A DNA stretch of 62,968 nt, the filler included, from Hyphochytrium catenoides (lineage: Eukaryota > Protista > Hyphochytriomycota), in the NCBI GenBank assembly GCA_900088475.1. It is 9 parts of 9 records of this genome, joined end to end, with 100 filler letters (N's around TTAATTAATTAA, not from the genome) between each part and the next. Parts side by side here need not be neighbours in the genome. Positions count along the whole stretch, not along the records: positions 1 to 28,767 come from FLMG01003536.1; 8 more parts are not named here. The stretch is one strand, 5' to 3'. Both the position numbers and the translations under genes were made by a program. The notes under the pieces are model-generated. The model had not been told where the DNA came from. It saw only the letters and a program-made list of their open reading frames with translations, and did no database searches. Shown one piece after another: positions 1-62,968 of this stretch. Position 1 is the first letter of the stretch, and every line of letters starts with the position of its first letter.

Positions 1-1198
1 AGACAGAGCACCTTCTCTCTCTCTCACTCTCTTGAGATCTGCTTCAGTCTCTCCTCTTGAGATCTACTGCATCAGATTCTCATACTACAACCGTCGTTGA
101 ACTTATTTATTAGATTCTTCCCATTCTTTCATCTTCATCTTCGTCGTCCCGTTCTTGACGCTCTCTGTCTTTTGGGCTATCGAAGAAAAAGTGGATGACC
201 GTAGCCTTTCCCGGAAAAGCATCAATGCACTCTCCAGCCATTGCGCTGCAGCAACAGTAGCTGTCGCGTTTGCAAGCGGGCTATTTCAGATCATGAGGTG
301 GCACTAATAAATACTAAGGGATATCTGATTCCACATTAACCTCACAAGGTCTGTGTATGCCTTGCAAAGATTGTGAGCGACAACTTGTCTTCTAGGCTGA
401 CTTAGTCCCTACTTATGCATGCAGATAGATGTGTTTGGAACCTCAACAGTCGTCTCCGAGACTTGCAAGCTGGAGGCAAACATGTATCAGTTGGGCTTAA
501 CAAGGAGGAGGAATTCATATCCCCAGCAGAAGTACTTGCAGGATTTGGAGACTAGTCTGGTGATGCGGTTTGTCAAGACACATCTCTATGAAAACTCGTT
601 AGGTTCTGAAGGCAACCTGCATCTCCAACGAGACGACGAACAGAATTAGCACCGAAGAGTCAGTAGTAGTACTAGCGTGGGTGCTTGTTCTGTCAGCAAA
701 TATTCTCAGCGGCACCATCAGTTACATCGAGCAAGACGACACATCGTCAAGCCGAAATAGTTCTTCTCATAACAGATAAAAGTCTTATTGAGAAGCTGAC
801 GTTCATTTGTGCTTCTCATCTCGGCGGTTAAGCGAGGGATTGCGGCGCAAGAACTTTGGCGTGCAAGGTTCCGGAGGCAGTACTCTATGCTAACTGTTTA
901 GTCTTTATGTCCCACCATCAGGTGGTGGCCTTCCATCTCCACCTTATTTGGATGTAGAAGAGCCATCGTGACGCAGAGGTGGTTGCTTATGAGCTAGAGA
1001 TCACGTTAAGCTCTGTCTCAGAGTGCTAAAGCCTTACTTAGTGAGGTATGGTAAAGTGCTGATCCGACTGGACGGAGCTAAAGGAAAGAGGAAAGCAAGT
1101 AAGCAAAGGAAGAGCTTTATTGATCAAGGCAAGAGAGTATTCATATTGATTCTTTTATTAGAAGATCAAGGCAAGAGAGTACTGATCAAGTTGTGGCC

Positions 1199-3832
1199 TT
1201 ACCCTTCCATTAACACCTTAAGGGAAGGTAGAGTTGTCACTCGCTGAATAAGGAGATCTTCATGCCGAACAATATGGCTTATGCGGAAATATAAGAAGAA
1301 CCCCACATAGCTGTGAGCAACTCCAGCCACAAAAAAGAAGAGAAACATCGAGGCGTTCACGAAGGTTGGGTCGCTGGAAAGCCTATTCCACTGGGGGCTG
1401 AGGGCGAACAAGAATATGCCTGCGCCCAAAAACATCATAGCGGCGCCACCACAGTACAGTACCCTCTGCAATAATCTGCAGTTGATGGACGAACCTTCAC
1501 TTTCAGGAATTTTTTTCTTAAGAAGCCCTCCCTTGTCCGTTTTATACAGCTGAGCCATTATGGCATAGTATGCATACCCAGTCCCTGTCAGCCAAAAGCC
1601 TGGGAAACTTGACGCCTTCACAGCCTTAAAAAACAGATCAAGGTTTTGTGCGACCATACGCTCCTCGTGCTGTGGAGAAAACTTGTATTTTTGAATCTGC
1701 TGCTTCATGCTGTCAATGGTCAAAGATTTGGTCTTGGATATCGTCCTGTTGTTCCAGTATGCTTGCGAGGTTAATGACTGTATAGTCTTGCTGGTCATCA
1801 CCAGGATATGGAATGCATGATGCTGGGGCTCCAAGAAGATCTGACACAGCAGCTGCCGAGTGTAGATCTCATACCACAGCGTTTTGTACCTTGATCCCCG
1901 ATCTTTCTTATGAATTGGAAGTTTCCCGGACACTATTGCCAGGACTTGTGAGCTAAAATCCATTAGTTTGTCAAACTTGTTCTGAGCGATGTATATTTTC
2001 TTCAAGAGTTCCAGAGAGTCACGTATATCACAATGAGCTGGACTTAAGATGCGAAACTGTGACAGCAAGCACTCCTCGAGCAGGATCTGTGCTCTTTCTA
2101 TGTTGCTAATCTTGTCGTCATTATCATTGTCTGATCTCTCCGGAGTGACACCACTGTGCCACTTTTGCTGCTCAGTAGACTGACCATTGTTGATCAAAGG
2201 AAGTTCTTCCACGGTGCTAACGCGGTCAAGGACGTCCGCCTGGAAAAACAGGGTCCTCTTGATGCTATCGAACCACCCACCAGTCTTCTTTTTGCCAAAC
2301 CGAACATAGTCCGTGTAGTACAGAAGGGCCTGAACAAATTTTGCATAGAGCTGTCGTGGATGGTTTTCATCCTCGAAATAGCCGTCGGACTTCTTACATC
2401 CAAATCTTTTGACAATCCTCTGGACCTCAAGCTTCAGTTCTGCGATCTGTCTACCGTCAAGATTTTCAGATCTAATCATGCACTCGAAATAGAAGAGGGC
2501 TACTTGGAGGGCAACTGGATGGTCCTTCAATTCACTTCGAGCACAGTCTTCCCGCAACTTTTCAAAGCCTTCTTTGGCTTTTTGGTAAGCTCCCATTCTC
2601 ATCAGGGTCCACCAGTATTCAGTCTTTATCCGAATTTGCCATTGCTGCAGAGAGCCGTCTTGGATCATAGCCAAGAAGTCTCCAGCGTCATCATGAGATG
2701 TCGATTCAGCCGCTACCAGAAAGATCTTGCTTGCCACATCAAGGAGTTCTGCCTGAATCATTTTAAAGTGGTGATCTGAGCTGCCAATACTTCCCAGCGC
2801 GCTCAGAAGGAAAGCACCGACGAGTCGCTTAATATACCATGAATTGCCCTCTTTGACGCGCTCCAAAAGGTTGTTTAAAGCTGTGACGTTAGTCTGGAGC
2901 GTGACAAAACTGGCATCGCAGAAAATAGCGTCACGGAACCTGATTTCAGTTCCAAAAAGCTGTTTTCTGGCCCATTCGTATCTGTCATGAGAGCTTTTCT
3001 TTTTCTGTTCCTCATCATCTGACAGGCGCGCACAAAGTTCTTGACCACCGGCTTTCAATACCACCATGAACACGCCATCTTCGTTTAAAGGAAGGCTAAA
3101 CGTGGTAAATTTAAGCTTGTCGAGGGCGGGAGCCTCCTTTAGAAGATAGTAGCCGCGGAGCTGCAGTTGTAGCTCGCAAACATGTCCGGTACCGACGTGG
3201 CGAAGATTGATCTTAACATCCCTGTAGCCACCAGGGATAGGCTCCGTTGAACCGAGAGTGTTCTTCACACGGACCAAAACAAATGAATCTGCAACGACCC
3301 TCTGCGAATCCCGGATGGTAGCTCGTACAATTTCGTTGAATGATACTAGCAGATCCTCAGGTTTCTCGAAGAGTAATGTGGCACGGACGATGTCTATGAC
3401 TTGTGCGAAATCACCTTTGTAGTCGTTCTGTGCCTTTTGGGTTATTCTTGCTCCTTGTTTTAAAGGACCGTAAATGAGGGTACAATCTTTATTCCGCTGC
3501 CTGGACTGCTCCAAGAGAAAGGCGTCGAATGAGACCTTCACTTGACGGGCATCAAGAATCAGAGGATCGGCGGATTGAGTCTTATCGTGATGATAATGGC
3601 GGATCTTCTTCTCGGTAACCCTCATATCACCCAGCATTCCGCTACCATCAATTGCTGCTTTAACGGTCCCATGGTAAAGTGCATCGTAGTTCGTTGCGTC
3701 CGCAATGGTCTTGCTTACAATGTCTAAGGTTGTCTCCAGAAGACTTATGTAGCTGCTGATGTCTTTCTGATCGCCCAACGACGGCGGAAGGGCCTGGGTA
3801 AGGTGTCCGATTGGGACAGTCTTGACAGACAT
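1199..3832 (-). CDS. RelA/SpoT (small alarmone synthetase-like) nucleotidyltransferase domain + TPR-like helical region + C-terminal transmembrane helices, 877 aa, intronless
   Basis: Synthetase motifs occur in the expected order: GPLKQGARITQKAQNDY (Syn1), VIDIVRAT (Syn2), RVKN, GGYRDVKIN (Syn3), HVCELQL (Syn4), then HDRYE. TPR-like segments follow (DHPVALQ, NHPRQLY, LLEECLLSQFRILSPAHCDIRDSLELLKKIY). Two strongly hydrophobic segments lie near the C-terminus (VLYCGGAAMMFLGAGIFLFAL; SMFLFFFVAGVAHSYVGFFLYF). Confidence 0.8.
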   Translation of the reverse strand: MSVKTVPIGHLTQALPPSLGDQKDISSYISLLETTLDIVSKTIADATNYDALYHGTVKAAIDGSGMLGDMRVTEKKIRHYHHDKTQSADPLILDARQVKVSFDAFLLEQSRQRNKDCTLIYGPLKQGARITQKAQNDYKGDFAQVIDIVRATLLFEKPEDLLVSFNEIVRATIRDSQRVVADSFVLVRVKNTLGSTEPIPGGYRDVKINLRHVGTGHVCELQLQLRGYYLLKEAPALDKLKFTTFSLPLNEDGVFMVVLKAGGQELCARLSDDEEQKKKSSHDRYEWARKQLFGTEIRFRDAIFCDASFVTLQTNVTALNNLLERVKEGNSWYIKRLVGAFLLSALGSIGSSDHHFKMIQAELLDVASKIFLVAAESTSHDDAGDFLAMIQDGSLQQWQIRIKTEYWWTLMRMGAYQKAKEGFEKLREDCARSELKDHPVALQVALFYFECMIRSENLDGRQIAELKLEVQRIVKRFGCKKSDGYFEDENHPRQLYAKFVQALLYYTDYVRFGKKKTGGWFDSIKRTLFFQADVLDRVSTVEELPLINNGQSTEQQKWHSGVTPERSDNDNDDKISNIERAQILLEECLLSQFRILSPAHCDIRDSLELLKKIYIAQNKFDKLMDFSSQVLAIVSGKLPIHKKDRGSRYKTLWYEIYTRQLLCQIFLEPQHHAFHILVMTSKTIQSLTSQAYWNNRTISKTKSLTIDSMKQQIQKYKFSPQHEERMVAQNLDLFFKAVKASSFPGFWLTGTGYAYYAIMAQLYKTDKGGLLKKKIPESEGSSINCRLLQRVLYCGGAAMMFLGAGIFLFALSPQWNRLSSDPTFVNASMFLFFFVAGVAHSYVGFFLYFRISHIVRHEDLLIQRVTTLPSLKVLMEG

Positions 3833-4379
3833 TGTTCCTTCTTGGCTGAGACTTCGCTGTCTAGAGGCAACTTGTTAAGTGAGAGGAGAGCTGGCAAGTA
3901 GACTACCGTGTGATGGTGTTAGCATATATTCCATAACGTTCTAGCAAGTGATGTAAGTTCATCTTCTCCGCGACTCCACCTGGGTACTGCAGCTTCCACG
4001 TGTTTCTTGATGGCATTGGAAACATCAACCCCCATGCAACAACTAAGGTAGACACAGTGCTGATGGTGAGACGATAGACTGTAGTAGAGCTCCAGATAAT
4101 GCCACAGAATCACTAAGGTTATGGTGGGACTGATGTTTCATTCAAAAACTATGTACTCCGTAATAACCCTCTAGTGTTCAGACAGCAGGCTGCGAGTGAG
4201 ATGGACCTTTCACTATTAACTAGTTGTTTATTGTGACCGCATGTTCCTTCGTGGTAGATGACACTGAGGCACGGGTGAGACCGCTTTGGTCTCTCCTTTT
4301 TTGTAAGGACTCGAAGGATGCGGTAACTCCCTTGAACGGCCTCAGGCCGCCTCACATCAGTGAGGAGATACCCACGAGA

Positions 4380-5010
4380 ATGTAGGTGTGGTATCTCGCT
4401 GATGAAGATTCTGTGTATTTCAAGGGAGTTACGGCATTCTCTTGGTTCAGAGGGGCGTTACAAAGGAGATGGCGTCACAAGCAACGATCAACAGCAGGCC
4501 CCCTATCGGCGTGCGGGGTGGCCCTTGACCTTTTTAGACCGTAAAAAAACGGAAGGCATCGCCGAGGCCATCAGTGAAAAGTGGCATAGAAACCACCAGT
4601 GGAAGTCGCCGAAACCATCGGTAACATGAGGTTAGGGCAGCCTCGTTTACCGGTTGTTGATGTGGGATGAATCGATGCAAACCCAAACGGAATATCTTTA
4701 GAGTGGCCTTTAATTAACTACGGAGGTAACAATTACTTTATTATAAAAGAAAAAATAATTGGTAACCTTAGCAGTAGTTGGGTGCTGCCGATTGTTTCTG
4801 TAGGGCTTCCTAATATCCCTGTCCCTGTCAACTTTCATTTGGGCGGGGCCCAAACTCCAATCCTGCACACTTCAAACCCATTTCTATGGAGAACACGGAA
4901 GACAAGAAGGACGTTATGCTCGTAACTCCTTTGTAACGCCACCAAACCAGAAGGATGCTGTAACTCCCCTTGAAACGCCCCAACCCTCAGCCCTTCGATT
5001 CCACACATAA
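4380..5010. repeat. Diverged inverted repeat pair (core arms ~4421-4474 and ~4921-4972)
   Basis: The reverse complement of 4421-4474 (cgccatctcctttgtaacgcccctctgaaccaagagaatgccgtaactcccttg) aligns with 4921-4972 (cgtaactcctttgtaacgccaccaaaccagaaggatgctgtaactccccttg). Weaker similarity extends outward. Confidence 0.7.
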
Positions 5011-6159
5011 GTCATGACTGCCATGTAACCTCCTTTGCTTGCTCCGCCCCATCCCTAACTAAAAGGAGAGTTCATTTATGATGAACACTACTTGCTTACC
5101 CTGAGGTTGAGGTTGATGGTGATGACATTGTCGGTGATGGTTCACCTCCTCCTCCTTCTTCTCCACTTATTATTATTACAGAGGCCTAGCTTAGGGCATG
5201 ATGACCCAATCCCAGCATCCCTGCCTCCCTTTAGAGCAGGGGCAGTAGCAGACAAGGGGCAGGGCACCCCAAGCGGGCGGTGCCAATGTAACCTCACTGG
5301 AGGCCTCACCACCCATACAGCCATCGATAAAAAAAAAAGAAAATTTTACTACGGACGAAATCAATTATGATGATTGCTGTTCACTGCTGAGGAGAGTGGA
5401 GGAGATCGAGCCGCGCTCTTGAAGGATAGCAAGGGCCTTAGCGACATCCTCTAGCGTGCCAATGAGAGTGCCATCATCAAGGTACGACAGGTGGAGGTCC
5501 AAGGAAGGTACAGATGTGGCAATTTCAGGATTACGGGGTCGCATGGAGAGCGGGCAACAATCTTGCAGTGGAACCTGTCACGTAAGCCCGCTGAGATGCG
5601 TACCGCATCCCTCTCCAAAACAACTAGATGGAGAAAGGAAGCGCCGAATGGGAATGCCCAGCGGATGGTGTTGCCAGGAAGCCCAAGGCTTCTCTCAACT
5701 AGCACTCGGCTTAGAGAGGCCGACTGGCCGAGGACGCCTGCGGTAAGAACAGAAGGGAGAGCGAGAAGGTAAGCTGCCAAGCGGTCTTTGCTTAATTTCA
5801 TCACTAATCAAAGGAGAAGTAAGAGAAGAAGAAGAAGAAGACTTGAAGAACAAAAGAACAAGAAAGAGAAGAAGAAGAAGAGACAACAAGAGCTACAACG
5901 TCTTGATCTCTTCGTCAACTCCATCTTTTCCACCTTCATTATCAGAGAAGAAGATTCATAGTTGACGTTTTAGGAGACTTTTCGCCTTAGCTACAACTAC
6001 TCATAGAAGGAGGAGGAGAAGAAGAAGAAAACGGAAGAAGAAAGGAAGAAGAAGACAAGAAAAGGAGACCACCGTCACTGCAGAGCGGTTCTTATTCAAC
6101 CTTCCCGCTCCACACTCCTTATTTCAAAAGGAACCTTTTATCTCAAGGAAGAATAATGC

Positions 6160-6600
6160 TCTACTCGCTGCTACTACTACTACTACTTGGAAGGAGGAGG
6201 AGGAGAAGAATGAGGAGGAGAAGAATGGAAAAAAGAGGAAGTAGAATAGGAACGAAGAAGAAAAAAACAAGAGCTACATAGCCTTTATCGCTAAATAAAC
6301 CGACTATAGCCGCTCCACACTCGTTATCATAATAAGGAAGAATCATTGTTGACTTCTTCTGTAGAACAAGAGGAGAAGGAGGAGGAAGATGAAGCGCCGA
6401 TGACAGTGTCATAATCATGTTCAATTAGGCAAGCAACCGAAGGGTCCAGCTGCTGAAGAGGAACATGCTACAGAATCCGAAGCGCATTACCTTCATGAAT
6501 AGCCAAAGAGACTGCGGCACGGAGGCGCAAAGCCCTAGCCAGGCGAGACCAAGGAGTAATAATATGCCTAGTAGAAGCATCAAGAAATGATCGATCACTC
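6160..6600 (-). mobile_element. Degenerate 3' end of a non-LTR retrotransposon (RLE/CRE-like), family A
   Basis: The minus strand of 6422-6520 reads AAVSLAIHEGNALRIL*HVPLQQLDPSVACLIE. This matches the copies at 11880 and 12490 and resembles the end of CRE-type RLE ORFs (RLSvAlqrGNA..I). A CTT-rich tail follows. Confidence 0.6.
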
Positions 6601-6944
6601 CTTCTCAAACCGTGTTTGATATTGTCTTATATTTCACTAGTAGACTATTGTTTTATATATGCATGATAATCGCTACGCTGAAACCAATAACTACTAAGAG
6701 GAAGAAGCAAGAGAGAAAGGAATAAGAGGAAGAAAGAAGAAGAGTGAGGATGAAGAAGGGAAAGAGAAAGAAATAAGAGGAAGAAGAAGAGAAAAGAAAA
6801 GCCTATAAAGCCTTGAGCTCTTCCTCATCAGCTCGATCTGCTCCATGCTCATCATCAATAAAGGAAGAGTCATAGTTGATTTCCTCAGTAATGATGGGCG
6901 CCGCCCATGTTAAGATTGAGCCATAACCTTGCTACAGAGCTGGT

Positions 6945-8399
6945 TTACGGTTGAGTTGGCATTACCTTAGTCACAGCTTTAGCTGTTTCGATATTGAAAT
7001 TCTCCCGCCGCCGTGAGACGGATGTCGGGGTTAGTTGTTTCGCAAAATGTGCACAGATTTTGCACTCTCTATGTGAAAGTTCACTGCTTTGCGAGGAGGG
7101 AAAGTGTTTCAGTGGTGCGCTCTCTCGCTGGAGAAGCTTGATCAGGAGGACACGCTGATTGGGGTTCTCACGGTTGCGGAACACGTAGTAGACCCAAATG
7201 TATCTGAATATAAGGACAAAGGCTGCCAGGTAACGTGCCGTAGCGTCGAAGGCACTACTTCGCCGGTAGTAGGCATCCCCAACAATCTCAGCGTCGCATA
7301 AAGAGCAGGACTCACGTCTTGACAGACCTAGACAGTTGTCTGCGACGCAAGCTTGGCGGTCCAAACCGTAGAGATAGCTCGAAATGACGACGAGTACTCC
7401 CTGTATGATGAGGAACAAGAAGCAGCCAACGAAGTGTATATCGAATATAGTCATATAAGGAACCTTTGGCAAGGCGTCCTGGGAGACAAACTTGAACGCC
7501 ACTTCTGTCAGGAACACGTTGACTAGCACGCTTAGGCGGTCGGAAAGGTCACTCAGGTCGATGAAAAAGGTTGCCAAACTCAAAACGTCTGCGACAGCTA
7601 GAAGTCCCCCAAGGTTGATGACTACACTCTTCCACTCTCGCCTTAGGCCAATGTGAACATAATACATATCCAGGTCGTCATCCTTCTCTTGCCCTATCAC
7701 TTCTGGCGCTCGTTCTCCAGCTACTTCGGGAAAATCTTGCGTGAGAATACCCGTTTCCTTCCATCGATGGGGCACGGGGTGGCCTATGATGTGATCATTG
7801 ACATCCCATTCTGGGAGTAAGTCAGCATCAGTGGACAGAGCGTGACCTTTCCTATCACGATATGTGCCCATCGGCAGCTGACAAAACTCTACGGTAGGCC
7901 GATCCGTTGATCCGAAAACCGCAGCCACGCGAACTCTCAGCCGTATCGTTAGCACTTGGACATCAAAGGGGTAACCATAGACCAAATACGGCTGCGTTAA
8001 AGTCAAGCGACGTCTAATGGTTGCTGTACACCGCGTTTGCTCTCCATTTTTACCTGTCTTCACTTTCATGTTCTCCGCAATCATTGCTATAACAGATGCC
8101 TCCGTTTCGTGGCCACTAGTGCTCAAGTCATTGAGAACCTCAACAAATGGGATGAAGTGGTCCCGCCATTGTTCTTCCGTTGATGGAAATCCCTCATCCT
8201 TCCTATTGACCACCGAGTCGTCTATCCAATCGAGCATTAGTAGAAAATCATCGCAATTGAAGGTTTGGTTGACGACATCAACGTTGGAAATGCAGGACAC
8301 CTTGACGGTGACCGTAACCTTTGGCGCGGTGATCTTCCCTTTCCGGCCACCGTCGCGATCTTTGTAGTATTCAACATATCGTCTACCCAGCAGACTCAT
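6945..8399 (-). CDS. Cys-less (Pro-loop) pentameric ligand-gated ion channel subunit, 484 aa, apparently intronless
   Basis: Beta1-2 VTVKVSCISNVDVVNQTFNCDDFLLMLDWID, Pro-loop YPFDVQVLTI, LPEWDV, pre-M1 Arg (GLRR), M1, M2 SDRLSVLVNVFLTEVAFKF, M2-M3 LPKVPYMTIFD, M3 and M4. Confidence 0.92.
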   Translation of the reverse strand: MSLLGRRYVEYYKDRDGGRKGKITAPKVTVTVKVSCISNVDVVNQTFNCDDFLLMLDWIDDSVVNRKDEGFPSTEEQWRDHFIPFVEVLNDLSTSGHETEASVIAMIAENMKVKTGKNGEQTRCTATIRRRLTLTQPYLVYGYPFDVQVLTIRLRVRVAAVFGSTDRPTVEFCQLPMGTYRDRKGHALSTDADLLPEWDVNDHIIGHPVPHRWKETGILTQDFPEVAGERAPEVIGQEKDDDLDMYYVHIGLRREWKSVVINLGGLLAVADVLSLATFFIDLSDLSDRLSVLVNVFLTEVAFKFVSQDALPKVPYMTIFDIHFVGCFLFLIIQGVLVVISSYLYGLDRQACVADNCLGLSRRESCSLCDAEIVGDAYYRRSSAFDATARYLAAFVLIFRYIWVYYVFRNRENPNQRVLLIKLLQRESAPLKHFPSSQSSELSHRECKICAHFAKQLTPTSVSRRRENFNIETAKAVTKVMPTQP

Positions 8400-10493
8400 C
8401 GCTAATCCACCTTGACCGGCGAATATTGTCGCTGAACTCTGGTAAATTTGGTGGCCAGCTCTGCGATTATCACAAAAGGAGGTCCCGATGAAGCAGAGTG
8501 AGAAAATAGCTATTTGATGAGTAGCAAGAGGATGCGCTTAGAGCAGAGGTCTACTCGTCGAACCAAGCCACTTTGCTTCACGGACGCTTAGGTTTTTGAA
8601 ATCGTTCTCGCGCGTGTTATAGATGTCGTGCGATGTTAAGGTGGCCGCTCTTCGTGTAGAAGGACGCGGTACAGGGAGGATGGGCGGAAGGACAAAAGGA
8701 GCCTAGCACTATCGAAAGGTTGGTGGTTCCAAACGTTATAACCTCGATTTACTTTCCCTCGAACGGTAGAATGGCCCGCACAGCAAGAGGAGAATGGACC
8801 CTGCCTTCGCCCGTTTTTCCGTCCGCAAACTATCGATGGAAGAGGATAAAGTAAAAAATACTTGAGGTGTGATTCTTCTGCTTTCTCTTTTATAAAAAAA
8901 GGGGGTGGGGGGGAGGTGGGCCGTTAATACTCTACTGTGTCAACCTGGGGAGTTACGAACTGACATTGTCTATTTTTTTTTTCGATGTAGGGAATAGCCT
9001 TTTATCAATTTTGCTACTACTCAAAAGAAGAGGGGAATAAGGACTATGAAGTAAAATGGGGAAGAAGATGATGGAGATGAAAGAAAGGAAAATGGGAAGA
9101 GGGCGAAGAGACAGAAAAGCAAAACGCCGTGCTCTCGTTCTTTCGTCCTCAGCTCGATCTCCTCCATGCTCATCATCAGTGAAAGAATTCAAATTTTTGG
9201 TTGGTAGTTCTAATGTTATTAGCCTTAGAACCAATTACATAGATTTTTCATGGCTGTATTGCGTCCTCTGGGGAGCCTTGCGCCTTGTCTGCCACTGCCC
9301 CTGCTCTAAAGGAGGCAGTTATTTTCTGGGGGTGGGTATGTGCGCTGTGGCGGCCGTTGTTGTGTCCCTCGGTTGGTGCCTCAGCTGTTATAGAACCAGC
9401 GGTGGGTCGGTCAGCAGGAAGAGGGCGCTCTTGTTAGCTCTTGTTGTTGCTGCTCTTTGGTGTGGTCAAATTTGTCTCTGAAAGACGTTCGTCCGTTATG
9501 TGGTGGAGTGTCCCCCTTGTTGCTGCTGGCGGTTGTTGTCTTCTGCCACGTTGGTGACCTATATAATTCTGTGTCTCTCCTCTCCCTGTCACTCCGGCTC
9601 TTGTCAGTCTCAGCACCAGCCGCTCCATAACTCCTATCATAAACCTGTTATTAGTAATTCAATACATGTGCTTTTTATGTAATTTTTTATATGTAATCTA
9701 TAAATAATACAAACCAAGAAAACCGGTAAATATAGGGCTCTTTTAGCCAACAAGATAGAAAGCTGACCAAGATTCGCCATCTTTTCTAGTAGGAACTAGT
9801 GTGTAGACTGCCGTGTGCTACATTTATCTCCAAGGAGGTTCTTGCAGTTTGTGGTCTAACTTGCAGGTACAACAAGGCTGCGTTATAAGGACGAACTGAG
9901 GCGAACAATGAGCCAATGCTTGTTCCTCTGCTAAAATAATACAAAAGGATGAGATCGGGGTCGAAACCTCTGAAGCATGGAGATGCTGACCGTCGAAGCC
10001 TCTCAATAGCATGGAGCTCCTCCCAAAATGTGATCTCTAATTGTCGTTGCAAAGTACTTGCTCATGTGTGTTTATGAACAAGTACTTCGGTCGTAGGTTG
10101 TGAATATCGGGTCTGTGGGATGTTTGTGAACAGCTTTGCATGTGATTCTCTTTCCAGACGGACTCTCTCATCAGTCGCGTAGCTGAATGACTATCGGCCA
10201 ACAAAGAATGATGATATCAAGAGACAATCAGGTCTGATAGGCCCAGTAGCGGCATACGACTTACTTCTCCACGAACTGCCCCGCTACCTTTCTCATAAAC
10301 CGATAACGAACCTCCTATACAAGCTGGACTGACCAACGCGCTTCCTCGGCGTTAACAAAGCCGACTCACTTTCCTTTCTGCTTCTGAAGCGTGAGGACTC
10401 ATTGCTGATGTCCGCCGACCCTGTGTCCTCCTCAGCATCACTGATCAAAGCTGAACCCATAATCAGGCTTCGCCCGATATATATATATATATA

Positions 10494-11837
10494 ATGGCTA
10501 CACCGTCATCACTTGTAAGCGAAGCCCGCAACCGCGTCCTCGCTTGGCCAGAGATGCTCTCTCGCCAATGGGAGGATGTTGTTAACCGTGATAAGGACGG
10601 CCCATCACCTGTCCTACAAGAGCGAGAGCAAGCAACATCGACATTCTCCATTATGCAGTTCAATCAGCTCTCGGACAGTCTCAGTGGGAAGAGCCCCACC
10701 AAGGGGAACTTCCTCGTGCCAGATACCGTACTTGACTGGGATAACCGAAAATGGAGGTGAGAAAACCCACCAATTGTTCACCTTTAGAGCCGATAGTCCT
10801 TACTACTTTACACTTGCTGCCCTAGGTGTCTCGAGGAAATATTGAGGTGGAACCCAGACATCATCTGCCTTCAAGAAGTTGATCATTTCGCCGACTGGTA
10901 TTGTCCACAGTTGGAAGCTGTGGGTTACGGTGGCATTTTTCTGCCCAAACCAACTTCCCCGGCACTAGAATACGGCGGCCGAGTGGAGGGTGTGGCATTG
11001 TTCTATCGCAGAGAAGTAGCGTGTAACCTCCAGTGCGAAAAGATCAGATTTTTTTGTCCCAGTGACCCTGAAGCTGACGGCTCTAGCGTTGAGACTTTGG
11101 CACCGGACGATATAGTCCCGCAGAGCCAAGTCGCTCTAATAGCGACTCTTGAAATTTTAGGTAATGAGAACTCCTTTGCTCAAGATGTCCTTGCATATTA
11201 ACTTTTTACTACGCACCAGGTCGGAAGACTATCGTCGCTGTGACTCATCTCAAGGCAGCAAAATCTCTGGCAGGAGAGAAAATACGGGTCCAGCAGTTGT
11301 CCTATCTCCTCAAGAAGATCGAAGCGCTTAGAGATGGGGAGCATATTCCAGTAATAATTGCGGGAGACTTCAACGCATGCCCAGTCGATACGGACTACCC
11401 AGCTCTTGCTTATCGATTTATGAGAAATTCGAATAGGTAAAACTGGACAATGTAGCCATCATCTCGTTCACCCTGGCATCTGACTGTTCATTTACCATCC
11501 TTGTATGAAGTATGTGCCTAGAAAGTGCGTATACCATAGGAGGTTCAAGTGAACCAGCTTATACTAGTTGGAAGAGGCGTTCTGGCAAAGGGGAAGTAAA
11601 GAATGTCTTGGACTATATCTGGTTAGTAGCATACACATACTCCTCATCCTTTATTATGGACGCCACCCTCACCCACTTTTAAACCCAACGATAAACAGGA
11701 TATCCAGTGACCGACTGACGATAAAAAGACGTCTTAAAGTACCGCAAGAAGATTCAGTTGCCCCTTCACTCCTACCCTGTCAGGAGTATCCCTCAGATCA
11801 CGTGTCACTCGTAATTGAGTGTAGTTTCATCAACTAG
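10494..11837 (+). CDS. NOCT: Nocturnin-like EEP/CCR4-family phosphatase, 5 exons (introns 10757-10825, 11161-11219, 11437-11510, 11622-11698)
   Basis: Splicing at GT-AG sites joins the ORF pieces in frame: MQFNQLSDSL...WDNRKWRCLEEILRWNPDIICLQEVDHF...THLKA...GDFNA...YTSWKRR...LDYIW...YPSDH, the nocturnin motif set. Confidence 0.9.
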
Positions 11838-11879
11838 GGGGTGGGGAGGTCAAGGGTTTATTGTTTAATAAAAAACAGA

Positions 11880-12300
11880 ATCTGAAGCTTGAGTCTGTTC
11901 AGCAGTTGGACCCCGCTCTAGCTTGCATGATTGAGCGCGATGATGATGATGGTCTCCTATCATTATTGCGGAAGAGTTCAACTATGATTCTTCTTCCTTT
12001 TTTCCGACATTGATGGCGAGGGTGGCGGAGGAGAACGCGTTGTAGAGTACAGGGCTTTGTAGCTCTCGTCTCTTCTTCTTTTCTCTTCTTCTTCTACTCC
12101 GTCTTCTTCTTCTTCCTCTTCTTCTTCTTTTTCTCGTTCTTAGCTTCATCTTTTACTTCTTCTTTTACGTCGGGTGAATGATGGAGCTGCTTCTTCCTCT
12201 TTTTCCCTTTTCTGGCCTACTAGTACTTTTCGCTCTCGTTCTTCTTGTTCGTCATAGTATAATTTTCATATCTTCTTCTCTAAAGTAGTCTACTAGTCAC
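11880..12300 (+). mobile_element. Degenerate non-LTR 3' end, family A copy
   Basis: LKLESVQQLDPALACMIERDDDD followed by aactatgattcttcttcc and a CTT-rich tail. Similar to 12530-12830. Confidence 0.6.
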
Positions 12301-12409
12301 TCCTTGATCATTGCTCGTCAATAAAGCCTCTTCCTTCATCGTAAAATCTAAAAGAATAAATAAATAATCATCTTGGACTCTGCAACAGCAGCTGATATTA
12401 AGCTCCAGT

Positions 12410-12830
12410 GTAATCGTGCCGCTGTTCATGCTTCACGGCAATATGGCCGTTGGTCCCGGCTGGCAAACTCTCTGACTCTTCACACGCCAGAGTCTCTCAG
12501 GCTATTCATGAAGAGAATGCGCTACTGATTCTGAAGCGGACTCCTCTTCAGCAGTTGGGCCCCGCTCTGGCTTGTATGATTGAGCGTGGTGATGATGGTC
12601 TCGGCGCCACGCCCTCGAAGCTCTTCTTCTCCTCCTTCGGCATTATTGTCAAAGATTTCAACTATGATTCTTCTTCCTCTTCCGATAGTGATAGTGGTGC
12701 GGGAGAACCTATAGGAACAGATTCCAGGACTTTGTACTTCCTTTTCGTTCTTCCTCTCCCTTTTCTTCGTCGTCTTCTTCTTTCTCTTCTTCTTCTTTTT
12801 CTTCTTCTTCTTTTACTTCCTTTATTATGC
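12410..12830 (+). mobile_element. Degenerate non-LTR 3' end, family A copy
   Basis: RVSQAIHEENALLILKRTPLQQLGPALACMIER plus a CTT-rich tail. Homologous to 6422-6520 (-) and 11880 (+). Confidence 0.6.
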
Positions 12831-12839
12831 AGCGGATCG

Positions 12840-13240
12840 GTCCGGAGGAGATCAAATGGCTGCGGTTGAGGACCGGAAGCGCCGTAAATATCTAGCGGCT
12901 TGCAATGCCCACCACCAGATCGACTTCCTCCCTTTAGTTTGGGAATCTTTTGGTGGAGGGTCGGCCACTGTGGCGGGCTTAATCAACACCATCTGCGCAG
13001 CCCAAGGCGATCGAACGGACGCAGCTGAGCGTGATGTGCATTACTTTAGATACCGGTTGACCAGGAAGGTGTCCCTGGCTCTGCACGAAGGCGGCCCGAA
13101 TGATTGTTTCCCGGTTGGCCTCTTCTTGTGCCCATTCTTTGCCGCTGTCCACTCTTCTCCGCTCTCTTTTTCTTCATCCTTTCTTTCTTCTCCTCCTTCT
13201 CCTCCTCAAGCTACGGCCGCCCCCCGGCTTCTATAAGTCC
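12840..13240 (+). mobile_element. 5'-truncated CRE-like non-LTR retrotransposon, C-terminal restriction-like endonuclease region
   Basis: EDRKRRKYLAACNAHHQIDFLPLVWESFGG...RLTRKVSLALHEG, then a frameshift to MIVSRL. This fits the K..KY...C....F.P...E..G...S.A...G pattern of RLE-clade elements. A pyrimidine-rich tail follows. Confidence 0.75.
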
Positions 13241-13632
13241 TCCTTTGTGGTTGAAGAGGAGAATCAAAGACAATCGTTTTCTCTCGCATTATCGGTGGTG
13301 AGGAGGATGCTCTCCCCGCGTCCTCCGTGTCCCCGCAGGTCCCTTCCTCCTCGGTGTCCCCGCAGGTCCCGCTTCCTGTAAGTAGTTCCGGCCGTCCTTA
13401 GGGGGCCAGGTTAGGGAGCTGCTTCCTGCGGTTCTTTAACCTTTCTGGCCTGCTACTTGTCACTCTTCTGGTTCATAGAAACCAGCGGAGAGAGACAGCA
13501 GAGATACAGGAGAGCGGGAAAGAAAGACAGCAGATCGTTCAAGATGCGTCCTTGAGGAAGTAACCCCTCCTCCTCCGCAGTGGATCATTAGCAGAGTTAT
13601 TGACCGAGAACAATCCAAGGGCACGCCTTGAG

Positions 13633-13785
13633 GACTTGAGAAGACGATATTCTTCCATCTGTAGAAGGCTTGGAATAGTGAGGAAGCAAATAATAAAGAG
13701 TTTGAACACTGACTTGAGAAGACGATATTCTTCCATCTGTAGAAGGCTTGGAATAGTGAGGAAGCAAATAAAGAGTTTGAACACT
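13633..13785 (+). repeat. Tandem duplication, 78 bp + 75 bp units
   Basis: gacttgagaagacgatattcttccatctgtagaaggcttggaatagtgaggaagcaaata(ata)aagagtttgaacact occurs at 13633 and 13711. Confidence 0.95.
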
Positions 13786-14095
13786 GGCGATGAGCTGACA
13801 AATCAGGTTCTGTTCTTTATTATCGATCGAAGAGAAGGCAACATCATCCTCTTCCCCTTAAGAAATCTTGAACAAACAGAAAGAGGGGAAGGAAGTAGAG
13901 AAAATCTTTAGCTACGAACTGGACTCCACTGAGTTGAGACACTACTTTCTCCGAAGGACCAGGAAGAGCCGGATCAGAGAAGAATGAGGAAGAATTGCTG
14001 AAAAGCAGAGGAGGAAGAAGCGCCAATAGCCGTGTTCATAACGAGGAATCATTGGCTTCCGCCTCCTCATCATGGCACTCCTCGTCACCACTTTA

Positions 14096-16644
14096 TTATT
14101 TGCACTGAGACGGGACATCAAACGCATCGTTGTAAACGCGAGGTTTGGCAGAAGCACCCAGTCCGCGCTTGGCGAAGCCTTTCCAGATCTCACATTGGTT
14201 AGCACCATCGTTGTTGGCCTGGTCAGCCTGTAAGATCGCGTCTCTGGCTTGTACGAGGGTTGGATTGCAAGGCTGAAGCTTCATGCCGTCCATGACGAGC
14301 TGCATCATCACCGTGTTGCCCTTGCCACTGGCGGCATCGTCCTTGTATCGCGGCGTGAAGCCAAGCTTATCAATGAGGTTCCAGTACACTTCCCAAAGCA
14401 TCACAGCCCAGACTTCACCGATCTTATGGACTTCCTTGTACTCCTTAAGGTAGGAATACGTGTGCGGGTTCTTGTTCATGTCCGTCGTATAGACGTAGCG
14501 GCGAATGCCGTTAGGGTTGCCAAAGACGTAGACACCCGTGGGGAAGTCAGAGTTCCTGTTGTTGGACGTTTTGGTTCGCAGAGCTTGTCCATAGAAGTCG
14601 CCCCACCCTTCGCCCATGCCGCCAGACTCAAGGCTGTTGAGACAGTTCGAGTTGTCAGCACCGCCGGTCAATCGTGTGGAGAGGCCGTGAGTAAACTCAT
14701 GAGTGATAATGTCGTTAGAGATCGCGCCATCGCGAAGGGCGCCGGGCTTTGCTACATTCCCTGTTAAGTGGTAGAAAGAAGAGCTATTAGGACAGATAGA
14801 CCAGATCCTATAGACCATGAGAACCAAAAGGAGCCAGCAACGGCCGTTAGAAGAAGGAGGCAGGGGAGGAATGTCGTTCAACCATCAAGGTAAGAAGAAG
14901 AGAGACAGCAATCGTCGTTGGGATCAAAGATGACCTAGCATCAAGAACGCTGATGCTAACACACGCTACGGAGAGGACAGTAAGAGGAGATGACGACAAG
15001 GCCTTCGTGAGAGGACGAGAGAATGGAACAATGCTCAAGGGCAACAACGACAGCTTTAGAAGAAGTGGCGGTAGTCAGTAGGGAAACTCACAAAGATACA
15101 TCCTCATTCTTGGGCTTCGGCCATCAGGCGGCGTGGCAAAGTTGGCGTTGTTCATCCCTGAGGAGTCCTGGCACGTCGCGACCAAGGGGTCATTGCTTCT
15201 TCCTCCGGCCTTGTTGACTTTCTGAAAGTTCCCGGCAGCGTCTGTGAAGCCGTAGGCGTAGTAGATATCGTGGATGGAGTTGGCAACGTAGAACATGTTG
15301 GTGACAGCAAAGTCGTGATAGTCCTTAGGATTCATGTCCTCACTGAAAGTGAACTCAAAGTCAAAGTTAGTTGCCGTGGCACCCGTGCCGCCGGCGGTAG
15401 CAACGACGTTGTTTCCCTTGGTAGAGCTCACGGGACCTGAGCCTGCGTCATGCCACCCGCGGGAAGAGTACTTCAGATCTTGCGGGTCCGTCAGGACAGT
15501 GGGCTTGCCATCAGACAAGTCCATGAACCCAATCGGGAGGACCTTGTACTTCACGCCTGTCAACCCTGGTTGGAGTCTTCGTCGAAGAGTGGTTCCCGTG
15601 TTAGTAGCCCCCGTCAGGTTTGCCGTTGATTCCTTCTTCCATGCTTGGTCATTCAGCTGCTTTGTAGAGAGAAATGATGGCTGTTCACCGTTGGCAACAG
15701 CAGCAGGGAGCTCAAGCTCGAAAGTACCCGTCTGGACACCGTCTTCGGTAGAAAATAGAGGTACATCAGAGTTGCGGCTCCAGTCAGAGACAGCAACAGT
15801 TCTTCCATCTTGGGCACTGACGAAGACATTGAGCCTATCGCGCAGAAGTTCAGTAGCAACAAGAGGATTCAACAATGCGTTAGTCTGATGGATGAAGAGG
15901 TTTCAGGGCCGGCGCAGAAGATACTTACCAGTTGTTAACCATCTCGATCTCCAGACTCCAGACAAGCTCCAGAGCTCCCTCAGATGTCTGATAGTACTTT
16001 AGATTAGCATTCACTTCCTGACCAAGCGCGAAGCTGGCGCCGGTGATGGTCCACTGCACGGGAACATCATTCACAACCTTCGACCCTGGAGTCGCTTTGA
16101 GCTCAGGCTTAGAAACGGGTAGATTGGAAGACCTTGCGAAGCTCTCCAGAGCGGAAACAGCAGAGATCTTCGGGCGCCCACCAGCAGTTTGAATTGTTGC
16201 GTGATGTGCTGCCACAGTGCTGGCGTAGGTAAGGACCTTATTGTTCTTGTCTACGGTCACCTTCACGCCGCCATTCTCCACATCGAGGCCATCCTTAGTC
16301 TGGACCATGTACATATGATAGAGGCCGTTGTGCTCATCGCGAAATTCCCTAAGCACTTGTACCTCAGGCGTTGCGGATTCGGTAGTGGAGCTCTCAGATA
16401 GTTTTTGCTTGGCAAAGTTAAGTGCGGTCTCGGCCTGGGTGGCACCTGTTCCAGCAATATCAAGACCAGTAGTAAAGTCAGCATGGGGCTGCCAGTAGGA
16501 AGGGGCAGTGACAGTCACTTTGCTCGTCGACGGGTCCACAGCTAATGATGAAGACGGGAATGTAGCGCCCAGCATCATCAAAGCTCCAATGATGCTAACG
16601 GCGCATCTCCGCCGCTGCTGTCGGGATGAAGACTTACGAGCCAT
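14096..16644 (-). CDS. Secreted fungalysin (M36) zinc metalloprotease, 3 exons (introns 15835-15928, 14761-15091)
   Basis: A signal-like hydrophobic stretch (AVSIIGALMMLGATF) and an FTP-type propeptide (HNGLYHMYMVQTKDGLDVENG) precede TKGNNV, YGFTDAAGNFQ, NNANFATPPDG, HEFTHG (HExxH), GGMGEGWGD, EVHKIGEVW, KLQPCNP and FAKRGLG. Splices give NNW|LNVFV and MYLW|NVAK in frame. Confidence 0.95.
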
Positions 16645-17329
16645 TGCAGAGAGAATGAGAGTTCGGGCGGTTGTCGCCGAGTGGACTTGGAAGTCACTGT
16701 TGAAAATGAAGAATGACAAGCTACTGCCAGGCCTTCATCCCAATGAAGCACCAGTCGGCCTTCAAATCTGATCTCTCCTTCAATAGGGAACTGAAGACGG
16801 ACAGCAAAGAAGTTAGGCCAAGAGACCTTTTCATTCTATTTTCCGGTTCACTCTATACGGCTGCATGGGACCATGAATTTTGAAGGCGATAGCCCAGCAG
16901 CGAGAAAATAGAAGACGGCGCTCGGAATAACTCTCTGAAGATAGATGATGATGGTGATGAGAACAAGGCATGGAGAACGAACTGAGAATGAGCGCATAGC
17001 TTCGCTGGATAACTCCAGGACAAGACAATGGCGACATCTCCGAGAAGGTGGTCAAACAGAGCCTTGATAAAGAAACGAAGAGAGGAGAAGGGAAGGGGGA
17101 GCAAGTTCGCGTCATGGCGCCTTCCCTAGATCTATGCCGTCTTTGTTTATCGTCTGCACAAAGGAACAGGGAAGAAGATGTGAACCTTCGGTCATATCTT
17201 CACTATTATTAGCAACAGAGTAGGAGAAGGAGTTTGGAAGACTTCAGCGGTAGGATAGGACGGCTTTGGTCATACCACCAATGTAGAAGGAAGGACGTAA
17301 AGAAGAAAGAATGGGAAGGGAAAGAGCGT

Positions 17330-17960
17330 CTTCTTCTATCTCGTATGCGCGTCTGTCAACAATGTCTGAAGATCCAGATCAGAAGAATAAACGGAGATCT
17401 GAGACCACAGACTGGCGTGGAGGAGACAATCCCGTTGGTGCTTACACGACCAACTTGAAGCAAGAGATGGAGCGAAGTAGGAGCAGATGATGCTCAAAAA
17501 GAGAGCGCATCGGCTGGCTTAAAGGAGGAAAGGTTGAGCTCATATCTTCAGCCAAGTGGATGCGGCGTAGGATCAGGGTTGGAATGTCAGCTTGGTATGT
17601 GTCGCAAAAGAGACGGAAGAAGTGCGTGAGCAGCAGGGGCGGAAGAAGAAGAAAGAAAAGGACACACACGATGGATGAGGAATGTGACCTCGAGGACAGC
17701 ACGCGGCCAGGTCAGCCGCACCAACGACAACAAAGGACAAAGGACTGCTGCACTCTTGATAGACTTTTTATTCTGTCCGAACCAAAGGCGATCTTCAAAC
17801 TCACGCTGTAGACAGCCCACACTCCTGCGGCAGGCACACTACCAGCAGCAGAGATGACAGGAGCAGGAGAAGGAGAGAAAGACAGGGAGAGAGACGGAGC
17901 GCGAAGTTCTTATCGCTTCTTGGATGTGAGAAGTGCACTTGTCTCCTCTGTCCTGAGAGC
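17330..17960 (+). mobile_element. Highly degenerate non-LTR (CRE-like) reverse transcriptase remnant
   Basis: RT-like motifs occur in order across frameshifts: NGDLRPQTGVEETI (cf. G.RPIavGE), YLQPSGCGVG (cf. l.P.Q.GVG), ALLIDF..SVR (cf. lD..NAFNsv.R) and RFLDV (cf. YLDD). Confidence 0.45.
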
Positions 17961-18609
17961 TCTGAGAGGATGCGGAGGGGCCACCTGGGGGGGCGCACGA
18001 GGAGGCAGGATGCTCAAGAAAAAAACGGTCGATGAGTCCTGGTACAGCTGTACCGAATTTATTCATGTGCTACTACTAAATTCGTTAGTCTCTCTCCGTC
18101 TATCCAAACCTATTTCGGTGTGGGGAGACTATGGCATTCAGACTTAGCCTAGAGGGCTTGACTTTTAGCCCCTCTATCTCCCCTTGTTTTCCGTTTCCCT
18201 CTATTCTCGGTCAAAGTTGTTAGTTTTGTTGAAGGGCCAAAATTGGGATGGAAGGATAACAAAAGGGAAGGGGGAGGGTAGGACGGGTAATTATTCCTAT
18301 ACGCCGATATGGCTCCTTCATGAGATGAGGAAACCCTCAATACCTCATTGTTTTATTCCTTCTATTATGATTATTACAGGGATTACCTATCTGGGTCTTC
18401 ACACCGGTGTTAACATATAGCCCAATGACTCACAGAAGAGAAGAGAGGAGGAGAGCAGGAGGAGCGGTAGACATTGGCGATCACGCGGTCATTGCGGCGC
18501 CGCAACCTCGCTCTCCAGCGCCATAGTTAATACTCCGTAGGTCGCAAGCACGGAGGAGAGCAAGAGATGGAGACGCAGGGCAAACCATCTCGTGATGATG
18601 ACTCAGTCC

Positions 18610-20750
18610 ATGCGGGCAGACGGAGGATTGGACACAATGGTTTGCCTGTCAGGTAGGCCTAGAAGCATAAGCCATAGGAGGTAATCCTGAAGCGCCTCAT
18701 CAACAACAAATGTAGCCTCGTAGTTCATTAGCAGGAACAGCGCTACTAGCCAGTCAGAGAGGTCATCAAGAGGTTGCCTATCATCAAGGCACAATTGACA
18801 GATTGATTATGCTTGAAACGGATGGATAAAAAGGAGAATATTATTGATCAGAACTTCCCACAAGTCCTTCTCATCAGCCAAAGAAGAGAGAAGATCATAG
18901 AAGATCTCTGAAGATCGGAAAGTGAATAAACAGCTGGTCTGTCCTATCATTATGGCGCGCCGCCTGCCTTTGTCCCTAAGATGATATAATCGCGTCTCTC
19001 ACCACCCTTTCTCTTCTATCAGCAGTACTGTCGACTCCTCCGTCTTCAACCCTCCTTACCCAGCTCTTCTCCCCTTCTTGCTCCGTGAACGTTGAACTTT
19101 TCTCTAACTAACGCTTNNNNNNNNNNNNNNNNNNNNNNNNNNNNNNNNNNNNNNNNNNNNNNNNNNNNAAGCTGTTATAAAAGTTAATAACTCTCTCCTC
19201 CTCTCTTCCATCATTATTTATTATCAGAAGACAAGGAAGGATCATACTTCTTCTGTTCCACAGCAATAACAATAGGAGAAGGATGGTAAAAAAAGGGAAG
19301 AAGGAAAAGGCATCATCAAGATCGATCAATCATCACACTCGACCAGCCAACACCCAGCAAGCAAGAGAAAGGGGCTAATCTCTGAATTTGAAGAGAAATA
19401 CGCTTCAAAGTATGAACTGATTATCTTCCTGAATGGCCAAGGAGACTCAGGTGATAGGAAGGCCTGAAGCCATCGTGAGGCGATACAAATATAATAATGA
19501 CCCATGATACCGAGAAGCATCAAGTAAAGAACGATATCATTGAAGCTTCACAAGCCGCTCCTGTAATATGAGAGAGTGAGAGAAGAAAGAAGGTGCAGTG
19601 TCTGTCCCTTGGCTGGCCAGGCCGCACTTCAGAAGACAAGCACCCAAGCACCACTGAGAGGAAGACTTCGCGGGAACACGCGCAAGTTAAGTAGGAAAGG
19701 GTCTTCTACTTCAGATAGAAGTTTATTATTAACTGAGATATAGAGGGTAAGAGGAAGTCTCCCTTGCAAGAGAGTCAGTCTACCTGAGAATGCAAAGATA
19801 AATGAGTATCTAGTCGGGACTACCCGCCCTGAAAGTCCTCTCAAAGAGGAGAGGTCATATCCCATACACCGGTCGATCCGTGTCCAGTGCGCAATCAGGT
19901 GGTTAGCAGCCGTCACAGGAGATATACATATAACAGCTCCACACAGTCAATTAAATAGATGAGACATAACCCGTTGTTTCTCAGAGGATCATCCTACGTA
20001 GTGGGCCAAGCTGACAGCCCTACGTACAGCCTCATAGCCTCAGACTTCGTAACAGACAAAAAAAAGACCCTGAAAGTAGCCAGCATGGACCGCTACTGCA
20101 TCAGTAAGATTCTTCTGAAGTGCAGCGAGGATGCGTGTGATGGACACATCAAAAGTCGCGTGCTGCTGGTGAAAAGGAAGTCCTTCACGAGGATGTCCGT
20201 CCATAAGAATATCAGGGGCAATCCTGTGAACGACCAATGCTGAGCTGGTTCGCTGTTGCCACAAGCACTCAGGAATATTGATGGTGCTTTCTGCAAACCT
20301 CTGACTTGAGAAAACTCTTGGGCGGGGCCATCGACACGGCTCATTCAACTTAGAGGGACCAGACCATGGGCTGGAGCCATTCGAAATAACAGGCGTTAGG
20401 TCAGGACCACCTCTCTTTCCTTGTGGACCGTCCGCCTACACCAGAGCTGTGGACTAGCCACACCTCTCTCAGGAGACATTGCAACAATGTGAAGATGGTG
20501 CTTTCCAGGCAACTCGCAACCTCCGGGGGACGGCCAAAGAGTATCTCATATGCCCTTGTCCGCCTTCCGTCGATTAAAGTTAGTTCGCTGTTCCGTCCCG
20601 GGGTTTCATTTCCTTCTTTTGTTATTAGGCCTGCTGGGAATAGCGTGGCTGACTAGCAGTTGGATTGGAAGCTCTTGGTTGGTGCAGTGCAGAGGGAGAT
20701 GTAGCTTATCGGCGATAACATTCCACTGTGAAGAGGGTGCCAGAGAGAGT
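18610..20750 (-). mobile_element. Degenerate LINE-type reverse transcriptase pseudogene, copy 1
   Basis: On the minus strand, in order: ELPIQLL (cf. RPIsLL), LTLIDGRRTRAYE (cf. lD..KAyD), RVDGPAQEFSQVRGLQK (cf. vnG...F...RGlrQG), ILMDG, and later TDQLFIHFP (cf. zinc-finger dHLFihCP). Many stops and frameshifts. Confidence 0.55.
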
Positions 20751-20999
20751 GATGAGGTGGGGTGGGGGGGAAAATAGAGAGCAGAAAGAGAAAGTGTATT
20801 CGCTTCTGTCTCTGTAGGTTTTCGTGACTGATTGGAGGAGACCCAAGAGCGAGAAATCAGGAGGGAAGGAACAAAACTACAGAGGAAGATCAAGGAGAGA
20901 GAGCGAAAGAGAGAGAAAGAGAAAAAAAAGAGAGAGAGAGAGAGAGAGACAGAGAGGAGAGGAGAGAGAGAGAAGAGAGAAAGACAGCACGGGGCTCAA

Positions 21000-21673
21000 T
21001 CACATGTTGTAGCTACTATCAGGGTTAAGATAGTGGATGATCTTCTCCCAGCATTCTTGAAGCAAACCCTTCTTGCTCCTCTCTCCCCCCTTCGACTGTC
21101 TCAACTCCACGAGGAGGAGGAGGAGAAAGATAACCTGGTTGAACTGTCTACTATATAACGAGGCTCTCTCTTTCCTCCATGGCTTCTCGGCCTTCAACAG
21201 GAGAGAGAGACACTCTCTCTTTCTCTCCGCCTGTGCTATGTCTCTCGCTGTCTCTCCCCGGTAGTTAACATCATCATGAATCCGTGCTCCTGCCCTTAGT
21301 AAACGCCTCAGTATCTTAGTGTTTCCTCTGTAGGCCGCCCACATCAGCGGAGTCGCTAATAATATATGAGGAGGAAAGGATGTCGAAGAAGAAGAGACGG
21401 ACGAAGAGAGAAGAGAAGAACAGCGAGTGGAGGGCGCGAGAGAGAGGTTTGGCGCCGCTCCTGCCTTCAGAAGCAAAGATGTTATCTCCTCCGAGTTCTT
21501 CTCTGCAGCGATGATAAGGGGAGAGATAGAGTTAAAAGAGTAAGACACGTTCACGTCTGCGCCGGCCTCGAGAAGGAGAGAGATGAAAGAGGGACTTCTC
21601 TCTCTCTCTATCGCTTCCAATAGCGCTGTCCATCCACCTTCTTCTTCTGCTCTATCATCGATCACATTGGTCC
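21000..21673 (-). pseudogene. Ankyrin-repeat gene, duplicated 3' exon only (no homologue of the copy-2 first exon)
   Basis: GWTALLEA, LLLEAGADVN, SPLIIAA, TPLMWAAYRGNTKILRRLLRAGA, GETARDIA. Near-identical to 26684-27297; similarity stops inside the preceding intron. Confidence 0.7.
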
Positions 21674-22889
21674 CTACTAAGAGTGAGAAGAAGACGTTAG
21701 GGATGTGCGAGAGCAATAAGGAGACAACAATAAGGAGACAGCAACGAGAGACATCATGGCCAGCGATAGAGCCCAGGAATAAGGTTATATTAGACTGCAT
21801 CTCGACGATGTTGGAGCCGAAGGTGCGCAGGATATTAAGGCTGTTCGTTATCCCAAAGAACTCTTTAAATTTCGCACTGGTATTGGTGGAGAGGTAGCTC
21901 GCGGACCCATCTTCTATCAGCTGTACAAGAATGCTATCTCCAGAGTCAGAAGAATCGGCATATAGAAGAGAGAAGGATGATTTGATGTGATGGTTCTTTA
22001 GTATATTAAGGCCTACTACGGACTAACTCGTTTCTTCTCTCTGCCTAATATAATAACAACCCACCACCATAAGTAATTTGCAGCCGCCATCCAAATAAAG
22101 CGTCTCTATCCTCGCTCTCTCTTGCTTCGCGCTCACGCTCTTGCTCTATCTCTCCCATCCGCAACCCTCGCCACTGCTCACAGGTCAAGAAGATGACCAG
22201 GAGGAGCGGAGCGGAGTAGTGATGATGATGATGATGGTGACACGCACTCTTTGAGCGAGGATAAAGAATATAAAATAACTACAACCATCGAGCTTTTGGA
22301 CGGTGATGACCTCGCTTTGCAAGAAGCGTATGACTTTTACATCTCTTTCTTCTGTGGTCATCAATCCTCTTGCCTTTTTATCCTGTCCAATTCAACTCTT
22401 TGTCTGAACCTTCAGTACTCCTCCGTGACAGAGTCTATAACTCATCCGTTCACTGCCGCCTTATTATTGAACACAATCAAAGTGGACAACAGCAGTAGTA
22501 TAAACCTGTTTATCGGGTACACTCCTTGTTTCTTCACGCTAGAAAATGTGAATTTGTGTACATGCAGCTCTGCAACAAGCTACTGTAGCAATATAAGGCC
22601 CTGTTGTTGTGGTGCTTGTCAGAAGAAGAACGGCATTGTTTGGCCAGCAGATTTTCAAGTCAAAGTGCCGCGGGTTATGAGAAGCTTTGACGGAATAAAT
22701 ATATAGTAGTAGACTGGCTGGTTGGCAGATTGTAGGAGCAAGTCTAAAGGTGACGTCTGAGTTTGTCGCAAGGAACAAACTCATTGTTATTCCTAGCTTT
22801 CAATAATAAGAAGGGGCAGCAGTAGTCTTTCTTCTGCTGGTGCTGTGGACATACATTCGTTTCGTAGTGACAACATCATCTTCTCACCG

Positions 22890-23960
22890 ATGTTCAAGAA
22901 GCGATCTTCTAAAGAAGCACCTGCTGCTAGCGCACCTCCGCTGGTGGAGGAGGAGATGATGACTGCTGTTGTAACCGCTCTCCCAGCAGCAGCAGCAGGA
23001 GCAGATGGAGTATCATCTTCAGCCGCAATGGCTGGCCGATTGCCAGCGACAATGGCTGGAGGCTTGAGCCATACGATGCAGCCTCAAATAGCTGCAGGAG
23101 TTGAAGGCGGGGTGACAGCAGCGCACGCTTTTCCAGTTTCGGCTAATGGTGTCCCAACGCCGGCGCCGGTGCGTGCTGCTGTCCTAGAAGCACACCCAGC
23201 CACGTCGAGTGACAAGGCCCCTAGCAGTCGTACGCCTACTACTGGAGCTGTTTTATATGACTGCAAGTGCATGTTTCTGAAGGATTCCGACAAAATCATT
23301 TTGGTTGACTTTCCTTCAATGCTGGTGGCCTTGGTTAAGAGGGCAATCGAGGATGGTTGGAGACAAGGGATACAAAGAGAACGGACTTGGAACGAAAGCT
23401 ATGCAACGGCGCACGAGTTTAAGCTCTTCGGCTACCCCTGGCATGGCTCCGGAGAGGACGCCATCCATTCGCGGTTGCTCTTGCTAAGCATTTTGAAAAA
23501 GATGGCGCAGAGTGGATGGAAGCTTCTTGCGCCCGTTGACGCCTCAAAGTCTCAAGGAAGTAAGGACGCGTTGTTCTTCGAGTATATTGGTGCCAGCGTC
23601 CCCGGTGTGGACATGTTCGCGATATCTATGAACCGCTCAGACCGCTTACGTGTCATCGGTGCGCCGAGTTGCTCCCCTGTCAGTAATACCATACGGGACG
23701 CAATAAAGAAGCATTATCCACCTGGTATACAGAGGTCGGGCCAGTACTATAATGTACCAGAGTTCAAGCTTGCAGGATATCCTTGGAGGGGAACCTTTGC
23801 TGACGTCTTGTATGGCCGCCGGGCGCTAGCTGGCATAATGCAGGAACTCTCTCATCTTGGCTATAAGCTCTACACGTCTGCAGACATCTCCACTGGAACT
23901 GAGGGTGAAGATGTAGACAGCCTCTTTTTCCGAAGAATTGACGAAGGGTTCACTTGGTAA
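22890..23960 (+). CDS. Uncharacterised protein: low-complexity Ala/Pro N-terminus plus two tandem ~110 aa repeats, intronless
   Basis: Internal repeat: SDKIILVDFP...AIEDGWRQGIQ...EFKLFGYPW...GWKLLAPVDAS...DALFFE versus SDRLRVIGAP...AIKKHYPPGIQ...EFKLAGYPW...GYKLYTSADIS...DSLFFR. First ATG is at 22890. Confidence 0.85.
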   Translation: MFKKRSSKEAPAASAPPLVEEEMMTAVVTALPAAAAGADGVSSSAAMAGRLPATMAGGLSHTMQPQIAAGVEGGVTAAHAFPVSANGVPTPAPVRAAVLEAHPATSSDKAPSSRTPTTGAVLYDCKCMFLKDSDKIILVDFPSMLVALVKRAIEDGWRQGIQRERTWNESYATAHEFKLFGYPWHGSGEDAIHSRLLLLSILKKMAQSGWKLLAPVDASKSQGSKDALFFEYIGASVPGVDMFAISMNRSDRLRVIGAPSCSPVSNTIRDAIKKHYPPGIQRSGQYYNVPEFKLAGYPWRGTFADVLYGRRALAGIMQELSHLGYKLYTSADISTGTEGEDVDSLFFRRIDEGFTW

Positions 23961-24704
23961 ACATTTTGCTGCGGCGGCGCGGGAACATCCGCATCAGCTA
24001 ATAACCGCCACATCGCATATTCCCAATGTCTAGGTCAGAACAGCCTGAGCGTCGTCTCTCTTTAGCAGTGCGCTTGTAAATTTTGTTTGATGCTATGGCC
24101 ACTGAAGGTTCCCGCACCACCGGTTAATAAAGATCTTATCATTATTTCGACCATTCTGAAGCTCTAATGATGACGCTAATCAGAATTTAGGTAACTCATC
24201 ATCACGTTTTGGATTGCTGCAGGGTTTCTAGGACTAGATGCACCGGGTTCACATGGGAACGGTGGATAGGTATACTCGATTGCTGAGAGCAACACAGAGT
24301 TTACCCTGACGCAGAAGACAGCTACTCTTCCAAAGACCAAGACCGTATGGCGATCACAGTTCTGGAAGGGACTCTCATTGGTTATTGGGGAGAGTTTGTG
24401 CAAGCAACCACATCCGCTCAGCCCACGTGACCAGCGTATCATGGAGGTATCGTGTTCACTCATGCAAGCTCAAACACGCTTATGTCGACAAAGCCCATCA
24501 CCCTGAACGATGTTACAAGGCTGTTCGAATGAGATTAACTTGGCAACATCCAAACAAGAACCTCCAACAACTCGAAAAAAACAATCTTAATCCATGCCTG
24601 ACTGAGGGAAAGACAAAGTGAAAGAGGGAAGGGCATAAATTGTCTTCTCAGACAGTCATATATTATACTCTATTATTCCGTCTCGAATTGATACCACTGA
24701 ATGA

Positions 24705-26430
24705 CGGACATTGTCTATGGTTTGCCTGAGCCTAGGAGCATAAGCCATAGCTAATGCTACAGCGCCTCATCATCAACAAATGTAGCAGCCTTTCAATCAT
24801 AGTTCGTTAGTAGGAGCAGCGCTACTCAATCTGGCAGTCAGAGAGGTCATTCATCCAGCGGTTGAGGAACAATTGACAGGTTGATTATGCTTGAAACGGA
24901 TGGATATAAAGGAGGAGGAGGATATCGACCAGAACTTCCCACAAGTCCTTCTCATCAGCCAAAGAAGAGAGAAGATCATAGAAGATCTCTGTAGACTGGA
25001 AAGTGAATAAACAGCTGGTCTGTCCTATCAATATGGCGCGCCGCCTGCCTTTGTCTCTAAGATATAATCGCGTCTCTCCACATCCTTTCTCTTATACCAG
25101 GAGTACGGTCGACTCCTCCGTCTTCAACCCTTTCCCAGCTCTTCTTCTCCCCTTCTTGCTCCGTGAACATTGAACTTTTCTCTAACTAATAGCTCTTCGA
25201 GATGTTGTTCCTTCTTTCATTATCTACATTTGGACGAGAGAAAGAAGAAAGAAGCAAGAAGAAAGAAAGAACAAGAGACAAGAAGAACTGCGAAGCTGTT
25301 ATAAAAGTTAATAACTCTCTCCTCCTCTCTTCCATCATCAGTTATTATCAGAAGACAAGGAAGGATCATAGTCCTTCTGTTCCACAGCATTAACAATAGG
25401 AAAAGGATGACAAAGGGAAGAAGGAAAAGGCGTCATTAAGAAGGTCAATCATCACACTCGACCAGCCAACAACTGGAGAGAAGAAATGCGCTTCAAAGTT
25501 TGAACTGATTATCTTCCTGAATGGCCAAGGAGACTCAGGTGGAATGAAGGCCTGAAGCCATCATGAGGCGATACCAAAGATACCGAGAAGCATCAAGCGA
25601 AGAACGAAATCATTGAAACTTCGCAAGCCGCCGCTCCACACAGTCAACCAAAAGGAGATGATGCAGAGCCCCTCATTTTTTAAGGAATCCTACGTAGTGG
25701 GATAAGCTGACAGCCTGCGTACAGCCTTATAGCGAGCCTCATACTTCGTCACTTTGTCAGACAAGAGACCCTCATAGTAGCCAACATGGACGGCTACATC
25801 GGGAAGAGTTCTTCTGAAGTGCAGCGAGGATCCGTGTGCTGCTGAGAACAAAGTCCTTCATGAGGGAGATCGTCCATAAGAAAAGCAGGGACAATCTGTG
25901 AACGACCCATGCTGAGCTGCTTCGCTGTTGCCACAAGCACTCAGGAGTATTGATGGTGCTTTCTGCCTACCTCTGACATGAAAAACTCTTGGCGGGGCTA
26001 TCGACACGGCTCATTCAACCCAGAGAGACTATGGATTAGAGCCATTCAAAACAACTGGTGTTAGGGCACGATCAACTTCCTCTTCTTTCTTCCTCTTCTT
26101 TCTTGACAGTCCGTCTACAGAGGACTGCCTCCACACCTCTCTCAGGAGACATTGCAACAATGCGAAGATGATGCTTTCCAGGCGACTCGCAACCTCCGAG
26201 GGATGGCCAGAGTGCTCCTCATGATGCCCTTGTCCGCTTTCTGTCCATGGAAGATAGTTCGCTATTTTCCCTCGGCTTTTCATTTCCCTCTTTTGTTACG
26301 CCTGCTGGGGAGAGCTTGGCTGACTAGCAGTTGGGTTGGAAGCTCTTGGTCGGTGCAGTGCAGAGAGCAGGAGGAGATAATGTAGCTTATCGGCGATAAC
26401 ATTCCACTGTGAAGAAGGTGCCAGAGAGAG
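24705..26430 (-). mobile_element. Degenerate LINE-type reverse transcriptase pseudogene, copy 2
   Basis: Colinear homologue of 18610-20750. It retains VRGRQKAPS, AFLMDDL (YxDD-like catalytic motif, ~25865-25890) and TDQLFIHFPVYRDL. Confidence 0.55.
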
Positions 26431-26659
26431 GGAGGTAGGGGCAGGGGGGAAAGTAGAGAGCAGAAAGAGAAAGGGTATTCGCTCTTGTCTCTGTAGGTTT
26501 TCGTGACTTGGAGGAGACCAAGAGGGAGAAATCAGGAGGGAAGGAAGAAGACCACAGAGGAAGACCAAGGAGAGAGAGCGAAAGAGAGAGAAAGAGAAAA
26601 AGAGAGAGAGAGAGAGAGGAGNNNNNNNNNNNNNNNNNNNNNNNNNNNNNNNNNNNNNN

Positions 26660-28228
26660 NNNNNNNNNNNNNNNNNNNNNNNGATAGTGGATGATCTTCT
26701 CCCAGCATTCTTGAGGCAAACCCTTGCTCTCTCCGCCCTTCGACTGTCTCAACTCTACGACGAGGAGGAGGAAGATAACCTGGTTGAACTGTCTACTATA
26801 TAACGAGGCTCTCTCTTTCCTCCATGGCTTCTCGGCCTCTAACAGGAGAGAGAGACACTCTCTCTTTCTCTCCGCCAGTGCTATGTCTCTCGCTGTCTCT
26901 CCCCTGTAGTTAACGTCATGGATCCGTGCTCCTGCCCTTAGTAAACGCCTCAGTATCTTAGTGTTCCCTCTATAGGCTGCCCACATCAGCGGAGTCGCTA
27001 ATATATGAGGAGGAAAGGATGTCGAAGAGGAAGAGACGGACGAAGAGAGAGAAGAACAGCGAGTGGAGGGAGAGAGAGAGAGGTTTGGCGCCGCTCCTGC
27101 CTTCAGAAGCNNNNNNNNNNNNNNNNNNNNNNNNNNNNNNNNNNNNNNNNNNNNNNNNNNNNNNNNNNNNNNNNNNNNNNNNNNCACGTCTGCGCCAGCC
27201 TCGAGAAGGAGAGAGATGAAAGAGGGACTTCTCTCTCTCTCTATCGCTTCCAATAGCGCTGTCCATCCGTCTTCTGCTCTATGGTTCACCTTAGTCCCTA
27301 AGAGAGACGTTAGGGATGTGCGGAGCATTAAGGAGACAGCAAAAAGAGACATAGGCAGCGATGGTGGAGAATCTACCTGCGTAGATGGACGGAGGTGGAG
27401 AGAATAGAAGAGGGAAAGGGGGAACGGAGAAAGAGAGAAAGCTGGACATCGAGGGGGTCCTAAAAATAGATGAAGAGAGAGAGAGAGAGAGACTCCGGGA
27501 AGGGAAGAGAAGAGAGAAATGGAGCGAACTAGATCGAGAGAAGAAGGATGAAGAAGCAAATGGGTGGGCGAGGGAAGGCAGGAGAGATAGAGAGAAAGTA
27601 ACCGAGAAAGGAAGAGAAAAATGTAGAGGGAGTAAGAGAGGGAGAAGGAGAGACGGAAGGATGGGCGAGTCGGTGAGAGAGAGGGGGAGAGAAGGGAGAA
27701 AAGAGAGAAAAGCAAGAATGACGGCAGTGTGTGTATGGTGTGCGTGTGTGTCTCATAGAGAGAGGGGAGACAGAGAGACACAGAGAGGGAAAGAGAGAGA
27801 GAGAAAGAGAGAAACACAGAGAGAGAGAGAGCAAGCACACCTGACATGCGGAGAAGCTCCTTCGCAAGCTCCTCTTTCCCATCTCTAATAGCGTACATTA
27901 GCGCCGACCAGCCGCCTAACAGGACCTTCACGTCCAACTGACTCCTTACCATCGGCCTCAGAACCTTAACATCCGACTGAGAAATCGCCTGAATGATAAG
28001 CTTTCTTAGTGCTGAAGGGCTCTGTTGATAGCCGATGACGCTGGTAGAGCTCTTCAGATCGAGAGAAGAGAGAAGATAGTGAAACCATGAGCCTAGAGAG
28101 AGGAGAAGAAGAGAGACACGGGTCTCGGCGGTAGAAGAGGGAGAAGAGGAGACTTTGTTGTCTATGTTGTCTCCTCTCTCGCTCCTGGACCGCGAGGTCG
28201 CTGCTGCCCACCGCAGCCACTGACTCAT
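26660..28228 (-). CDS. Ankyrin-repeat protein, 2 exons (intron 27298-27840); stop codon probably falls in an N gap
   Basis: Exon 1 ends GGWSALMYAIRDGKEELAKELLRMS and splices in frame to GTKVNHRAEDGWTALLEA...TPLMWAAYRG...GETARDIA. The end coordinate is estimated from copy 1. Confidence 0.85.
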
Positions 28229-28391
28229 TCTGCAGATTCTGAAGCTCTGGACAAGCTCTTGAAGGTTGGGACAGCCATGAAGCTGTTACGATGGAGATAG
28301 CGGAATGTCGCCGTGGCACTGGGAGAGCGAATAGAGCATAAAGCACCGTACAGTTAGTGATGTTGAAGAGGAGCGGGAGAGAGAAAGAGAG

Positions 28392-28428
<37 letters not shown>

Positions 28429-28767
28429 GTGTGAGCGAGAGAAAGCGAGAGAGAAAGAGAGAGAGAGAGAGCAGTGAGGAAGAGAGTCAAGATGGCATAC
28501 TGAAGCTGCCTCTGCTGCTTGAATAGCTGGAGAAAGAACGAAGATACAGAGCCAGGGAGACAGAAGAGAGAGGCGAGGGTTGGCTGACTGAGTGAAGAGA
28601 TTGATGAATAGGAGAGAGGCAGAGTTAATAGTGATGGAGATACTCAGAGAGGAACGAAAGCAGACTATTCGAGCGCGAGCGACGCAGAGACAGAGGGTAA
28701 GAAAGAGGAGGAGAGAGTGAGTATTTGAGAGAGAGAGGGAAAAGAGGGAGAGAGAAAGAGAGAAAGA

Positions 28768-28867
28768 NNNNNNNNNNNNNNNNNNNNNNNNNNNNNNNNN
28801 NNNNNNNNNNNTTAATTAATTAANNNNNNNNNNNNNNNNNNNNNNNNNNNNNNNNNNNNNNNNNNNN
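28768..28867. other. Artificial contig spacer N44-TTAATTAATTAA-N44 (other cores at 36264, 38715, 41288, 42993, 54382, 59256, 61244)
   Basis: The same six-frame-stop 12-mer sits inside N runs eight times, and genes are truncated at these points. Confidence 0.97.
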
Positions 28868-29705
28868 AGAGAGAGGGGAAGAGAGGAGAGAGAGAGAGAG
28901 GGAGAGAGGGACGGGCGCAGGTGAGAGATCAGAGCAAGAAGAGGATTGGGGAGAAGTGAAGGCAAGAGAAAAAGGAAGGAGCTCCTCAGCTTGAAAAGTG
29001 CATGAGTTACCTTCTGGTGCCGCAAGAGAGCAGGAGGAGGAGGATAGAGCTCGAGGAAGAAGGAATGAGCTTCATCATGGAAAGACAGAGCCGTCCGTGA
29101 GGGCCATCATCCGCGCGCGGGACACAAATTCTCTTCATCTTCTCATTGTTCTCCCCTTCCTTTCCCCACAGCTGCAGCTACACTAGTCGGCATCCATCTC
29201 TGTCTCTCTCTCTCTCTCTCCCTCTCTCTTTCTCTCTCTCTCTTTGTGATATCCTCTGGCTTTGGTTAATGATGAAGATCACGGGAGAGCAACAACAGAC
29301 TTAGAAAACGAGGAGAGAAACCTTCTGAGGCTGGCAGGAGAGACGAGGAAGAGAGAAAGAGACACACAGGAAGTCGCAATGACGGTCGGAAAGGTCGGAA
29401 GCGGAGCCAAACAGTTTTAAGGCCTTTATGGACCTACTTGTAAGCCTGGGATCTTCTTCAGGCGAAGAGTCACAGGACAATCAAGGAGTGAAGAAAGATG
29501 AGTGACCGAGAGAGAGAGAGAGAGAGAGAGTGAGATTCACTGGAGAACCACCTAAGCTGTCTGACCTCAATTCTCTCCATAAATATTTTCATTCTGTGGT
29601 CGCTCTTCTCTTTCTCTCTCTTTCTGTCTCTTCTCTCTCCCTTGATCTCCTGTTGTCGCTTCCTTGACTCTCTTTCTCTCTGGGTCTGTCTTTCTCTAGC
29701 TCTCT

Positions 29706-29750
<45 letters not shown>

Positions 29751-29849
29751 CTACATATCTTCTTGGAGTGTTGGCCTCTCAATAGGTGAGAGAAGGTTCA
29801 CGGAGGAAGAGAAGGGATTGGTAGTGTCTGCGTAGGCGTGAGTCCTTCT

Positions 29850-29907
<58 letters not shown>

Positions 29908-31210
29908 GAAGATAGGATGGCAGCAGCAGCAGCAGATGACGTCTGCCACGTGATGAAGTGAAACCACGGCTGCGGGAAATGTCCCGACAAAGAGGACGTT
30001 GAGCACTTGACGAAGAAAGAGAGAGAGAGAGACGAGGGAGAGAAGGAGACTTGAGAGTAGGAAAGAAAGCAAGCAAAGAGAGAGAGAGACGAGAGATAAC
30101 CAAGATCAACTAATTAGAGAGCAAGGATGGCCCTCGAGAAGCGAAAGGAAAGAGATAAGAAAGACAAAGAAACACGGATAGTGGAAAGTAATAAATGGAG
30201 GTGGTGCCTACTTCCTTCTCTCTTCTCTCTCTATGAAGAGACTGCTCCTTCGAAGCGTCATTGCAGCTCTCTGAACTCCTGGAAGTACTTCTACTGCCTG
30301 TTCTTCCCCGTCCTTCCTGCAGTAGAGCAGCCTTTGTTCTCTCTCTGATGGGAGGTCAGCCTAAGGGACAGTTCCCTGACCCCGCCGACCGATGAGCTGA
30401 CCAGCAAGGGAAGAGAACCTCCTGAAGGAAGGGAAGAGAGAGAAAGAGAGAGACACAGAAAGAGAGAGGAAGAAAGAGAGAGAGAGAGAAAAAGAACAAG
30501 AGAGAGAGAAAGAGAGGGAGAGAGAAAGAAAAAGAGAGAGCGAGAGAGAGAGAGAGAGAAAGAGGCGGAGATAGAGAGAGAGAGAGAAAGAGGGGGAGAG
30601 AGAGAGAGAGAGAGATAGAGGCGGAGACAGAGAGAGGGAGAGAGAAAGAGAAGAGAAAACGGATGCCCAAAGCATCAGAACACCTTCCACATCAGAACTT
30701 TGCGAGAGATTCGGAACAGGAATAATTAATCCCATTCTATAATGAAATATGTTAATATCTATTCCAAATGAGAACGCGTGTTGCGAACCATCACTCCTAA
30801 AAGGTGAAAAGCAGCAGAATGCGGACACACTCTCCAGGAAGGAGAGAAGAGGAGGACCAGCAGCAGAGAAAGGGGAGAGAGAGGGAGAGCGAGAGATCAG
30901 AGATGCAGCGAAACGACCTCTTTGGAAGGAACTTATCAAGCCTTTCGATGCAGGAGAGAGAGGAGAAAGCATAGGAAAGAGACGCACACATCTACTCTCT
31001 ACTCCTCGCTCTGGTCCTCGTACTATCGCTGACAGATAAATCAGCCCAAAGAGAAAGAGAAAGAGTAGAGAGACGAGAGAGAGAGAAAGGAGAGAGAGAG
31101 GCCCATATTTGAGAGACACTGCAGGAGAGGAGAGAAGGCCAGTAAGAGGAGAAAGCTAGCAAACTGAGTACTGAGGAAGAGAGGATATTGAGCGCGGAAA
31201 GAGAGCCACT

Positions 31211-31360
31211 ATGTCCTCGAGCCGGCTCTGCGTGAAGAACTTGCCCAACAATTGCACAGATCAGAGGCTGCGGGAGCACTTTGCAAGCAGAGGAGAGGTG
31301 ACAGATGTGAAGATTGTGAAGACCAAGTAAGGCACTTTCGCCTGCTCTCCTCACCCTCTC

Positions 31361-31408
<48 letters not shown>

Positions 31409-31791
31409 TCGCTCTTCGCTCTCTCTCTTCCCTCTCTCTCCTTCTCTCTCTCCCTCCCTCTCTCTTCTTCCTTCTTCTCTCTCGATCCTCATCTCCCGAT
31501 CTCTCAGCCCAAACTCTCTTTTCTCCCTCTCTCTCTTTCTCATCGCCTTTCGCCCTTGCAGAGATGGCAAATCCCGTCGTTTCGGGTTCGTTGGCTATCG
31601 GACAGAGAGAGAGGCAGAGGAGGCGCTGCGGTACTTTGACAAGACCTTCCTTGACGCCTGCAGACTCACAGTAGAAGTATCGAAGCCGGTACGGACAGAA
31701 ATGAGAAGGAAAGACGGCGCAGAGGCGGGGGGAAGGATGGCGAGAGCGAGAGGAAATAGAAGAAGAGGGAAAGAAAGTAGAAGAGAAGCAC

Positions 31792-31832
<41 letters not shown>

Positions 31833-33871
31833 AAGAGAGAAGAGAGAGAGAGAGTACGTGGGGCGTGAGAGCGGAAGAGGGGCAAGCGAGAGAGAGACCA
31901 CGGGCCGAGCAGATCATGAACCACTAGATGGATGAGAACAAGGAAGGCAGTTATAAATTAAGAGAAATAGGGAGAAGAGAGAGAGCAGCGAAGACCTCTG
32001 GGAAAGACGTTAACCTTCTGGTCCTAACCTTCATCTTCTTGTTCTTTAGAGAGACTCGGGCGAACTTTCTCGGCCATGGAGCAAATACTCCGCGGGAAGC
32101 TCCAGGTTCGAGAAGAAACGTGGAGAGCAGAAAGAAGAAGGTAACGCTTCATTTAGACGGCTATTCGTTTTCTCTTTTCTCTCTCTCTTTCTCTCTCTCT
32201 GTCTCTGTTTCTCTCTCTCTTTCCTTTTTCTCAGGTCCACAGACAGCCAGTCCGTGTTTCAACTCTTCTTCCTGTTTTGACACAGTCTTTCTTGGTCATC
32301 CTTCGTACTTGTAGACGACAAAAGCGGCAAGTCAAAAGAGAAGAAGGGAAAAGCAAAAGACCGAGAAGAAGAGAAACCTTCTTCGGATGCCAAGTTCAAA
32401 GAGTTCCTCAGTGTGATGAAGCCGCGCTCGCAGTCCAAATTCTGGGCTAATGATGACACAGAGAACCCTGGACGAGGAGCTAAAGCAGGAGACAATGATG
32501 GTGGAGAGGAGAAAGAGGTAGAGAGCGGTGAAGAGTACGAAGATCTGCCGCAGAAAGGCAAGGAGAACGAAGGCAAGGAGAAGGAAGATAAAGAAGCAGA
32601 TGAGGGAGGAAAGGCGCTACAGGGAAAGACAGGCGTGGCCTTTGATGAGAAGGTGTCGGACTTGGACTACCTGCGGAAGAAAGCCAAGGCGATTCCTCTT
32701 TCTGAGGATGAAGAAGAGGAAGAGGAGGAGGACGGAGGGTCAGAGACAGAGAAGAAAGGTCCACAGGTGGTCCATGCGATGGAGGAAGAGACGGAAGAGA
32801 CAGGAGAGGTCCAAGATGAGACTGACTCGAGTGGGGGAGAGGACAAGGACCAAAGCGAGAATGAGGAAGCAGAAAAGGAGAAGGCAGAGGACACGGGAAG
32901 GTAGTCAGGCTTCCCTCTCTTTCCCCAATCACACTTTGTTCCACCTTTCAGCTCTTCATCTCTCTTCTCTCTTTATTTACTGGATCTTTGATGCCATCTC
33001 TCTCTTCTTCTGTCCTGTCTGACCTTTCCCTTCATCCGATTCCCGTTTGCTCGCCACGGTGTAGGCTTTTCGTCCGTAACCTTCCGTTCACAACGTTGGA
33101 AGAGGAACTGGAGTCTCTCTTCTCTCCCTTCGGTGCCCTCACTGAGGTTCATATGCCGTTAGATGAGACGAAGCGACGGAAAGGCTATGCGTTTGTCTCC
33201 TTCGTCGTTCCTGAGAATGCGCGGGCGGCCAGAGAGTCACTGGACGGCCAAGTGTTCCAAGGCAGGCTCCTTCACATCATTGTAAGTTCTCTCTCTTCTA
33301 ATCTTTCTCTCCTATTGCCTTTCCCCTTCCCGCACTCGCTTGGTACTCTAGCCTGCTGTTTCTTGTGCTTCGTAACTGTCCTATTCAGACTTCGCTGTCT
33401 GGGTGAGACTCTTCCTCTGAGAACCTCTAACCACCGTACATAGCCAGCGGAAGAGCGAAGAAGTTCTGAGGAAGGGGGCCAGCAGGATGGAGCCAAGGGC
33501 AAGGGCTTCAAGGCAGAGAAAGAGGAGGAGAAGCGCAAGAACGCAGCCAACTCAGCGGGCTGGAATGCCTGGGTAGGCAGTACATTAGACCGCAGTATCA
33601 ATAGGAACCTTTACGGCTCGATCCTTTCTCTCCTTCCTTAATATTCTCTTTTCCGTCCATACAATCGTCTCTCTGGTCAGGTTCATGTTTCTCAATCGTG
33701 TCCTTTCCAGCCATGGCTTGCTTTTTGGCTGCGGTGCAGACACTCCTCTTGTCATTTGTTGCCCATTTCTCTCTTTTGCCATTTGCTGTCCCTTTCTCTC
33801 TTTTGCCCCCTTCTGGCTCTTCATTCCCTGTGACTGTTGGCGAGACCTTGTCTCTGACCCTCTTTCTCTCT

Positions 33872-33927
<56 letters not shown>

Positions 33928-45715: not shown

Positions 45716-47667
45716 CAATTTCCTTACTGGCGGCTTGGCATGTGGCAGTGATCTGGGAGAAAGAAGACCTAACCAACCGCACGGACCGCTGGCCACGAGT
45801 CGACGAGATGAACAACAGGCCTGGGGATAGACAATGCAGCACGGAACAGCGTCCCATTCGGAAAATGACCATCTCTTCAGCTTGCAGACAGGTTAAGAAA
45901 GGTCACAGTGTACCAACTTATGTGGGACGACTCTAGCCAACCCAATACCACTGGGCAACAACCTGAAATGCGCTGATAACATGATAAAAGGTTAACGAGC
46001 ACCTATTGGAGGCCGGTCCATTCTATCATGTTACTAGTGCATTTCAGCTTGTTACGTTAGAGCTAGTGCGGATACTGGCAGTGGGCTGGCTCAGGTGTGG
46101 TATGCAAGTTACTCGTGCTCTCAATTGACGCGAGCGAACATCAATATTTTAAGGAAGATGGGGAAAGAAAGCACAGAGAGGAAAGGCGCTTGGTCCCAGC
46201 TTGAACCTCTGAAAAGAAGGCCTCATTGGCCCTGAGCTTTGTCCTCGTTATGGTTAGCCGGTAAGACATCATTCACTGCAGATGGTCTGCAGTGGGAAGG
46301 TTAAAGAAGAAGCTCTTACCTCCGCGGCAGGACGATAGTGCAGCAGATACCAGCAAAAAGTTACATAATCGCAAGATAGACGAATTAAAGAGCTGAGCTG
46401 GCTCACCATTGACGGATGGGACGAGGGCTGCAGGCACCTGTATCACTATCATAAAGGGAGAGCAGCGATTGACACAAGCTCTGCCGCAGCAGCAAATAGA
46501 TGGTTGAGACTTCTTATAAAGGAGGAGGTGGGGCACAGGCGGCGTCCGATCTCTTCCTATAGGCCATACATACTCTCCTCCCTACTATTAGCTATGTAGG
46601 GTCTACATTTGGAGACTCCTTAGTGGTATGTTTTCAAGGTTTCTTCTGGTTCTTCAAAATCCAGCTTTACATCTATTTGCTCCGTAGCAGTGTCCCTCGA
46701 ATGGTCGCAATTTCATAAGGATTAGAGATCCCCAGATCGATCAGGACCCCTGCAAGCATGTACCAATTTGCTAGCTAGATGTGTGTGCCTTGACATAGTT
46801 GCCATATGAGGACGTGAGTGAAATCTCTGTCATTGTCCAGATCTCTTCAGAAGAAAGGTCATCAGCCTCTGAAGTGTCTGGGAAATCTCTGAATAAAACG
46901 AAGCTCTGAATGGTCGATGATGATCTTCAAGCCGCTAACGCCATTGAATGTTTCACTGAAACATAGGGTTCACTACACAGGATAGGATTAATATTACTAA
47001 TACGTAGTAGCCCAAATTTTGTCATGGGTTATGAATGCCTTTATCTGTAGTATTACTATGTTGTTCTTTACAATATTTCTTCTGGACTTCCTACTTGTAC
47101 CGTCGTCTTTGTGTTGTATGTCCTCCTTCGCACATTCATCTCTATCAAATCTCTTTGGCCTTATGTCAGGGTAATGGTATTACTCTGTCTCTTACTCTGT
47201 CTGGCCCGGTTGTTCCTGCTCTGTCTCGTTCCTGGACTGGCTCTTTGCATCCATTATTCTGTCTCTTGCTTTCTCTGCTGTTCTCCTCTGCTTCCTTTCT
47301 TGCGGCGTGTGCCGCTCACATGCCCGAACCGATTTATCTGGGAAGATGGCGCGTCACGAAGATTCAGACAGAGCTCAGATTGAGACTTCATCAGCACGAG
47401 TTCCTGAGTTTAAACCTCTTGGAGAACGTAGACTAAGAGACCATTTATAGATAAGTGTGAGGACAGGGAGGGGCTTTCTACGCGTTCTCTCCTTTCAACG
47501 TAAAACGCCCCAAGGACAAGTGTGCCCGTGTTCCCAAGAAGGAGGCAAGAAAAGGAAGGCGCTGATAGACCTGAATCTCTCTTGTTTCCTCTTGCGGCGG
47601 GACGTAAACGGCAGACTTCGCCTTGAACTTTCTCTTTCAATTTATTGTGACCGTAAACGTGGAAGGA

Positions 47668-48026
47668 TGCCAGGCATGCTTCCGCCTTCGGGTCGGAAGA
47701 ATACGATTGAAGGTGTTGACGGTTCTCCCTTGATTTCATGGGATGATCTCGAGGCAGGAGAAGCCTACGATCGGCTAAGCTCCACCTCAGTGAAATCCAC
47801 CGCACCAAGCATTGGCTCGTTGAAGAAAGCAGTTGCTGCTCGCCTCACCTCAGCTAGAGGAGGTGCAGCAAGGACAGGGACGCCGTCATCACGTGATTCT
47901 CTGTCTTCCACCACGGGTCAGAGTGGCGCAAAGAGCACTGAACCAAAGGCAAGCAGGAAGAAAAAAGGCACAAATGTGGCGATAAACCGAAAGTCGAGGG
48001 CAAATCTTATCAAAAAGGTTCTCTGA
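47668..48026 (+). CDS. Possible hypothetical protein or gene remnant
   Basis: Non-repetitive open frame (MPGMLPPSGRKNTIEGVDGSPLISWDDLEAGEAY...). No family recognised. Confidence 0.25.
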
Positions 48027-48838
48027 ATGCACCTTCCCTAAGCCTGGCCGGCTAAACTGGGCCAACAGCAGAAAGGGTTATCGCCCCTGGACAACGGGAG
48101 TGAGGGCCAAGATGGCCAGACAAAGCGCTTCCAGGTGCTTGCAGACAGTGAAGAAGAAGTCTCTAACTCGCGATCAAGAGCTTTTTAAAGCAGGGAAGAG
48201 ACAGAAGGCCTGCAGGCAGGAGATAGAAGAAGACAGAGACTAAAGCCTGATTGCCCAAAGCCCCAGGTTATGCCCGTCCCAGGAACAGATCTTAGAGCTT
48301 CATCGCGATTTCTGATTGTCCCTGTGGCAGTGCCGCAGGTTAGAGGTATACTTTTCAGAGGAGAGAAGCCCAGGGGACTCTCTCTCTTTCGTTTGCTGCT
48401 CTCTCCTCTGGCCGTCTTAGCTCTTTGCTCCTTTTCTTCTCCTCAGTCTCGTCCAAACTCTCTCCTTGCGGTGCTGGGCTGGAGAGGAGGATGTACATTT
48501 GATGTTTTCTTCCTTCATTGAAGGTGTCTTACTAATATAAATAGAGCTTTCATTATCCTTTCTTTATCACTCTCTCTCACTGTCTCTCTCTTTTTTCCTC
48601 TCTTTCTTCTTTTCCTCCTCCTTCTCTCTCTCGCTTCCTCTCTCTCTCTCTTTTGTTCTTTCTCTCTGTTGCTCTCGTAGTCAGTACTGGTACGTATAGC
48701 TTACACCTCTTCCCCGGAATGCAGTCCCACGTCCTATTTCCCTTGCGGAGGATCAGACGTCCAAGAAACTTCCATGTTCCTGTCGCTCTCTCATCTTCTC
48801 CTGTCTGTCTCTCTCTCTCCTTCCTCTCTCTCTCTCTT

Positions 48839-49403
48839 CTACTGCACCAAACACATAGCATTGCAGCATTTCTGACAGCAATCCTGCTCTCTCTCTCTGT
48901 CTCTCTCTTCCTCATCGTCCTCCCCGTCTGGCAAAAGTCTCACGGAAAGGTCTCCCTCTCCGTCCAGATAAGAGGAGTCGCGGGCTGTGCTATGTGAACT
49001 GCTGTCTCTTCTCTCTCTCTTCTCTCTTTCTTTTTTCTTCCTCTCCTCTTCCTCTGCCTGGAGGGTGGAGACCCACTCCGTAAGGTTTGTCACCTCCATG
49101 CGGAGGCGATGGAGCTCGTCTTCTTTCTCTTCAAGAGAAGACTTTAGCTTGACCACGTCTTCTGAACCCTTACTAGACTTGCCTTCGTACTGCAGAGAGA
49201 GAGAGAGAGTAAGGATCTCCGACTGGAATTCGTGGCACAGTAATAATTGGCCGAGGAGAGAGAGAGAGAGAAAGAGAGAGGGAAGCGTCACCTCTCTCTT
49301 CAGCTTTTCAGCTTCTTGTAGGCGCTCCGCGGTCTCCTCTAGCTGCTGCTTCAGGTGCACGACTTCTTCTTTCAGATCTAAGAAAGAGGCAAAACACTTA
49401 GTT

Positions 49404-49453
<50 letters not shown>

Positions 49454-49812
49454 GTCTCTCTCTCGCTTCCTCTCTCCTCTCTCTCTTTCTTTCTCTCTCT
49501 CCCTCTTTCTTCTTTCGTCTCTCTCTCCTTTGCTCCATTTCACTCCTTCTTACCATTAGATTCAGTCTTCATAGCAGAGAGCTCCGCACTGATGGAGCTC
49601 TCTCTCTTCGTGGCTTGTGCTAGCGCCACTTCAGCTTCCGTGAGAGATTGTGCTCTGCTCTCAATCTCTTCTTTCTCCTTCTTTCTCTCTTCCATTCTCT
49701 CTTCCAAGTCTTCCTCCAAAGCTAGGATCAGACGCAGAGTCAGCGACAGCAGATGCGAAAGTGAGGTAACAGGAGCAAGAAAGAAGGGGAGAGAGAGACA
49801 AAGAGAGGGAGA

Positions 49813-49854
<42 letters not shown>

Positions 49855-50228
49855 CTGAGAAGGGAGAACGAAAGAGACGCTTACCTTTCGCTCTCGCCAG
49901 TGCGGCCCGTACAGACGCTTCCAGCTCGATCACTTTCATCTGCAGCCCAATAACTTCACTCTCTTGGCCCTGAAGGAGGAGAGAGGAGGCAGAGAAAGCG
50001 AGAGTGAGTCATTAAAGAAAAGAGAAAGAAAAAAGCAGACAGGAGAGAGAGAGAGAGAGAGAGACAAGATACAGAGAGAGAGAGAGAGAGAAATCCAGAT
50101 TGGAGATGTTTGAAGAGAAAGAGGAAGCGAATTTGGGGGCCTGAACGGCGTTCAAGGAAGAGAAGAACAACGTTGCTTCAACGGCAGAGGTGAAGAGATA
50201 TTTGTAATGCGGTATCTCTCCCTTTCTC

Positions 50229-50264
<36 letters not shown>

Positions 50265-51717
50265 ACCTCAATGTCCTCTTCAGCCTTTTCAGTAGATGCT
50301 AGTGGAATCACTCTATGGGTCATACAGAGTTAAGAAGGTAGGGCAGAAAAGAGAGACACGCAGGGAGAGACAGAGGGAGAGATAGGCAGAGAGAGATAGG
50401 GAGAGAGAGAGAGAGAGAGAGAGGGAGAGATAGAGACAGACAGAGACCACCGAAAGAGAAAAGAGAGCGACAAGAGGAGGAGAGAAAGGGGTGAGACCTT
50501 TCAGTACTTCGTATAGAAAAAAAGTGGGAAAGATGGAAAAGGTTTGAGCGAGAGAGAGAGAGAGAGAGACACCAGACAGCTAGGGCTGTCCTGGCAGAGA
50601 TATCCCAAGCGTGGGCAACAACAGAGAGAGAGAGAGAGCATTGAGGGAAAAAGCCCAGACGTAACAAGGGGACGGAGAGAGTCCAAAAGCTGAGACAACA
50701 TTGAAAGGGAAAAGAGAAACGCGCGCGCGCGAGAGAGAGAGATCATATTTCTCACTTTTCCGAAGAGATAAGATCGTCCATAGTTCTCGTCACCTCTCTG
50801 GCTTCAGAAAGGAGCTTTCGTACCCGCTCTTCCTTTCTTTTACGTGTCTCTCCTGTCTTCTCTTCCTTCTTTTCCTCTCCTTGACCATCTCTCTCTCTCT
50901 TGTCCAGCAGCTCCTTCAGAAGCTGCAGCTGGCGGTATGAGAAAGGAGAGAGAAAGAAGGCTCTTCTTAGTGGAAGTGAGAGTAAACGAAAGGGAATAGG
51001 AGAGAGAGAGAGAGAGTAGGGAAGAGACAGAGGAACGACAAGTAGCAGAGACACAGCAGAGCGAGAAGAAGACAGAGAGTGAAAGAGAGTAGGATGAAGA
51101 GAGGATAACAACGAGAAAAAGGAGAGACATAGAGAGAGGAAAAGTTATCCATGAAGGATGAAGAAGACGAACGGAGTAGCAAGAAGAGACAGAGAGAGAC
51201 AGAGAAGAGGGAGAGAGACAGAGAAGAGAAGCAGAGAGACAGAGAAGAGAGGGAGAGAGACAGAAGAGACAGATTGAGGAAGAGAGAACAGTGAGACCCC
51301 GAAAGCAGAGAGAGAGAGAGAGAGAGAGAGAAAGAAGAGAGAGAGAGAGAAAGAGCGAGAGAGAGAGCAGTGACGGCTGGCTACCAGTTCTTCCTTAGAG
51401 AGACTCTCTATCTCTTTCCTTCTTTCCTTGTGGATGTTCTTCTTCTCTTCCGGCGCTGCTGAGCCCCAGAGTTCGCCGCTGCGGACGCGGACAATGTCTC
51501 TCTTTTCTCCTCTGTCTCCTTCTTCTTCTTCATCTTCTTCTTTGCGGTCCTTCTTCTCTCCCGTTTTCTCTTCCTCTGTCTGCGTCTCTCCCTCCTCTTC
51601 CTCGCCCTCTCCTTCCTCCTCAACCTCCTTTACCTCATCATCCTGTCTCTCTTCCTTTGTCTCTTCCTCTTTCTTCTCCTTCTTCCCTTTGCGGTGACCT
51701 CGATTCTTCTTCCCCAT
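48839..51717 (-). CDS. Multi-exon coiled-coil protein with a C-terminal Cys cluster and CaaX box
   Basis: Starts MGKKNRGHRKGKK. Heptad-rich exons are bounded by GT/AG (LKEEVVHLKQQLEETAERLQEAEKLKRE; LKSSLEEKEDELHRLRMEVTNLTEWVSTLQ). Ends DCCQKCCNAMCLVQ*. Confidence 0.75.
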
Positions 51718-52645
51718 TATCTTTTGACCAGAATATTGAGAGAGAGAGTGAGAGAGAGAAAGAGAGAGACCGGGACAGAAGATTAATGCTTTGCAGATAG
51801 GATGAAATAGGAGAGAGAGAGAGTGTGTGCTGAAAAGAGAGACAGACGAGAAGGACTTCACCTGCGAAAGGGTGAAGATGTTGGTTTTGCTCGAGAGAGA
51901 GAGAAGGGAACTTTGAGCGCTGATGAAGCGTTGTGGGAAAGCAGACTGACTAAGGAAGAGAGAGAATCGAGGAAGGAGGACGCAGACGGGAGAGAGAGGG
52001 AGAGAGAGAAGAGAGAGAGAGACATGGAGCGAGAGAGAGAGAGAGACGCAGAGAGAGAGAGAGACGCAGAGAGAGAGAGAGATCCAAGCGGCATGATAAC
52101 ACGGTCGGACGCACAGGTTAGGAAACGAGTCTTCTATTTCCTGTGGCCCAGGATACACCACAAACGATCAGAATCCTGTACTTTTCCAAGGCTACCGCAG
52201 ATTCCTTGTCTAAGAGCGAATACTTGCTTCCCTTTCTCTCTCTCTCTCTCCTTTCTCTCTCTCTCTCTCTCCTTTCTCTCTCTCTCTCTCTCTCTCCTTT
52301 CTCTCTCTCTCTCTTCTTTTCTCTCTCTCTCTCTTGCATCTCTTCCATCCACCATCGGAATCACTCGCCTTGCGCACACTTCCACTTTGCCACGACGATG
52401 TGCATGATGTAGGCAGGCAGCAATTTTCTTTTGTCTCTTTGCCCACTTCTCCCTCCCAAGCTCTCTCTCTCTCTCTTTCTCCTCTCCAAACCCTGAGCCA
52501 CGTCCATTTCAGAGTCCACGCAAAAGAGTTAACGGACGGGCACTTAGCAGGAGGCAAGACCCAAGAGATGGAGCGAAAGAGAGAAGAGCTTTCATCTCAC
52601 ACTCTGCTGGGAAGAGAAAGAGAGAGGGAGAGAGAAAGGGGAGAC

Positions 52646-54124
52646 ATGGAGGAGGATGCAGAATGGCAAGAGCTTCTCCGCCAGCAGGAGCTCTTTCTTC
52701 AGGGCCAAGTCAAGCCTGCCGTCAAAGTCATCCGCTCCGCTCCTCTCTCTCAGCCCGTACAGCGAGACATTATCTCCCTTGATCCCTCAGACGGAGGAGG
52801 GAGAAGAGAGAGAGAAGAGAGAGAGAGAAGAGAGAAGCTAGAGAGAGACAATTCTTCAGAGCTCCCGCAAGGGACGAAGAAAGTCTCACGCTTCGCTCGC
52901 TCGAGAGCCGCAGCCTCTTCCTCTGCTCCTGCTCCTTCTCAAGCTTCCCTTCCAGCAGAGCGCGAAGAGAGAGAGACAAGAGAGAAAGAAGAGAAAGAGA
53001 GAGAGAGAGAAGAAACTGGAAGAGGAGGGAGACAAGAGGACCTGCCCGCTCTTCTAGCGCAGATCCAGGAGAAAGACCCAAATCTTCTCTTTCAAGACTT
53101 TAGACCCAGGCGCCGCCCTACCGCAGGCGGGTTCCCTAAGCCCGCGCACAGAAGCAAAGCTGTCTCTTCCTCTCTCTCTTCTTCTCTCTCTCCTCCTTCC
53201 TCTTCTTCGTCTTCTGTTCTCTCTCCTTCTCCCTCTCCATCTCGCGCTACCTGGAAAAAGTTTGAGCGCGTCTCTCTCCCCTTGGCAGCAAGGTAAGACG
53301 TCAACTTTCTCCTCTTTCTTCGTTCTCTCGACTTTTCTCTCTCTCCTTTCTTTCTGCTCCATCTCTTCTCTGTCTTGCCTTTCTCTCTATGTCTCTCTTC
53401 CTCGATTTCTTTTCCAACCCGTTCTTTCGCGATGTTCTGATGGATGGTTTGCATCCTCCTTTTCTTCTCTTTCGATGTCCCTCGCCCTCTTCTCTTCCAG
53501 GTCAAAAGTACGCTCTCTTCTTTTTCTCTCTCTCTCTCTTTCCTCTCTCTCTCTCCTTGTTTGTGATGCTCCTCCTGCCCGTCGAACTCACTCTTCCTCT
53601 CTCTCTCTCTCTCTGATCCCTCATCGATCACTGCTGCCACTTAAAGGAAAGAAGAGAAGAGAGAGAGCGAGAGAGACGAAGAGATCCATGGTCACAACCT
53701 CCAGAAAATCTCAGCGATGTCACTGGAAGAGATCAGAGAGGCACAGAAAGAGTTGCAATCTTTCTTCTCTCCCGCCGCGCTCGAGAAATTGAGAGAAAGA
53801 GGAAGAACAAAGCTGTCATCATCCTCTTCTCCCTCTTCCTCTCCAACTCTCTCTCTCACTAAGGACGAACACCAGGAAGAAATAACAGAAATAGTGGTGA
53901 GGGAGGGAAAAGAGAGAGAGAATGCTGCCCAAGAAGGGAGACAAGACGCTACTAAAGAAGAGAGAGACGACAGGGAGAGAGAAGAGAACATAAATGACCT
54001 TCTCCCCTCGATCCGCAGTCCTGAGGAGCTGCTGGAGGTGGCGCAGCGCGTGCTACCGGAGACAGAACTGGCTAAACTTCAGTGGGTCATTCCGGATGCA
54101 GAGGGAGAGAGAGACGAAGAGAAG
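52646..54124 (+). CDS. RPAP1: RNA polymerase II-associated protein 1 (RPAP1/Rba50)-like, 5' part
   Basis: LLRQQELFL...KPAVKV, KKVSRFARSR, QIQEKD, GGFPKPAHRS, EIHGHNLQKISAMSLEEIREAQKELQSFFSPAALEKLRER (RPAP1 N-motif) and ELAKLQW. Confidence 0.82.
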
Positions 54125-54437
54125 GTAAGGTAGCCAAAGGAGAAGAGAGAAAGAAAACATTTGGAAGGAGAGGTACCATGGAAAGGAAGAGAAAGTTTAG
54201 GAGAGAGAGGGAGACGGACGGAGTCGTAGGGGGAAAGAGAGACAGACATGTATGTTGAGCAGCCAGAAAGGCACAAAGAAAGGGAGGGAACAAAATAAGA
54301 GAAATACACACGGAGAGAGAGAGAGAGAGAGAGAGAGNNNNNNNNNNNNNNNNNNNNNNNNNNNNNNNNNNNNNNNNNNNNTTAATTAATTAANNNNNNN
54401 NNNNNNNNNNNNNNNNNNNNNNNNNNNNNNNNNNNNN

Positions 54438-54891
54438 CTCTCTTCTCTCAGCATTTCTCCATCTCTTCTCTCTTCTTCCTCTTCTTTCTGTCTCTGCACC
54501 CCTGGGCCCAAAGCTCTCTTGGTCACAGCTGTGAAGAGCATCAAGGAAGAGTTCCGGACTGGCCAAGCTATGGATTGGAAGCCTACGGAGAGAGAAAGAG
54601 AGGAGAGAGGAAGAAAGAGAGAGACAGAGACCCCAAAAGACCGGTTAGTTCGAGACCTAAGGTGATCAGCGACCGTAGAGAAGGAAGAATAAGAAGAAAA
54701 AGTGACAGACAAAGTCAAAGAGAGAGATAGAGAGAGAAAACGACTACGAGGGCCAGAGAAGGGACAGAGAGAAAGAGAGAGAGAAGAGAGAACAACAACC
54801 CATCGCATATATTGCATGATCCTGCTTCCCCTTTGCTCTTGTGCTCTATTCGACCATGATCAGTTCCTTCTCTCTACCCTTCTCTCATAGA

Positions 54892-54922
<31 letters not shown>

Positions 54923-56726
54923 CCCTTCCTCTTCTCGTCCTCGTTTACCTCTGACGGCCAAGACCAGCGCTTCTGTGACATACGGCACCAGATCCTCTGC
55001 CAAGGAAGAATCTGTGAAGATAAGTTTTAAGACATTCAAAGAGTGCACCCGCGCTCGCCAGGCCTCTCTCTCTCTCTCTCTTTCTGTCACCCCTATTTCC
55101 TCATTATCCTTTTCTCTCTCTCTCTTTTGCCCTCTCTCTTTCTTTCCCTCCTCTGGCTCTACTGCCAGCGAGGCGGAAGAGAGAAGACGCTTCATAACAA
55201 GGGGAAGAAGGACGGGAGAGACATTCCTTGGTTCTGCGCGGAGAATGGAGAGAAAAGAGAAAGAGAATCCTGCACTTCTCCTGAGAACAAAGAGCTGAGT
55301 AGACCTTTCCATTCTCTCCAAGAGCTGCTCTACCCAGACATGGGGTAGATGAGAGAGAGGCACTATCTTCTCTTTCTCTCTATCTCCTTCGGGTCCCTTC
55401 TGCTTAGCAGAGGCGGCAGAAGAGAGAAGAGGAAACGAAGCGATAGAAAGAAGAGTTGTCTCTCCTCTCTCTCCTGTCAACCTTCTCTCTGTGCCCAGCC
55501 TAAGAAGAACCTCAGAGATAGATTGCAAGGCAGTGGAGGCGGTGGCCAGAGCTCCANNNNNNNNNNNNNNNNNNNNNNNNNNNNNNNNNNNNNNNNNNNN
55601 NNNNNNNNNNNNNNNNNNNNNNNNNNNNNNNNNNNNNNNNNNNNNNNNNNNNNNNNNNNNNNNNNNNNNNAGAGCCAGGATGCGATGACTGCGTGTTGGG
55701 CAGAAGGAAGAAGAAAGTCGTCTTCTCCTTCTTCTTCTCTCTCTTCTTCTCTCTCTCCTTGTAAGATAATGTGCCCTCTGCAGTCTACCTTTAGAGAGGA
55801 GCTGCTGTTAGGGTTAGAGACAGTCTTGAAGTACGCCTCTCTCTCTTTTTCTCTCTCTCCCTCAATCGTCTCCTCTCCAAATCCTGCCGGACTCTCCGCA
55901 ATAACGTTGGCTGCGTACCGTAAGACTCTATAGAGAAGGCCTTCCAATGAGAGAAGGAGAGACCGCCATATTTCCCTCTCTTTTCCTTCTTCCTCCTTTC
56001 CAGGATGATAATCTGTCTCCTTTCTCTCTTTCTTCTCTTTCTCCTTATCGCTCTGGCCTCCCTTCTTTCTCTCTCCCCCTCTCTCTGCTCTTTCAGGAGA
56101 AAATCTGTGGCGCAGTTTGAGATCTTGCAAAGTAAAGCGGAGAGATGTGATGAGCCCATGTAAGAGAAGAGGGCGGGAGAGAGTCTGCGGCGCATCTTCC
56201 CTTTCTCTTTCTCCTTCGCCTTCACCTTCCTCTCCAACTACTCCGCGCAGCTTCCTGTCATATTGCTCCAGGGTCTCCAATCTGCCTTGCACCAGCAATA
56301 AAATGGAGACAAAGAACTTTTGCTCTGCATTTAATTCTTCGATCTCCGTCTGAGATAGATTTACCGTCTTCGTAGGGTCGGAATCTCCGTCTGGGATCTG
56401 AAAAATTGTTCCCAGATCCTTAACATACTTCAAAAAGAGAATCTGCGAAAAGAACAATGCGCGTCAGAGCTTCTAAGAATTAAAACGAGGAGAAAGGAGA
56501 ATATTAAAAACTATAAAAGGAGAGAGAGAAAGGCATTGAAAAGAGCATGGAAGCGCCAGGGAGGAGCCCGAATAGAAGGTGAAACAGTGCGTCAGCCCCA
56601 GCGAGAGAGAGAGAGGGAGGGGAGAGAGAGGGAGGTGGGGAGTCGGGCAAATGTAAAGAAGAGAGAGAGAGAGGCACGTACTGAAGTCGGGCAAATGTAA
56701 AGAAGAGAGAGAGAGAGAGAGAGACA

Positions 56727-56758
<32 letters not shown>

Positions 56759-57127
56759 AAAGAGAGAAAGAAGAAATAAAGGAGAGGGTCATGGGGCACT
56801 TAAAGGCGACTATAGACAGGGACGTGAGAGACGAAAGAAAGAAAGTCACGAGAAAGAGAGCAGAGAGAAAAGTTGCTTCAGCCTAGAAACTCACTCTCAA
56901 GACAGAGGCGCCAGCGTCGCTCTCTCTCTGTCTTGGACTGGCGGTAAGAGAGAGAGCAGAAGAGAGAACTGGGGAGAGAGAGAGACCTGGAAGAGGAGAA
57001 GGAAGACGAAGGAGGACGTGGAAGGCTGAAGATCGCACTCTATCCCACGCGCAGTGCAGCTCCGAAAGAAGAGAAGAGACACTCTCTGGACTGCAGAGAT
57101 GAGGGAGTAGTGTCGCGATGTCTGCAT

Positions 57128-57158
<31 letters not shown>

Positions 57159-57299
57159 AAAGAGAGAGAAAGAGACAAATAAAGAATAGCCGTTAAGGGA
57201 GAGGACAGAAGAGACATCAGTTCCGAACGACTTAGGAGGCCAAGAAAGAGAGAGCGAGGTTGAAAACGTATGACTTTCAATGAGTCACTCCTCCTACTT

Positions 57300-57331
<32 letters not shown>

Positions 57332-58277
57332 TCCTGTGTGTGGGTCTCTCTCTCTCTCTTCTCTCACCTTCTTCTCTTCTGCTAGTCTCTGCACTGTCGA
57401 GCAGGATCTTCATTAGCTCCAATCCCATCAGTTTCCTTGCAGTTGGGGCAGACGGATACAGCTGAGAGAGAGAGAAACGCTGCAGCCACGAAGAGAAAGA
57501 TGAGGACGCTTCAATTTCTCTTCTCTTTTTCTCCATCTCCAGAGCATCGCCTTACAAACAGCAAAGAGAAGAGATAATGAGGAGGGACGCGACCGGGAGA
57601 AGTGGGGCAGAAGAGAGAGAGGGGGAGAGGGGCGAGGCAGAGAAAAGAAAGAAGAGAGAGAGAGATAGATAAAAAGAGAGAGAGTGAGGGGGGGAAGCGA
57701 CAACAGAGAGAAGGAAGACGGGTGTTGAGGATAAAAATGTAAGAGAAACCCGACCACTGCCAGCATGAAAGAGAAAGAGCTTAAAAGGAGAGAGAGAGAC
57801 AGAGAGAGAGAGAGCAAAAGGGAGCAGACTGCCTCTGGTTCAGTGAGAAAAGAGAGAAGCGACATCGACGTTGAAAAAGAGGGCACAGAGGGACCACCGC
57901 CGCAGTGACCAAAGAGAAAAGTAAATAGAGAAAACGCGCGCCAGAGAGAGAGAGAGAGAGAGAAAGAAGCGAGAGAAAGACTAGAGAGAGAGAGAGAGAA
58001 ACACCAAGGCTAGAGAGTGTGGAGAGACTACACAAAGAAGCGCAAAGACAATCTGGCAGCACTTTCACTCCCTCTCTCACTTCTAACTCTCTCTCTCTCT
58101 CTCTTTCTCTCTTACCATTCTTCCTCTTGAGATCCTTGAGCTCTCTCCCCGTGACTCTCCTGCTCTCTTCCAGTCTCCCCACCATCCGCCTCAGCGCTGT
58201 GACATATTTCTGACGGTGATCGTCACTCACAGAGCCGAAGGAAGGAGGAAGAAAGAGCTTCAACAGCGCAACCTAGA

Positions 58278-58342
<65 letters not shown>

Positions 58343-58493
58343 AAGGAAAGGCGGTGAGGGAAGGAGAGAAAGAGAAGATGTGAGAGGGAGAGAGAGACAT
58401 GACAGTGAGGGGATACAGGAAAGAGAGAGCTTGTGCCAAGGTACTTGAGTTTTCTCTTCTTCTCCTTCTTCTTTCTTTCCTAATGCCTGTTTC

Positions 58494-58530
<37 letters not shown>

Positions 58531-59050
58531 AGTTCCCTTACCTCCTCTTGCGAGAGAGGCGCCGTCACCTTGGGCACGGCACTGAGAGCTTCCAATGCAA
58601 CGAGACGCAGGTCTTCCTCTTCATGAAGGAGAGAACGGGCAAAGAGGGAGAAGGAAATGCCCCTTTCTCTCTCTTCCCTTGTCTTGTCTCTCTCTCTCTC
58701 CTCCTGCTCGGAAGAGAGAGGCAAGATGCGATAGGTTCCTGGGATACCCAGCTTTCTCCCTATTTTCACCAGAGTGAGAATGGCGAGAGAGACACTTTCT
58801 TCTCTCTCTCTCGTTGTGTCTCTCTCCTCACTGTCTTTCTCTTTCCTTTCTCTCTCTCTCATTTCGGAGAGGAGAGACCAGAAGCTCTGTGGATCTTCCT
58901 GAAGAATGAGGGGAAGAAGATGGGAGGCCACCCGAAAGCGTGTTCTCTCCGACAGAAGCGCGGAAGAGACAGGAGAGAGCCAAATCTCTCTCCCTTTCTC
59001 TTTTTGTCCTCCCTCCTCTTTCGAGTATTGACGGATAAGCTGCACGCAAG
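54438..59050 (-). CDS. THADA: THADA/Trm732 armadillo-repeat protein, internal fragment, multi-exon
   Basis: LRRSAGFSFSFLSILRAEP, RVHSLNVLKLIFTDSSLAEDLVPYVTEALVLAVRG, WPVRNSSLMLFTAVTKRALG; also AQHAVIASWL and DDHRQKYVTALRRMVGRL. Confidence 0.88.
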
Positions 59051-59311
59051 TGGCAAAGAAGAGAGAGAGAGAGAGAGACACACAGGGAAGATGAGCGGGC
59101 GTGAGAGAGACAGGTCATGTGGGAAACAAGGAGAGAGAGAGAGAAATGGATCCGAAACTTGTCCAAGATCAGTTTTAATCGATTGTGTAATCCTCTCTCT
59201 CTCTCTCTCTCNNNNNNNNNNNNNNNNNNNNNNNNNNNNNNNNNNNNNNNNNNNNTTAATTAATTAANNNNNNNNNNNNNNNNNNNNNNNNNNNNNNNNN
59301 NNNNNNNNNNN

Positions 59312-60604
59312 CTCTCTTACAGAATGTACACCGAGGTTCCGGTGCATTTCTACCTTTGCTTAGGTCCGTTTCCAGAAGAGAAGAGACAGCCAACCAGAGA
59401 GCAGACTCCTCTTCCACCACTAAGAATCGTGGAATCTTAGGCGTAAAGCTTTCTATCGCTCTTATCCATCGCTCTCTTTCTCTTAGTGTTCTACACTCAA
59501 AGAACTGTACTCTGGAGCCATTCTCTATAGAGAAAGTGTAGGTCTTCCCTGAGATGCGAGAGTCTAAGGGATGGACTATAAATGGCTCAGGCGACAGAGA
59601 GGAGTGGGTGGTGGAGCCAGAGCTAGGGGACGGATGACAAAGAGAGAGCTCTCCTTTAATTGAGCTGCACGTGTCATCTCTGTACCACGTTAGCTGCCCA
59701 CTGGCTGTCAGCTCCAAGAAGGCAGTCCGCCAAAAGTACCTGAATACATCGCGTTAGAGCGCGGTGACAGAAGTGGTAAGCTTGGACAACTCACTTTTAT
59801 AGAAGAGTAACAATGAGATGTAGGCACACGGCACCACAGAGAACAAAGAGAGTATAGACACAGGGAAATAGAGAGAGGGCAACTGAAGACGACGAAGAAG
59901 AGACAATCAGAGGGGACAAGTGCGCGGGATCCGTACAGAGAAGAGAACGAGGAATACGAAAGAAAGAAAGAAAGAGAGAGAGAGANNNNNNNNNNNNNNN
60001 NNNNNNNNNNNNNNNNNNNNNNNNNNNNNNNNNNNNNNNNNNNNNNNNNNNNNNNNNNNNNGAGAGAGAGAGAGAGAGGAGACCTATACTGGGAAACGGT
60101 AGGAGGGAGACTTTAGAGACAGAATAAAGCGGAAAGAGCTTGGCCGGAAAAGATACGAGGATGCCAAATTAGAGAGGGGACAGAAGAGACAATCAGAAAG
60201 AGCAAAAAGAAGGGGAAGAAGTGGAAGATACCTAGAGATAGCCAAAGAGCAGAGAAAGATTGCAGGGGAGAGGACGTACGGAGAAGAAGACGTAGGGAGG
60301 TAGCGGAACCCCTTTAAAAGGAAGCGCAAGTTAGCACCCTGGAGAGAGGGAGAGAGAGAGAGAGAGCCCAAGGAAAGGCACTATGATCCTACTGGCTGGC
60401 TCACCACAAGCGGGATGGCACCGAGACCCAGCCTCTGTGAACTATCTTTCTTCGGAAGCTGGAGCGCGGAAGGCCGATGGACGTCTTCTCTCCATCTGTG
60501 TCGCCCTTTATTTGGAGAAGCTGTGGACTCTGACTGCTTTCAACTGAAGTCTTCTCCCCTTCCCGCACTGCGTTCCAAGAGATCAGAGATCGACGACCTA
60601 CCAT
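59312..60604 (-). CDS. PH-domain protein, partial (intron 59740-60404)
   Basis: Splicing gives KIVHRGWVSVPSRLW|YFWRTAFLELTASGQLTWYRDDTCSSIKGELSL...YTFSIENGSRVQFFECRTLRERERWIRAIE, the PH strand pattern with the conserved C-terminal helix Trp. Confidence 0.8.
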
Positions 60605-61339
60605 CTGGCGCCGCAGATGGGTCTACTCTTAACCACTTACACAGACAGAATCCGGGCGAAGGGAGAGGAGCGCTGAGAGATACGAAGAGACAGAAGGTCT
60701 CCTACGCCTGATGGACAGATAGCTAGGAAGACGAAAGACACAGTGGTCGGGCCATCGTACTCGGGACGGCGAGCGTCCGTTTAGACCTGGAAGCAGGTGA
60801 TACCATCGAACTGAGCAGGACTGGAAGAGGAAGACAACGTAATGCATGAGAACCTGTCTCTTCTACTCTCTGGCTCTTCTCCATTGGTTGCATTTGTATG
60901 CACCGGCTAACAAGAAGAATCACGGACAGACTAGACCATCTTCCTCCTTATCTCCCAGGACCGCCGGGACCACACCGAGCTCAAAAGTATTAGGCATCTT
61001 ATCTCGTCTCCCTAGATTCGCCCAAGGGAAGAGGAAGGAGAGGAGAGCCATGATGGACCAGGAAGAGCTTTAGGGGCAAGTGAAGGAGCAGCCAGGGAAC
61101 TTGTAGGTGATGCGTGTCAGAGGGAGGAGAACATGGGGGAGGCGAGAGAGACGATGTTTGGAAAAGGCAGGAAGAGCAAGAGACAGAGAGATACAGGAGN
61201 NNNNNNNNNNNNNNNNNNNNNNNNNNNNNNNNNNNNNNNNNNNTTAATTAATTAANNNNNNNNNNNNNNNNNNNNNNNNNNNNNNNNNNNNNNNNNNNNT
61301 CAAGTCTGAAAGGGCGAGAGCAGAGAGAATGGAAGATAA

Positions 61340-61800
61340 AATTTTATAGAGCCCACCTCGAAAGACAAGGAAAGATCAGTGTGGACTGCCTCTCCTCTCT
61401 CCGTCTCTTTTTCCTCACACTTCCCTCCAGCCTCGAACTTCTTCTTCGCAGCCTCCGTCGCACTCTGCAGCCTCTGATGCTCTCCTTCCTAGAACCATTC
61501 CCCTGCCCGCTTTGGACAGATGAGCTTTGGAGGGAAGAAGGAAAGGAAGAGAATGCACGATGAGACGCTACGAGCCATACAATTGAAGTTACTCTTGTCT
61601 CTCCTTTTGTCCTCTCTGTTGACTTGTGGAGCCAGCCACAATGAGAGAGGAGCCAGGGACTGGAAAAATTTTGTCCTCAACAAAGAGTCTCTTGGCTGTT
61701 GCTGTCACCGCCCGTCCGACCTGCCTGAGGTCCTGGTCTCTTTCTCGCTTCTGTTCCCTCACTCACGGTCTCTGCCCCTCCGCTGCCACAATATAAACCT
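61340..61800 (-). CDS. Probable exons of an unidentified gene
   Basis: Exon-like open segments near splice signals (QDLRQVGRAVTATAKRLFVEDKIFPVPGSSLIVAGS; EGEHQRLQSATEAAKKKFEAGGKCEEK). No family recognised. Confidence 0.3.
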
Positions 61801-62930
61801 TGGTCTCCATTGGCTCTGTCTTGCTTCTTCGTCCACTGGTAGAAAGATCCATTGATTATGTTCGTGTCCCTATATCTGTCCTCACGGTTGTAGAACCAGG
61901 CAGCATTATCGACTATTTTCTATGACACTGCTTTGCTTGGTAATAAGCTTGGTCCCAATCATCGGTTTATCATCAAATTTTAGAACTGAGACAGAAGAGA
62001 AGCAAGTAGAGCCTATTGCCGAAGGAGAGAATGGCAAGAGACAGAATCGATAGTTTTTCCCCTTGTCGAACCTGGTAATAATTCTGGGTTTTCTATTTCT
62101 GGTTGCATTATTCCAGGTTCTATTTACTACTTGATGAGTGTGGCGTTCTAGATTATTGTTGATGATGGGACATTTTCTATACAGTACCTATAGATCTATG
62201 GACCTTTTAAAAGTCGTCAGCACAGTAACTTTCACGTCAAGGAGAACCCCTTTCCAAATACACGACAAAATGGGGTCAACTGCATTTACGGGGGACTGTC
62301 ACAGTATGCTCACAGGCGCAGCCTTCTTACGGCAGCGTCCTAATTATCAGCAATATTTGGACGTAAGTGGTCTAAACGTCTAAACTCCCCTACCTTGAAC
62401 TGGCTTTATGAATCCCTCCTAGAATCTAGAACAGAAAGCGATGATAGATTATTTTTATAGGCAAAATGCAGGAAGAGTTTAGGCGTATTTGCCTAAAAGT
62501 CCTACCGTTACCGGTGGCCAAAGAGTTCACATGGTCTATTTTGCCTTTGTTTATATTCCTCCAGTCTAGAGTCAATAGAAAAGGGAGAGGAGAAAGAGTC
62601 GGAAAGGATGTCTCTTATCAAAGCTTCTATGCCAGTCGGATCGCCCTTTCTTATCGGAGCGGTATCGCCTTAGTAAATGATGGGAGGGATGCGGCACCAG
62701 GCAGACTAAGACGATCTGAAAGTGAGAGAACCTCAGCAGGAGAGAGAGAAAGAGAAAAGAGAAACGAAGAGAGTCGGACAATCTTCTGTGTGGCTCTTCT
62801 GCACCAAGAAAGAGATTGCGTCTCGGCGTTTGCCCTTTCTCACTTGGGACCAACCTACGAGAGAGAGAGAGAAGGGGAAAGAGAGAGAAAGAGAGAGCAT
62901 GCGCGAGAGCGAGATAGGAGAGAGAGAGGA

Positions 62931-62968
<38 letters not shown>

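Follow-up and report, generated by a model that had tools for sequence, protein, structure and literature searches.

A predicted Tas1/Apk-like RelA/SpoT synthetase domain in a putative membrane-anchored, repeat-bearing protein of Hyphochytrium catenoides

To our knowledge, experimental characterisation of eukaryotic RSH proteins is limited to the (p)ppGpp enzymes of plastids and to the hydrolase Mesh1, and we know of no cytosolic eukaryotic RSH synthetase with a demonstrated product or role. Among bacterial enzymes, Tas1 (Apk1) is a T6SS effector of P. aeruginosa (PDB 6ox6), and Apk2 is a MuF-fused phage/Bacteroides toxin. Both have been shown experimentally to be (p)ppApp-synthetase toxins (PMC10083569; PMC8118318). 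Divergent single-domain SAS, designated divRel, were catalogued in 2011 in Thalassiosira, Phaeodactylum, Dictyostelium and ascomycetes, with horizontal gene transfer presumed, and the host genomes may be without an RSH hydrolase (Atkinson et al. 2011, PMC3153485). In fungi, NLRs that have RelA_SpoT as their effector domain were reported by Dyrka et al. in 2014 (PMC4986451), and it has been proposed that these proteins may act in immunity or non-self recognition.

The protein considered here is encoded in a window of 62,968 nucleotides, i.e., the whole stretch of H. catenoides DNA that was analysed (assembly GCA_900088475.1, filler included). An initial annotation had set it, as a eukaryotic synthetase-only RSH, against a background of long plastid enzymes and bacterial single-domain synthetases. 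That description stood, but the 2011 divRel catalogue and the 2014 report on fungal NLRs make the idea less unprecedented than the annotation implied.

The ORF and its genomic context

The gene occupies exactly the interval given in the initial annotation, as a single uninterrupted frame:

1199 to 3832, minus strand: intron-less complete ORF, 877 aa plus stop, with no internal stops (open frame of 891 aa)

Its start is the first in-frame ATG, with an in-frame stop 14 codons upstream, and a contig from an independent assembly (of a DNA run, possibly with the same source data) was identical across positions 1000 to 4200. The genome itself is a 61-Mb draft of a heterotrophic eukaryote of stramenopile type. 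Bacterial contamination was rejected as the origin of the locus: an M36 peptidase gene with several exons lies on the same contig, whose composition is even throughout. An antisense ORF on the plus strand (2156 to 2779) was likewise rejected, being unsupported and lying entirely within the conserved minus-strand ORF. Rfam and tandem-repeat searches returned nothing of relevance to the gene.

The predicted catalytic domain and its bacterial counterparts

Pfam gave no match to the ORF protein at E ≤ 1, including HD, TGS, ACT and STAND NTPase domains, the first three of which the initial annotation had already reported as lacking, and NCBIfam and PADLOC returned nothing meaningful. PF04607 (RelA_SpoT) remained below threshold for the ORF protein and without a match genome-wide; some members of the domain family score only 23 bits against the 27-bit cut-off of this model. 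A word-indexed homologue search found no matches with the full-length query and one protein with the domain alone. Exhaustive HMMER searching, in contrast, yielded 306 proteins that matched the domain at E ≤ 1e-3, all of them at aa ~85 to 260. When a family profile built from 78 sequences was compared with the PDB, Tas1 was found at E = 7.1e-21 (residues 242 to 420), followed by SaSAS at 2.9e-4 and RelA at about 0.1, whereas the single ORF sequence reached Tas1 only at E = 0.19. Judged by sequence, the protein is not a canonical RSH, and no canonical RSH was found in the genome. The domain and its motifs, all on the minus strand, are as follows:

2963 to 3580, minus strand: predicted nucleotide 3'-pyrophosphokinase domain of the Tas1/Apk-like RelA/SpoT-synthetase type, aa ~85 to 290 (HMMER, family profile, AF2 with Foldseek, Atlas structure search)
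3434 to 3469, minus strand: Motif 1, G-P-L-K125-x3-R129-x3-K133 (GPLK at 122 to 125); K125 invariant, R129 and K133 at least 90% conserved
3383 to 3394, minus strand: Motif 2, D147-I-V-R150; D147 and R150 both invariant
3206 to 3232, minus strand: Motif 3, the G-loop, G-G-Y203-R-D205-V-K207-I-N209 (GGYRD at 201 to 205); D205 invariant, G, Y and R at least 90% conserved
3167 to 3184, minus strand: Motif 4, the E-x-Q motif, H217-V-C-E220-L-Q222; E220 invariant, Q222 at least 90% conserved
2966 to 2992, minus strand: Motif 5, the C-terminal helix motif, S-H-D-R-Y285-E-W-A-R289; Y285 and R289 at least 90% conserved, common to Tas1

All RSH catalytic motifs thus appear intact in the domain. The four that had been noted as such from the start fall on invariant or near-invariant columns of the 78-member family alignment, across which K125, D147, R150, D205 and E220 do not vary, and the catalytic residues are retained in all six of the six intact paralogues. 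From what is known of RelSeq and RelQ, we take K125, R129 and K133 to be the basic ATP-phosphate binders of RSH enzymes, D147 and R150 to be the equivalents of the Mg2+-binding Asp and of the Arg that comes after it, Y203 to be the acceptor-stacking Tyr of the G-loop, and E220 to be the catalytic Glu. Motif 1 aligns with P-I-K-S-R-E-R-A-M-Q-K of Tas1; Motif 2 aligns with D-L-A-R of Tas1 and D-L-V-G-V-R of Rel/RelA; the G-Y of Motif 3 aligns with G-Y in Tas1 and Rel; Motif 4 aligns with E-I-Q (Tas1) and E-V-Q (Rel); and the Tas1 counterpart of Motif 5 is G-H-K-Y-Y-E-D-W-R.

An AF2 model of the domain had a pLDDT of about 79 to 96 in its core (domain residues 21 to 170) and a low pLDDT at domain residues 184 to 211, where a poorly modelled insert of ~45 aa precedes Motif 5. 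In a Foldseek search against the PDB, 50 of 50 among the matches listed were RSH synthetases, with Tas1 ranking first, and the Atlas structure search led to RelA_SpoT clusters. The modelled domain therefore has the RelA/SpoT-synthetase fold that the initial annotation had proposed for checking against known synthetases.

Tas1 is thus the best match to the domain both by sequence profile and by structure. The two share the motif 1 variant P-[IL]-K-x3-R-x3-K, rather than R-x-K-x3-S-x3-K, as well as the D-x2-R, G-Y, E-x-Q and [GS]-H-x2-Y-E-x-[AW]-R motifs and an insert placed identically ahead of the last motif, and bacterial members of the HMMER family have MuF and other polymorphic-toxin architectures. 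However, the ORF is a eukaryotic nuclear gene whose domain is N-terminal, whereas the Apk toxin domain is C-terminal; its product carries no PAAR or MuF delivery module detectable by Pfam, the partners of the domain being the helical, in part TPR-like, repeats and the predicted TM hairpin. No immunity partner of the Tis1 or Aph1 kind was identified, an HD_4 search of the whole draft genome having given no match, and a eukaryotic gene would not be expected to lie next to such a partner. Furthermore, the G-loop of the ORF reads G-G-Y-R-D, with the invariant and family-specific D205, where Tas1 has G-Y-S-G, and the acceptor specificity of Tas1 is therefore not transferable to the ORF protein.

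The SAS/toxSAS enzymes (RelQ/RelP, SaSAS 8vx3, FaRel and CapRel) resemble the ORF domain in fold and in consisting of a lone RSH synthetase domain with no HD hydrolase attached; in CapRel, moreover, a single chain joins the toxin domain to an autoinhibitory sensor domain. Unlike these enzymes, the ORF protein lies under the PF04607 threshold, with profile matches at E = 3e-4 (SaSAS) or worse, and has neither an antitoxin nor a pseudo-zinc-finger domain. PADLOC, including its CapRel models, matched neither the ORF protein nor two paralogues, and the resemblance to CapRel seen by Foldseek is confined to the fold of the RSH domain.

Helical region, membrane hairpin and relatives

The remainder of the protein consists of a predicted helical region and a C-terminal membrane hairpin:

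1493 to 2935, minus strand: predicted all-helical middle region with degenerate TPR_12-like units, aa ~300 to 780 (AF2; conservation with paralogue C1721)
1913 to 2104, minus strand: best-supported TPR_12-like unit, aa 577 to 640 (matches repeat units of P0015 and P0098)
1394 to 1462, minus strand: predicted TM helix 1, aa 791 to 813 (Kyte-Doolittle 19-residue mean, maximum 1.96)
1286 to 1354, minus strand: predicted TM helix 2, aa 827 to 849 (same measure, maximum 1.92)
1202 to 1285, minus strand: short basic C-terminal tail, aa 850 to 877, predicted to be cytosolic (read from sequence)

Conservation of the middle region extends only to the paralogue G000:C1721 (35% identity). Its alignment to the TPRs of the paralogues by hhalign was weak (probability 18%, E = 1.3e-3), its AF2 model, made from a two-sequence alignment, was all helices and unreliable (pLDDT 42.6), and Atlas features pointed to TPR clusters at 0.85, which we regard as a lead only. 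The segment at aa 577 to 640, in turn, matched seven repeat units of P0015 (E = 1.3e-10) and five of P0098 (E = 6.3e-6), both of which are NB-ARC/TPR_12 proteins, the latter with an additional TIR domain. Of the TPR-like repeats proposed initially, this one unit could be recovered, but Pfam found no TPR in the ORF protein and the rest of the region matched weakly.

Two TM segments are clear, but a third, which had been considered, was not seen. A K/R-rich stretch precedes TM helix 1, and the two helices are separated by a 13-aa loop with an N-A-S sequon; C1721 shares this hairpin, its loop being Ser/Thr-rich and ~100 aa long. Consistent with the initial reading that no obvious plastid-targeting leader is present, no hydrophobic leader was found within the first 60 aa. 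By the positive-inside rule, the C-terminal tail would be cytosolic, and the lack of a signal peptide together with the basic residues on both flanks of the hairpin would place the enzyme and the repeats in the cytosol at the membrane surface.

The domain occurs at about 9 to 10 loci in this genome, four of which have clear TPR_12/TPR_10 repeats and one of which has the same TM hairpin. C1721 is 37% identical to the ORF protein over nearly its whole length, with conserved blocks also outside the catalytic region. No HD_4 hydrolase was found genome-wide, an absence that is unproven in a draft genome. Outside this genome, eukaryotic relatives were found in diatoms, which account for most of the named ones, and in pelagophytes, cryptophytes and a choanoflagellate, with TPR, LRR or multi-pass membrane fusions. 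The multi-pass membrane relatives, which include Guillardia proteins, fit receptor-type signalling enzymes as well as immune effectors. Further relatives are bacterial and phage polymorphic toxins, and the HMMER matches include Zeta-toxin giants as well as eCIS-plus-calpain, ddrB-ParB and MuF fusions, the last with Apk2-type relatives among them. In a tree of the domain, eukaryote-type sequences were split from bacterial-toxin-type sequences (SH-aLRT 98).

The ORF protein shares with the fungal RelA_SpoT NLRs an N-terminal, presumably cytosolic eukaryotic RSH synthetase domain and membership of a protein family that includes repeat-bearing members (TPR, WD or ANK in the NLRs) and shows lineage-specific expansion. 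Those proteins, however, have a central NACHT/NB-ARC NTPase and match PF04607, neither of which holds for the ORF protein, which is also predicted to be membrane-anchored and comes from a stramenopile-type genome. The Walker A pattern [AG]-x4-G-K-[ST] is absent from the entire ORF protein, and an identity as an NLR proper was rejected because there is no STAND/NACHT/NB-ARC module. The divRel proteins, compared by description only, are likewise synthetase-only RSH, and the relatives named here are also largely from diatoms; the 2011 survey nevertheless predates Tas1 and describes no Tas1 affinity, TPR/LRR fusion or membrane anchoring (PMC3153485). Finally, plant and algal long RSH (RSH1-4, CRSH) are eukaryotic and have the RSH synthetase fold, but they are plastid-targeted (p)ppGpp enzymes that match PF04607 and carry HD, TGS, ACT or EF-hand domains. 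An identity as a plastid RSH was rejected: the ORF protein has no such domains by Pfam and no leader, and no LHC genes, which encode light-harvesting proteins, were found in the genome.

Proposed function and its alternatives

Judged from the profile comparisons, the closest characterised relatives of the ORF are toxins, with Tas1/Apk1 nearest, and by analogy its layout resembles that of a sensor fused to an effector. We propose, as a reading with about an even chance of being correct, that the protein is a membrane-tethered, cytosol-facing and repeat-regulated Tas1/Apk-like nucleotide 3'-pyrophosphokinase whose probable product is (p)ppApp and whose probable role lies in conflict or cell death. 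The two-helix hairpin would hold the enzyme and its repeats in the cytosol on the membrane surface, and the helical/TPR region would keep the enzyme inactive until a ligand or partner binds, in analogy with fused toxin-antitoxins of the CapRel type and with immune sensors that carry repeats. Once active, the enzyme would transfer pyrophosphate from ATP onto an acceptor 3'-OH, the likeliest acceptors being AMP, ADP or ATP, so that (p)ppApp would be formed as by Tas1/Apk1 and Apk2, and the consumption of ATP would arrest or kill the compartment. A likely role would be conflict or abortive-infection-like cell death, as suggested by the expansion of the family with varied TPR tails, the TPR/LRR fusions in protists and the lack of a detected canonical (p)ppNpp hydrolase. 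The innate-immune receptor envisaged in the initial annotation agrees with the toxin-like synthetase, the helical repeats, the anchor and the TPR_12, TPR_10 and LRR repeats of the relatives, which are repeat types of NLR-like receptors, but not with the missing STAND module.

A wider reading, which we consider doubtful, is that protists (stramenopiles, cryptophytes and choanoflagellates) have acquired Tas1/Apk-like (p)ppApp synthetases from bacterial polymorphic toxins and wired them to TPR, LRR or membrane sensors without a STAND NTPase, as immune or death effectors that would act via pyrophosphorylated adenine nucleotides or ATP depletion, with the ORF protein as the membrane-surface sentinel version. 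Through the locus and its relatives, sensor-like eukaryotic proteins with repeats become connected to the (p)ppApp-toxin branch of Tas1/Apk, and the domain, at about 240 aa, is easily expressed, which offers a concrete route to asking whether eukaryotes make and use (p)ppApp-type nucleotides in defence or programmed death. If the reading is correct, a further bacterial conflict module would have been taken up by eukaryotes, beside TIR, cGAS/STING, gasdermin and NACHT, and an enzyme-repeat fusion could act as receptor and effector without an NTPase switch. Should the product instead be a reversible signal, it would represent a new eukaryotic second-messenger system.

This last alternative, in which a membrane enzyme comparable to the membrane-bound nucleotide cyclases would make (p)ppApp, (p)ppGpp or another nucleotide as a reversible signal, with the repeats as a regulatory or scaffolding module, seems to us unlikely, if worth serious consideration. 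It is in agreement with the intact catalytic motifs and with the recurrence of membrane association among eukaryotic relatives, including the multi-pass Guillardia proteins, and signalling roles have been speculated for eukaryotic divergent SAS (Atkinson et al., PMC3153485) and proposed for (p)ppApp in bacteria (PMC10083569). Nevertheless, the draft genome shows no HD_4-type hydrolase that could reset such a signal, the closest characterised relatives are toxins, and expanded paralogues with variable TPR tails are more typical of conflict genes. We also know of no eukaryotic receptor for such pyrophosphorylated nucleotides, which counts against this alternative as well.

A decidedly less probable target is the 3'-CCA end of tRNA, which would be pyrophosphorylated as by CapRel, FaRel2 and PhRel2, blocking translation without release of a free nucleotide. 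Pyrophosphorylation of tRNA by RSH toxins is known (bioRxiv 10.1101/2021.04.30.441581), and CapRel, a single-chain toxin and sensor with the same layout as that proposed here, is among the top Foldseek matches (7ztb, rank 4, E = 9.8e-6). Yet the family profile is far nearer to Tas1 (7e-21) than to other solved RSH structures, with CapRel absent at E ≤ 10, the PADLOC CapRel models found no match, and the G-loop Tyr and the surrounding nucleotide-acceptor motif are conserved. It is very improbable, finally, that the ORF is a non-functional or non-catalytic remnant, either an untranscribed gene or a pseudoenzyme scaffold. The locus was found in no RNA run, with none of three small runs of the same species label containing any part of it, an exact look-up in a collection of 15 billion proteins found neither the ORF protein nor four paralogues nor three neighbouring ORFs, and two loci of the same genome look degenerate (C3544, with stops, and C1106, with a degenerate G-loop and low-complexity inserts). 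Against this stands a stop-free frame of 877 codons in which every invariant catalytic residue is kept, and the identity to C1721 along nearly the entire protein, together with the conserved non-catalytic blocks and the shared TM hairpin, argues for purifying selection.

Gene model and catalytic domain

The gene at 1199-3832 (-) consists of one open reading frame, 877 codons long, which begins at the first in-frame ATG and is preceded by a stop 14 codons upstream. Positions 1000-4200 of the window are identical to a contig of an independent assembly from a DNA run, although this is weak support because the present assembly may itself derive from that run. All four synthetase motifs named in the initial annotation were found in the translation, as follows.

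Synthetase motifs read from the sequence of the protein
Motif 1: GPLK at aa 122-125, plus R129 and K133
Motif 2: D147-x2-R150
Motif 3: GGYRD at aa 201-205, plus K207 and N209
Motif 4: H217-x-C-E220-x-Q222

Consistent with the reported absence of a plastid-type leader, the N terminus shows no hydrophobic leader by Kyte-Doolittle analysis. A 207-aa GTG-start ORF at 2156-2779 (+) runs antisense, entirely within the conserved minus-strand gene, and is most likely spurious.

For the whole protein, Pfam gave no match at E ≤ 1, NCBIfam returned noise only and PADLOC had no match; the full-length sequence, used in a word-indexed search against 5.8 billion proteins, also gave none. As a single sequence, the protein matched the Pseudomonas aeruginosa T6SS effector Tas1 (PDB 6ox6) at only E = 0.19. 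When 1.84 billion cluster representatives were searched exhaustively with HMMER (cutoff, E ≤ 1e-3), 306 proteins matched, the best at 9e-16, and nearly all of the 150 matches listed covered aa ~85-260. In an alignment of 78 of the domains found in this way, K125, D147, R150, D205 and E220 are invariant, and conservation is 90% or higher at R129, K133, G202, Y203, R204, Q222, Y285 and R289. The profile of this alignment matched Tas1 at E = 7.1e-21 across toxin domain residues 242-420, compared with 2.9e-4 for the exported Streptomyces SAS 8vx3 and about 0.1 for RelA/Rel. In these alignments, the conserved residues coincide with four features of Tas1, SAS and Rel: the K/K that binds the ATP phosphates, the Mg2+-binding Asp, the Tyr of the G-loop and the catalytic E-x-Q. 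The AF2 model built from the alignment reached a pLDDT of about 79-96 across domain residues 21-170, its core, and in the Foldseek check of the fold against the PDB, 50 of the 50 matches listed were RSH synthetases, with Tas1 first, followed by SAS1, CapRel, SaSAS, RelP and Rel. ESM-Atlas searches agreed with this fold. The HMMER, profile, AF2 and Foldseek results therefore establish, at the level of sequence and model, an RSH fold with intact catalytic motifs in a putative enzyme.

Helical middle region and membrane hairpin

The initial annotation had also described TPR-like repeats. Pfam detects no TPR in aa ~300-780, a region conserved with one paralogue only, that on contig G000:C1721 of the same genome (35% identity over this region and 37% over aa 21-811). 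Nevertheless, aa 577-640 match repeat units of two proteins in the HMMER search, seven units in one (E = 1.3e-10) and five in the other (E = 6.3e-6); their architectures are NB-ARC-TPR_12 and TIR-NB-ARC-TPR_12, respectively. The remainder of the repeat claim fared less well: when its profile was compared with that of the paralogues' TPR regions, three H-P-containing units fell into register, but with a probability of only 18% (E = 1.3e-3), and the AF2 model of the middle region was all-helical with a pLDDT of 42.6. Atlas features led to TPR clusters at 0.85, which we treat as a lead only. We therefore describe the middle of the protein as helical, with TPR_12-like units that are degenerate and of which one has good support. 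The protein contains no Walker A motif at any position and therefore lacks a STAND NTPase.

Where two to three transmembrane segments had been suggested, Kyte-Doolittle analysis located two (aa 791-813 and 827-849) and no third. The C terminus consists of a K/R-rich stretch, the first segment, a loop of 13 residues that includes an N-A-S sequon, the second segment and a basic 28-residue tail. The hairpin recurs in the C1721 paralogue, whose loop is Ser/Thr-rich and ~100 residues long. Following the positive-inside rule, the enzyme, repeats and tail are predicted to face the cytosol and the loop to be lumenal or exterior. The initial observation of an RSH synthetase domain with intact motifs and a membrane anchor was confirmed as a whole: a Tas1-like RSH domain with a complete catalytic set is followed by helical repeats and then by a membrane hairpin.

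Relatives, paralogues and proposed activity

Named relatives of the domain come from Guillardia theta, Cylindrotheca closterium, a Bacillariaceae MAG, Entomoneis, a pelagophyte and the choanoflagellate Acanthoeca, with TPR_12, LRR, ubiquitin and multi-pass membrane regions as partners. UniRef automatically names two of them "RelA/SpoT domain-containing protein". For Entomoneis, the sequence is an MMETSP transcript, which shows that this homologue, at least, is expressed. The homologues P0003 and P0017 (both G. theta), P0032, P0110, P0123 and P0147 combine a Tas1-like domain with five to eight strongly hydrophobic segments, and no Pfam model explains these multi-pass regions. Among the other HMMER matches were polymorphic-toxin architectures of bacterial or phage type (Zeta toxin, eCIS core plus calpain, MuF and ddrB-ParB). 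A maximum-likelihood tree built from 83 domains has a branch (SH-aLRT, 98) that separates a group of 15, holding all four bacterial-type architectures, from a group of 68, holding all named eukaryotes and the copies from the H. catenoides genome, where our protein is sister to C1721 (SH-aLRT, 99). Since most rows are unlabelled metagenomic proteins, the direction of transfer cannot be claimed from this tree.

The paralogue count proposed earlier came to about 9-10 loci carrying the domain in this genome. Six have long open frames with all catalytic residues kept; strong TPR_12/TPR_10 arrays are present in three of these six and a weak TPR_12 match in a fourth. The remaining loci include fragmented- or degenerate-looking copies. 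On contig G000:C1106 (locus L024, 3942-8240 (+)), a 1432-aa open frame is broken by extended low-complexity tracts of Ser/Leu and Glu/Arg (CT/GA repeat reading frames); its G-loop is degenerate, with F-Y-P-H replacing G-Y-R-D, and the catalytic Glu and TPR-like units are kept. This copy may contain unrecognised introns or be decaying. The family is expanded, and other members carry canonical sensor-type repeats. Whole-genome searches detected neither a canonical PF04607 RSH nor an HD_4 (Mesh1/SAH/Aph1-type) hydrolase, and this genome with its 9-10 or so Tas1-like loci thus repeats the "synthetase without hydrolase" pattern already noted for other eukaryotes (PMC3153485).

The Apk/Tas1 toxins are the closest match to the protein and probably work in a comparable way, but their delivery and immunity modules are missing from it. 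We propose that it would transfer pyrophosphate from ATP to a 3'-OH acceptor. The product would most likely be (p)ppApp, given that the nearest branch has two characterised members, Tas1/Apk1 and the MuF-fused Apk2, and both make this nucleotide (PMC8118318, PMC10083569). The G-loop, however, reads G-G-Y-R-D in this family, compared with G-Y-S-G in Tas1 and G-Y-x-S in classical RSH proteins, and given its invariant, family-specific Asp, acceptor specificity is not simply transferable from Tas1. As in CapRel, where sensor and toxin share one chain, the repeats may gate the enzyme, which would have a presumed role in conflict or cell death. The innate-immune-receptor reading of the initial annotation is partly supported: the architecture fits a sensor-effector arrangement, and the immune role is a putative one.

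The recurrence of membrane fusions among the relatives would also suit a reversible second-messenger synthetase, and the fold-level likeness to CapRel seen by Foldseek would suit a tRNA-CCA pyrophosphokinase; both remain in contention beside a (p)ppApp-making toxin, as does a gene that is silent or a product that is non-catalytic.

Fungal NLRs with RelA_SpoT effector domains are known (PMC4986451); the present protein resembles them but has neither an NTPase nor a Pfam-level RelA_SpoT signature. It is probably a candidate member of the "divRel" eukaryotic SAS reported in diatoms in 2011 (PMC3153485). In the open-access literature, we found no description of a Tas1-like RSH domain that is fused to TPR/LRR in protists or membrane-anchored. 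The interest of the protein is that its domain is small and open to experiment, and could serve to find out if (p)ppApp-type nucleotides are made by eukaryotes and have a part in their defence.

Host genome and neighbouring genes

The assembly comprises 61.03 Mb in 4759 contigs, and its HSP70 genes are multi-exon. In the window, three consecutive ORFs at 14096-16719 (-) match an FTP propeptide motif and then two M36 fungalysin metallopeptidase halves (E = 9e-10, 3e-47 and 1e-90, in order) and look like one gene with two short introns. This apparently intron-split gene on the contig of the synthetase gene supports a eukaryotic nuclear origin of the contig and, with the HSP70 genes, identifies the genome as eukaryotic. 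No light-harvesting (LHC) proteins and no silicon transporter were found in it. A plastid long RSH was rejected as an identity for the protein, given the lack of Pfam RSH domains, of an N-terminal leader and of light-harvesting proteins.

Two ankyrin-repeat ORFs lie at 21000-21800 (-) (266 aa) and 26387-28228 (-) (613 aa). A 484-aa ORF at 6945-8399 (-) resembles the transmembrane region of neurotransmitter-gated ion channels only below threshold (E = 0.007; 17 bits versus a 28-bit cutoff). The resemblance may be due to chance, or the ORF may encode a divergent pentameric channel. The strong purine and pyrimidine skews in the composition profile are due to (GA)n and (TCT)n microsatellites at 20895-20984, 28377-28471 and 12071-12164.

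Follow-up and report, generated by a model that had tools for sequence, protein, structure and literature searches.

An open reading frame (ORF) on the minus strand at positions 6945-8399 of the window (the whole stretch of 62,968 nucleotides of Hyphochytrium catenoides DNA that was analysed) encodes, by its family profile and predicted fold, a Cys-less (Pro-loop) pLGIC subunit that is a divergent member of its family. In our judgement, the protein probably forms a cation-selective pentameric channel with its ligand-binding domain (LBD) in the cytosol. To our knowledge, all pLGICs studied so far (GLIC, ELIC and the nicotinic, GABA-A and glycine receptors among them) detect extracellular ligands, and no description of an inverted orientation for the family was found in the literature searched. 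Nor did any paper that we found describe a signal-less N-terminus, an M3-M4 loop that is short and acidic, or a C-tail that is long and basic in this group.

The gene was delimited from the ORF listing and with a hidden Markov model of the family (A1). It is a complete single-exon coding sequence of 484 amino acids plus a stop codon, with the N-terminal start MSLLGRRYVEYYKDRDGGRKGK. Profile positions 21-417 were covered within this one open frame, and apart from it the family HMM found no significant exon within positions 5001-12000. As pointed out in the preliminary description, the frame stays open upstream of 8399: 46 in-frame codons (8400-8537, minus strand) precede the ATG, giving an open frame of 530 amino acids bounded by a stop at 8538-8540, and no alternative ATG, GTG or TTG start was found among them. 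We read this segment as 5' leader; that it is the 3' end of an intron is less likely. The runs found to contain the locus were of the DNA type only.

All features of the product lie on the minus strand. The basic N-terminus (residues 1-26; 8322-8399) carries the family motif S-x-L/I-G-x-K/R-F/Y and a modelled helix at residues 6-15; it contains 7 K/R versus 3 D/E and, by a hydrophobicity heuristic, no h-region or signal peptide, which agrees with the charged, signal-less N-terminus described earlier. The predicted beta-sandwich LBD (residues 27-257; 7629-8321) includes W58, P84 and a long loop C (residues 216-238) that is modelled with low confidence. Within it, the YPFD Pro-loop motif between beta6 and beta7 (residues 143-146; 7962-7973) lacks the flanking Cys pair: no two Cys stand 13 residues apart around YPFD, and the only Cys of the LBD are at positions 36, 49, 124, and 173.

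M1 (residues 258-280; 7560-7628) comes after the invariant pre-M1 Arg R254 and is followed by the M1-M2 loop DLSDLSDR (residues 281-288; 7536-7559), with an acidic -1' Asp and a basic 0' Arg. The M2 pore helix (residues 289-310; 7470-7535), with T294 (6'), L297 (9') and D308 (20'), leads through the M2-M3 loop PKVPY (residues 311-315; 7455-7469), whose P311 and Y315 are nearly invariant, to M3 (residues 316-344; 7368-7454). The M3-M4 loop (residues 345-390; 7230-7367) has 46 amino acids, is nearly neutral (6 K/R versus 7 D/E), contains Cys 351, 356, 365, and 368, and has no sequon. The hydrophobic core of M4 (residues 391-407; 7179-7229) lies in a longer AF2 helix (379-411), and the basic C-terminal tail (residues 408-484; 6948-7178) bears an ELSH and a C-K-I-C motif. 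Each motif named in the preliminary description was recovered at its place: LRREWK before M1 (residues 251-256), DLSDLSD between M1 and M2, the Lys of PKVPY, CVADNC...CSLC between M3 and M4, and FRNR after M4 with its basic tail of 77 amino acids (14 K/R versus 6 D/E). Intron read-through as the origin of this tail was ruled out, since it aligns with the tails of homologs and the family HMM alignment ends no more than 3 residues from the stop.

The query on its own is too divergent for Pfam, and its assignment thus needed the family profile and the fold. Against Pfam it matched only Neur_chan_memb (E=0.007, 17.1 bits, below the cut-off of 28.1) and did not match Neur_chan_LBD; several of its homologs do exceed the Pfam gathering score for pLGICs. 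The A1 profile, in contrast, matched ELIC at 3.4e-45 as well as GABA-A beta3, GlyR and GluCl; it retrieved 350 PDB sequences at E<=0.01, and all 60 listed among them were pLGICs. AlphaFold run on the single sequence gave a pLDDT of only 37, and the MSA-based AF2 monomer model reached a pLDDT of 80.1 and a pTM of 0.74 with a confident core. In a Foldseek search with the AF2 model, the top 50 matches were all GlyR, GluCl or GABA-A chains, the best of them with E about 1e-17 and a target TM of about 0.7. Profile and modelled fold thus bear out the earlier identification of the ORF as a pLGIC.

Conserved positions are in line with this assignment. Over 65 aligned sequences, P144 and R254 are invariant, and W58, P84, F145, D146, R288, L297, P311, and Y315 are conserved at 90% or more. 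The query retains both the beta6-beta7 motif Y143-P144-F145-D146 and its candidate salt-bridge partner, the pre-M1 R254, along with the Leu gate at 9' (L297) and the M2-M3 Pro (P311). The pore carries a cation-type signature, with Asp at -1', Arg at 0', L297 at 9' and D308 at 20'.

A word-based homology search with the query returned no matches, and the relatives came from an exhaustive HMMER search, in which the query was at most 37% identical to any of 1.8 billion representatives. The gene belongs to a large pLGIC clade found mostly in marine protists; in the tree it forms a long branch with weakly supported placement. No canonical pLGIC turned up when the whole genome was scanned with Pfam PF02932. 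The sole paralog in the genome (contig C3009) is split between two frames, and a search for its N-terminal exon found none.

In sharing the F/YPFD motif without flanking Cys, the pre-M1 Arg, the four-helix transmembrane domain and a protist origin, the query belongs to the Cys-less 'Pro-loop' group of unicellular eukaryotes as set out by Jaiteh, Taly and Henin 2016 (PMC4795631). Searched by term, that article gave no 'N-terminal' and nothing on signal peptides or membrane orientation. The best sequence-profile match is ELIC, which reads LPRLPY at the M2-M3 loop versus LPKVPY in the query. ELIC and GLIC are, like the query, Cys-less, and their M3-M4 loop is likewise short. Their export relies on a signal peptide, their LBD is periplasmic and their chain stops a few residues past M4; the query differs in having no signal peptide, a modelled N-terminal helix of the eukaryotic type and a 77-residue basic tail. 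The structures nearest to the model are GlyR, GluCl and GABA-A; an N-terminal alpha-helix, a beta-sandwich and M1-M4 are common to them and the model. In the animal receptors a disulphide closes the Cys-loop, a signal peptide is present, the M3-M4 loop is long, basic and cytosolic, the C-terminus is short and extracellular, and the M1-M2 loop is of the anion type. All of these features are missing from the query, whose pore signature is cation-type.

Evidence on the orientation comes first from the N-termini of the family, for which signal peptides were called with the hydrophobicity heuristic, not with SignalP or DeepTMHMM; the same heuristic picks up the classical signal peptides of P0071, P0101 and the fungalysin of the window. 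In 88 of 92 homologs, no segment resembling a signal peptide or a TM helix lies ahead of beta1; the homologs share kinship, so that this count, like the counts and p-values below, does not represent independent events. Their N-terminal extensions (median 60 amino acids) are rich in charges of both signs (14% K/R, 13% D/E), and the signal peptide is still absent from homologs with longer N-termini. The three signal-bearing relatives in which M4 is present have C-tails of 0, 7, and 19 amino acids versus a median of 63.5 in the rest; the contrast with canonical pLGICs is drawn from four signal-bearing matches and textbook knowledge only. With an export signal absent from the query and from nearly all of its homologs, the LBD most likely faces the cell interior.

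A conventional topology, with the LBD extracellular or lumenal, would need a signal peptide in an unrecognised upstream exon or an unconventional export route, and would leave the basic C-tail outside the cell; we regard it as unlikely. The 46 open codons, with an AG 2 nt ahead of the ATG, do leave room for an upstream signal-peptide exon in the query gene, and introns exist in this genome, as seen in the fungalysin profile match, which is broken by about 340 nt. Many homologs are moreover metagenome gene calls, from which a first exon could be missing. Against this stand, besides the signal-less majority and the lack of a further exon by the family HMM around the query, homologs whose N-termini are complete and bounded by a stop. 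At eight loci an in-frame stop lies upstream of the ORF start, and at none of them does the added stretch bring in a hydrophobic segment. An in-frame stop 5' of the first Met, again without a signal peptide, is found in L006-L010, which, judging by their sample records, we took to be metatranscriptome contigs, and likewise in L003-5, L012, L014, and L015. The homolog P0003 starts at the same N-terminal motif as the query and has a stop 3 codons upstream, and at L014 the gap between the gene and its divergent neighbour is only about 120 nt. The dinoflagellate spliced leader, sought as proof of complete 5' ends, was not found on the homolog contigs. Long folded N-terminal domains, moreover, are not known to be translocated by a reverse signal anchor lying downstream of them.

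The distribution of charges and the marks on the M3-M4 loop also point away from the conventional topology. In flanks of 15 amino acids, K+R amount to 6.2 on the LBD side versus 3.0 on the opposite side, with an LBD-side excess in 88 of 103 homologs (Wilcoxon 3e-16; related sequences). The post-M4 flank alone has 3.1 K+R versus 1.4 in the pre-M4 flank, being higher in 69 homologs and lower in 8 (p=5e-12; related sequences). M3-M4 loops (median length 17 amino acids) are net acidic in 78 homologs and net basic in 13; C-tails (median 65) show the reverse bias, 82 being net basic and 11 net acidic.

The preliminary description, which had proposed the flipped channel, drew its orientation clues in part from the charges before M1, between M1 and M2, and between M2 and M3. 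We rejected these three as evidence, since R254, the D..DR of the M1-M2 loop and the Lys of LPKVPY are conserved throughout the family. A pre-M1 Arg, a loop with an acidic -1' and a basic 0' position, and an LPKVPY-type Lys occur in outward-facing canonical pLGICs as well. The inverted orientation itself stands as the best-supported reading of the sequences, on evidence that is family-wide: the signal-less N-termini, the charges of loops and tails, and a Cys pair with a sequon in one subclade.

In that related subclade, C...W-x-T-G...N-x-S/T...C...ADR is retained as the pattern of the M3-M4 loop. Sequons occur in 16 of 24 loops versus 8.4 in shuffles (P=0.001), and LBD sequons in the same comparison are at chance level. 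The sequon-bearing homologs include P0004, P0013, P0016 and P0064. The query is a weakly placed long branch, so that carrying features of the subclade over to it is an extrapolation. Its own Cx4C...Cx2C loop could equally form a disulphide or a cytosolic metal site, the latter being compatible with the conventional topology. Of the external, disulphide-bonded loop suggested earlier, the four Cys are there; their spacing fits a metal site just as well, and they are accompanied by no sequon.

Very unlikely, in our estimate, is an organellar channel, in which the charged N-terminal extensions would be targeting peptides for post-translational import into a mitochondrial or plastid membrane and the rules of the secretory pathway would not apply. 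Many homologs do have extensions of 35-340 amino acids rich in K, R, S, and T, and the neighbours in the atlas include algal clusters (Chlorophyta and Bacillariophyta). The query and P0003, however, are essentially without an extension, the motif starting at residue 2; the extensions contain about 13% D/E, unlike presequences; and the conserved sequons of the M3-M4 loop indicate the ER route. Proteins bound for the complex plastids of diatoms and dinoflagellates in any case start with an ER signal peptide, which is missing here. Least probable, if by little, is a decaying, non-functional copy that has lost its signal-peptide exon and drifted, its odd termini being meaningless: the long branch, the low identity to everything in the representatives, and the frame-split paralog without a detectable N-terminal exon would fit, but the ORF is intact over 484 codons with every invariant or nearly invariant family residue kept, the core of the AF2 model is confidently predicted, and the absence of a signal peptide is the norm of the clade and not a local loss.

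For the favoured inverted orientation, the following mechanism can be proposed. With no signal sequence before a folded domain of ~255 residues, M1 would be expected to serve as an N-in signal anchor, and the whole subunit would end up upside-down in the membrane compared with the pLGICs of animals and bacteria. The LBD, the M2-M3 loop and the C-tail would lie on the cytosolic side, and the M1-M2 and M3-M4 loops on the exoplasmic side, be it lumenal or extracellular. A ligand present in the cytosol, for instance an ion or metabolite, would gate the channel, and cations would pass through the plasma membrane or the membrane of an endomembrane store; the basic tail may serve regulation or trafficking. 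If inverted, the channel would couple a cytosolic ligand domain to a cation pore as do CNG/HCN, IP3R/RyR and TRPM2 (NUDT9-H), with which it has no homology and from which it differs in fold and in its expected stoichiometry as a pentamer.

For the clade as a whole, we see the matter as evenly balanced: the entire eukaryotic clade may be upside-down, with a cytosolic LBD, a glycosylated M3-M4 loop closed by a disulphide outside, and the regulatory region moved to the cytosolic C-tail, so as to form cation channels gated by intracellular ligands, to which dinoflagellate-type lineages would add the fusion of five subunits behind cytosolic NUDIX-like sensor repeats. If true, pLGIC gating machinery would be shown to work in both orientations, and protist signalling (that of diatoms, green algae and dinoflagellates among others) would gain a new class of cation channels gated by intracellular ligands. 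Inventories of protist pLGICs, currently read as surface chemoreceptors, would then need reinterpretation.

Four dinoflagellate-type homologs consist of exactly five subunits in one chain. Ahead of their first M1 lie more than 850 amino acids without a TM segment or signal peptide. Among the diagnostic cytosolic domains sought as fusions in long homologs, none scored above threshold; the weak NUDIX-like N-terminal repeats of the five-unit homologs are sub-threshold (E about 0.01) and recall, by analogy, TRPM2. The count of five units in each of the four chains lends indirect support to a pentameric assembly and, if the reading is true, such homologs, with their naturally fixed subunit order and stoichiometry, would be useful for structural work.

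The reading frame at 6945-8399 (-) encodes 484 residues. A word-based homology search with this protein returned no match, and the Pfam Neur_chan_memb model scored it at 17.1 bits, under the cut-off. An exhaustive HMMER search recovered 1207 relatives at E ≤ 1e-3, the best with 37% identity, and the profile of a 65-sequence alignment drawn from them (A1) matched ELIC at 3.4e-45, with GABA-A, glycine and GluCl receptors also matched. Modeled by AlphaFold with A1 (pLDDT 80.1, pTM 0.74), the protein has an N-terminal helix followed by a beta-sandwich and the four transmembrane helices M1-M4, and Foldseek retrieved pLGIC chains only (target TM ~0.7). P144 and R254 are invariant in A1, while W58, P84, F145, D146, R288 (0'), L297 (9'), P311, and Y315 are at least 90% conserved; the YPFD loop has no flanking cysteines. 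Together, profile, fold, conserved residues, and the cysteine-free YPFD loop identify the protein as a Cys-less 'Pro-loop' pLGIC, a kind included in the catalogue of protist channels (Jaiteh et al. 2016, PMC4795631). All tested features of the superfamily were present except a score above the Pfam single-sequence threshold, and the protein falls outside the Cys-loop subset. Under the selectivity rules established for pLGICs, the residues Asp -1', Arg 0', Leu 9', and Asp 20' suggest a cation-selective pore. Among features of canonical topology, neither a signal peptide, nor a basic M3-M4 loop, nor a short C-terminus was found.

The preliminary description had proposed an inverted channel, with a cytosolic ligand-binding domain (LBD), partly from charges near the membrane. 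LRREWK indeed precedes M1, DLSDLSD-R lies between M1 and M2, and PKVPY between M2 and M3. However, the Arg ahead of M1, the acidic/basic loop between M1 and M2, and the LPKVPY Lys are kept across the whole family and are also carried by canonical outward-facing pLGICs, so they are uninformative on orientation. The informative features are the absent signal peptide, the M3-M4 loop, and the C-terminal tail, which we examined over the whole family instead of the single protein. Here the initial observations stood: residues 1-26 are basic and non-hydrophobic (7 K/R versus 3 D/E) with no signal peptide, the 46-residue M3-M4 loop contains four cysteines (351, 356, 365, and 368), and M4 is followed by FRNR and a 77-residue tail with 14 K/R versus 6 D/E.

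Of 92 homologs with a Met start and beta1 covered, 88 have no signal-peptide-like or transmembrane-like hydrophobic segment ahead of the LBD, as called by a hydrophobicity heuristic. Their N-terminal extensions (median 60 aa, up to 342 aa) contain 14% K/R, 13% D/E, and 0.9% Cys. The same heuristic detects classical signal peptides in the homologs P0071 and P0101 and in the fungalysin of the window (MARKSS...IIGALMMLGA...SLA); ordinary signal peptides are therefore in use in this organism. The three signal-bearing relatives with M4 serve as an internal control: their C-terminal tails measure 0, 7, and 19 aa, and two of them fall within a separate, well-supported clade.

The main competing explanation, which we regard as possible and clearly the less probable one, is a canonical topology with a missed signal-peptide exon or unconventional export. 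The frame is open for 46 codons upstream of the ATG, as had been pointed out; these codons contain no ATG, GTG, or TTG and end at an in-frame stop. The family HMM detected no further pLGIC exon within 5001-12000 of the window. Homolog P0003 starts with the same conserved motif as our protein and has a stop 3 codons upstream. On the contigs of P0009 and P0011 (L006-L010, apparently metatranscriptomic, judging by the sample records), an in-frame stop lies 5' of the first Met and a signal peptide is still absent; upstream stops also bound the frames of P0013, P0001, and P0006 (2451 aa). The P0016 frame is open for ~48 codons upstream, where an earlier in-frame Met would add 12 residues and no signal peptide, and P0001 lies ~120 nt from a divergently transcribed neighbor. 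Judged from these frames, the missing signal peptides do not appear to be a gene-calling artefact.

Loop and tail statistics were collected from the 103 homologs with M4, which are akin to each other, so that the counts are non-independent. The M3-M4 loop (median 17 aa) is net acidic in 78 and net basic in 13, and the tail after M4 (median 65 aa) is net acidic in 11 and net basic in 82. In 15-residue flanks, K+R was 6.2 on the LBD side versus 3.0 on the other, with the LBD side higher in 88/103. For M4 alone, a comparison that keeps the conserved gating residues out of the count, the values were 3.1 after versus 1.4 before the helix (higher in 69, lower in 8).

One subclade with long M3-M4 loops, grouped with our protein in the tree with weak support (86), has a Cys right after M3, W-x-T-G, an N-x-S/T sequon, and a Cys right before M4. 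A sequon occurs in 16/24 of these loops versus 8.4 in composition-matched shuffles (P=0.001), while in the LBDs of these proteins sequons stay at chance level (21 versus 17.2 expected); we read the loop features as probable marks of an exoplasmic location. Our protein, a weakly placed long branch, has a nearly neutral loop with no sequon, and its Cx4C...Cx2C spacing could form a cytosolic metal site instead of two disulphides. The loop of P0064, a homolog with no signal peptide and a 4-aa tail, is 59 aa long and Ser/Thr-rich with six N-x-S/T sequons, and looks like a heavily glycosylated extracellular stalk.

We favor, with some reservation, the reading that the subunit is inserted upside-down. 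During ER insertion, a long folded domain with no preceding signal sequence remains cytosolic and the first transmembrane segment then inserts N-in. By these rules, the LBD, the M2-M3 loop, and the C-terminal tail would lie on the cytosolic side and the M1-M2 and M3-M4 loops on the exoplasmic side; since the entire subunit is flipped, the LBD-membrane domain interface would be unaltered. The channel would be a cation-selective homopentamer in the plasma membrane or an endomembrane, opened by a cytosolic ligand. The full-text literature searched, including Jaiteh et al. 2016 and a diatom channel survey and excluding most subscription journals, contained no reference to pLGICs that lack a signal peptide or are inverted. 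An organellar channel seems improbable beside the N-terminal extensions of the family with their 13% D/E. Slightly less probable still is a decaying copy: the branch is long, but the family HMM matches over profile positions 21-417 in one open frame, ending at most 3 residues from the stop codon.

In the proposed inverted channel, the tail is likely a regulatory or trafficking element. Homolog tails (A1 columns after M4) are variable around short conserved motifs: D/E-L-S/T-H/Q-L/M is kept in the long-loop subclade (ELSH in our protein), and YRPY lies close to the C-terminus in P0001, 7, 8, and 11 of the short-loop subclade (VRPY in P0009). In P0004 and P0016, Cys residues are clustered next to the membrane or form CxxC repeats; these, like C-K-I-C of our protein, may be palmitoylation or metal sites.

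Four homologs (P0006, P0012, P0029, and P0048; 2078-2697 aa) contain exactly five tandem pLGIC units in one ORF, each unit comprising an LBD and M1-M4 (~350 aa), and are predicted to be natural single-chain pentamers, of which a literature search found no report. P0006 (L015 72-7427) is the single ORF of a transcript-like 7.7-kb contig and is preceded, at a distance of 9 codons, by a stop in the same frame. P0012 (L016 2001-44693) is annotated as a gene of 42.7 kb with multiple introns in GCA_905221605.1 (NCBI), presumably a Symbiodinium assembly. The 670-770-aa regions ahead of the units (P0006:1-668, P0048:1-700, P0029:1-769) have no signal peptide or transmembrane segment and contain three copies of a ~200-aa repeat with no family assignment (SFLE..G-V/I-DTS.F/YG, LLAEKK.P.DG, SF/YPGLP.VY.TH), with sub-threshold similarity to NUDIX (E 0.008 and 0.011). 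This region may be a cytosolic sensor domain, and more than 850 residues ahead of the first transmembrane segment also argue for a cytosolic LBD.

The host genome (61 Mb, 4759 contigs) is eukaryotic and has introns. Its only other pLGIC (C3009 ~28226-29277 (-); L002; L011 6227-7278) contains FPFD and LPKVPY; the M3-M4 loop is short and acidic, the 32-aa tail is basic, and the gene is split over two overlapping frames by an intron or frameshift. No beta1/N-terminal exon was found upstream, and it may be a pseudogene or contain small exons. In the window, the M36 fungalysin metalloprotease (14096-16719 (-)) consists of three ORF pieces (FTP propeptide, M36 N-terminal half, and C-terminal half), and a ~340-nt break in its Pfam match implies at least one intron. 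Several short ORFs at ~10842-11840 (+), divergent from the pLGIC gene and one with DIICLQEVDHF, look by eye like a single CCR4/nocturnin-like endonuclease/exonuclease/phosphatase gene split by small introns. ORFs of 877 aa (1199-3832 (-)) and 371 aa (22845-23960 (+)) have no Pfam match, and two ankyrin-repeat ORFs of 266 and 613 aa lie at 21000-21800 (-) and 26387-28228 (-).
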